64,000 bases of DNA from Styela clava. Its lineage: Eukaryota. A program made the translations under genes and the position numbers. The notes under the pieces were generated by a model that did not search any database, was not told where the DNA came from, and worked only from the letters and a program-made list of their open reading frames with translations. The DNA lies in NCBI RefSeq assembly GCF_964204865.1, contig NC_135262.1:10168001-10232000 (forward strand), written 5' to 3'. Positions 1 through 64,000 of this stretch are shown here, piece after piece (position 1 is the first letter of the stretch; each line of letters starts with the position of its first letter).

Positions 1-264
1 ATTAGTGAGTGATTGCCAGAGTAGAATGACTATTTTGATGTGTTGGTAGACGAGTGGTACTCGAATCGATTTTGAAGTGTGGCGGCTGGCGAGCATGACG
101 ACACTTTTGTCGATTTAGGACATTGCGATAATACGACATTTTTGTATAAGAAAATAGTTCAACAACGGTAGATAACAGAAGGAATGACGATTGTTTTCCA
201 TCATTCAATTGTCCATCAGAAATATATATTGTCGAGTATTTAGACCGTTTATGCAGAGTACAGA

Positions 265-700
265 CAGTACCGCGTTATTGAAATTGCGGTTTCAGGTATG
301 GTAGCGCCCTTATAGTCAATAGATGCCGATTTCTTTGCTATAGTTGACAAAGGATATGCATACATTCATGATATATATATTTGTGTTTCTCTTTTTTGTC
401 AGAGCCAGTGTGGTAATCGAGTAGTAATACATGATACGAACTCAATCGACGTATACCGATGAAGTGTGAAGTGTGGTCACATTGATATTGACTATCGTGA
501 TAGCTAAATGAATAGACGACATTTGTACTGCTTCTCCCTCGAAAATCCGGTTTGGGATTCATATCGTGCCAATACACGGACCAGTAATAGTTCCAGTTTG
601 TAATCGAGATTTAACTCTGTTCGAGACTATGTCTTTACTTCTGTATGCGATGTATTGAATTAATCGAAAGCTCGCATTGAACTGCTCTAGTCTAGACCGA
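265..700 (-). mobile_element. Decayed Penelope-like element, GIY-YIG endonuclease remnant (tentative)
   Basis: Minus-strand translation gives ...NPKPDFRGRSSTNVVYSFSY..CDHTSHFIG.RRLS...HILCQL*QRNRHLLTIRALPYLKPQ. This resembles the Penelope GIY-YIG pattern (NVVY.F.C...C...YIG; IL...RRL.I.EAL.I...KP) but contains stops. Recognised by eye. Confidence 0.4.
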
Positions 701-1145
701 ATGAGTCTATATCGAACGAGTAATATAGTTATTTGGAAAATTTCAGGAGTTGTTTAACGTATTCTAGCTATGTATATATTAAAAGGAAATAGTACTCAAA
801 TAAGTCATACATTATAGCGGAATCACTAAGCTAGATCAATGCAAATTGAAATGTACCGTTTCAAGATAAAATTGCGGTATTTCCCACGGTCGAAGTATTC
901 AGAATTATAGCCGACTCTGTTAGGTTAGGCTAGTATGACAGCTACACATTTTGATGAATAATGAGTTATTAGCACATTTGTTCATAAACAAATTGTTGAA
1001 AATTAATCAGTTGAGCATAGATCAATCCTACGGATTGAAAGATTGTGATAGCAGAATCAATTATATAGATTAAACTTTTCCCCCCATTGAGTAATGTACA
1101 ATATATTTTTATAGTGTTATCATTTAATTGATTAAAAAATAAATA

Positions 1146-4100
1146 ATGTCTTCAGCTAGCTATGACGTTGAACATGCTGGTGGCCCCGGCGATTCAAAGG
1201 TAAGAACATTTCCATTTCTTATATTTAACATACATTCAATAGATCTGTCTTTGACATTCGGAATGGGAGATTTAAATGTGTTCATTCTCATTCTCATTTA
1301 TATATATTGATGTTTTTTTATCATCTTCAACGTAGAGCAAGATGGCATTTAAATTTACCTATAAATCCACTACTCATTCGCACGCAAATTTTCCATCTTC
1401 ATTTACTTAACGAATCCTTCTTATTTTGCAGGATATCTCATGGATCTTTGACAAGGTATGCATTCCTCCGTAAGCGAGATACTGAATTATTTATTCTTCA
1501 TTGATGTGCGTCTTGTCTGTAAGAATAGCCCTTCCACATAGTATAGCGAAACGCAGACTTGAAATCGTTATTTCGAAAATAATTTATGAATAGAATAGAG
1601 ATATTATGGGTTGGCCGTGAATCTGTGCTAGTCTTGATTTGCAACCCAAAATTCCACTTAGGCGTTGCAAAGTTTTGGCAAATGGCCTAATTACAAGAAT
1701 AGCCTGCGTTATATACTAAAATTATTACAAGGAACCAAAATTTATTGTATCGAACTGTTTCAACAAAATATATATAAACACTGTTATCCCCTTTTCTATC
1801 GATAACAGTTTTAAAAAAAATTGTCTATCAACAGCAGAATACAGTAATAATACAGCGCTATTTAACTTGTGAATATGATGATATGAATATGATGATTCGT
1901 GATTCGAAAAATTCCCTGCTTTAAACAATGGCTAATCCACCACAGTTATCGTATTAGTCTTTCTCATATTATTGTCTGGCGATTTTAGTATGCTGGAAGT
2001 GATGGGAGAATTGCTGTGAAACACTTTTTAGAAATTGTTGAAAAATATCGAACTTCATTGTCTGAGGAAACTATAGATAAATTACTTCAGTATACAGACA
2101 AAAACAAGGATGGATATATCACGAAAGAGGAACTCACACAGTTGGTAAGAGACGATGAGTTACCATTCGAAGTATTATGGCACTTCATCTTGAATGAACT
2201 GACGTTATTGTTTGAAATTGTTTATTTATAGTATCGTATGTCATGCATGAAATTTTCTACACATCGATAATGAGCTCACACCTACTCGGAGGATTTGTGA
2301 ATACCCATTATTGGATATTCATAAATAAATACCATTTTGATCACCATTATATATTTTGTATATTGAAAAATCTTAATACAAATTTTATATTTTCTTTACA
2401 AAGTGGGGAGATCATTTTTTTAAGTCCACGCTTCGAAAATATTTCTGGATAATAACTATAGAGCCTGGCACATCTAAATTTCCAGAGATATTATTAGTTT
2501 AGCTTATTTGTAAAATAAATTTGATTGAATTTGTTTTAATAAAGTTTCGCCCTCCTCTGTCGTTTGCCACTTTGAAACAAAGAAAGTATCACAAAAGTAC
2601 AGTACATCGACCTACAGAGAATGGGTGTGACTATTTGTGATGTTACTTGAAAATAAAACCGATACCAATTATGCCTTAGCTGAGCACCGGGTTTATCGAA
2701 AGATGTCTAACTAGTTCAACAGAATACTATGCTGGGGCTCAATATGCGGATAAATAGCTAAACTTTCGGGTAAAATATCAAGCCACGTAGGAAATTTGAA
2801 AAAAATATATTAACAGTAAAAGCTTTCGAGTGACCTTCATCTTGAAGAACTAATTTGTAATAAATCGGCACATTAGTTTTGAATTATTAGCAATTAGCAG
2901 TTTTCCTCACAATAACAAGTTAGCAAAACGACCCACACCTTGTCCATTAATCTAATTTTGAAATACTGTATTCATAATAGCAATCAGAAAACGTTCATTC
3001 CGTGGCTCGAAAAACTGGAGTTGATGTGAAGGAACTAAACACGTTCAATAAAGGAGTGAAAGCAGTTGGAAATTTCGTGTTATTGAATGATGAAGATAAG
3101 GAATTATATTATGAGCATTACAGTTGCTGTCCTCCACCTCTTTTCATGATATTAGTCAGCGTTGCTGAGGTTTGTGATACGAATGGATTCTTACATATTA
3201 GCTTGTTGTATAGGGGGTATAGGGGGTGTTGCGTACCTAGCTATGTATAAAACTTGATTTTATTTTAATAATTATATTTATAGTATGTTTACAAAATAAG
3301 GCTCTAGATATCAATCAAAACATAAGAATTCATTGGCTTTCAAATGAAATCTTTGCCGTTTGTGAACTTAGTGATACGACTTGCCCAATTTATCGTAGCC
3401 TGAGTAAGGCGGTGGGCTTTTTCTTTTTTGCAGTTATAATCAACGTAATTTGTCATTCTAGGTATTAAAAAATTGATTTTGTTACGCATTAATGTTTTCG
3501 TGACCTTTGTCTACTGAACAAGTTGTTCTACGTCAAAATACATCAGGATATCATTTGGCTCAAATCAGAAATCTAGCCTTATTTAGCTAAATAAGAATCT
3601 GAATTATAAAGTATGACCTCAAATTCGGTTTATTTCGAAATAATATCTGCTGCACCAAAATCTCTTTCTTACGATAGTTTGGAGACGTTTTGCACAATAA
3701 GCAATAGTTTTCGACGAGATTCGGTTGAAACCCGGGTGTTTTAAATCAGTACACTAATGCAAAATTAGACTTTATGCTAGATTTCAATTCTATAGTTGGC
3801 TTTAACAAATGTTATATTGCTAGCTATGTTGGTTTATTTACAATGTTTTAGTCAATTTATCCAAGCTAACTGAAACTACATCTCCCGTTTTACTTTTTAG
3901 CGATTCACTTTTTTGTTTTTCGAATCCCAGATCGCAGTTTATATATACTATGGCGTGACTCTCGGGGAATGGTTGACATACCATAGAGATTTATTACAAA
4001 GCCCTCTTGTGTTTGATCCTTCGAAAAGAGAACAAGCTTGGCGTTTCTTTTCTTATATGCTGACACATGCTGGGTAAGAGATTTTCTAATGTTACTTTAC

Positions 4101-5827
4101 ATTGATAACAAATTGCTAATGAATTTTTCAAAATTATAGATGAAAATTTATATATCAGTAAAAACTCATATTTAGTTTCTGAAAAAATAGGCTAACTGGT
4201 TTTGTAGGAGTTGGTTTCAGCTCTCGTGTCAACTAGCATCTCTGTCGCAAGAAAAACTGCCACTAAAATCAGCGATTGTTAATATCAGTTACAACTGTCA
4301 ATATTTCGTAAAATACTTTATTGTATTGTATGCTAATAATTTTTATCTTCAGGTTGGAACATGTCGGTTTTAACGTCTTTGTACAACTGATCTTAGGAGT
4401 ACCTTTGGAGATGGTCCACGGTCCACTGCGAATCTCAGCAGTATACATGGCTGGAGTTATAGCAGGTATTAGAATTTTCCAGCGTTATATCATTTATTTT
4501 AACTTTTTAGACTCGTTTTTTTATGGGATCAGTGGTTAAGAAGGTTAACATATACCTCCATTATCAATCACACACTTCATCACAATTTATTATTCAATAT
4601 CACAATTCATTAATTCCATTATCAAACTTGTTGAACACGAAGTGAACATATGTTAAGATCGTTTTTTATCATGTTGTTGTTCATCTTTTTAGTATTTTTT
4701 CCATTTCCTCATCTTGTGAAAAAAATCTGCTTTTCTCATAAACTATTGAACCAATTGCTTTGAAATTTTTAATGGTTCAAAAATGACTTACTTTTTCTAA
4801 AAGACTTACTTTTATTTGTTTCAAATATTTCTGTGGGCTCTATGGGATTCAGTTTTTGTGAGCGGTGATGTCATCAAAACGAAATGTTATATTTTAATAG
4901 CACAAGGCAAAATTTGACTTTTTGTTTATGCATTGATTATCCTGCAAAAAATAATGATATTCTTTCTATCCTCTTGTTTTCGTGTTTAATATTTTTAGAA
5001 AACGTGCAAGAAGAATAAGAGAAATTTTTGTATTTTTGAACTATTTTTTTAGGTTCTCTCGCGTCGTCCATTTTCGATCCATACACTATACTAGTCGGTG
5101 CTAGTGGAGGAGTGTACGCTATGTTTACAGCCCATCTAGCCAACGTTATTCTTGTGAGTAAAACTCTTGTTGTTGCATTGATTTTCTTCAGTTTTTTGGA
5201 TAAATCAAAAATGTATTATTATTTTTTCAACAGAATGGCGATGTTATGCATAAGGTGTCCAGTCTACTCAGGACATTCTTTGTTCTATTCATACGTAAGT
5301 ATCATCATTATTATTGAATAAACAAGAACAACAATAAAGATACATATGGACATTTCGTGCCCGAAAAAAACACGAAAATTCATTGATAGCGAAGTTCTAA
5401 GGCTTATTTTCACATGCGAAATTAGTAATATAACAATTGTTCATTTTAAGTTTCGGCAACTTATAGATTCTGCAGTTTTACTTTATGATATATTAATTAT
5501 TAATTTCCCACTGAAATTTTCAAATTAGAGAACAGTCAAATAATATCGATATTTACTGTCAATATGAAACTTTTGTTTTCAGTGTGTTTCGATTTCGGAT
5601 ACTCCATTTATCGAAGATTTGACAGTTCCAGTGGCGGCGCTAAAGTTTCTTTTGTTGCACACGTCGCGGGAGCTTTAGCTGGACTAACAATGGGTCTTAT
5701 AGTTTTGAAAAACTTCAGGAAATCACTCACTGATAAAATCGTGTTCTGGGTTGCTGTTGCTGTTTATATCGCTCTTATGGTATTTGCCATATTTTGGAAC
5801 ATATTTTGGCCTGGCTATGATTTATAA
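1146..5827 (+). CDS. Rhomboid-like intramembrane serine protease with N-terminal EF-hands (RHBDL1/2/3 or rhomboid-4 type), ~361 aa, 9 coding exons
   Basis: In-frame exons 1146-1199, 1432-1455, 1989-2144, 2981-3169, 3931-4073, 4353-4465, 5053-5153, 5234-5294, 5583-5827, all GT-AG. Motifs: EF loop [13 protein letters not shown]; [10 protein letters not shown]; [12 protein letters not shown]; HVGFN; catalytic GASGG; catalytic His in AHVAG. Confidence 0.93.
4628..4830 (+). repeat. Dispersed repeat family A, partial copy (non-autonomous Helentron/DINE-like, tentative)
   Basis: Shares GATCGTTT..ATGTTGTTGTTC...GCTTTTCTC...ACCAATTGCTTTGAAATTTT with 39780-40201 and, inverted, with 14343-14635. Confidence 0.65.
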
Positions 5828-7499
5828 CATTAATATTTGTTTTATGATGCCATTGAGATTGTTCGGCAGATATTATTGAAAAGCGAAATTCTTCAATTCG
5901 TCGCTGCATATGGGACAACTAGTTAACTGCTCTTGAAGTAGTTTTATTTTGAAAAATCAAATGATAATAGCATATGAAATTGGCTAATGAAGATCTACGG
6001 CGCAATTTCTACAAATGCTATTCTCAAGTTCTATTCTTATCACTGAAAGTTGCTATAGTTCAATAAATGCGTAGTCACCCGTTCATCATACCATTTATCA
6101 AGCATACTTTTATATAGATGGCAACCATGACACGGACAGCGTCCTATTTGATTTCTTAGATTGATCATGGTTATGCACGACTAAGATGTTTTCAACGTAA
6201 ATAATATTTTGAATTGCCGTAGACAAAAGTTTCTGTATAGTATGTAGTAGTATTTTTCATATTCAAGTTGATTTTTGTTCGAGTGTCGGAAAACGAATGA
6301 AAAATACTATCAATTTGGATATTCTCGTGGTAATCAATGACCTTGTGTATTTTAGGTTTACAAAAATTATTTTACGTGCCTAGAAGCCCATTGTGTTCTA
6401 CAAACTTGGTTAACCCAAACTTTTTTATCATTGTGATTTTCTCATGTGATCCATATGTTTTGTTCCGCTTCCAATTTAGAATAGACATTTTCGCGTATGG
6501 TTTCAAGTTTCAGGGCAAATCTATACCGAGATATCCATAGATTTAGTCATTTTTTTAAACAAGTGGGTCTATTAGATTCTTTTGGTTGTTTTGACCGATA
6601 TTGATATATTTAAAACAGTGGACCATTGACAGCGAGATGTAGTTGAAGCTCCGCTCTATACACCGTGTGTAATGAATGATGCCATCTAACTTGACAGACT
6701 CGTGATATTTAAAACATCGATATTACGTAGAGCCTAGCTATAGTTTAGTGCAGAGATGGCGAACCACTTGCCCGTTGGTCACGATGCAATTTGTCGTTAT
6801 TGTGAAAAAACGTGTTAACATTTTGCGGATGAAAAGTTTTGTAATGGGGTCTGCTTTAATTCCATCTGCCAATAAATAAACTACCACTGGGGCTGCGTTC
6901 TATATCTGCTCGCCGCAATGCTGTCACGACGTGTTGAAATTAAAAATACAATTTATCCTATTGTTCCTTTCTAGCGTCGTCTACCTAAGAGTAACACCAT
7001 CTATTTGAGGCGATTACTTCGTTTAGGATATAGAATGTTAGTCGGGATGTTGGAGCTAAATGTCGCTGTAAGGACTGCGGTTCTATTTCGGAAGATCGTG
7101 TACAGTTAACTTCGGGAATCTCAAATTACCAAAGTTTAAATGATCAATTTCAATTTGAAAATGATCAACGAAATTAAAGACTCAAACCAGAGCCTGTAGA
7201 AAACTGTAATAATAAAAAAACATATGATAGTGACTTTGATGTGGTTGAAAAATGAGCAGCAAATATAATTATGGCAAAGCACAATTTACCCTCGAACTTT
7301 CCTGCCTCCGCGAAAAAACTTTTCATTGCGCTGTGATCTTTATCGGTTTCCAGTTCTTTCTGTTCATGCTAATCCATGTTTTCACAGATGAATTTCATAA
7401 AATCGAGCACCAGGAATCAACTCAGTCCTGGTATAAATGCTGCATGATTTAGTTTAAAACTACATAATTCTAACGTATAGTATTATATATATATATATA

Positions 7500-8300
7500 T
7501 GACTTGTGATAAATATCAAAAGGTTTCTCTTTAATGATACTGAGTAAATCAGTGACCCATCTTGCACAATATAAATGCCATTCAGGAAAGAGAGTCGCCA
7601 TTTTATAAAGAAGATAAACAGATGAAGTCTGTTTAAAACTTTTCACAGCGCAATTTACCATGTCTTCCACTTTGTAAAGATTAATAATTTTGGATATTTA
7701 TGATACACAATCTGAATTGAATACAGATTCTTGAGCTTTATTTGTAGTTATTTTCTAACAAAAGAGATTAAAATTTGTGATATCGATAATTAAGCTTTGA
7801 TACACCCTAACAAACTTTAATTCTGATTCACTAATTCAGGATTTCACCACCCATGACTTAACAAAAATGCATTCAGACAGGATAGTTGCAAGAGGTTTGG
7901 TACCAAAAAAGTAAGAAGATTGCCTCATCATTAAACTAAAGACACCTTCAGGTGTGCAAAGCAAAAAACCGATTTGAAATTCATTATATGATTGATTACT
8001 CTCCTGAAATAAAAACCCATTATCCTGGTATGTGAGAGTAAATGTAATGTGTCTTTTTTATAAAAATATCATTGATGAACTCTTTGGAATATTTATGTAG
8101 ACTAATAAGATATAGGTCTGAGTTTATGACGTTTTGTGAGAGTTCATGTATCTCATCAGCAAGGTTCGTTATTTGTAATCTACTGGGATTGAGTGGATAG
8201 CCATGAAGATCCAATGCCTGACGATTTGATTCACCAAACGCAACCTAACATCCCAGTTATAGTCAAGTTTATTTTTTCCAATCAGTAAAATAATGAATGA
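7500..8300 (-). pseudogene. Highly decayed protein kinase (RIPK/TKL-like) remnant (tentative)
   Basis: Frameshifted minus-strand segments WDVRLRLVNQIV / LDLHG (subdomain VIa W..RL....QI....YLH), LQITNL, and YSKEFINDIFIKKTHYIYS (degenerate Y.APE...DVYS). Many stops. Confidence 0.3.
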
Positions 8301-8759
8301 TGCAAAAAATAAGCAAAAATTCAAGAACATAATTTTACTGGGGAATTTTACAGTTATTGCTATAGTAAGGGCCAAAGTTACTTAATATATTTATATATCC
8401 AAACTTTTCTCGCCTAATCGTTTAGTGAACTATTCCTACCTGGTATTATATCGCCCGGGGCGATCTTTCTCTTATAGCGAAAAGCGTTCCACGTATTTCA
8501 CAACTCTTCATTGTTGTTATCCTTCGCGAGAATTAGACAGCTTGGGTACTAACAGTAGTCAAATTAGATTTAGCTTAGATGTAGACAAATCTGTAATAGC
8601 TATAGATTATAGCAATATCAGTATGCTTTTAAATTACATATTTTAGATTAGAGCCTAATTCAAATCGTCTATGTCCATTTTTTATTTACGCTAGAAACAA
8701 ATAAATTAGAAACACTATGGAATTTTAAGTAACAGTAGTGTTACAATAAATTATTCTCC

Positions 8760-11700
8760 ATGGCGAATAATAAAATGAAGAATGGAGTCGGGATGTTGTA
8801 CGCTTCGCTTATCATTTTGTTGGCGTGGATAAATAGCAGCGACGCACAAGCAAGTAAGTAAACTAATATATAGAGAAAAAAATTTCGTATTCCGAAATAA
8901 TATTTTGTCTATATTTATTATTCCTATTTTGTGTGTAGACTGTGGCATTCCGTAATTTTTGTAGAAAACATGATATATTTAACTTTGACTAATACAAAAA
9001 ATATGATACTGTACGGTAACGATAATGATGCTACGACTAAAATACATAGGTCAAGATTCAGCGCTATTTGATTGTTCATTGATATTACCAAAAAACTTAT
9101 TTATATGAATATTATATTTTGTGCTTCACAGACTATTGCAATGTTAATGGAGTTACCCACCAAGTTGGAGAAACATGGACTACTGCTACTGGAAATGACA
9201 GATTAAAAAAGTGTACTTGTACGAGAAGGGGACAATGGAACTGCTTTTACGCGAGTAAGTATGACTACATATGGAAGATTCGTTGAAACTATTTATCGAT
9301 ATTTGTACCGTGAATATACCGAATTGCTACTTATAATAGTCGACGTAGTTTATACGAGTACAATTTTACAACGATTTATTGTTTTTTCGACCAAAAAGTT
9401 ATCGATAATGGGTTTTTAAAATGCACTATTACCAGCGATGCTGCCAGTGCTTGCAGTCGCATATTTTATTCTGACGAGCAACGCAGCAGCCAGCAATGTT
9501 GCATATTTTTTCACTATAATTCTTTATTTTTCAGGGGAAGATGCTTTGATGGTAGTTGCAGACGTTACAAACATAGCTAAAGTAAAGCTCAGCAACGCTG
9601 CCGGATTTACTACTTCTTTTATTCGAGTGAGTACCCTTCAGTATCAGAATTTTATTCCTCTTTTATTATTTGCATTGATTTATTGAATGATATGTGTTTT
9701 ATTTAGGATTTACCTGGTCGCACTGTTGCTGTTGATGTTGATATTGAAAGTGACACAATTTACTGGACTGATGTCAGTTATAAAGGACGTGGAATTTATA
9801 AAGCAACATTTTCCAATGGTCATAATCCTAGAAGAATTATAACGGAAGGTAATTATGGATTTATAAAATATATGAATATACGAACGAAGATAACATGCAT
9901 TTTTATAATTATTTCAATTCATTTTCCGTGCAGATGTTTACGAACCCAATGGAATAGCAGTTGATTGGTTGGCTAAAAATGTTTATTGGACTGACGCACA
10001 AATGAGATCTATCTATGTTGCTAAAGAAAATGGACAACATAAAACTCTGGTCGTCGGAGGTTTATCAGAACCAAGAGGAATTGTTGTACTGCCGTTACAC
10101 GGGTAGGTCTAAGTCATAAAATGAAACGTTGTTTATCGTCATTCAAATATACAAGCTGATATTTTGTATTGGAAAACTAACTTTGCCGAATTCTATACTA
10201 ATATCCTTTTTTAGCATCATGTTCTGGTCAGATCAAGAAGACGGTACGATAGAAACTGCCGCTATGGATGGCAGTAATAGGAAAGTAGTCATAGGTGGAC
10301 TGGGATGGCCAAACGAAATTGCGGTGGATGTGACAAGGACGTGAGTTGGGTCCAACACTGTTTGTTGTTTATGTACATCATTCCAAAACAAGCATCATAA
10401 ATATTCTCATTTTGCAGTAAAATATATTGGATAGATGGAAAGAAGCGAACGATAGAATCGTGTAACTTTGACGGAACTTCCTGGAAGAAAATTCTTGACT
10501 TTGCTATTACATTTGACAGTCCTGGATACGGTCTTTCACTCTTTGGAGGAAGATTGTATTTCTCGTAAGTGAAAGAATTTGTGCTGTTGCTCGTTTATTG
10601 GCTCCGAAAATAAGATTTAAGTTTAAGAAATTTATATGTTCAATATTTATTTTATGAAAGATAGCAGTACCAAGATTCAAGAGAAGTGAAATTCTATGTA
10701 AAATTCCGAAACTATTTCTCACGCAAGCAGTCAGAATCGAATCTCCGATCTATCTTATTGTGTGATTTGGAAATACACCAAATTTGTAACAAAACGTATT
10801 CACTATCGGTTAATAATACAATGGACTAAATTACAATCACATTAGTTATCCAATATCCGATACAGTTGTTTAGGTATCTTTATCTATGTTCTTTTTTTTA
10901 TTTTTTTAAAAATCATTTCTAGAATATGGAGAGAAAAAGCTGTCTATTCTGTCACGGTGCTTGGGCAAGATCTGAAGCAAGTTGTTTCAGGTTTAAACGA
11001 AAACCTTGCAGGCATCGCCATTATTAATAGAGATATGCAGCAAGCGCCTATTTGTAAGTAGTTCAAATATAATAGTAAAATTACATCCTGTAAGCTCTGA
11101 ATATATCTTACTACCTATATGGTATGAAATAATTGACATCATAGAATCCTACTTACCGAATAGTGAATCCACACTTTATTTAATTTATGTGACGTCATTA
11201 ACAACGTAATAGATGTTAAGTGACGTAATAATATATTATTTCATCCAATTGAAATTATATTTTTAACGTGAATCAGTGCTTTAAAATATTAACGAGTTAT
11301 TTCACTAAATTAATTAATTTCTTTTTTGATTTATCATCTTCTTATTACAGCAAACAGTATGGGACTTTGTCGAAGACATAGATCTCCATGCAGTCATATT
11401 TGTCTCCCAAAATCACGAGGATCATATAGTTGTGCATGCCCGGAAAAAACTGGAATGGTGTTATCTCAAGACCAACACACTTGTAAAGGTATATATGACA
11501 AAATATATTAAATGATGAACAATAAAATAAAATTTAATGCTGTGCAGACGTAAAATCATATTCTATTTCAAGACCGTAATATCTTCTGATTTGAGATCGC
11601 TATTAGTGAATATTTTTAATTTTATTTCATATAATTATTGAATTTATAAGCCTACTTTTAGTTCCTAACAAGATACTTTTATATTGAATGTTTAGTGCAA

Positions 11701-14700
11701 TTCAACATATAATCAACTATTGGAAATAGTCAGTATGCAACTATATTGCAGAAAACATAAATAAATTTTCAACACGTCGTATTACCCTAATTACAGTGCC
11801 CGAAGAGTTTATTCTATTCACTTCTGTACACGATGGATCCATTATGATTGCTTCAAAAGAATTCGGTACAAAACCGAATCCGGTTTTATTGACTCATGCT
11901 ACACAACCATCCGGAATAGACTACGATCCCATAGACAAGGTACGGATTCGATATATGCCTCAGTATGTGCAAACGCGCAGTCGTTAGTTTGCAAAGATTA
12001 AATTGGCTAAATTGAACCACGCAGATCCACTTTAATTTCAACTATGTGAGATAATTTATGAATTTCAATTACTGGCGATTATCAAAAATCCTGGGATGGC
12101 CCAATTATCGATAGATGTAAGTTGTTATTGTGCGTCGTTTTCTAAAATCTAAATCCAGATGTAACGACCCTTGATAAAGAAATGTAAGTCACCAATCTTG
12201 TTCTGTAACGAAATTTTATCTTACTTGTGACTTGTGAAAATCCGAGATAATAATAATTAACAAGTGAAAGCGACTATTGCTTAGAGAAACTTTGGGGTTT
12301 CCAATCTTTGTATATGCGGTAAAATATACCGAACGTTTTATTCTTTCCTGTCAATGTAACTTGCGAATTCGCAGAAGTTGTTCAAACTGTTAATTGCAGA
12401 TAACAAGTGCAACAAACTATTCCTATCGAATCATAAAAAACATTTAAAAAAAATGCAAACTTCCAAATTTTAGATGATGTATTGGAGCGATGTTGCAACA
12501 AACGCCATTTATCGAATGAGATTAAATGGGACTGGATATGATGTGTTCCTTGAAGACGGAATCGGAATCGTAGACGGTCAGATTCACTATAAATTTTGTA
12601 TAAGTCCTAGTAGGGGAGAGGGCTATTCAAATGGCAATTAGGACTATATAGCCATCCTTACACACTACTCCTAATTTGACCACTGTGCTTCTAATTTGTA
12701 TTGTAACAGTATTGAGTGTGACACATATAAGGAAACAATAGTTTAATAAAATCAAGCACATGTACTCCAAACTTTGTTGGAAATGAAAAACTTTACGTTG
12801 CAGTTTTACGAGGCTTTACCGGTAACTTGAACATTTATTGTCTGTCGTTTGTGTCATCTGGTTTTCTAGAATACCCTTAGGGTATAATGACTTAGTCTTA
12901 TCTTAGCAACATGAAAACTAGTTTGGTAACATGTCTACGAAAATAATTAAGAAGTTAGGTAAGATTTCCCGTGGTGTTATATGAAGCTTAATAAGTTATT
13001 AATTATTAAAATAACCGATTTTATATAATAACTGCTACTATATACTATGTGGACATAGGTTGCTCCCGTATTAAATCAGTATGTTGGCGTTTCAATACAG
13101 ATGGAAGTTGTATACCCAAATACAGAATTGTAGAGAAACACGTAAAAAAACTAAAAATCAAAATCTTTTTATATTATTTAGATAGTTGTGTACTCATTTT
13201 GACTGTGTTGGCATATACTCGACACAACACCGCGATCTAACTGTGAAATAATCGTAACATGTACTATATTTCCAATTAGAAATGGTAACATCTTGATGAG
13301 CTTGTGTTACGCCCGAACAGGCTTGATCTGGGGAAAAAGATAAGCATTGTATATTATAAGCCATCACAATCCATTCCGGATCAAAAATGATGTACGAATT
13401 ACTTGCATTTAGGTATCACACTAAACAACTTTGTTCTTATTATCCATGCTTCCATTATCTTAACAGGTATAGTCGTTGACTGGGTGAATCGACATCTTTA
13501 TTTTACAAATTATGGCTGGGAAGCACAAGATAAACAATTCGGACGAATTGAATTTATTCGGCTTGATGGTACTGGCCGTAAGGTATTAGTCCAACAAGGT
13601 TTAGACAGGCCGAGGGATATTGTTATTGATCAAGAAAGAGGGTGAGTACGATTAATGCGTTCAAGTTCAACTAAAGTGGGTTTGAACCCCATCCAAGCCA
13701 GCTCTCCCGGTGTGTAATAAATAATTTCTGGTTAAAATGGTTTATTAATAAGTTCAAGTTCTTGTGCCATTAGGAAGCAAATATATTATGTAAATATATT
13801 TTACGTAGATGGCTACCAATATTTTTGTTCATATTTATCTTCATTCGCAGATTTTTGTATTACTCTGACTGGGGAGTGGACGCAAAGGTTGTTCGCCTTG
13901 ATTTAGACGGTCGGAATCCCCATCTCGTCCCTGTTGTCGTGGAAAATCCTAACGGACTCGCACTCGATGACGCGATTCTTTTTGTTACCGATTCTCACCG
14001 CAAGAGTGCGCTAGTGGAAGTGAATGGAACTATCATTTATGGAAGACCACCTTCGTTAATCAAATATGATACTGCTTTGGATAAATTAGAAGAGAATATG
14101 GACTTGGAATTTGAGGTATATTTTAATTACGGTTTGATATATTTGATAGGAAAGCCTATAAGATGGATTAATCATAAGACAAACTATGGTCTCTCATGAA
14201 GTAAAAGCGTTCCGTGACAGGGAAGTTGAATCAGCTATATTTACCATCCCACTATCTGATCCAAAAATGATAACAAATATTTCAACTCCCATCAATTTTA
14301 CAAAAAATTAGATTTTTGCTACAGCTTTATACTCTAAAAAAAACAAGAGAGCGATGCTTAAATATACGGACACAAAGGCAAAACGAAGTAAAATCATATA
14401 TATATATGCAATCTTTCACGGTAGACTATCGGTACCGCAGTTTTAACGACTTTTTCTGAGCACGAGATCCGCCGACTAGCCTTCTAGCAACAAACAAAAT
14501 CTATAACCATTTCAAATTTTAAGGCAATTGGTCTAGTAGTTGATGAAAAAATAGATTTTTTCACAAAAAAAGAAAGAAATAAAAACAACAACATGAAAAA
14601 AAACGATCCATATGTACATTTCGTGTCCAATAACAAATTCACGTTATCACATAAAAAATTCAGGGCACGGGTCAAACTCCTTTGGGGTGTTATTTTATTA

Positions 14701-17700
14701 CAGACTAGCTTATCATAAACGTAATAATATTACAGGTTCCCTTTGGACTGTCTATGGATCAAAAAACTTTGTTCGTTACTGATTGGGGAACAGGAGCAGT
14801 GTCCGAAATTGATGTTAATACTGGAATCATGAAACCAATAGCAAAAGGAATTGGTAAACCAACAGGGATCGTAAGGGCGAGCTTAAATCCTAAGAAAAAA
14901 TGTAAGTAAATTTATTGTTCGCTCAGTATAGATCTCTAGCGGTGAATTTTGGAAAATTGGTTCAGTGTTAGGGACTCTGCTTTGTGTTAACTCGCATAAC
15001 ATTTATTGTTCAGATAAGAATGACTGCATGAAAGGTAAAAAGTGTAGTCACGTGTGCGTTCCGGTTGATCAAGATTATTCATCGTGTTTGTGCCCAGATA
15101 ATATTGGAAAAGCGATGTCAGAAAATGATTTCGACTGTGTCGGTATGGAACATACTAGTGTTACAAAACTTCCTATTATTTCTCAGTTTTGTTTTTTCAC
15201 ACTGACGTATCGATATATAAACTTCTTTTTTCAAGCAGTGGTACTCAATTCACTGCCCATTTATATTTCAGCTCCTGATCGTTTCGTCTTAATTGCCGAT
15301 GTGAATAAAATTCTCATGATAAGCGACAGTCCAGATGATCCATCAACTTATATGGTTGTTCGTACATTCGATGATTACAGCAACATAGTCGCAATTGCTT
15401 TCGATCCTATCACACATTATGTGTATTGGGCAGACAATGGACGACAAAGGATCTGTCGTAAAATGTTGGGATCCCCATTAGCTGGCGACGGTGGTACGAC
15501 AAAGGACATAGAAGTGATATATACAGAAATAGGTAAGTGTATTTATCACCGATTTATTCACCGACTCCAACGAGTATTATCAATAATATTAAAAATCAGA
15601 CGATAACAAAATTGATAAGCAGTAAGCACCCCACACCACCGCCGCAATCAATGCAAACAAAAAGCCTCTGATTCACATAAAATTTCGATCTGTATTTTAA
15701 ATGATAATAATGTATGTGGTTCAAACCAGTCTACCCTATTTTTTATATCACGTTTGAGCTTAGACATTGGGCAATAGGTTTGAACCCGATATCTTTAAAC
15801 TGCTATGATTCAATGTAACAAAATTAATTTTCATAGCAAAATAGCTACTTTAAACCCAAATTTCCAACCCAAATATGGATTGTTTTCGCTGAGATTAGAC
15901 GGTTGGAAATCCTATCTTAGCTAAAGTTAAAAAACGTTTTTCAATTACCCTATTTTTTCTGATTTTTAATACAGCATTGCACCTAAAAAAGTAAAACCAC
16001 TTATGACTAGTTTGAACCGGTTGTGGTCCCGAGCGCCATCTAATCAAAACTGCGTTTTATATATATGTACCGATACGTGTTTCAATCATGATTGTTAAAT
16101 CATATTTGCTCACTCATATTCAGAAATGGTTGAAGGAATGGCTTTAGATCCGGACAATCGACTCCTATATTGGACAGATGGGGGACTGGGTACAATAGAA
16201 ATGATGGATCTCAGTGGTATGACACATGCTACAGTACACGAACAATTGAATAATCCGAGGGCGATTACTTTGGACTCTAGCATGGGGTAGGTGAACATTT
16301 AGAATAAAAAAGATATAGCACACTGTACACTGTAGGAAGTACATTGTAAAAACGGTTTTTAGATCTGTCGATCATTTCTATTATGTGTGATTTACTAATT
16401 GTTCTTCCTGGCCCGAGTCATTTCATTTAAATGAATCGAGTCACTTCGATTTTGATAAATGCTGACTTGAGTTGCCGAATCAATGTTTTGAGCACTGCAT
16501 GCTTCTTCAAGCTAATGTTCGTTAGAAACGCGAAAAAGGTGGAGGTCAAAATGAAACAAGAGCCCATTTTAGATCTACCGTTTTGCAATTTAATGTCAAC
16601 TCCGATGTTTGTTTCAGGGTAATATACTGGACAGAATGGGGCAGAGCTGCAATGTTGATGTCGTCGCGGATGAATGGTTACGATCCCCGCCCTCTAATTA
16701 CGACTGATTTGAAATGGCCAAACGGACTTTATTATGACGTAGACGAAGACAAAATTTATGTTGCTGATGGCGCAAAATTGAAATTACAATCAATTTCTGC
16801 TATTTCTAGATCTTACAATAATTTCGGTAGGAAACATATTATTGCAACATTGATTGTATGCTGTAGTTTTGAAAAAGTTATTTAAAAAACCTGAATTTTA
16901 TAAAACAAGGACAATATTCTGAAATTAATTTGAAATATAAATCTATTCTCATTTTTATTTAGAGATTACTTTCCATTAAAATTGTACACAAACTAATCTC
17001 TATCCTTCTCTCTCTATCACTCAATAGGTGTCGACATACTTGACTTTATTGATCTCAATGGAACCGTGGAGCATTTATTCGGACTAGGGAAAATGGGAGC
17101 TCACTTGCTGTTTACGGATTGGGAAACGGGAACGTTGTATAAAAGAGGATTGCTGGAATCTTCTGTTCTCGTTACAAACCTTACTAGGCCGACACAGATT
17201 TATACTCATTTTTCAGCATATAGACCGGAAAGTAAGAATAACACAACATTTCTTTTTTACTTATAAAGTGTTTCTGGATATACTGGCGTTATTACGTTAA
17301 AGTTTTAAATGGAATGGATATAATTTTGTTTTAGTTAAAAGTCAATGCAGTACAGCCATCCACGATTGCAGTCATATATGTGTACCAAGTGCTGGAAGTT
17401 ACAGATGCTTATGTCCGGACCATCTCGTATTGGCAAACAACTTGAAAAACTGCGTAAGACGTGAGTGTAATATTAAGGAATTGGCCACGCTCCAGTGAAC
17501 ACTTTTTGCAGAATATTCTGCAATTCAAAAATCTATATAAAGTACACGCATGTCAGATCTTTGATGCATTCACTTGTGTTTTTTTTTTTATATTTTCCAA
17601 TTTTACTCAATTCAGCTGAAAATTTGCATCTTTACACGACGACGCTTGAACCACCCGTTACTATTGATGAAGACTTAACAACCATGGCATGGGGAGATGA

Positions 17701-20700
17701 GTTTACAGAAGCAATGGAATTCGAGGAAGAAAGAACTTTGCGAGTAAGTCTAGAGCTGGATACTGGTACGGTTTAGAAGACGAATCGCTCGTTCGTTTAT
17801 AGAAAAACTTAATGCCAGAATAACCTAATCGAAAGGGTTTCAAACGACGCTTTGGAATAAACGTTTTACCTTAATGTCCGATATGGCATGTTCAACTTTA
17901 ATGTTAATTTTAATGGGTTTGATCATTTTATGTTTACGTCTTGTAAATACCCCAATACAAGAAATACTTTGGGATATTTTTTACTATGCTTTAGATTTTT
18001 TCACTCCGAACAATTCTATTTGAAAGAACTGGAATGTTTCCGAATCGTCATTGTTAACCAAATTTATTATATTCTGATGATGTTGTGGGCATATGGGATT
18101 TGAAATCGAAAACAATTTTTATACAATTCAGATTGTATTAAAAATATTAAATTTCACTTTTCAGTTGGAGAGATTACCGGAAGTTACAACTGTTGCTAAC
18201 ACAACAGCGATAATGACAACAACAATATACATGGAAACTGCGACAACACCAGAACCTACCACCGCTACACAGGCCACGACAACAAGTACAAACATAATCA
18301 AAGTTAATTTAGATAAAATGAAACTTAATGCTCAATAATTAGGTTTAATGATAATTTTGTGTTAGTTATATGTTACGGTATCAACAGCATATTGATGCCT
18401 TTATCGACGATGGGATGTCGATGAACTGCTTGTTTGTCAACCTTTGTTTAAAATATAATCTTTATGGAACTGTCGGTGACAAACTGCGCTGTACAAATTC
18501 ATTTCTGTACGATATATTATTGAAAAATATTTTCCTATTTTAGCACTACCTCCTCTGCCGCGTTTCCCACTATGTATGGAGCTCCTGAGCAACGAAACTG
18601 CACTTTTCACTATTTCTATACCTGAAGATGAAGGCTTCATTGAAATAAATGCAAATCTTCTGAGTCTTCGTGCCTTGAATATTGCTGATAAAGATTTGAA
18701 TGTTACATTAGTGAATACACAATACTCAAAAGTATACCCAGGAGTTCATAATATACAATTCAAAGCTACGGACAGATATAACAGAAGTATATACTGTAAC
18801 ACTACGGTTACAGTCAAAGGTAATTGTACAAATTTTAATATTCGCAATTAGATATATTTTACCAAAATTGGAATGTTTATAATTGTAATAAATACTTCGA
18901 ACCCCCAATATGATAAAGTGTAAAGCTACAGATAAAATAAACCTCGTTTTATAAATTCAGATGTAACGCCGCCAAAAATACTCTACTGCCCCAGCGACTT
19001 GGATGTCGAAGCGTATGACGATGGAAAAACAACTTTTGTTACTTGGATGGAACCAAAGTTTGAAGACAACACCGGAGTAACACCAATCGTTGTAAACACC
19101 CACAAACCAGGACAATTTATGGACGGCATTCATACAGTCGAATATACGGCTTACGATACTGCAGGGAATTCAATCGTCTGCTCTTTCATGGTAGCTGTAA
19201 TGCACAGAAGTGAGTGTTTAATAATTACGTTTGATTACGATATGATGCCGTCGAACCGTAAAATGGAAATATTTTTATTATATGACGTAATTTAATGACT
19301 TCATATTCTTGCATTGCAATACTTAAATATCAATTCAATGAATTCAAATGATTAAAAATCTTAATTAGCTATTTCAAAATTATTATGTTTGCGACATCAC
19401 TTCTTATTAGGTATTTATTACGTCATAATTTCTATTGTTCAGGTGCCCGCTGCGGTAGTCCATGGGTACCTCCAAACAGTTACCTCACATGCCATTCTGA
19501 TATGGTTACCGGTGATCAAGTTTGCCAAATAACATGCCAAGATGGATACAGTTTATCTCTGAAAACTCCGATAATAAAATGTCGTCATGATCTGGATAAA
19601 TATTCGATCGACTGGCTGCCATTTTTGGATGACAACGTTTGTAAATGTGAGAATATATTATAGCTATTTATAAGAATGTATTGTACGGAAAAAACTGCAT
19701 TCCTGCCTGGCATAGTGCTGCACTTTAATACATGACCTTTAGCCTATCTTAGCTCAAGATGCAATCAAACAGAACTGACACAATCATAAAAATATAGTTT
19801 CGGTTAAGATTACTCTGCCAATCAGATTAAAATACTGATGCAATTGTTGTACTGTTTCGAAAAAACAAATGACCCGCACAATCGTTAAAGTACATTATAC
19901 GAATCTTGCACCAATTTCCAAAAAATATTGAATTTCGTTATTTAATAAAATCTTACATTTGTAATAAGCACAAGTGTAGTGAACATTCATCATTGTACAA
20001 TTTGCGACCATGGTTTCGGTTTATTTCGTGTCGAATCGTCGGGGAATTAACTTGGAGTTTATGATTTTTAAGTATGTCTTAATTAACTTTCATATTTCAC
20101 TTGTCAGTGCCTGCAATTGGTAACCCTCAACAAGTTATTACACTTCAATATCCATGTCCATGTCGACCAACGTCTACATTCTATGAATATACTTATCAAA
20201 TTATGGCTCGGAGACTGAGAGACGCTGTTAGTTGTATGACAAGACAATATTCTCTCGGTCTATGTATCAACGCTGAGAAAAAGATGTTTTTGGAATGCGT
20301 GAATGCTTCTACAGTAGAACTTGTTATAAAGGTGAGAGAAACTTAAAAAAAGATTGTCTGTGAAGATTTAATGACAGGTATGCATTTAATGATGTTGGTG
20401 AATATGTGACAAACACTGCTTTGAGTGGATCTACCTTGCCGTTTACTGCTGGAGACGTCGGTGAAGGCCCCATTAAAATTGAAACTATATATTAATTTTT
20501 GTTCAATTTCACATACTCAATTTTGGGGTCATATTATGATTCCACAACAAACTGAATTACTTTCTCTATAATAATTATAGACACCAAATTTAAAAATACC
20601 TAATTCTCGGTTTCTCCCAAAAATCTTGTAAATTGTAAATTGAATTTCTTACTCGTTAACGAAAGCATAATGAACTTAAATAGACAATGTTAATAAAAAA

Positions 20701-23700
20701 TAAGTGTAAATAGTAAATTTCAAGCAGAAATATGCTTAATAAAATGCTTACTTCAAATGTCTATGATAAAACAGGTCGACTTGGCAAAACTGGACGAGGT
20801 TTCCACTATATCAGAAGCAAGAAGAATCGTAAAACGTTCCGTTACTGAGATTTTAGACAAAGCCGTTGGAGGAGAATTCCAAGCAAGAGGTTCAGACATG
20901 AAGGATTATTCGGCTAGTGAAGAAGCGAAATTGAGCGACATGAATGTTTTATGTAAAAAAGGTTTTAAAGGAGTTAAAGATGGTTGTGGTAAGAATAAAA
21001 ATTTTCTTCTTTCTCAGAATTCTAAAAAATTACCACTGCTATAATACAAAATTATTCATATGAAATCAAATATGGCGATGACGTCTTAGGTTACTGACGT
21101 CATATGCTTATGAAATATGACTTGTATTTTTACAGTCCAATGTCCGCGGGGAACTTACTGGCACGAGGGCGACTGTGAGTTTTGTCCTTTGCATACATTC
21201 CAAGAAAAAACAGGAACACCGCAATGTATTGAATGCGCTGATGGAACTGGAACAAGAAACATTGGATCTACTCATAGATCGCATTGTAAGTTAAAAAAAA
21301 ACATAGTACAGAAATTTGTCTATGAAACAGCGTAAGACTTGATTACAGAAAATATGGTTTTCTACATCTTTTTTCGGACCGAGGTCATTGATAAAAATAT
21401 ATGAAGCTGCAATTATTTGATCGTAGTTGAATGTGATAAGTAAGGATGCCAAGTATGAGTACTTACAAGTATTCGATTCTTATCCAATTCCTAAATTTTC
21501 GATTCCGATTCTCGATTCCGAATCTCGATTCCTCGACATATCTTACCGAAAACACATACTCACCTAAGCAATACCATATGAAATCAAACAAGAGCACGAT
21601 GTTCAAATTCTGGACTGCCAAGAAGGCCGAAACTAAGTGGTATGGGTATCCAATCTGTCACAGGAGACAAAATCGCACAAAAAAACGAATCCCTCAGAAC
21701 CCACAGAGATATTTAAAATAAATAAACGTTAAAGCCTTCTATCGAAATATTATATATTATATATAGTGAAGTTTGCGTTGTCGTAGCAACTCAACATAGC
21801 AGTGAAGCAGTTTATACATATATGTGAAGAAATTGCCACAAAACTTTACACGTTCTTTTCAATCCAAGTTTTAACCTCGAGAATCGATTCCAATGCATCG
21901 GAATCGATTCTAGTCGATTCCGCAAAGAATCGATTCTGTAATCGAATCCGGACTCGATTCCGCCATCCCTAGTGATAAGTAGTGATTTACTATTTTTGAA
22001 ACGATAACATATTACCTACCCAATTTATCACACTCTGGGTAAGGTTTTGGCAAGGGCTTAATCCCGAGATTTCTATTTTGTGACTCAGCCATAGTTAATA
22101 ATACTTTTAAACGCTAACTCCAAAGTTATGCTTAAAACGCATTTTGCACAAGATTCCACAATTATATTTCTTGTTTTTTACAACAGGTGTGAAAATGGTC
22201 AGACAAGAAGAGATCGGCCAACCGAGCGTAATTTTAATCGTCTCTTTAGCTGTGGGTGGCGTTGTTTTAATCGCAGTTATTTTCTCTATTCTTGCTGCTT
22301 GCTGGTTTAAACGAAAACGAAGAAAGCAGATTGAAAAAGAAGCAGCAGAGGCTGCCAGAAAAAAGAGAAGGGTGTGCGCCATAGACAAAATATGTTAAAA
22401 TATAAAGTAGTTATATGCAGCTTTCTAAATCTTCATCCACGATTTCTACTTGTCTAAAGTCTTTTTAAAGTCGATACATCTCATAAAATAATATTTTTTT
22501 TTATTTTGCTAAACTTGTGTTTTTTCAGTTATATTTCGACAATATGTGTTACTTTTATATACCGATTCATTTAAAGCAAATTATCTACCACCCTTTGTAT
22601 TTCAATCGCTGCATTAAATTTAATATGAAATATATAGCCTTAGACTACGTTTTCATTATGAAAAATATTTCATTGCAGGCGCGTCGTCGGCGAAGTAGTG
22701 CTAGCAGCAACCAAGCCTCGATTGGAGTCGTTCCTGTTCAGGGTGCACCACCCGAACAGGGACAAGAAATTCGGACTATAAGTCGAGAATTAGATAACGA
22801 ATTCGAATCTGGGGATATGAGTAACAGTAGAACGACCTCCAGAAGAAGTGGAACTTCGTCTGGGAAACGAGTCACAATTAAAGAAGAGACAATAGAGCAT
22901 AGTATACCACATAGAGAAGAAACAATTCCGCATAAAGGTTCGTGTTTGATTACGCTGTTAGGGCTACTGTTATGAGAATCTCAGATTTTATGGAAGGAGG
23001 CTATAGTTTTTTAGTTCTTAGTTAGCTTTGATATATGTTATCTTATACCTATAAACTCATCCTTGCCATGGAAAGCAATATACGTAAAACTTAACGAAAG
23101 ATTTAAACCATAGTTTAGTTGTTGAATGCTTGATAAAATTTTAAAAAAGTAATATACAAAATTTAATTCAATTTAATACCAATTTTGATTTGTCAGAATC
23201 TTTCTGTGAAATACTATGATATCTGACCCAAACTTGACGACGCTTTAAAACATTCATACAGTGTGACTAAAAACAACATTGTTAATTACTATTACCAAAA
23301 TGAAAAAAAATTATTTAGCGTTCGATGTTATGTAGTTTTTTGTGTGATGAACCAAAAGTTTCAGCAATCTGAGACGTTTTGCACAAAAGTTATGTTCTCT
23401 CTACAATATGTTCTAAAGCTAAACGAATTTTTGGTCTGTCATCCTGTAAATAAATGCATATCTAAACAACATCTTATACATATAAGTTCTCCTTTTTTTT
23501 ATCAGCTGACCCCAAACCGATCGAACCGAGTTGGCGTATGGCTCTTGTAATGAGAAACACAGCAGGAATGAAAAAGAACATCAATAAAATGAAAAAACCT
23601 CCAAAATCAGTATCTTCGGTCACAACTGATGACACAAGAAGTGAAACAAGCGCAAATGATTCAGCGACAGAAGGAACAACGGAAGCGGAAGAAGAAAGAT

Positions 23701-25552
23701 CTCAAGTATGATTTATTTGATCGTTATGACTTCAATTACCCAGGTTTTATGATTGATCCCATTCCAACCCCATATTCCACCGTTCGTTCATTTTCTACAC
23801 TTTTCAAAAAAGATTATCACGAAATTCTCATTTTAAGCAAAATCTATTTCCATAGATGTCGGCTACACAAAGTGAAGCGGAAACCGATAAGACACTGACC
23901 GACGGACAAACAACAGACGGAGAGACTACAATCAGAACAGACACCGAGACATCTGTAGGTGCTTCCGAGTCCGATGCATCGACAATACGAAAAAGCAGAC
24001 GTTTGATGTCAAGTACAAGTGATTTAGGTGACGAAACAATGAGTATGACGTCAGGAAATTCCTCACGTGCGACGACGCCTATAAAAGGAGTTTTAAAAAA
24101 ACCGAAACGGCTTGTTTCAATGGACGACTCAGTCGCTTTTACGGCTGATTCAACGTTCTCAAACACACTGGAAAATGTAAGATATGCCTCTGTACACTCT
24201 CGCTATCACCCTCACTCTTTCGTCCTACCTAATTGCTTTTATATTTATAATTCACAGGCACGAATGTCAGGAGATACTCGAGGGAGAAACAATTTGCGTC
24301 GAAGTCAAAGGCAAAGCGGTCGGAGAAGCGTTTCTCCACAGCAAGGTACAGAATACCGTTTTTTATTCTTCAATTAGGATAAGATAGGATTTACATATTT
24401 ATCCCTGGGAGAGGAAAGTCGATTATACGGCTTAACCATATGGCAATCCACGGCCTCTCGTCCGGTTACCATTCCATGTAGGGTATGGGATTAGTTGGGT
24501 ATTCGTTTTCGGAAGCATGGACTTGATCACAAAATAGAGGATAAAAATATTGTTTTATTTTACAGCTGGAAACAAACAACCTCTCGGTATGCGTCGCTCA
24601 GTTAGTGTCGATAGGGGCCCAATTGGTGTCGGTGCACACAAAATGTTCGACCGTGACAGAGATCCAAGATTCCATACGATGGGACACCGACCTGGAGCTC
24701 CAATGCCACCAAGACCTGGTGGGCCAATGCCCGGACAGCAACCTATATTTCCGCCAGGAGTTCGACCAAGATTTATGGGAGGTCCTAGATTGATGACCAG
24801 ACCTCCTCCAGGAGCAGTTATATATCAGCATCCCAACCATCCAAACATGAGAATGGCGTTTGTGCCTATGAATCCAGGTAAATTGAATGAGTATAATTTA
24901 TTAAAAATTAGAACGAGTACGTTTATATTAATTCGAAAAAAAAAATGCTTTCAATTTTACCAGGTGCAAGACCAAGAATGCAGCCTGGTCGAATGCCTAT
25001 GCCGCCACCCTATGGTTACGATAGCACATCAGAATGGGATTCTATGTCTCAAGGTAAGAACTGATAATACGTTTGTGACGTATCAATGGGGTTCTATAAA
25101 TATGGTTCGAATCTACGACATTTCATCTGTCTTATAGAATGGTGGTTTCATTTGTATGACTGTTGCACCGTAAAACAGAACCGTTATGTGTTATGTTAAA
25201 TCTTTATCAACCCGATTAAATTTTTATCTAAACTTGCCTATTGTTATTCATCAATTTACTTCATTTTCCTATTTCACAGGTGGTAGTGATATTGACATGA
25301 GAAAACCTCCACGACACCGGATGCCCCCACCGGGTATGATGCCCGGATACCCAAGACCTGTTTACGGAAGGTAAGTTTGCGTGATGAAACGAAAACGCCA
25401 TAAAAATGCATCATTATAATGCCACGCCTTAACGTAATCTTACATATTTCAGGATGAGAATGCCGGTTGGAGAAATGATGCCACCCCCTCAGTATGGGGC
25501 TGGATACGCAGGGCCAAGACAGCCAAGATACCCTCCTGGACCCGGGTATTGA
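8760..25552 (+). CDS. Large type I membrane receptor: SP-FN1-3x(YWTD beta-propeller+EGF)-Thr-rich stalk-HYR-HYR-Sushi-linker-GCC2/GCC3-TM-long cytoplasmic tail; ~2100 aa, 37 exons
   Basis: A continuous frame runs through GT-AG exons: 8760-8853 (signal peptide), 9132-9254 (FN1), 9535-11053 (propeller 1, YWTD), 11351-11488 (EGF), 11797-14901 (propeller 2), 15014-15142 (EGF), 15272-17231 (propeller 3), 17335-17460 (EGF), 17616-18285 (stalk), 18544-19209 (HYR x2, DVTPPKILYCP), 19443-19646 (Sushi), 20108-20988 (linker), 21135-21285 (CPRGTY..C..CP..TFQ), 22188-22371 (TM then KRKRRK), and 22679-25552 (tail; TGA at 25550-25552). Confidence 0.88.
14343..14635 (-). repeat. Dispersed repeat family A copy (intronic)
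   Basis: Reverse complement matches 4628-4830 and 39780-40201, including the terminal GTGTCC.TATATTT...GCTCTCTTGTTT. Confidence 0.65.
21441..21971. mobile_element. Non-autonomous hAT (Ac-type) element, 531 bp, intronic
   Basis: Ends TAAGGATG / CATCCCTA. Perfect 8-bp TSD GTGATAAG (21433-21440 and 21972-21979) fits nTnnnnAn. Multiple subterminal GAATCGATTC/CGATTC repeats. Confidence 0.85.
24385..24525 (-). repeat. SINE-like family B, 3' fragment
   Basis: GGATAAGAT...CATATTTATCC motif shared with 56365-56530 and 31810-31890. Confidence 0.5.
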
Positions 25553-27059
25553 TACCCTATGCTCACAGCGTTTTGTCACACTCACACCGCATGAAAAATA
25601 TACAACTCAGTGACTCAAAATGAACGTCCAAAAATATATTTCAAACAAAATTTCCTTTTTTTAAATATCTAAATTAGAAACTCGCTGATAAACTCATTTT
25701 CTGAATATGAACTGATTTGATAATGAACATATTTTTTAAGAATAATTTATTAAACAAGTTATAATTTATAAATCATTGTTCTTTAATTATCATAATGCAT
25801 CACTGATGACCGGTTAACCTATCTCGGATAGTGATTGCTCATAAATACAAGAAAAATTATAGTTTATATATATTAGCTTCAAAATTTTGTGTTGCAATCT
25901 CCTTTGCTTTATATTGTTCTAAAGCTTTTATTGCCAAAATAAAGCGGAGTGAAATATATAGCTACAGAAGGGCAATGTGCGTATTTTTTCTGAAATGCAG
26001 ACCACTGAGTAGAATTTTCACTGTTGTTAGATTATATTAGTTGTTCAATCATTTTGAAGGGGCTTTGAAGTTGAGTTATAACTATAAAGTTGAAACCTAA
26101 ATATTAAATAAAATAGGAAATCAATGAGCACAACCACGAGTTTAAAATGCGTGCCTGCACTAATTAACCGAGAGGTGAAGCATTAACTGGCATCTCAGTT
26201 TAAAATCTCCAGTTCAAATCCCATTGTCACCACTTTACACAGGGTAGGCAATATCAGACAAAATCTTCCGGGATTTGAAGCCATGGTCCTTATCTAGCAG
26301 TGGTTGGTTGAGCAAAGCCTCGTTCAGAACAAATGGCTTTCAAGAAGTCGTATAAAAAATAACGCAGATTTGTAAAAATTGGTTTGTTTTGTTAGTATTT
26401 TAGAGCTCATACTTGACACAAAAAGTTTGTTTATTACATGAATCGTGTTAATAGAAGTTTTAATGAATCTCCCCGCCTAGGCCGAAATATTGTTTTTGTC
26501 AGAATCGATTCAAATAATTCACTATCTGATTCGAACTGAATTGCCCACCCTTAATGTACCGCATTAATTAGGCAAGTACAGAATTCAATTCCGATTGTTA
26601 CAGCAATATCTTAGACAGGCGATGGATGCCATTCCTCAGTCGTTCGTAATTTGAGAATTTATCAACTTTATATAGACGGTGCAATGTAACTCGATATCAA
26701 CTTTATTTCGGAATGTTGTTATCCATACCTGATTGAGTCACATAGAAAACCTAAACGTTTGAAATTACACTCGACGAATACTGGTTTCACTCTTAAAGTA
26801 AACTCATATATCCATTTTAAATGAAAAGAAATTGTAAATGTGTTTTATACATAGGTAAGACATAAAACACATAAAAAATGAGATATTTTCATCCGGACCG
26901 ATCGTGGTTATCAGTTATACTAATATATCAATACGATTAGGAGTATATTTTTGTACCAGGATTAAATAAATGTCAGCACACAGAGTCTCTATTATCAGCT
27001 GACCGCAGAATAACTAAATATAAAATGTAGCTGAAATTAACTATATTTACTTTGGATAG

Positions 27060-28028
27060 TATTCACCTCAATGTAATTATCAGTCGTAGTCATATGAGAG
27101 ACAGAAAAAGTCTAGTCACTCGCTGCTTCGAACAATCAGCCTCGGGGCATTGAGTTAAAGAAATAAGCTCATTTGGATGCGACAACCTTCGGTATGCTTT
27201 TAATTTATGTTCGTTAGTTTCATTTTGATATAACCTTCAGGCACAATTACAGTGTTTTGTAGTTTTGCTGTTGTCAGACAAATAACTGAACGAATAGGCT
27301 AGTGGTTTATAGTGAAAGAAAACACAAAATGCTTATGAGGATACAGAACTGTTTTACGGTAAGTCAAGAGTAACTTATTTGTGTAGTGGTCAGTTATAAC
27401 TGGGCTCATTTTCAGACACGAAATGGACCTATGGATCATTTTGTTGTTGCTCGAATTCCGAATGGAACACCAAATAAATTAAAAGCCGTTAAGTGTATCT
27501 GTAGTCAATTAAAATCAAGTTGCTATATTAGGTCACACGCATGAATTTCTTTAAAATCACTTACTAGCTTATGAATTTAGTTGAACCAAAACTTCTAATT
27601 TCAACAACAAATTTTGTCCCAATTTAAAAATTTAATGTGAATATAAAGTTTGAAATCGCTTTGCGATTAATTTAATGGTACATACGTTGACTGCCTTCAC
27701 ATTGTTAACAAATTTTCAATTAGGAACGGAAACTTAGCATCGTTTCTTTGTGAAAACGGAGAGGTAATTAAAAGCGCAAAGCGCATTAATGTAATAATTA
27801 TAATGCGTGGCAAATCTCAGTGTACACGACTAATATCTATATAATTTCTAGGACTTTCATTCGTAAAGTAATTCACAATAACGACTTTACAATAATAATT
27901 TGAGTCTTCAAAAATACGTGCAAAATCGAGGCCATCCATGGGGTATCTGACAAAGCTGGTCACCTGAGTTGACCACAAGAGAAATGGGTTATTGAAATTT
28001 CAAAATTTTATGATAGCGAAACTAGAGG
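27060..28028 (+). pseudogene. Chain of exon-like segments with in-frame stops, possibly a decayed Cys-rich Ly6/uPAR-like gene (tentative)
   Basis: AG..GT-bounded segments near 27060-27191, 27241-27358, 27416-27492, 27724-27763 and 27852-28027 read EISSFGCDNLR / HNYSVL*FCCCQTNN*TNRL... / TRNGPMDHFVVARIP... Several stops. Confidence 0.25.
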
Positions 28029-28457
28029 TAAACGTTAATCCAATTCAAACTATTTATAAGTTTACTTTAGTCAACGATATCACTGGATATAATGTCAAAC
28101 ACCGGTCAGTTGTCTATTTCAAATTGTTTAAGAGTAGAGCATTAAAATCATGACACGGCAATAATATTTTAGTCCGGAAACCTTATTTTTTTCCCGGAGG
28201 CGTTGTTTATACTATTATGTACCGTTGACAATATTTACAGGCGTGTCGTATAATATTATTATTGTGTATTAATAAGATTGAATCTTGAATAAATAATAAA
28301 AACGAAGCCAAGCTTAATCTTCACCACGAAACTACCGCACGATTGACATCTCGTATCATACTCATTCACAATTTGGCGATTTTTTTTCAAATGTTCTTCT
28401 CTTGAGCTCCAGCAAAATCTTGGTCGAAAAGAAAGTACTGATTTGTCTGAAGGCATC

Positions 28458-31400
28458 ATGTTTTTAAAAGAAATAGCATTTCTTCCTGTAGACGTAATAG
28501 CCTTCTTATTAACTTTAGCGGATTAGCTTAAGTATGCTGCAGTCAAAAATTAGCTCCGGATTAAATCGCCACACTCGTTACTTCACTGAAAGTATGTCAA
28601 CATATATTGGCCTTCGGTTGGCATCTGTGATTGCACCGTCGCGTATAAGTGACTGGTTTCTGAATGCTTTGTTGAAAGAAGGTGTAAAATATCTAGTGCG
28701 AATGAAATTTAAACACATGAAGTTAACATAGAGCATTTTTCCACAGATTGTCGTGGCTGTTCTGTCTTGCATTACATTCACATTCGGATCACGGAGAAAT
28801 CAGTCACCAGCATCATGTACGACAACGGGTGTTGAAACCGACTGCAGAGAGAAGCACTTGATGGAAGTACCAGCAAGTATGATTGAATAGTTTTCTGCAT
28901 TGTAAGAGTCCGTTTAGAATATTTTGAGGAATGAATGTGTCTAGTTTGTGAGAAAAAGCCAAAATCAGCCAAGTATTTGAATAGTAAAAGGAAGAAAAGA
29001 AAATTATTCAGAACAATTTACTTTAAAAACTTGACGAATATCCTATTTTAATCAAAGAATTATGAAAAGTGCCAATAATGGAAGCATCTAAATCAAACTG
29101 GAGTCCTTGAACAAGTTACGAAGTTAATAGTTAGCAATCGCAAGTTTGTTTCAGAGCAATCCATCCTCGGATCTGTTCCTATGTCAAATTAAATTTAAAC
29201 CAACATTTTTTATTCATTTTTCAGCAATTTCACATTCTACCCAGAAATTGTACATGGATGGAAACCCGTTGAAAATTTTGAAATCAAACAGTTTCAATCT
29301 ACTTCCAAGTTTACTTAATTTATCACTGATAAATTGCCATCTGTCGACGCTGGATCCCAAAAGTTTCGTGTGAGTTATTTTGTTTTGGAATAATGATAAT
29401 AAAATGCAAAACGAAGCGAACTCGGAATCCCTTCACGTACCAAAAAATTAGATAGTTCTTCATTCCATGTATAGACATAAAAATTAAACAATCAACTATC
29501 CTAAATTCATCCGGACATTTGTTAGAAAACGTAAGTTATAGTAAAATAACGACAGACGGACGAGCATATATGGTTGCAATGAAAAGTTTTATCCAGTCAT
29601 TTTCCAAGCTTAATGAGCATTTTTTCAAAATGAAACAGGATCTATTCCCATGTCCATATTTTTATTTCCAGCTACAAAATTTGATTGATTGAGTGTGCAG
29701 AAAATCTTCTAATAGGATGCATCTTTGTTATATTTACAACACTTATCTGTTTTGATGATAATAATAATATATATGTATAATAAAATTCATTATTGTTCGA
29801 TTATTTAACAGAGGATTGACGAATCTTACTATTTTAAATCTGAGCAACAACAGCATTAAATCATTCCCGGATTTACTATTTGGAGCAGATTTAAAAAATT
29901 TGCAATACCTCTACCTCAAATTCAATTCCATTTCACGAATTTCACAGAATGCATTAGATCATCTGGTAAAGTTAAAAGTAAGTCTTGTTTTGCCAATCTC
30001 TCAATATTTTCGAAATAACGAAAAAATATTCAACAAAGAGTACAATTTTGAAACATTCTTGTAATGCCTGAAAAGGTAAAAATAAATTACAACTATGTAA
30101 AGATAAAATGTGGTTTCAAACGAAACAAAACAAAGTAAAAAGTAACAATTTTGAAATTGTTACATCGCAGTACAAAAACTGACAGACTGACACAAACTGA
30201 GCTAATTCCAGTGACAAATAGACAAACTGGGGCACGTCACCCTCCCTGATAAGCAAGTGGTAGATAGAATATTTGATTTGTTCTGTGGTAAAAAAAAATT
30301 GCAGTGAAAATTGCAAAATTAAATAATTTTTATGTAATATCAAAGATATTCGCTATGAACAAAGTTGCAATCGAAGTTTGAAAAAATGCCTGGTGATTTA
30401 ACGAGATTTTTTGTACCATACAAAAGATTAATTAATGAAGAAGAGTTCTAGATTTGAAAATGTGTGCTCAATGTACTGCCACAAATCTACTAGTATACAT
30501 GACGATAAAGAAGTAATTTTATTAGTGTATATGAGGTTGGAAAATAAACACATTATTGTTTTTTCAGGAACTTCATCTAGAACACAATAAACTCACTGCA
30601 ATTCACCAGCATTCTTTCACCAAGTTGGCACATATAAAATGGTTATCTATCGATGTAAGTTTAGTGCCTTGTTCTTGCTTTATCTTATTAACCTAACAAC
30701 ATTTGAAGTATTAAATTTTAATAACAAGACAAAATACAAAAACGAGCCCATGAATCTCTTGGACTATATATATGTTTAACAAAAATACTATTCATGAGAA
30801 ATTGATTTTTCAAAATGTTCCGCTAATAATAATACTATGATTTTCATTCAAAAGACAAAATAGGATAAAATCATTTGGGTTTTCAACTTTCTGATAATCG
30901 GGCTTCGCTGTATTCACGAATATCAATTATCGCTATATCCAGCGTTTGAAACAAAAGTTTTCTGCGCGGTTGTAAGATTGCCTAATGTAGCAACGATTAC
31001 GAGTCTAGTTATTTGATTTCAAATGATTTTTCACTGATTGCACAACTTCATTCCTTTAGCATAATAGTCTGGTCACTGCATACGCATCGTGGTTCACTCC
31101 AATCACAAAAACACTCACACATTTATCACTCGGACACAATCCTTGGGTATGTGACTCAAAAATGTGCGGATACAAAAACTGGACATCTGCAGCACACAAG
31201 AAGTTTAGTGGAGCGGTTGACATAACTTGCAGGTAAAAATGGTTACATTATTGTTGTATATAGACTAGTGACCGCATTTGATTGAAAATAAATTTTTAAG
31301 TGATGCTAAAATTATATTTAAAATATTCACGAAATTCCAATATCCAATTAAATAAAGGCTCTCAACTAGTCATGCCTATGCGTCTTATATCATAAAAAAA

Positions 31401-33090
31401 ACATGGACATGGACAACAATGAAACCCCCAATAAAAACCATGCAACAACGCTCTGATAACTAATTGTCTGAAAGATTTATATACCTTTATTTCAGCAAAA
31501 CAAACACATCATTGAAAAACATTCATTCAAAGACTCTTTGTGCTACAAATAAAATTATAGTGATTGCATCGAACGCGCCAAAAATGCCTGTCAAGACAGT
31601 CGGATTAGGTGAGTATAACAATATATAACAAAACTAGATCCAAATTTACACGAAGTTCGCGCACCGGTAAGGGCTTAGCTAGGCACCAAGTTTGTTGAAA
31701 AGATCGGAGGATGAGGGAGATTAAATAACGTGTTCTCACGAGTCGTAAAATGAAAGGTAATTAGAATAAAAAGGAAATTTCAAGCGTAATATTAGTAAGT
31801 ATAATCAAAAGATAACGTTTTTCATATCTATCTTGGGCGAAAGAAAAGCCGATATTCATATGACGGGTTTCATCATCTCGTCCGGTTGTTGAGTAGGGTA
31901 GGTATATATATATATAGTTATGAGATTAGCTGACCTGTGCTCCCAATATATATACAAAAACTAAATCCCATTGCTCCTCAGAGTCAGGAGTCAAGATCAT
32001 CTCACTATTAGTTAAACCTGATCATCGCCAATATTATACCCAAACTAGATCGCTTTGTTTGAAAACGATTTTGTATTATTTTTCCTCCACTTTCCAGCTG
32101 CAACTATTTCGCTTGAGTGCCCGGATAAACTCTCAACGTCGTGGAAATATTCGTCTAAATCAAAGAATGGTTCGTTTGTTCCAATCAAGCAAGACGAGAA
32201 AATAAAAATAGCTCCTGGAGTGCTTACTATAACCGGTATGTTTCTATATGTCATTCTTACTATGAACATAGGTACAATGTATTTTGAAATTTAAAGCATT
32301 TTATGAACCTGTATAACACACAGTATATGATAAACTTGCTTGAATCATGAATATATATATCAGGAGAATCGTTCCATCATAGTGTAAATTCATGATATAT
32401 ATAATATATATCGGTGTGGCTTGAATAAAGCAATGTCTGATCAAGTGAAGTTCATTTGCATCTATATGCCTCAGATACAGGATTACTTTTGTGTAGCTTT
32501 GGTATCAATACTGCATTCGTCAATGCCAAAAGTCTTAATGGAATATGCTTCAATAAATTTAGTAGCCTACATGGCAGTGTGGCATAGATATAGTTTTTAA
32601 ATATATTTTCTCCGTGAGCACGGAGAATTATTATAGATCAATCAGATCACAACGTAAAAGTGTCTCTGCTAATAAGATTTCTGACTTTTTTGTTTCTAGA
32701 ATTAAATTGGTGTCAGATGGTGTTGGAGTAGATTAGACTCCATTATTAACCATCAGTGTTCATTCAATTTATACGATATTTACACTTATTATTAATTCAG
32801 GTACAGCAAAGCACGACGGAGGTACATATTGTTGTCTCGACACAGTAGGCGACGATCTCCAACATACTCCATCTGGCTCACCTCACAGCACACCACATTG
32901 CTTCTCGCTTAAAATCAAATCACAGTCGTTCACAAAACCCGCATCTCCCTCTAGTGGCGGTGGTAGTGGTGGAGCATCAGCGGCAGTTATCATTATCATT
33001 ATTGTAATCCTGGTCTTGGTTGTAGGTGTCTGGTATTTCCGACGTAAAAGAAGAAATTATGGATTGCTAAGTGATGAGGTTGGAGCTTAA
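28458..33090 (+). CDS. LRR-Ig single-pass membrane protein (LRRNT-LRRs-LRRCT-Ig-TM; AMIGO/LIG-like architecture)
   Basis: Exons 28747-28876, 29225-29369, 29812-29977, 30568-30654, 31060-31231, 31496-31608, 32098-32235, 32801-33090 are in frame. Motifs: LxxLxLxxN repeats; LRRCT NPWVCD; Ig C..W..DGGTYC; TM AVIIIIIVILVLVVGVW; tail RRKRRNYGLLSDEVGA*. The start exon at 28458 is tentative. Confidence 0.85.
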
Positions 33091-34469
33091 TGGCAGTTTA
33101 GCATTCTTCTTTAGATTTTTAACAAAATGTTTTTTTGACGAACAGTTTATATATACACAAATAGTATTCGCTTCCCAGTGAATATGTTTAGATACATCTA
33201 GCCATAAACTACCTATATGATATAATTATGTATGACCTTAGCGGGATAAATTTTAATTGAGTTGATACAAGTTTTTTGAGATTTCTCAATTCAATAGTAC
33301 ATCATCGTTGCTAATCATTTTTGTGCTGTGTTTTTGAATATTTGTATAAAGTATTTGTAACGGCAGATGTAATACTTTGATCTCTGCTTTGAAGTCATTC
33401 TGCTTTAACGAACTCTTTATTCATACATTTGCTCGCTCAATGATAACATATGCTTTCATTGTTGGCCAATTTAACAGAGTGTTTTTCAACCGAGTTATGA
33501 CGACCCAGTTTCACAAGAATCGTCCCATATATCAGTTCACAATGGGGGAACAGGAGATACAACAATGATGGGAGAAGCCTACGTTTGAAAATTCGGATAC
33601 CTTTTATTATTTTATGCAATGTTATGTATACCAACAATAATCACTTCATTATTGTAAATCAAAATTTTTATTGTTGATATCAAATTGACGCTTAAATAGA
33701 ACTGGAGTCAAGGCAAAGTAAGAAAAAAGTTTGCGAACAAGGTATTATCATGCTAAAAATTAATGTTCTATATGTGCCAAATGATGTTTACGCTTGTGGA
33801 TCTATTGTCTGTTCTTTTTCACTTTCTATTTACAATAGTACCTTCCATTTAAAAAAAGACATTTTATGCTTTCAGTTTTGGTACATTATGCTGCTCAGTA
33901 AATATTTCTTTTTATTATTATTCAATGTATGAGCGTATTTGAAAGAAAATCTTTCTCTTTTCACTTTTTTCTCTCCTCTTGATATAAATATACAATAGCA
34001 TAATCAAAATCGCCAAGGCGTGTGTTTGTTCGATGTTACAATAGCGATTTCGAATGATTTTAAACAACTTTTTGTGGGAGGAGGGGAGGGGGATAGAACT
34101 CTAGGAGTAGCATCAATAAAATAAAATGAAAAATATGAATCGGTATCGGTAGATGTCCTTGAGCCCCGACCTTGCTGAAAATATCGGCGGACAAGCGCGC
34201 CGAAATAAGCTGTTCTCGCTGTGAAAAGAACAACAATAGCAAGAATTTGTCAGAACTATCTATAGGTGTACAATTGCTAATAGCAAGTGACAATAATTGC
34301 GTAATTTTGACTTGGTCGATACACAGAGCTGGAGCCTTATTAGTTATTACTCGCAGTCAGAAAATAATGATGAGACAGAAGAGTACATTTTAGTAAAGTA
34401 CGCCTTTCCCGCCTTTTCGAATTGAAGGTTCGACGTTGCTTACTCAATTGATTACACCATTGGTAATGA

Positions 34470-37465
34470 CAGTGGCGGCGCGTCAATATGGCCAACCAGG
34501 GCAATGCCCCGGTTTTTTTTTCGGTATAATAAAAAATATTCGAAAAATACCTCAATATCGGTTGCACAGACTGTCTACACAAGCCATATTCTCCCGACAT
34601 AGTTCATTTTTCGCTCGCAAAGCCTTCGCCGAACGTCGACGGGGCGACGCCGATTTTGCCCCGGTAGCTCATTGTATATCGTATTCTCTCTTTTATCTTC
34701 CACTCGCCGCGTTTGTCTCGTTTGTTTTCTGTTTCTTTTACTAAATCATCGGGGCCGATCGGGGCTAGCCCCGAAATTATGACGACACAATGCCGACGTT
34801 TCTTACAACAACGTGTTGACATATTCACGCATTCCTTCTCGTTCGTTGGTTGCTTGAAGAGTTGACAGTTTCCTCGCCTTCGCTTTTGTCGCTTGTTTCG
34901 CTATTTGAATCAGTTAGAGACCTTTAGTCCATTTGCTTTCGATTTTCCACATTCCTTTTGAGCTCCTCACTTCTTTCCGGCTTCGCATTTCTTAGTCTTA
35001 GACCTCCTAATGAATAAGGTTGATGCACTACCTCGCACTCCGTTTTTGCAGCTGCCGCTGGAACAAAAATTAGATGTACAACGTCTTTGGCCTTATCACC
35101 CAAAAAATTGTTCACTGAAACAATCCCATGACGGAGGAAAGCGTCGGCGTACATTCTGCGCAGAAACTTAGTATAAAAAACACGAATGGTTGTGTTACAG
35201 CGAGGACAAAAATGCACTTTTTTGTTTTTATTTCCTACTTTTTGCTACCGCCCGTGACTCACGTTGGTGTAAATTTGGTTTTAGAGATCTTAAACATCTT
35301 TCCGAGCGTGCCACGGATCATCAATCTTCTATGGAGCATCTGGACAATGCAGTAAAATACCGAACATTCGGAAATGTTAATATTGCAGCACAGTTGGATG
35401 AAGGACGCGCGGTTTCTATTCGTTGGCACAACCAAAACGTCGAGAAAAACCGCCATGTTCTCGGTCGATTGATAGATGTTTTGAAGTTCATTGGTTGTTA
35501 CGAGCTGTCCCTCCGTGGGCACGATGAACGGGCTGGCTCTTTTAATAGAGGGGTATTTTTGGATATGGTGGAATACACCGCATCCCTAGATACAGTATTG
35601 AGAGATCATCTTGATGCCGCAACTGTTTCGAAAGGGACATCTAAGGATATCCAAAATGATTTGCTCGACTCAATGTATAAAATTTATTTACAACATTTGG
35701 CTCTGGAAATTGAGAATTGCCAGTTCCTTTCGATTCAGTCTGACGAGACAACTGACATCACGTGCGTTTCCCAACTGGCTGTGATTTTTCGGTTTGTGAA
35801 AGATGGTAAACCTACCGAGAGATTTCACAGCTTTGTACCAATCGTTGATCGCACGGCTTGCAGGATATCGGCTGTACTGAAAGAAGTGTTACAGTATTAC
35901 AACGCGAAGTCAAAATTGATAGCTCAAACTTATGACGGAGCGGCAGTCATGAGTGGGTCGAAACATGGTGTTCAAGTTCATATAAAAGAAGATTTTCCTC
36001 ATGCGCATTTTTTACATTGTTATGCACACCAATTTAACCTCGTTATTAAAAATATGTGTCTTGATACCCCTCTCGTCCGTATATTTTTTGCAAATGTTTC
36101 GGGATTTTCTTCATTTTTTTCCGTTTCGCCGAAGCGCTCTGACCTCCTTCGCCAGATATGTAGCCGCCGTCTCCCAGCTTGTGCACCAACACGTTGGAAC
36201 TTCCAATCACGCGTGGTGCGGGGCGTGTCCGAAATTAGGACTGAGCTCATTGAGTGTTTCAATGGCATTCAGAGCTCTCCGGTTTGGAACGAACGCTCTG
36301 TGAGGGAGGCGGCAGGTCTAAAGCGTCTGCTAGAAGATGGTGAGTTTTCATTTTTTCTCGCTTTTTTCTCCACAATATTTTATCACGTGGATGTATTATA
36401 CGGCGCATTGCAGTCAAAGCTAATGAATGGAGCGTCTGTGCAGTCGTATATTTCAGACTTCTGCGATGCTGTATCTCGTATCCGGGAAACAATAAAATAC
36501 GACGACACATGGAGTGCTTCTTCACGCCGCGGGCAAACAACGCAGCGTTTGATTTTGTCTGCAAAGGAATGCTGTGACATTTTGGTGAATCAAATAGGCG
36601 ATCGTCTGCGCACTGAACACCTTGCCGCGTTCTCTTTGATGAACCCCAAAAATTTTTCAAAATTTGCACGTCAATTTCCCATCCATTTCCATGATAAACG
36701 TGGATAAATTGGAAAATGAATTGCGATGTATATACACCAATCAAACTTTTTTGAACATCACATCAACTTGCGCGCTCATGGGTTCCTCATAGATAACACT
36801 CTAGTGTAACTACCTTTGCGGCGTCTGCAAAATTTCTGGACATCATTTCGACGACGCCTATTTCTTCCGCCGACGCAGAGCGAACATTCAGCACGCTGAA
36901 GCGTATTAAAACGTATCTCAGAAACACATTGAAGCAAGATAGATTAAATTCCTTGGCTGTTTTATCCATTCACAGAGACGTTATTTCTGGGATGCATGAC
37001 TTTAATCAGCGCGTTATTGAGCATTTTGCTTCCAAGAAACCGCGGCGTGTTGCATATATGTTCAAGCAGTAGAAGTCTAGCAGCATATATATCTATGAGT
37101 GAGCGACGCATGTCCTTATCTTCATTAACTTTCCTTTCTTCATAGTAACGTTTTAAACCTTATTTTAGGTTTTGTCTGCTTTCCCGAAGTTTCTGTTAAT
37201 ATGTCATTGTATTTATCTGGGTAAATATTGCCTTTCCTTTTGCGATGTCTATATTTATTAATCCCTTGACTTGGACCGGTTTTAAAGACACTTTCTTATC
37301 GTTAAAAATTGTCGCTTTTGCCGATTGGTTGTTACCGATGGAATGGTTTTTATACTCATAAAATGATGGGAGAACTTACAGCGCTCATCCTGTCCCCGTA
37401 GATGGGAGTGACTTGGTCCCGCAGTAGCTTGCCCCGGTTGTCAAAATGACCACGCGCCGCCACTG
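34470..37465 (+). mobile_element. hAT DNA transposon, 2996 bp, with both termini
   Basis: 14-bp perfect TIR CAGTGGCGGCGCGT. Perfect 8-bp TSD GGTAATGA (34462-34469 and 37466-37473). Encloses a transposase. Confidence 0.95.
35010..37072 (+). pseudogene. Disabled hAT transposase (TTF zinc finger, DUF4371/ZMYM1-like DDE core, C-terminal dimerisation domain)
   Basis: ATG at 35010, premature TAG at 35169-35171, ORF 35190-36707 with LRGHDE, SDETTD, QTYDGAAVMSG, HCYAHQFNL, TRWN. Frameshifts at ~36690-36810, then TPISSADAERTFSTLKRIKTYLRNTLKQDRLNSLAVLSIH. Confidence 0.92.
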
Positions 37466-38899
37466 GGTAATGATGTTAGCATGGGTTGTGCATTCTGGGT
37501 TTTTAACCTGTGCTGCTAATCTAGTTAACTCCGACACTTTAACCACTCGAGTATGCCATCGGGCACATATGGAAGACGAAAGATTGCAATTGAAACACAT
37601 GTATATACTAGAAATTAAGACTTTGAGAGAAATAGCTTGAACTCTCTCGCCGCTCGTTAGTCCATATGGGCTTCTCAACGCTATTAAGTCTAGCACATGG
37701 TAACCTACTGTTAATATCGCTCTTAGCTGTTTATTGACGTAATGCCCTGATATGAGAGAAGCGATAAAACCTTCCAGCCGTGACGCAAAGTGCGAATCGT
37801 ATAAATAGCGTGGATTTCAAAATCGCCTGTCAGACGTCTTCAGCTCAGACAGAAAATACTCCTTTATAACGACTTATTATTGTTTTAGCATGTATTTTCA
37901 GTCATACTAACTATCCCTGATCATTCCTGGCGTTGTGTTGTTTTGATAAATATGATTTCGACTGCTGCATAGTTGGCAGAGGTATGAAGATTTTTTGTAT
38001 GTAAAAAAAACGTAAAATTAATGGTAATTTTAACGCGTAAATGCGCGTATGGGATTGTTTACGTCGTTCTACGCGCATTTCCGTCGAAAAAATTTAATTT
38101 TTTTGCATTGGGGGTGGTCTGTGCAGTAATAATAAGAGCTGTGACGTCATCAGTATCGGTAATTTGACCTTGAACTTGACAATACTGTAAATACAATTGT
38201 GAATTTCAGAGTAATAACCATTTATGCTATAATAGTCGTTTCGGTATTGTTATGTTAGGAAAAACTTGACGAAAACGTTGAAGAAAAAATTAATTAATTA
38301 GGAATTAATTATTAACCCTCTACTGTACACAGAATATCTCAAAGTCCAATTTTTTTTTTAGAAATTTTTTAAATTTTTTTGCAAAAATTTTTTTTCGAGG
38401 AGTGTGTTTTAAAGATATATTGCTGAATAGAACTCTAGCAGACGCTTTTAAAAAGCCATGATTGAAGCTTAAGGGCTTAATGGTTGACAAAAAAATAAGT
38501 TTAAAAATACCCATAAAATGGTCAGGGATTGGAGCGGTCGGAAGGTTTTAAAGAGAGTTTTAACAAGTGGCTATTCATTTTTCACATCCGACAACCACTT
38601 ATCCGTCTTGTTCCTGGTCCAAATGAAGTTTGGAGTAGGAACTGAGTAGGCTACTCATTTGCAATGCAGAACATGCGTATTTATCCTGGGAGTAGGCTAT
38701 GGACTAATTTGCAAGGAAGAAGCTAATCAGTCAAAATATAAGATAGATAATTTATTTATCGCTAAGGCACAAAACAAAAATGACTACGCACAAGATAAAA
38801 TCATATGAAGAAAATTGAGCGCGAAGATATCACAAATCTGCTCGGTGGCGTGGCGCAACGTGCTCAGTGCTGAGAATGCGGTCGACACAGGGGTACCTC

Positions 38900-39079
38900 T
38901 AGTGGTGGGATTCATATTTTTTGTCAGTCGGTTCCATCACAAAAGTCATATTTTCCAATCGGTTCTGTTACAAACAGAACATTGACAGTAACCAGTAAAG
39001 CTAACCGGTACGTTGATCTCATAAAATTTCGTGAGACGGTTCTATAGAACCGGTGCGAACCGGCTGAATCCCACCACTG
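38900..39079. mobile_element. hAT MITE, 180 bp
   Basis: TIR (T/C)AGTGGTGGGATTCA. Perfect 8-bp TSD GGTACCTC (38892-38899 and 39080-39087). Confidence 0.9.
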
Positions 39080-39779
39080 GGTACCTCTAATAATATAATG
39101 TGGGATGAGTATAACTTTCACTGTGCAATTATAAAATAGATAAACTAGACAATTTTTATACCAAACCTTGTGCGTCACACATTAAACGAAAAGATAAAGT
39201 TGCTGGATAATTGTAGTTTATTTAAAGTATCTTGACAAAATTTATCAAATAGTTCCTCTGTAATTTAGATTCATATATATATATAATTAGTAATGCTGTA
39301 AAATCAATTTTATATTGTTGTGCTTGACGTTGCTGCTAAATTCTCATTCCAATGCTTGTTCCATAAACTTACTATCGAATTTATGTATATCTCCATCCAA
39401 TCAAATTAAAAATGAGCAAAAAAATTTTTAATATTGTTATGCGTATAATATCTCTAGACTTGCCCAACATCCTCTTTTTCCGTGTATTTATTGTTGGTGG
39501 TATTGCTTGATTCAATTCATCCCATATACCAAACTTCTATCCACAATTTTAAATTCAACGAATTTGAAAATTTATTTGGTTGATTCTTCTATCTCGTTTC
39601 TGATCAGATTATTTCTGTATATAATGTATATAGTTTATATATATATGCTGAGAGTTCATATTGTAACAGAACCCGTTTCAATTCATTCATTCAAGTATTT
39701 GAATTGGGTGGTAACTGACTCAGATGACCGTATATGGTCCTATCGTTATCACCCAGTCATATACCAAAATCTGCATTAT

Positions 39780-40201
39780 GTATTGTTTGCGTGGACATAA
39801 CGATCGTTTCAATATTATGTTGTTGTTGTTCTTGTTCTTGTTCTTTAACACGTTTTTAAAAAGTCGCTTTTCTCTTCGAATACTGGACCAATTGCTTTGA
39901 AATTTTCAGTGGTTGAAGATAAATTTTTTCTCCAGAAGGCTATTACTTTTATTTATTTCAAAATTTTGCGTGAATTCTATGAAATTTGATATTTCGTCTA
40001 AAATTTTGCTGTATTATTTTTTATCCATGGGAACACGGATTTTAGTCAGTGTCATGACTGGCTGTACGTTTTGATTCTGCAAAATTCTGAACTACTGGAA
40101 ATTCAGAACTTTTTTGAGGGTACCGGTAGCGTCAAAGGTACCGGTAAGGACTGATTCGCTCTGGTCTAACGTGTCCATATATTTGTGCGTAGCTCTCTTG
40201 T
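39780..40201 (+). repeat. Dispersed repeat family A, longest copy (Helentron/DINE-like, tentative)
   Basis: Internal (GTT)n/(GTTCTT)n microsatellite, TGAAATTT core, 3' end GCTCTCTTGT followed by a T-run. Homologous to 4628-4830 and 14343-14635. Confidence 0.6.
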
Positions 40202-41059
40202 TTATTTATTGTATCATCACTATATTTCCTGTTTGACGAAACAAAAAAAAAAAAAAACTCTCTCTCTCTCCGATTACCCTGCGTGGTTTCGCAGGTTCCA
40301 GGGGATAATTATATGCGGATTGCTGGAATCCTAGCCGCCGCAGGGTGGTTCATGCAATTGCTGGTACTATCATATCTCAGATATTCCGGTATAGTTGCTT
40401 GATAACGACAACTAAACTAAGGCTTTTCCGAAAACAAAACGGTCTTAGATCAATTTTGAAAACACGGGAAAGCAGTGGCAAATAGTACAGAATCACGAAA
40501 ACTAGCCCATGTTGATTGATTTCGCTGATTGTCCATTTCTACGGAAATATGAACAAGAAAGTAAATACCAGAGAAAATATCCATTATCACCCAGTGGGCC
40601 TTAATATTGCTCAAAATACCCTAATCCCGAAAATGCGACAATACTGGTAACAATTTAGTATATTCGTGATTAAAGCCTAATACATTTATCGAATTTAAGA
40701 AAGTTGCTACCCGGTTTCTCCTGAGATTTATGTCGCATTTAAGCCTTAATTGTCAGCTGTCCCGTAGGAGTTAATTTGATCTGAACACCTCTATGCAAAA
40801 CTATACATGTACACTAGTACATTATTTTGAAAAATGAAATATAGGCCTCAAACAATGAAAACGAGTTATGATAACTAAAATAAATAACTAAAATTGTGAT
40901 AACAAAATTTCAAATAGAAATTTCAGAAATACCCCTCAGCGAAGTTAAATGTTTGTGAGCATTTTTACCGCGTTGGAATTATCTTCAGCTGAATTGTTGC
41001 AAAAGGCTAAGCCACCGTTTCGTTTTTAGGCCTGGCTGCTGAGTCAAAAGTGAAGCAAG

Positions 41060-42722
41060 ATGGCGAATGCACTGAAAGCGAGTTCGTTGTACAGATTTAT
41101 GACACATAAACGTAAAGTTTTATCATTGTACAAAAAATCTCTTCGACATTTGGAAGCTTGGTGCTACAATTTAGGGAGGTGAGAATTTCGAAATTTTTAC
41201 GTTTCATAGTTTTGATGGGGTCTGGTATAGTTTAGTACCACATCCACGTCCAAAACGCGCAGACGATAACCCGAAATCGAGCAAGCTATTACTCTCGTTT
41301 TCTCGTCGCAACGATCACGATAGGAGAGAGATCGCCGGCTTTAGCAAGTTCTTATCGGCGACGCAGTTGCCGTTCCGGGCGATCGTAATTATACTTTGGC
41401 AATGCCTATGACGTGATGGTGACGTAATTTTTGGATGGCATAGTCAGGTGATGGTTAGGAATAACATGTGCAAAAATCGTTATGCTACGCCCACTGGAAG
41501 TACTTGTCGTACTAAACTATACTAGACCCTTTTGATGTACCGGTAGTAGCTTTGCCGGCTGGTGAATAAAATAGTTATATATGACAATACAACAGAACTA
41601 TATCCCTTCAGAAAAAAGATTTGCACATTGAAATGCGTGTGACTGAAAACTGGTAAATACAAAACTAAGTTCATTACTGTAATATAATTAAATGCATTAG
41701 GTTTTGATGTATTCGACCTGTAAATTTTTTGTGTCCATTTTATTTTCAGTTAAATGTTGGTGTAATAACTCATGATGATCAGTTCTGGTCCTCAATTGCG
41801 ATGAAATTCAGTATTTTACTGTATATTAATTTGTGTTTGAATTATTTGTGATTTCTTGCATAACGAAATAAACTTTTTGTGTATTCACGTATTTGCAAAA
41901 TGAGGTTACTGCGAATAATGCTTCATACATTCAGACATAACTTTTTTAGGCCTCATTATTGCTACGAGCGAACACTTTTGCGGGCAAGATTTGATCAACA
42001 TAAAGATGAACCAAGTGAAAACAGAGCAGCACAGCTTTTACGACTCGGTGAAGAAGAGTTCTGGGAAAATCAAAGTCCCGATCCAATCGTGTGGCCAAAT
42101 GACGGTGTTGAGCCAGGTGTATTATTTGAACGCCTTAATAAATATAAGGTCAGTATATCGTTATGTGTTTTCTATTCATTTGGCACTGTTGCCAAACCAT
42201 GTAACTCCTAATGGATCCTGTTTTGATTATAAAAATTTCCAAAAGAAAGCTTAAGATTGTGTGATTTAGTAATAGCAACCTATTTTAAATTGCATGAACC
42301 GGTCATTTCCTCTATATTAAAACAGTTTTTGTGTGCCTACTAGTATATCCTATCGTAATAATAGATTCCTGAGCACTACATCGAATTTTGGAGTGCAGAA
42401 GAAAAAGCTATGTTTCCCGATTTCCTTGCCAAACGAGAAAAATGGATCGAAATTCGAAAACAAACCTGGGAACAAGAAATGAAAATATTGCAAGAATGGG
42501 ATAAAAAAAATATTGAAGAAGTGAGTACTGATTCGAGAATTTAAGTCATTTTATTGTTCTACTGACATCCCTCGTTAATTTCAGGGAGTTCCTATGACTG
42601 ACCAACTACCAGCAGCTAAGGAGAAAGACGGATATCCGCCTTTTTGGTGGCACACTGTTACAAGGCCTTTAGAACAGCCAGAGAGAATGACATGGTTTCC
42701 AAGAACAGCAAATACATCTTAA
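41060..42722 (+). CDS. NDUFB9: NADH dehydrogenase (ubiquinone) 1 beta subcomplex subunit 9 (LYR family), ~208 aa, 4 exons
   Basis: Exons 41060-41178, 41935-42148, 42365-42520, 42585-42722. Motifs: THKRKVLSLYKKSLRHLEAW, LRARFDQHK, LLRLGEEEFW, W..EEKAMFPDFLAKRE, PPFWWHTVTRP. Confidence 0.95.
41218..41529. mobile_element. MITE, 312 bp, in NDUFB9 intron 1 (Merlin-like termini)
   Basis: 21-bp TIR GGGTCT(G/A)GTATAGTTTAGTAC. Perfect 8-bp TSD TTTTGATG (41210-41217 and 41530-41537). Confidence 0.88.
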
Positions 42723-43309
42723 ATTTCACTTTTTTTCTCTCTATCAAATATAGGTTTTTCTTGACTTGTGCATATGAGACTTGCTTAAAACAGTGTTGCA
42801 TTTGTTGGGTCCTAACTTGTAGGTTCAACCGTTATCGACATGAATCTAGCATAGGCTTGCAAGTGAGGTTTCATGCATCGCACCTACTACAATGGATCAA
42901 ATTAACAACATTAGTCCTGTTCGTGCATCTGAAACAAATAACTGGTTACCGATTACAATACCAGACACAAGGCTGTGTGTGGTCTGTGATATGGTTCAGG
43001 CACACCCACGGCACTGGTTGGAGTCCCTTTGTTCAGGCTACGCAATCTGTTTCATATTGAGGTACCCGAACCACGGATCTGCTTAACTCTTCTTTCCTGC
43101 CAGGTGCTGCGGATTCTTACAATTAGTTTCTTTGAATTCTAGAGAAACCCCTGCCTAGCCTTTCAGAGTATTCAAGTGGTAGGTTCAGCATCGCCAATTT
43201 GTTAAGACACCAGTTGAATAAATATTTCTGATGCGAACGGCTCGGCATTATATTATTACAATATTTTATCCTAACAACACAAACACAGCATGTAGCGTTA
43301 CTATCACAG

Positions 43310-44758
43310 TTAATGCGCACCAAATTGTAGTGAAGTATTTCCTTTTAACAAATCAAGTTTTTTTGCTTTGTATTCATCAGCTTTTGCCTGGTTCTTTGGC
43401 ACTCCATCTCCTCTTTCATGCATCAGAGCCAAATTATGACAACCACCTGCGTCTCCTAATTCACAGGATTTTTCAGCATATTTAGCAGCTATTTTAAAGT
43501 CTTTTTTGCATAGGTTTTCAAAGCCTGTCATGTATAATTGGCTTAAAAAATTACAACCCACAGCGTCATTTAGATCACATGATCTTTGAATCGCTTGTAC
43601 AGCATCAGTAGGTAGATTACTGATTTCAGTTTTACAGTCTGCTTTTGAATAATCAACTTTTTCCTTTGTTGTGTTCCAAAATTCCTCTCTTAGTTTCTGT
43701 AAAGAAGATGGTATTTGGGTATGCAAAAATGATTTATTGGTCTCAAACACTCCATCCGAAATATATGAGTTGATATATCATCTTTAACATAAGGAACATG
43801 GCTGAAAACCAGTTTGTTCAACTTGCAACATAGGAGTTCTAGAGCCACAATGTGACATGTATTCAATGCAGTAATGGTGAAACTAAAGGACTAAATTTTC
43901 TACAGATTGATTTGACTAAGCGTTCCTAATTACTCACTGGAAACTGCGTTAACAACAAGCCCATGTTGCAACAGCTTGCTGCAATTCTGTCATTTTTGCC
44001 TTCATCTTTAGTCTTGGTCTGGATACATGCAGTTCTGTAAGAGTCGAATGCCCCAACCTGGCTTTTTGCCAAGCCACCTGAATTTATATATAACTCGTAA
44101 GTATGTACAAAATGATGGGGATTAACTGCAAAACTTCAATAAGAGGGACAATTTTGATATAGTAGTATAGACATTTTTTGATATATTGGAATATATGATT
44201 TGGTTGCGACACAGTGGACACAAAACAGCATGTAAATTACATGAAAAAGTCCCAACACCATAAGAGACTATCTATAATTTTCAAAACAGTTCTAGGGCTC
44301 AGTTTTTCAGTGATGTGGATAATACTGTAATATGATAATCCTACACGTAATGCCTATGTCACTCACCTTTTCCAAGCATATAAAATTGACCAACTTTGTA
44401 ACAGCATAGTGGATTCCTATATGTTTGGCAACATGTTTTGTAAGCAGTGCCTGCACCTTTGTAGTCCTTTCGCACGACTTCTAGAAAGTTGCCAAGCCTG
44501 GCACAACCTGTAGTATTATAGACAGTAGTTAGTCAATAGTTTTGGAGAACTTGTATTAATTTTTTCATGTTTTCCCAAAAAATTCAAAGAAGCTTATCAT
44601 TTACCACTGACTGCAGCACTAAGTTAAATTGTTGAAGGTATAAAACAGCACTCACTGTCTGAATTGAACTCTTTTTCGCACCCAAACATAAATTCAATCT
44701 CGGTATTTTGCAAATATTCTTTCACCTCTTCCTCATTTTTAAAATTAATTTGGTCCAT
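43310..44758 (-). CDS. COA7: Cytochrome c oxidase assembly factor 7 (Sel1-repeat, Cys-rich), ~256 aa, 4 exons
   Basis: Exons 44758-44656, 44507-44367, 44077-43938, 43696-43310. N-terminus MDQINFKNEEEVKEYLQNTEIEFMFGCEKE; Sel1 repeats (SCELGDAGGCHNLALMHERGDGVPKN). Confidence 0.92.
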
Positions 44759-45350
44759 GTCGCATTTGCGCTGGCCCCGCAATCACGCTTGGTAGTACCG
44801 GTATACTTGTAGCAAGGTATCTTCTGTTGCTAACCCTGGCAGTGTTCCCTTTGAAATAAAAATTCCACCCGAAAAATATCCCACAAGAAATATTCCTGAA
44901 AATTGCTACAAAAAATATTTGTTCTTAAGAAATTTATGTTGAACATCAATACATGCGCTCCTTGTACCGTACCGTTAAAAAGTGCTAAGCAGTCATTCAA
45001 TTGTTCCTAAAACAGCGAATGTATGTAAATGCCTAAAGGAGGAGTTCCCAATTTGGGGTACATCTCGACATAAGGTGCGAAAATAGTCTTTCCATAGCTT
45101 GTAATTTGTCTTACAATATTATCATCTGATTTAAATAATTTACCAAGAAAGAACTCTTTAGGAAGTCACAGTTCATTCAAAGTAGAAGCTGTAACCACAG
45201 AGAAGAAGAATGCTAACCATCTGTGCTGTAACTACACCACAGTAACTAACAAGCTTGCTTTCGTAGTTCCCATGACCTATTTTGACCAATCACAGCACGC
45301 AGTGCAATTTTCGGGGTATGCTACGCAAGCGAATCCTAAATTGTCTAAAG

Positions 45351-46549
45351 CAGTAGTTCTTAACCTGGGTTCGATCGAACACATGGGGTTCGGTGGAGCT
45401 GTTCCAGGGGTTCAACGAAGATCCTCCGAAACAGTTTCATATTATATGATTGTCTATTACCTATTCCACTAATCATGCAAAAATAACTGAAGTTCATCTC
45501 AGAAATTCAAACTTACACCTTCAACAAATAATAAGTTAGCTTAGCTGTGTGTATAGCTTCGCGCAGATATAAGTTTAAGTAGACCTGTCGATGTTACACT
45601 GTAGCGAATGTGCATTGTGTAACTATGGATTATAATGTATTTTACCCTTTCATATTAATAGCATGTAATATTTCACAAACTAGGCCGCATTATGTTTCGC
45701 AACAGCGATAATGCATTCGCTCCATGTATTGCCTTTCTCGTTTCGACCAATTTGATAACGTATCGTTTCCGGTCTGCCGAGAATGCTCTATAATATTGTG
45801 CTTTTCTTGTTCACTCGATTTATGACTTGGATCTGACCGTAATCTTACTGCATTAGGAATTAAGTGTATACAACTTTATCTGTACTTGGAATTTGGATCG
45901 TGCATCTTTTCAATAATATACAACAATTCGACAATCATCATCGTGTGCTTATTATCGTCTGAGGGAATCCAGATTGGAGTCACATTCCATAACACGTGAA
46001 ATTAATAACGTGGGAATCGAACTTTGAATATTAGGGTGAACAGTCTTTATCCCTAAGACGCACTTGTCTCCCTATAACACCTTTGTTCCCAGTACATTTC
46101 ATCGAAAACTTCATAGATGTCGTACATTTAGTCATATAATATCCTATATCTATTTCCGTAAAATAAAACAATTGGCAAACGCTTTTATCCGAATTTCAAT
46201 GCAGTTTGAGAAACAAATTACTTGAAATACCGACGTTTTTGATGCATATTGGCATCTTTCGGATTTTCAAAGTTGCTTTTTATTATCAAATTTTCACTTA
46301 TATACACGTTTATTAACTTGAAAAAAACATCTGCTTCCTTTGGCGCCGACACTTTTGTGACAAAACAATGGCTATTTCCACACGGGGTATTGATATATAT
46401 CTAAGGTTACACACGATGTTCATTTTCTATAACCTTGCACAAAATTAACTTCCTCTTTAAAAGTTAGGATTGGGGAGATAATTTCAACCGTTCAATGCGA
46501 TGGGGTTCGGCGGCAGGGATTCAGCAGGCTCGCAAGTTAAGAACCACTG
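45351..46549. mobile_element. Non-autonomous hAT (Buster/Charlie-type) element, 1199 bp
   Basis: TIR CAGT(A/G)GTTCTTAAC. Perfect TSD GTCTAAAG (45343-45350 and 46550-46557) fits nnnTAnnn. GGGGTTCG subterminal repeats. Confidence 0.9.
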
Positions 46550-47413
46550 GTCTAAAGGGTAACGACGAACTGAAAGTTAGGGAAACCCTGACCTAAAGTT
46601 TGGCACTAACCCCATGATATATCGGCGGAATATATTTTTAATACATAAAGGCGGAGATGTACCAATCAAGCAGTCATTTCATGACCCTTTTTAGTTAGAG
46701 ATATAACTTTATTTCGATTCCATAATCCGCATAACAGACGATAAAGTATTTGATAAAAGTGAATAAATCAAAAACTGATTATAGAATCAAGAGAGCAAAC
46801 AAAACAATACAGAAAGATATTGCATTGCATAAAATGATTAATAAAAAATAAACGAAAACAAAAGCAAGACCTTGAGCGAGGCAAAGCGAAGGTTTTGTCA
46901 TAAAGAAGTGATACGTTTTCATTCACCTGCAAGTATTGATTCAATTCACACACAACCACAGAGGTAAAATCTTAAACCGTTGAAAATTTAAAACAATTGG
47001 TAGTTAACGAGAACGGCGTTTTTTCATACACAACAAGAAAAAAAATTCACACAACAACAAAATTTTGACTTCGCGCCCGATAACTTGACATTCTGCTATT
47101 ATTTTTTCAAAAATTTTGGAAAGCGACGTTAGAAACTAATGGGTTTATAACTTCCAAGATCTGAAATGCTACCCTTTTTGAGAAGAGGAAGAAGAACTTT
47201 GGCTGTCTTGGAATTTTGAGTAAATATTCAACTATTTTGAATGAAATTTCATCGACTCTCAAACTAGACTTAAGCTTCATTTTGCGTATGATGTTTTAAA
47301 TTTCCAACGATGTGATGGGCTCGTGGTTCGATAAAAACATTCGTTACGTTAGGAATGAGCTACTTTCAAGGCTTCGTGATTTTGCTCCATTTAATCATTT
47401 CTCAGAACCGACG

Positions 47414-47640
47414 TTGGCGCACCGTGCTGAGCGTTAGGAACATGCTTGCCATCGCACCTATGCTCACCCTTGGTGGGATCAAATCCCGTCGGAGGCAATT
47501 GTGTCCTAGGTGATTGGTAAACTCCTGTCGTCTTATTGTGCTAACGTAACCGCTGGTTGGTAAGATTTCCTCCAGCAGTTAATTCATGCATTTGAACATG
47601 GACTGGTAACCAAACGAGATGCCATATGATTAAATCATTT
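47414..47640 (+). repeat. tRNA-headed SINE-like family B copy
   Basis: A-box-like TGGCGCACCGTG and B-box-like GGATCAAATCC. Body (AACCGCTGGT, ATTG.T.GA.TCCT) is shared with ~40300-40420 and 56980-57250 (+) and with 56365-56530 (-). Confidence 0.55.
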
Positions 47641-48009
47641 TGACTATTTATCTAAATGATCATGCACTGTTTTAATTTTCACAATTGATTATTAGAATTG
47701 TTACAAATTACACAGATAAAATTGATGGTACAAATTTTGTACTTATTACACACATACGAAATATTTAATAACGATATGATAAAGGCTGTGGCTGTAAGTC
47801 ATACCCAGAAATATCATATTTAATTAACTACTACTAATTAATTAATCGAATTGAATAGTTTTGTTTTTCACAATAATTATTACTTTCAAATTACAAGTCG
47901 CCATGATGCTGATAATTCAACCATACACCACCAATCATACTTCCATCAGCAAAAACGTATATTTCAGTTTTAGGAAGATTGAAACTTAAATGGTTTTCGG
48001 TGAATTTTC

Positions 48010-50202
48010 TTATCCGAGAACTGTGTACATAACATATGAAAATATTGCAAGCATCACAGCTAATATTATTCCCAATCTTACTCTTATTTGTCTATCCATA
48101 CGGCTTTGGAATCCGCAATCGTGCTCCCATTTATTATTCAAAAGTTTGTGAATCATATCCGATTTTATGTTCTCTCTTGGAAAAGGCGTATCCGGATATC
48201 CGACGTTCAAAAAGTCGCACAGTGGCTTCCAGCCATCTTTAACATTGTATATTAAAAGTTTTTCATTCGGACAAATTGATTTCACATAAAGATTATGCTG
48301 TCGATATCGAGATCTAGGAAAGTGAAATATGACATCGTTGAAGCTGGTTCCACTTCCATTACATTTGAACCCACGACAATTGCACCTGTATACTATTGCA
48401 CCTATATAAATTTTTTTTGTTTTACGGATATTTGAACCCATACTAACCCTAACCCATGGGTTTTAGCACCCACAAATAGATTGGACCCGCGGATATACAC
48501 ATGGGTTTAAATGTACGGTCACCATTGAAGCTGCCCATCGTGCATACATAGCCTACATTAGATTTTCAGTAACTTACCTCAGAAACGTTTCAGTATGTGA
48601 TCCATACATTACCGGCAATCCAAGACAGGCCGGTATAAACGCTCTTTGCGTTTTATTGAATTCTCTGGCAAGTGGTCCCGCAAATAGTAAAAGTATTCTG
48701 AGTAAAGTTTCATTCATTCTAAACGAATAAATATACCATACGAATCCTGAAGGTTAAATCGACAGTGGAGATTAAAAGTATAGTCATTACTTCATTAAAA
48801 GAATAGTCAAAGAAATCATTACTTCGCAATAAGTTACAATATGCAGTTTCTTCCATTTACTCACGTTACATATTGGTTTGCAACTTCAAAATGTTTTTTC
48901 ATACTTTCGTACCACTCATCTTCTGTCGAACGAACCGTCAGAATTATCTATAACAAAAATAATAAGATCACAGGCTTTTTATTCTTTGCGCATAGGAATA
49001 TCAGTAAAGTCAGTTGTAGCTTAGTTGCGCCACACATACGAAACTCGGAACCACATGGTTCATAAATACCAGATATCTGTCCAAATATAACATACGAAAG
49101 TCGAATCTGCGCGATCTTATATATTCGCCTAGAATCTGACTTCACGCATTTGTTGTGAACAGAATGATCCCGTTACATAGGATGGTACTGAACTAGTCGA
49201 ATTCACCAAACCTTAATAAATCACCTGCAATCAAATGAGTTCATGAACTAGCATTGGCGGTCTGAGAAGCTGTGTGATTTTTTAAATTCTGTTATAATAT
49301 ATCTGCTATATGCAAGCGAAGTCACTCAGCGGATATGTTATATTCAAAACTGGGGTAACTTAAAAAAGATCGGAGATAACTGGGATGACACCTGAAGCTT
49401 AAATAATCACCAAATGAATACTATCCATGCAATCAGTTTCAGTCATTTGTGATTTACGTTTCCATTCGCCAATTTATTTGAATTTTCTTACTTTTGCATC
49501 TGGGAAAGCTCCCATTATTTGCTCCCAAACAGCAACAGCAGGCCAGTCCATTACTGCATCAATTTCTCCCAGAAATTTTTGGTAGTCTTCCACGGATGCC
49601 GAGTTCTCGAGAACCTGCAATTTGATGTAAACATTGCAAAAATTATAACGCTACAGAAGTGTATAATTCCACATAAATTGCAGTGATGCAAATTTTACAA
49701 TACTGAAAATAAGTGTCCGAAATAATGTCACAAATTCGGACACAAGAAACATATGTATCATACATATAAAAACGTACTTCAGACAGTTGGATTCGAAACG
49801 AGTGGATCCGCTTCCAAATTATTAGAATACCTATGTCTTTATAAAGGAAGCAATTCATAATCACGTAAGACAATATAGCTTGCTGCTGTTGTGGCGCTCC
49901 AGAAGCGTGTGTACCAATATGGAGGTAACTAATTTTGTATATTCACTTGGCTAACACAGACAGTCCCCGAACTAATAGAACTAAAATAAGGAAAATCGGA
50001 ATAAAATTAGGGCCCAACCCCAATTTGGTACACACACTACGGGAGTACCGCCGTTGCTTGCTCTATTACCAACCTTGTCCCACAACTCTTTTTCGTAGAA
50101 AAACTGTTCAAATACATCATGTACATTATAGCCAAGTATTCTTAATGCTTGAGCCATAGTTTTTGTACCGGTTTTCTGCAGTCCTGCACATATTATCTTC
50201 AT
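48010..50202 (-). CDS. Sulfotransfer_4-type P-loop sulfotransferase A with C-terminal TM anchor, ~259 aa, 5 exons
   Basis: Exons 50202-50074, 49614-49492, 48947-48865, 48718-48578, 48313-48010. Motifs: MKIICAGLQKTGTKTM, AVMDWP, AFPDAKIILTVR...WYES, NVKDGWKPLCDFL, PFPREN; hydrophobic C-terminus. Confidence 0.88.
49897..50045. mobile_element. Short MITE family C (about 150 bp)
   Basis: Imperfect 20-bp TIR CTCC.G.AG.GTGTGTACCA. Body is homologous to 61778-61960. Confidence 0.7.
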
Positions 50203-51421
50203 TTTTAATCCTTGCCTGTAGCAATTATCCGACAGTTGTACAATAATTATCACGACTAGCCAGTTAAAAAGTAACATGTACATTCAAGAATTGATCCTAT
50301 ACGTTCACCAAATCTTACCATTTCGCGTTCGTAGATTGCCCCAATATGGATCTATGAATTGTTGTGCTAATTTGTTGTTGAATGAACATAAATTACACAC
50401 AAATGTCATAATATGCTCAGCAAGCTATCGACAAGAGTTAATACATTGTATGCATCTGTGCCTTGCTCTCTTGTTTACCCAAACAGCTTTTGGCTAAGAA
50501 CTATACTTTATTGCGAACTGCGAAATCAATTTGTATATCATCAACCTAAACTTAGCATCGTGCAGTCGTTTTCTGGAGTAGGCCTACCCGAAATAAAAGC
50601 ATTTATCACATTTTCACGTAACGTACCACACTATGCCGTCTCACTATATATCGGGCCTGAATCTCTCGCATTCAACGTAAATCATTATGTAACCATTGGT
50701 CAGTCATTCAAATATTGACACGACGAACATACTCAAATCATTGTGTATAATTCGATAAATATTTCAAGATGTGCATTTTTATATATCAGCCTAAAATACA
50801 CGTATTTGATAACGATTTTACAGACTTTACCGTCGACTCTGCAGATGTGTCTTTTCCGAGATTATTTTACGCTAAATATTACAACGGGACCTGTCCTGCT
50901 AGCTAGAGCTTTCGCCCATGTCCCATCGAACAACTCCAAAACTGTTTAGTCTGTCAACAAAATAAAGCTCCTACTATACTGAAGCTACCCTCTGTATAGC
51001 TGCTTTCTGGGCTCTGGTCATGAAGTTGTTGATATCTTGTGTCAACTAACATAAGCGCCATACATGGCGCATGAATCGCATCAGAATAATACAGAATCAA
51101 ATCGACTAAAATGTGTACGCCCCGAAGCTATACTTTAGCTGTCCGTACTCATTTGATTACGAAATTCTTATTATTATGTTATTGATCTTTTTAGGTCACT
51201 ATGACTGCACGTTATCTGATTACTGTATTAAAGTAAATAAGTACTGTTAAAACGCTTCCGTCATTAACTATTTAAATAGCATTCCACCGTAACTTTAATG
51301 CTGTTAAATAGTGTCAGTCGCTGAATGTTTAAATAACATTTTAGCGTAACTTCAATACAATAAAGCGCCAGTCATCAAACGTTTAAAGAGCATTTGTCCG
51401 TAACTTCCATACTGGTCTGTA

Positions 51422-53538
51422 TTATATTACCGTGAGAGGCCTGTACCATAAAACGAAGAGGGAAATGAATGCTGCTAATAAAGTAAAAACGATATACATT
51501 TCAGTGTACATATCTTTTATGTACGCATCGTATTTCAGCCTTCGTTCAGTTATCTCCCCGTTTTTGTTCATATGTGGAAACGGATAATTTGGAATGTCCT
51601 CGTTGAGAAATTCGCACAATCCGCCTTCTACGTTATATATGAATAGACGATCCTTGGGTGCATTCTGTGAAATGTAGAAATTTCCATAAACATTATATTC
51701 ATGTATGTTTGAAGATATATCTTATATGGTGCCGTAAAATATCCTCACGTGCTTTATTATTGCTGATGCTTGTTTTTGGGGTGTTTTCTCCTAGTTTTTT
51801 TTTTTTTTTTTTAATAACTAGTTGGTCTTTCCTACAAACACTTCTCTCTCAAAACATCTGCTCTTAAAGCACGAGCAACTATTTTTTTGCACGGACAAGC
51901 TTTTTTGATTTCTGAAACATACACCGAAATCCTCTAAAGACAACGCGATGGCGAATTGATTACATTTGCCATATACAGGATCGGATTTCCATTTTAATGT
52001 TAAAGGTCTTTTCCAGAATACAACCAGTTAAAATTTAGAAAACTGATATTCGCTCAATTTTTTAATCACGTTAATAATTCTTGTCTCAAACATTTTTCGT
52101 TCATAAGAATAAAAAATTGAAATAGGCTCGAATAAATGAATTTGTCCAAATTTGAGATTAAGAACAAAATATATTGAAATTGAAAAGTTTTCATCCTAAT
52201 AATAAGAGTAGACTCACAAATGACGTAGCCTAGGGCCTATCATCGCCCTGATCGTATATAAACGAATGATACCTACATTTTTACCCAGCAGGAGCTATTC
52301 TACTATTTTTGAAAAGACAGAAATCTTTTCGGTTCGGCATTGCCTACCCACTTTATTATCTCCGGGGTGAGTGATGGTGAATCCGAGATGTGTAACTTGC
52401 GAATTGCGACACCAACAGTCCAACACGGCTAATCCAACTCTTCAACAGCTAGCTGCTAGACGACCATCGGGACAACAAAGAATAAATCACGGGAACCCAA
52501 AACTAAAAGAATATGACTTACTTTTATAACGTCGTCATTGTATTCGTCATAAAATTTCAAACATGTTTCTTCGTTGTCAATAGGAAAGCATTTCCTTAAT
52601 GAAAAACGCTTCGCAGCGGGTAGTTTACAAACTTTGGCTACTGCAAAAATAAATATTTACACCGGTCGGAATAGCACATTAGGTATCAGTGAAATACTTT
52701 TCATAGTTTCCTATAAATGGGTGATTTGACATTATAGTCAATAAAAAATGGAATAATAAAATGGAGCTCAGGTTCAATTTTTGGATCATTATAACTTTTC
52801 TTTTATTTCTAGCCTGCGACTGAAGAAAAGAGAATTGTGTAGAATAGATAAAGCGTTGTTCAGCTCTCACAAAAGTAAACAGCATGCACTATATCTGGAG
52901 TGTTTAATAAACAAATTGAACTTACGTGGTCTGCAGTGAAAGTCCCACCAGCGCCTGGCTGTTGGTGAAAATATGGACAGAGGGAAACCTAATGCCGATT
53001 GGTTGTATTTTGTCAGCTGATTTATGTAGGATTTCACCCAGCTTTCTCGCTCACGCATCGTGAGAATGAGCTGAAATCAAATCACACTTTCAGTTAGGCT
53101 ACATTTTCAGTTTTCACTAAACTGCAGAAGCGATGGCTAGTATTGACTTAATTGCTTTCTATATTCACGGATTACAACAGAACAGAATATCCATGGTTTT
53201 TAATCGCCGGGGCAGCAGGCAACTGAATAAAATATTTCACTCGATATACGTTAACATTTACCCGGTATGTTAGTCGTTGCATTCACCTTTATATTTGGAA
53301 ATGCAACCAAAAACTCTTTCCAATAAGCCATTGCAAGAATATCACTGAGAGTATCGAAGCCTTCAAACATTTTCCGCAGGTCTTCAGGTCGGCCTTCTCC
53401 GTCTAAGAACTTATTCCAATGTTCATATAATTCACTGAAATCTCTGCCATGGTATGACACCTTGTAATCAAGTAGCCTCAATGCCTCACACATAGTTTTG
53501 GTTCCAGTTTTCAGGAACCCTACGATCAGGACCTTCAT
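51422..53538 (-). CDS. Sulfotransfer_4-type P-loop sulfotransferase B with C-terminal TM anchor, ~252 aa, 4 exons
   Basis: Exons 53538-53287, 53070-52926, 52640-52522, 51664-51422. Motifs: MKVLIVGFLKTGTKTM, AFPNIKLILTMRERESWVKS, PKDRLFIYNV, LCEFL, PFPHMN; TM tail. Confidence 0.85.
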
Positions 53539-53889
53539 GATGGTCGAGTGAAACGATCAAAATTGCCTTCGACGGTGTAATCTTGTGCAGACATTTGGTA
53601 AACAGTTTGGGAGAATTGTATAAATAGTAAATACCTGGCCATGAATGCGGCAATGGTCCTTTCGTCCACGGTATTTCATCGATTTATTATAATTTTATTT
53701 GTCGTTTAGTAGGTCACTAATTCAATACTTGGTGCCTGGGAATTAGGACAGGAAGAATTTTTACAAGATTGTAAAAATGGCTTTGTACACAACTGGTATT
53801 CATTGGGTTAGTTATGTGATAATCAGCCAAGAATTTTTGACTAAGCTTTTAATAAATTACCGTACATAACGCTAGCGGAGGAAGACCAT

Positions 53890-54010
53890 AGTCGTTTCAC
53901 GTGGCACTTGTCGTCCCATTCATGGAAATTGTTTCGTGTTGCGTCTCCGGCTTCATTGTGTGACGCAATATTTTATAAGCAAAGTATCTGTTACGCATTA
54001 TAACGTCCGG
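53890..54010. promoter_or_regulatory. Putative promoter elements in the divergent intergenic region (E-box; C/EBP-ATF composite site)
   Basis: CACGTG at 53898-53903 and TGACGCAAT at 53961-53969, within the ~830-bp head-to-head gap between sulfotransferase B and SLC7. Confidence 0.35.
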
Positions 54011-54371
54011 TTACTACGCCAATTGATATAAAATGCGTGGCCCAAACTTGTTTCGATTCCGTAAGTGTAAATAATGCACGAACAAGCTTCATCGATTGAG
54101 ATACATCGTAGAATATTTATTGTTTAGGCGAGTCGTTCCGCCCGAGGGTATATATTGGACTGCGTGCGAGAAATGTCGTAGTATTTTGCTGTTTTGACTG
54201 GCGTTCGTTTATTTACTCGTCGTAACGAGGAAGTTCTCGATTCACGTAATAAAGCAAGTCTATTACAGTGGCAAGAATTTCGATTCATTTTTGTTTCCAT
54301 GCGCTAGGCTAGTTTATCTACTAATTTGAGTGAAACCTAAATACTCAACTATCCCATAAAGAACAAGTGTA

Positions 54372-57300
54372 ATGGCGGCACTGAACGATACAAATGCATC
54401 TGGAGACAACTTATTGAAAAATGAAGACAGTCTTCCAGCTGTTGAATTGAAAACAAAGGATAAAAATCATGACCAACATCAGGATAATCAAGACGTGGAT
54501 GTTCTTGATCAGGTTGGGAACATTCAAATACATCACTGCATTGTTCTTTTTAGTTTCGTAGTTAGAGATTGTATTTTTTACTTTGTTGGACTTCATCTAT
54601 TCCCTGCTTGGTGTTGTGCTATGTGCAAAGTTATCATTCCATATGCATAGATATCTGATAGCATTTCAGTATATCATTTAAAAATTTAGGTAATAGGTAA
54701 TATCTGAATATGGTCTGTGCAGACTACTGACTTTAACACAGTAATATATCATTATTCACAGGATGAAGTGAGATTGAAGCGCACTATCACAGTTATGAAT
54801 GGCGTTGGAATAATCGTAGGTAAGAAAGCTCACACAATATCCATTTATAACTTTATATATTATTATATGGACATAAGAATATACATTTGTCATTCATTTA
54901 AAGTTTATATATATTACGGCTCAAATAAAAATGAAATATGAAAGTAATATTTTGGGAGCAATATTTGAAAACTCAGTTACTAATAAAAAAATCTTTATAA
55001 TATAAACACAATTTATTAGTTCGGTGTTATATATCGGGACTAACCCTGAAACTTCTATTGTCTGTTTGTCATGGTGGATGCTTATGCGTGTAATGAAAGG
55101 GTGCTGTAGGAAGAATATAAATGACTATTCTACAATTCTATGTGAATCAAAAGCAACTTTGCTACACTTATTTTTGCGAGTTTCATTTAGCATGTGTATT
55201 GATTTTAAAGTGGAATTGATATTTTTATGTATTGTGAAATAAAAACAATATTTCTAAATGAAGCTCAGTTTACTTCATCATCATTTTTAAATGCATTCTT
55301 ATCAAAAGCTTACATTTTCAGGTAATATCATTGGATCTGGTATATTTGTGTCACCAAAAGGTGTTTTGGAGAACACTGGTTCTGTTGGGTTATCACTTAT
55401 TGTATGGACAATGTGTGGTATATTATCTACAATTGGGGCACTTTGTTATGCTGAACTCGGAACAACTATTCTAGAATCTGGTGGAGACTACGCATATATA
55501 TTAAAAATTTTTGGATCACTTCTAGCATTTCTAAGGTAGGTTTAATTTAATAGACTTTAAGATTCAGGTTCTTCCAGAATACTTTAAACTTCTTACGTAA
55601 CAGTGGCTGCTTATACAGTACCTTTTTCAGAGCAAAAGTGTATAAACATCTTTATTATACTATTTTTAGATTATGGATTGCAGTGTTGATTATCTATCCA
55701 ACTAATCAAGCAATCATTGCGTTGACCTTTGCAAAATACGCGGTTTTTCCATTTTTTGAAACATGTGCAGCTCCAGAGTCAGCTGTCAGATTATTAGCGG
55801 CAATATGCATTTGTAAGTATTATTTTGTGTGAAAGTATGCAAATCTTTATTTTGGAGTTTTCCCAATTTTTTTTAACAAATTCCCTCTTTTGCTTATTTT
55901 GAAATTTTTCATTCCCCCCCAACCTATTTTGAAATTTTTCATTCCCCCCCACAAGTGACGAGGTGAGCTCGGGTTGAACTAATCAAGACTTCAACTCAAT
56001 GTATCTAACCTTATATTAATAACCATATGTATATTTTTCAGGTATTTTAACATGGGTAAACTGTAAAAGTGTGAAGTGGGCAACACGTGTTCAAGATATT
56101 TTTACTTTTGCTAAACTCGGTGCTCTGATTCTTATTATAATTTGTGGATTTGTACAGATATTTAGAGGTAAGATGGTTTGCTTGCTGCTTTTTTTCTTAA
56201 CTTATAGACTTCTATGACAGATATAGGCATTGAAATCATCGCTGATATTACGATTCCCAAGTCAAGTTGAATAAAGTTTGGAAAGGGGTATTTCAAGAAT
56301 ACGGATAATCGTAAATCATTTTTATATCAAATTTTTCCATTTGCAAATAATTATGACATTTATAGGATAAGATTTTCATATTTATCCTGAGGACCTACCC
56401 CTGTCTCTTGTCTGGTGTGATAATAGTTGACTAGAAGCTGTCGGCCAGCAGTTACGTGACCCACCACATGACATTGAGGAGTACAACATTCCTCTTGCAC
56501 ATAATCATTCCCCACATGATTCTATCCTGCTGATTTGTAAGTTGTAACCATTCAATGGTTTGCTGATTTTAATTCGCTGATTTGTTATTTCTATACTAGG
56601 TAAGGCTAAATACCTTGATCCATCTGTGTCAATGTTGCCGGTAAAAGAGGATGTCAGTGCTGATAAAATTGCAATTGCGGCATATCAAGGATTCTTTGCA
56701 TATGCAGGATGGTTCGTTTATTTTTTATTAAAAAGAAATAATGTGTAAACATTTTTTTTTTAATTTTGCTTGAAATTTTTCGTTTCAGGAATTATCTCAA
56801 CTTTATTACGGAAGAGATGATCAATCCTTACAGGTATAAGTCATTTATAAAATATTGATAGTTTTCCTCAGAATTGAAGTTTAAAATGTTATCGGTTTAT
56901 TTTTTATTGAAAACACAGATTAGAGAGGCTTTTTAAGAACAAATTCATTTCCGTTTGCCTATTCGCCTGGTAGTATATCAGTAGTTGGCACGTTGTGCTA
57001 AGCATCTTGGCACCCACTGTTTACACTTTATAGGTTTGAATCATGTGGGAGATAATTATATGCGAGATATTGCTGGAATTCCTGCTATGGTGGTTGAGAA
57101 ACCGCTGGTCAGTTACACCTTCTTCCATTCATAAAATGGTATAAAATTAACTGACCAACTATTTATGCATAGACAGACTCGTTAAGCGGACAAAAGTCTG
57201 TCATCCGCCATTTATATTAAATTTTCCCTTTCCCTTGGTATATATCATAGCCCCCAATTCATAGGGCGGTAACGAAGACAAATTTTAATGTTTAATGTGC

Positions 57301-60300
57301 TAAAGCAATATGACTCATGAATTACGGCTTGGGAAATATTCTATTTTTGTCAAAATTTAAATTTTCTGTTTTACTTTCTTCAGAAATCTTCCTCGTGCTA
57401 TCCTCATATCAATGCCGCTTGTAACTATTGTTTACATTTTGGCAAATGTTGCGTATTTTTCTGCAATGTCACCAAACGATTTATTAGCATCTGATGCTGT
57501 AGCAGTGGTAAGTTTAGTATGCTGAAATTAATAAATTTGTAATGATGGACATTCCTAATAATTGAGCTCAATTCAAACTCTGTAATATCAAAATAAAACT
57601 TGCAATTTAGACACTTGGAAACAATTTACTAGGAGTGATGGCATGGATTATTCCTATCTCTGTAGCGATGTCAACATTTGGAGGTGTCAACGGATCATTG
57701 CTAGTATCATCCAGGTACTGTAACTATTTTTCATTTTCAATCTAATTTAAATAATTTTTACTTACATTTTCAAACATGTTGCTACTGTGTCTTAATAAAT
57801 CTGAATAAAAAGAAAAGGTCCTTTGTTACTAAAAGCAGAGCAGACTGTCCAAGTACATTTTTTCATACAAACTGTGATAAATTGGGTACGCTTACAACTT
57901 TCAAAACAAATGTATTGTTGTTGTAAAACTAGTAGTTCAATGCTTCTCTATATCCTTGTTCAGAAGTTCAGAACAACAGTGAAATACTTGAATTTAATAA
58001 TTTGTATATATGAAATTGCTTCTGAAATATTTACTATGATATATAGGCCTAGCGTCTATAAGAACCCAAGAAACCATTGCTGACACACCCTCCTCACATG
58101 TCAAATCAGTTTGTTGCAAAACTCTTTTGTCAATTGTCACTATGGTGATACATGTCTCATCATTTGCTTATTTGTCAATTTCTTAGAATTGTGAGATTAT
58201 AGTTACCTTTGTTTTGTTATTTGAAGGTGTCAAATTCAATTTAACATAGTCTTTCTTCGAAATCAGTACAGGCCTGGTTAAATGGTCGACTTGCAAAAAT
58301 TATGCAAACCCATGTTTTTTACAGTGATGCATTTGTTTGTCAAAATAATGCAGTTCGGCTGTTTTTTGTGGTGATCAATTTTCAGTGACAATCAAATCTG
58401 AGTTGTGTTTTTTAAATTGTTTGTCAGCATTACAATTATTCCTATGCGATCGTATTGCTAAAATACAGTAAAAATAGTCTGTCGTCTTAAAAGTACAAAA
58501 TTTCATATCGCCAACCATAGACTAGACATTATAGACATTATTTTTTAATCTAAGACACATTTTGGATTTTTTTTTATCATTAACAACACTCTAGAAGTAA
58601 CTAATCCATGATTAAAGTTTTAAACTTTAAAACTAAAAACTAATAAATCCTGACCTATTTAACTATTTACACTTGACTAAATAACTCCTGTGAAAAGAGA
58701 TTATCAAGGCAATCATTGTATTTTATTGCCAGACAACTAAGTGTTTGTGTCTGCTATTAAATGATGGATTGGGTTGTAAATTAAGTGCTCAAGTCTAATT
58801 AAGTCGGATTAAGAAGTTTTTATATTGATGGCCATTATTATACAAGGACCATGCTTAGGACCTATGATCTTTATTTTCAAGAAGTTTTTATATTGATTGC
58901 TAACGAGCGTTAGACAAAGACCCTGCTTAGGACCTATGATCTTCATTTCTTACAATTCAGGTCTGTTGGAGATTTGGGTTAGGTATTTATATATCTGTGA
59001 TATATACACTCGAGAAAAGATAGAAAGTTAATTGAAGAATTCAGATATCACTTTGAAAAATATTCAAAATCCATTTTAAAATAAAGAAAATACCATATTA
59101 TATGATGTGAATTGAAATGTTTGATCCATTTTTGACATCCCTGCTACCCAACTTTACTGAAGTGCTGCACTTAACACGTTTTATGTCTATTTAAGTTTGA
59201 ATATTTCTATTCGTGATTGCTTCTCTACGCACCACAATCCGATACTTGTAGCGAGTAGTTCATATGTATGCTTCCCGTTCTCTATATTTTTCAAATATTT
59301 AAAAGGTGCGTTTTAAATTTAATATAGGGTACATATTTGATCACGTATGATTTCATTATTATTTGAAATTCCCATAATCTTTAATCTGTAAATGCAACAA
59401 ACTGAGTTGTGTTTTTGTTTGGTATTATCAAGTGGGCGCAAAGTTCATTTTACTAGGGACTACTAAATCCATCTTAAACCAATAAAACACCATAAAATGA
59501 ATGGTTAAACTGGCAGAACTAGTGTAAGAAATAAATTTGGGTTGTCCATATACTTCGAATTTCTTATATAAACAGTTCTCAAAACGTACCATAAAATTTT
59601 TTTAATTGGTCATAATGGAAATGCATTTTATCTAGTATATTTTATAAGTTTTTATTTAAATTTTTAATTTATGTCAATTTTAAAATTAGTTGGTAGGTAT
59701 CTGGTACTTGAAAATAAAGTATTAAAATGATTGTGGAGTTAGTATTATGTGTACTTTTTTAAACAATGGTAGAAACGGATAATATAATAAGCAAAACGCT
59801 ATTGAAAAATTTCAGAACACAATAACTTCAATTACATATTGTTTAAACGGAATAATTTTTTCTGGAAAAATGTCAGCATTTGTCAATATACCGTAATATT
59901 CTACTGGTTTTGCATTCCCAGATTATAATATTTCTTTGATCTTCTCCAAGGCATGTCATATCAATTTGAAATCCCTCGAGGATAAATGATAATGGTATGC
60001 TTAATGTTACAACACAATTGCAGGCTATGACCTTTTGCAAAATATGAATTGCGAAATCACTGCCATTCAATGTATATTATTATTACTGAAAGAAACATCT
60101 TATCAAAAAGTTCTAACACGTTTTTATTTACTGGAAAATTCTTAGTAAATACTACAAACATTTTTATTTACTAAAAATCTCTATGTGAATGCTCTAGGCA
60201 TGATTAAAACGATTATTTCTTCCAATTTTTCATGTGTGTATTCTACTCATTCGATACAATAAATATGGAATGGAATATTTAAATATGTTATATATAACAC

Positions 60301-63300
60301 CAGTTTTATTGTTGTTACATACTAGACACACCTCACTGTTTGAACCACGCCTACTTGCTGGTGTTCTAATATTTCATTATTTGATACTGAAACGTTTGAT
60401 ACTATATTGCATCATTTCTTCAATACCTTTCGAACTATCTATTCAAATATTGGTATTTCACTTCTTATTGATTGTGGTTTACTTTATCTAAATGTGAAAC
60501 TTGCCTACTTTTGAATGATTTAAATCATATAAGATATAGCCTACTGTGTTGATATTAAAAACTTTTTGTTTGTCAAATGTAATCCAACGAATGCAAACCA
60601 CGAACCATTTAACCTATTTTCAATAACAACATTAATTTAGCTGTAGGCAATAGGCATTATTTATTGGATGCAAAGTTGAACTATGTGCCAAGTTCTTGTT
60701 GGGAACAAAAATTGTTTTTCTTCCCGACTAATTCACCAATCAAATACAAGTTCTCAGTTCTTAAAGTTGGATGGAGTTGCTAGGAGGCCATCACTAGTTT
60801 TTTTCACTATTCCCCTGGAGTCCTATTTGACGATATTTTGCAAAACAAGCGAAATACAGTGATCTGTGTATATCCCATGCAAGGCAAAGGCTAATCAATG
60901 TGTAATAATTAAGATTACAAAATTTATTTTTAGATGTTTTTTCGTTGGAGCAAGACAGTCACATATGCCCGAATGCTTAGCTCTTATCAACATTAAAAAT
61001 TACACTCCGGTGCCAGCTCTACTATGCACAGTAAGAATGCTGATTATTTTCACTACTTTCATGCACTACTGATTGAAAACTATTATTAAAAAACTATATT
61101 AAGTGACTTAAATGTCTTGCATCCAGAAATGTTGAGTTGAAAGAAATTGAAGCCTGATTCCAAATTACAGGTCGTTACAAAAAAAAAACTCCAAAAATAG
61201 GGTCTTTCATTTCCGAGTAAACTAAATTTTGATGATAAGAACTTTTAAGTATGCCAACTTAATGTGCTTCGAGCTTTGTCAGAAATTTTGACTCATAATT
61301 ATCACCATTGAAAGACTTGAGTTCCAGCTTCGAAAATTTCACTCAGACTTCCCAGAAATCAGAATTCTGGAGAGTTGGCTCCATTATCAATATAAACACT
61401 CTGAACCGACCGCATACAGACCTTCTCATCTTCAGTTAATTATTGACTTGCTTGTTACTATTATAAGTTCTGGTATTAATTTTTTCACAGGCTGGTTTAT
61501 CCCTCCTGATGTTGGTTACAAGTGATATCGAATCTTTGATCAACTACGTTGGATTTGCTAACTGGGTTTGGTATGGAGTTGCTATCGCTGGTCAAGTATA
61601 TTGGAGATTTAAATTTCCTGACTTGGACAGGCCTATCAAGGTGAGTTTTTGTTATTCTTGTGTAATCATCCTTCCAAACTCATTTTTATTCTGTTATTTG
61701 TGCCTCAGCTTTAACTAAGACTCTGAACAAGAAATCGTTCAGGAAATCGTTTAATTGCGTATACTACTGTAAAGAATGCTCCAGAAGTATCTGTACCAAA
61801 CTACCAATATGGAGGTAACTAATTTTGTTCGCCTGAAGGGAATGAAGTCTACGGACAAGGGCTATTCACGGGCTAACACAGACCGTGTCGAACTAGTAAT
61901 AGAACTAAAATAAGGAAAATCTGAATAAAATTATGGACTAACCTGGTACATATACTACGGTTGTGTAAAGATCAACACAATATATATTATGGAATCAGTG
62001 AATGGTGGTTACTTAAACCATTGGTTCCCAACCGCCGGTCCGCGGACCGGTGCCGGTACGCGAAGCTTTTTTGCCCGTCCGTGAGAAAATTTTCGTATTT
62101 TGTTGTTTTATGCCGTCTAAATCGCTTTACCGAGGACGAGGTCGCGTTGGTTTATTACGCAATTTCTCTTCCGCCGTCATATTGCGACATCTTGGCGCCG
62201 AGTAATCATACTTTTCGCTTTTTAAACTGGCACGCGTGCTTTTTCTGTTCTGCGTGCTTTTCCTGATTAATATGACCATCCAAATAAAACGTTATGAATA
62301 TTTCTTTGTTCAAACCAAAAAACAGTCAAGAAAAGTATAATACTTCAGTAAAATAATATGGCAGGTGGTCACGAAGAGCGCAAAAAAGCATGGGCCGCTG
62401 AGATCTTTTCCAGTAACTTGAGCAGACAAAGTAGGATTGTGAGCCTGGTGCCAAATTACCGACGACTTTGTCATTGTAATGTAAATTCATTCGAAGCATC
62501 GATCAACTGCAGAGGGATTAATATGATAAACCCAATGAAAAAGCTTGATTTAAATTGCGATTCTACTTTACAGTCCAGATTTAAAATAGAATCACTATCA
62601 CAATTTTGGATATCTCTTGATAACGAATACCGATCGCTAAGTAATCGAGCAATCAAACTGTTGTCCGTATTTTCAACGAGTTACTTATATTTTTATTACT
62701 TATATATAAAAATATTTATTTTCATCACTAGCTTTAATTAAAGCGAAGCAAGGAAATTGGCTGCACGCCGCTGCAGGGCTACGTGTGGCAGAAACTTCCT
62801 TGGGGCATCGTTTGCAATCTTATATTGGAAACTAAACAGCAGCAAAATTTTCATTAGAGTTAATTGCGTTTGTACATGATTTGACATGTACATGCTTTTT
62901 ATGTGAGATGTTTCATGTGTGCCTTTCTTACGCATAATGGGTGCCCAGCACTGCATTTCATTACGCAAATATTTTTGGCCGGCACATTATTTGATAGTTT
63001 TTCTTCGTGTAAGCTGTTTTCAAGTGTGCCTTTTTTGTCTAGACTCTAGAATCTAGATGCATATTGAGTGCCCGACATTGCATTGTATTACGCAAATATA
63101 TATATGTTATTCTTTTATGTTCCGGTCATTTCAATTTTTGCCGGTCCGCGAGTACATTTAATTTAATTTTACCGGTCCGCCAGGGTAGAAAGGTTGGGAA
63201 CCACTGACTTAAACCACCCTACAACGGTGAGAAGTTCAACAATCCTCTCTCATCGAACCTGAGTACACTTGTAACTGTGATGACAAGAGTGTCTAACGAA

Positions 63301-63847
63301 TAATTTGCCAACCGCCAAGATTTTTTAAGCTTTAATGCCTTCATATTATTTACCTCACATAATTTATATTTTCTTTATTCCAGCTGAACATTGCGCTACC
63401 AATTTTATTCTGCATTATTTGCGCTTTTATTCTCATTTTATCCTTCGTGAGTGCATTCTGGGAATGCGTTATTGGTACTGCTATCACACTGACGGGTATT
63501 CCAGTATACCTCATTTTTGTAACATTCGAAAACAGGCATCCGGCGTGGTTTGTTAACCTAAAACGTGAGTTATTTTTATGTTTTTATTTTTTTTTTTTTA
63601 AAAACATAGTGAAAACCTCAAGTATTTTGGAGCCAAATACAAGAAAACCAAAATATAGACTGATTTTATCAAAATATTCTGCTTTCAACTTTCATAACTC
63701 TAATTAAAAATCAATTTTTCATCTTGTACAGATTTCACAAAATACTAATTAATATTTTACCTCTATTTTTCAGAAAACCTTACGAAGTTTGTGCAAAAAG
63801 CATGCATAGCTCTTCCACAAAGCGTACAACCCACCAAAGCTGACTAG
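54372..63847 (+). CDS. L-type amino acid transporter light chain (SLC7, LAT1/LAT2-like), 13 exons
   Basis: Exons 54372-54512, 54762-54819, 55322-55535, 55670-55812, 56042-56167, 56600-56711, 56789-56833, 57384-57507, 57611-57714, 60934-61030, 61491-61640, 63384-63564, 63774-63847. Motifs: [22 protein letters not shown], the heavy-chain-linking Cys (FFETCAAPE), [19 protein letters not shown]. Confidence 0.95.
55895..55951. repeat. Tandem duplication, 30-bp period
   Basis: TATTTTGAAATTTTTCATTCCCCCCCA occurs twice. Confidence 0.85.
56980..57250 (+). repeat. SINE-like family B copy (intronic)
   Basis: GTTGGCACGTTGTGCTAAGC head and ATAATTATATGCG..ATTGCTGGAAT body match ~40305-40340 and 47414-47640. 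Confidence 0.55.
58811..58948. repeat. Imperfect tandem duplication, ~68-bp period
   Basis: AAGAAGTTTTTATATTGAT...TGCTTAGGACCTATGATCTT occurs twice. Confidence 0.8.
61778..61960. mobile_element. Short MITE family C copy
   Basis: Shares TACCAATATGGAGGTAACTAATTTTG...TAATAGAACTAAAATAAGGAAAATC with 49897-50045. Confidence 0.7.
62019..63206 (+). mobile_element. Internally deleted hAT (Buster/Charlie-type) element, 1188 bp, in an SLC7 intron
   Basis: TIR CA(T/G)TGGTTCCCAACC. Perfect TSD ACTTAAAC (62011-62018 and 63207-63214). Retains the transposase C-terminal fragment [28 protein letters not shown]. Confidence 0.92.
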
Positions 63848-64000
63848 AAAAAATGTGATAATCAAAAATATCAAGCAGAACTTTTCATAAATTCTCCGTA
63901 ATTTGTACTTTTCATTTTACGAGCATAGAAGAAGTTGTATACCATTTTAGAGAAATACTTGAACATGCTAAACAGGGTATAAGGTGCTTTCAATTCAATT

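Follow-up and report, generated by a model that had tools for sequence, protein, structure and literature searches.

A Styela clava gene joining LRP-type propellers and an SVEP1-type HYR block in one large single-pass membrane protein

The 64,000-nucleotide stretch of Styela clava DNA analyzed here (the window) carries an animal gene that is real and expressed; it encodes a large membrane protein with a single membrane passage, in which LRP-type propellers are combined with an SVEP1-type HYR block. The exon model, rebuilt in this study, comprises 37 exons on the + strand (8760-25552; all coordinates are window positions on that strand), joined into one open frame without an internal stop, with GT-AG boundaries at all introns and a coding sequence of 6318 nt. 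The product is a 2105-aa type I membrane glycoprotein, with domains arranged in the order signal peptide, FN1-like module, three repeats of an LDLR-class YWTD propeller followed by an EGF module, Thr/Glu-rich stalk, HYR, HYR and a probable Sushi module, followed by about 145 residues without an assigned family, an Ephrin_rec_like (GCC2/GCC3) module, one transmembrane (TM) helix and a disordered tail of 510 aa. Both the gene model and the domain order agree with a preliminary description of this DNA, three of the domains resting on weaker statistics. An Rfam scan of the window returned no match.

Spliced RNA contigs from three studies confirm twelve junctions, and the joined forms are missing from a DNA run. 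The joints from EGF 3 to HYR 2 are 17231/17335, 17460/17616, 17743/18165, 18285/18544 and 18819/18961, and those from HYR 2 to the tail are 19209/19443, 19646/20108, 20331/20775, 20988/21136, 21285/22187 and 22371/22679; loose contig ends add 16826/17028 and 22937/23506. RNA coverage extends from EGF 3 through the first tail exon, while the placement of exons 1-17 and 31-37 follows only from the logic of splice sites and the integrity of domains. The model is uncertain at two points, namely the small tail exons 33-34 and the end of exon 13, at either 14115 or 14019. A further candidate exon, 20364-20492, was rejected because RNA splices 20331 straight to 20775.

The preliminary description had proposed a single gene of mosaic architecture and had singled out the interval 17460-18544 for a check. 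Across this interval, RNA confirms every joint from EGF 3 through the stalk to HYR 1 without a break, and the locus is therefore one gene rather than two. The opposite reading, in which two neighboring genes, one for a secreted propeller protein and one for an HYR/Sushi membrane protein, were misjoined in the model or linked by a read-through transcript, is highly improbable. Joints 17460/17616, 17743/18165 and 18285/18544 have GT..AG boundaries, preserve the frame and recur in two to three independent studies, and one contig of 223 nt runs through stalk exon 22 and across its joints at either end. Moreover, no stop or start signal lies between the propeller and HYR halves, and no signal peptide precedes HYR 1. 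What such a misjoining has in its favor is that contigs cannot by themselves prove one full-length mRNA, that none of them covers all 6 kb, and that contigs 1 and 3 of run X1 share no more than about 30 nt, at 18544.

At the N-terminus, exon 1 (8760..8853) supplies the start codon, an ATG located after an in-frame stop, and a signal peptide (aa 1-31) with a hydrophobic core; it ends in a strong donor. The signal peptide leads directly into the FN1-like module and propeller 1, with no LDLa motif upstream as far as position 6000. Exon 2 (9132..9254, phase 1-1) encodes the FN1-like module, whose four cysteines at aa 34, 59, 61 and 69 reproduce the FN1 pattern C-x~25-C-x-C-x~8-C. It scored 21.2 bits against Pfam fn1 (PF00039; E 3e-4), under the cut-off of 27, and its top eight PDB matches, with E from 2.8e-4 to 0.019, were FN1 modules of fibronectin without exception. 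A whole-genome scan with the fn1 profile (E <= 0.01) did not include exon 2 among its entries.

The three propeller-EGF units that follow each consist of about 270-285 aa plus a six-Cys EGF. Propeller 1 (aa 73-342; exons 3-8, 9535..11053), delimited by predicted splice sites, matched Ldl_recept_b at up to 52 bits and is followed by EGF 1 (exon 9, 11351..11488, phase 1-1, six Cys), which matched FXa_inhibition at 32.5 bits as well as EGF. Propeller 2 (aa 388-672; exons 10-14, 11797..14901) likewise matched Ldl_recept_b, with LRP4 as the top PDB match of exon 13 (E 2.3e-18), and EGF 2 (exon 15, 15014..15142, phase 1-1) was assigned from its six-Cys pattern and a weak FXa_inhibition match of 17 bits. 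Propeller 3 (aa 715-994; exons 16-19, 15272..17231), with RNA joints at 16826/17028 and 17231/17335, scored 36-37 bits against Ldl_recept_b and has LRP6 as its top PDB match (E 1.5e-6). EGF 3 (exon 20, 17335..17460, phase 1-1), flanked by RNA joints on both sides, matched FXa_inhibition at 38 bits.

Tandem propeller-EGF units of the LRP4/5/6 class, together with these LRP4 and LRP6 matches, would be in keeping with a divergent Wnt/agrin co-receptor, whose propellers would bind Wnt/Dkk/Sost/agrin-like ligands and whose new tail would pass the signal on, as suggested in the preliminary description. This interpretation is nevertheless quite unlikely, given that three units are present rather than four and that the associated motifs are missing. 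No NPxY, PPPSP or LDLa-like motif was found in any + frame of 6000-27000, and Ldl_recept_a had no match in any exon scan; the absence of LDLa, PPPSP and NPxY noted in the preliminary description was thus borne out by motif searches of the model and of these frames together with Pfam scans of the exons. Furthermore, the genome contains separate genes of both kinds: an LRP4-like locus at C19:11.879-11.901 Mb with six LDLa motifs, 16 YWTD motifs and NPxY, and an LRP5/6-like locus at C16:20.762-20.799 Mb with YWTD, LDLa and three PPPSP/PPPTP motifs. The propeller exons are equally distant from the two (35-48% identity), without one-to-one or colinear correspondence to either, and nothing in the analysis pointed to binding of Wnt, Dkk, Sost or agrin-like ligands. 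The gene is an orthologue of neither LRP4 nor LRP5/6: each of these has its own gene at another locus, and the gene described here has no LDLa, NPxY or PPPSP.

Downstream of EGF 3, exons 21-22 (17616..18285) encode an acidic, Thr-rich stalk of 84 aa (30% Thr, 15% Glu), placed by RNA joints. Exon 23 (18544..18819, phase 1-1, two Cys) encodes a divergent HYR 1, recognized by similarity to HYR repeats only: it had no Pfam match, was related to HYR-rich proteins by phmmer (E 2.9e-9) and was aligned by BLASTP to the C-terminal signature of HYR repeats. HYR 2 (exon 24, 18961..19209, phase 1-1) is the strongest HYR match genome-wide, scoring 58.4 bits against Pfam HYR (PF02494) with a cut-off of 21.7. 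Exon 25 (19443..19646, phase 1-1, six Cys) encodes a probable Sushi/CCP module; it reached 16 bits against Pfam Sushi (PF00084), under the cut-off of 20.7, its sole PDB match, at E 0.21, was the factor XIII B chain, which consists entirely of Sushi modules, and it sits after HYR 2, as Sushi does in SVEP1. A seven-Cys region of about 145 residues (aa 1362-1508; exons 26-27, 20108..20988) is joined by RNA at 19646/20108, 20331/20775 and 20988/21136. These two exons matched no Pfam family; exon 26 had no usable match in the ESM Atlas, and its AlphaFold2 prediction in isolation (pLDDT 43) was too low for use. Exon 28 (21136..21285, phase 1-1) encodes the Ephrin_rec_like (GCC2/GCC3) module, with 40 bits against Pfam PF07699 (cut-off 23.1) and PDB matches to thyroglobulin residues ~1445-1510 (E 0.002), which we take to be type-2 (GCC2/GCC3-class) repeats. 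The designation of this block as SVEP1-type holds: its order equals that of the SVEP1-like gene of the same genome (C14:6.055-6.072 Mb), which contains a colinear HYR-HYR-Sushi...GCC2 arrangement.

Exon 29 (22187..22371), bounded by RNA joints 21285/22187 and 22371/22679, encodes the TM helix, identified by hydropathy, and a polybasic juxtamembrane stretch; the protein has one hydrophobic helix, with a hydropathy peak at aa ~1570-1595. Exons 30-37 (22679..25552) encode the disordered tail and end in a TGA stop, RNA covering the first tail exon and joint 22937/23506 only. The 510 aa of the tail, juxtamembrane part included, are rich in R, P, S, G, T and M; a polybasic juxtamembrane region is followed by a middle that is acidic and Ser/Thr-rich and by an end rich in Pro, Met, Gly, Arg and Tyr. 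Two PPxY motifs (aa 2026 and 2084) and three PPG-hydrophobic motifs occur in the tail; motifs of both kinds readily occur by chance in Pro-rich sequence. The tail exons matched no Pfam family and contained no enzymatic or known signaling domain. For what was initially called a "large signalling tail", a more fitting description is a disordered tail that carries PPxY motifs and would bind adaptors.

Taken as a whole, these features lead us to lean slightly towards an adhesion or ligand-capture receptor, a propeller-HYR mosaic with an adaptor-recruiting tail, as the best explanation, a reading derived from sequence features. The gene product would act at the cell surface, where its propellers may bind at least one extracellular protein ligand, at a distance from the membrane set by the SVEP1-like block and by the stalk with its O-glycosylation-type Thr/Glu composition. 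Through its two PPxY and three PPG-hydrophobic motifs, the tail could recruit WW-domain (NEDD4-type), GYF or SH3 adaptors, which would in turn govern internalization and turnover; any signaling would probably not proceed in the manner of LRP6. Alternatively, the protein might function mainly in the matrix or as a shed adhesion protein resembling SVEP1 or nidogen, with its ectodomain cleaved near the membrane and its tail serving trafficking only. The module types of the ectodomain (FN1, HYR, Sushi, GCC2, propeller-EGF) are typical of the matrix without exception, an SVEP1-like gene has a HYR block colinear with this one, and a region without an assigned family lies before GCC2. We consider this alternative unlikely, since neither a cleavage motif nor a SEA domain was detected, no secreted splice form appeared among the RNA contigs examined, and 510 aa would be a long tail if trafficking were its only role.

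With regard to the origin of the favored adhesion or ligand-capture receptor, FN1, the three EGF modules, the two HYR modules, the probable Sushi module and GCC2 are encoded by one phase 1-1 exon apiece, and each propeller block begins and ends in phase 1. Such phase 1-1 module exons and phase-1 propeller borders form the classic signature of exon shuffling and are as expected for assembly by this route, in line with the origin first suggested for the gene.

The gene is single-copy in the 377-Mb genome, a paralogue search of which revealed no close copy. Exon-level searches found no relatives. In a protein search with the HYR 2 exon, the 150 matches listed were all giant multi-HYR proteins, none of them with a similar propeller, and the gene's own product was not among them; a word search with the longest stop-free piece (224 aa), using a length window that excludes full-length relatives, gave no match. 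None of the 107 kringle matches genome-wide lies near a listed YWTD locus, and our literature search found no paper describing the propeller/FN1/HYR-Sushi-GCC2 combination. That the gene represents a new, lineage-restricted class of propeller receptors, uniting LDLa-free LRP-type propellers, an SVEP1-derived adhesion block and a WW/GYF-adaptor tail, is a tentative proposition that we regard as possible rather than probable. If true, the FN1 exon would show that FN1, as a phase 1-1 module, was shuffled freely beyond the fibronectin and tPA families during early chordate evolution. Conservation of the architecture within a lineage would mean that LRP-type propellers can work without LDLa and without the tail logic of LRP5/6 or LRP4, helping to ask what propeller-EGF arrays do by themselves and providing an additional data point on the mobility of FN1 and SVEP1-type HYR modules. 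If confined to one species, the gene would be one more of many odd invertebrate mosaic surface proteins, mainly of annotation value.

Among known systems, LRP5, LRP6 and arrow resemble the gene product in being type I membrane proteins in which YWTD propeller and EGF units are repeated in tandem, and among solved structures propeller 3 is nearest to LRP6. However, LRP5/6 have four such units where the gene has three, a set of three LDLa repeats ahead of the TM helix where it has none, and PPP(S/T)P motifs in a tail of about 200 aa, whereas the 510-aa tail described here has none; the FN1 cap, the mucin stalk and the HYR/Sushi/GCC2 block are features of the gene that distinguish it from LRP5/6. 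LRP4/MEGF7 also shares class B propeller-EGF units with the gene, which differs in having none of the N-terminal LDLa cluster, the four propellers or the NPxY tail of LRP4. Pro-EGF, nidogen and other YWTD-EGF proteins carry propeller-EGF units without LDLa, in membrane or matrix proteins; to our knowledge, none of them contains FN1, HYR, Sushi or GCC2, or three consecutive units with a mucin stalk. SVEP1/polydom shares with the gene the order HYR-HYR-Sushi followed by GCC2/GCC3 (exons 23-25 and 28, the Sushi module being a probable one), although the block has little sequence similarity to that of the SVEP1-like gene on C14 (28-46% within short segments) and the division of the HYR modules into exons differs. 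Human SVEP1 is a secreted protein with VWA, pentraxin, many EGF and about 30 Sushi modules. SVEP1 is not known to have propellers, a TM helix or a tail, whereas the gene has all three, and exon scans of the gene found no VWA, pentraxin or long Sushi/EGF arrays. Drosophila uninflatable (uif) is a large type I membrane protein with HYR, Sushi/CCP, GCC2/GCC3 and EGF modules; it is not known to contain YWTD propellers or FN1, and it carries many more EGF modules as well as lectin/discoidin modules. The domain combination of the gene is unusual.

The mosaic receptor gene, which encodes a single-pass membrane protein combining FN1, propeller and HYR modules, lies on the forward strand of an AT-rich window (33–36% GC; C17:10168001–10232000) within a 377-Mb eukaryotic assembly. 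Stop-free forward-strand segments were collected and GT/AG pairs compatible in frame were enumerated, yielding 37 exons from 8760 to 25552 and a coding sequence of 6318 nt (2105 codons without an internal stop). Introns in this region are short (77–901 nt) and uniformly GT..AG, and the rebuilt model contains the same number of exons as the preliminary description. The end of exon 13 is uncertain between 14115 and 14019; the former was chosen, as ending at 14019 would place two blade elements directly back to back. Exons 33–34, in the tail, are tentative. An apparent coding segment at 20364–20492 was rejected as an exon, since RNA contigs splice 20331 straight to 20775.

Transcript evidence was drawn from eight probable RNA runs (three studies) and four DNA runs (a fourth study), all available as assembled contigs rather than reads. 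Three RNA runs (X1, X5 and X6) and one DNA run (X9) were compared with positions 17001–23000, exons 1–17 and 31–37 lying outside this coverage; no individual contig extends from one end of this interval to the other. RNA contigs contain GT..AG joints on the EGF3/stalk side (17231/17335, 17460/17616, 17743/18165 and 18285/18544), from the HYR modules to the part preceding GCC2/GCC3 (18819/18961, 19209/19443, 19646/20108, 20331/20775 and 20988/21136), and from GCC2/GCC3 to the tail (21285/22187 and 22371/22679). Every one of these joints occurs in one to three of the RNA runs and in none of the contigs of X9, in which a single unspliced contig crosses 17001–20375. At 17028 and 22937, loose contig ends continue into sequence that agrees with exon 18 and exon 31, respectively. 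At the stalk–HYR1 junction, the shorter side measures 30–59 letters in all three RNA runs, and a 223-nt contig of X6 bridges the junction region on both sides. These in-frame joints show that the propeller and HYR halves are united by splicing, so the alternative of two separate genes fails. With this support from RNA, the gene very probably has the architecture described here. Unspliced RNA contigs at 18266–18573 (intron 22) and 22343–22707 (intron 29), with depths of 4 and 8 versus approximately 100 for spliced contigs, are probably pre-mRNA, not alternative isoforms.

The ectodomain opens with an exon (9132–9254, forward strand) whose Pfam fn1 match (21.2 bits, E 3e-4) falls short of the 27-bit cut-off. 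Its four cysteines are spaced as in FN1, including the C-x-C pair, and its best eight PDB matches are without exception FN1 modules of fibronectin (E 2.8e-4 to 0.019); we accepted it as FN1-like. Three propellers of 269–283 aa follow, with per-exon Ldl_recept_b matches of up to 52 bits, each succeeded by a six-cysteine EGF of the LDLR "FXa_inhibition" type. Among solved structures, exon 13 is related to LRP4 and LRP2 (E 2.3e-18), and propeller 3 to LRP6 (E 1.5e-6). Beyond an 84-aa stalk rich in Thr (30%) and Glu (15%), HYR1 (exon 23, 18544–18819) has no Pfam match in the per-exon scan; it aligns repeatedly to the C-terminal HYR signature of HYR-rich proteins and carries both cysteines at the expected positions. 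HYR2 (exon 24, 18961–19209) scores 58 bits with Pfam HYR, and giant hyalin-like proteins dominate among the matches listed in its protein search. The next exon is only probably a Sushi module (Pfam 16 bits; PDB E 0.21 against the all-Sushi factor XIII B chain). Residues 1362–1508 (exons 26–27) contain seven cysteines and were assigned no family by the per-exon Pfam scan. The GCC2/GCC3 (Ephrin_rec_like) exon scores 40 bits, and its PDB match falls at thyroglobulin residues ~1445–1510, which we take to be the type-2 repeats of that protein. After a single hydrophobic helix (aa ~1570–1595), the chain continues through polybasic sequence into a 510-aa tail.

The modules are arranged in the classic pattern of exon-shuffled assembly. 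FN1, Sushi, GCC2/GCC3, the two HYRs and all three EGFs are single-exon modules flanked on either side by phase-1 introns, and each propeller block begins and finishes in phase 1. Two intron positions are common to all three propellers: one in phase 1, directly before the blade-2 strand, and one in phase 2, immediately upstream of the next blade's (F/Y)W(S/T)(D/E) motif. The exon shuffling proposed earlier thus has its signature in the gene structure. No description of the propeller/HYR combination was found in the literature searched, and the longest stop-free piece gave no matches in a word search whose length window makes this blank uninformative.

Motif scans found neither NPxY nor PPPSP in the 2105-aa model and no LDLa-like motif in any forward frame of 6000–27000, in agreement with the earlier claim that these hallmarks are lacking. 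The gene is bounded by an EF-hand rhomboid-family gene ending near 5824 and a leucine-rich-repeat membrane protein gene starting near 29131, which leaves no space for hidden LDLa exons belonging to it. The tail matches no Pfam family; it is enriched in Arg, Pro, Ser, Gly, Thr and Met and poor in hydrophobic residues. Its juxtamembrane part is polybasic with an RRRRSS site, its middle part is rich in Ser/Thr and acidic residues, and its last 150 aa are rich in Pro, Met, Gly and Arg. All nine tail tyrosines lie within the last ~110 aa, and the last 150 aa carry two PPxY motifs (aa 2026 and 2084) and three PPG-hydrophobic motifs. NEDD4-type ligases recognize PPxY through their WW domains, and GYF domains recognize PPG-hydrophobic motifs. 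Because both kinds of motif can also appear by chance where Pro is abundant, adaptor binding by the tail is an inference. The protein would most likely act at the cell surface as a receptor for adhesion or ligand capture, and its disordered tail may recruit WW/GYF/SH3 adaptors and thereby influence receptor turnover; this mechanism is tentative and rather doubtful, and architecture and mechanism combined are slightly favored as the best explanation. The preliminary interpretation stands as regards the mosaic itself, the signature of shuffling and the block of SVEP1 type; its Wnt/Dkk/Sost/agrin-like ligands and its signaling role are speculation.

Several other features were recorded in the window. 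Intron 28 contains an interspersed repeat of ~530 bp (21441–21971) between 10-bp direct repeats, GTGATAAGTA, at 21433 and 21972; its DNA contig depth is in the thousands versus ~6 in the flanks, many contigs diverge into unrelated sequence at its ends, and overall it resembles a SINE- or MITE-like element present in high copy number. The upstream neighbor (1989–5824, forward) matches EF-hand_7 (31.6 bits) and Rhomboid (28.2 bits), and the downstream one (29131–33087, forward) matches LRR_8 (51 bits), with a transmembrane helix and short basic tail on its last exon. A GC-richer island at 35172–37069 (forward) holds a hAT-type transposase remnant, comprising a 505-aa open frame that matches DUF4371 (64.8 bits) and, downstream in a different frame, a match to the hAT C-terminal dimerisation region (34.8 bits). 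The reverse strand carries a Sel1-repeat exon (43313–43777) and a tandem pair of Sulfotransfer_4 genes (48013–53556), with N-terminal exons at 49984–50283 and 53254–53556 and C-terminal exons at 48013–48462 and 51425–51721. An SLC7-like amino-acid permease gene occupies 54360–63704 (forward; AA_permease_2, 43.5 bits at 55291–55536). No Rfam family was found in the 64-kb window.

The mosaic receptor gene is single-copy in its genome: searches with HYR1, exon 26 and the first exon of propeller 3 recovered nothing but the query loci, and a search with HYR2 added one very weak match. A single fn1 locus exceeds the cut-off genome-wide (C4:6274990). Kringles give at least 107 six-frame matches, several in dense tandem clusters (e.g., C5:23.82 Mb, C9:2.15–2.34 Mb and C16:4.10–4.16 Mb), which suggests a large kringle expansion.

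Two genes identified by motif order alone were compared with the propellers: an LRP4-like gene (C19:11879083–11901396) with six LDLa motifs, 16 YWTD motifs (enough for four propellers) and NPxY, and an LRP5/6-like gene (C16:20762753–20799078) with YWTD motifs followed by LDLa and three PPPSP/PPPTP motifs. The propeller exons of the mosaic receptor are 35–48% identical to both, without one-to-one mapping. The mosaic gene therefore encodes an additional receptor rather than a diverged orthologue of either. HYR is scarce in the genome (three loci), and one of these loci, an SVEP1/polydom-like gene (C14:6055472–6071752), encodes EGF, GCC2, three Sushi, HYR, HYR, Sushi and three GCC2 modules in SVEP1/polydom order, colinear with the HYR-HYR-Sushi...GCC2 block of the mosaic receptor, which bears out the SVEP1-type label. 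The similarity between the two is low and the C14 HYR exons are differently split, so any transfer between them must be old.
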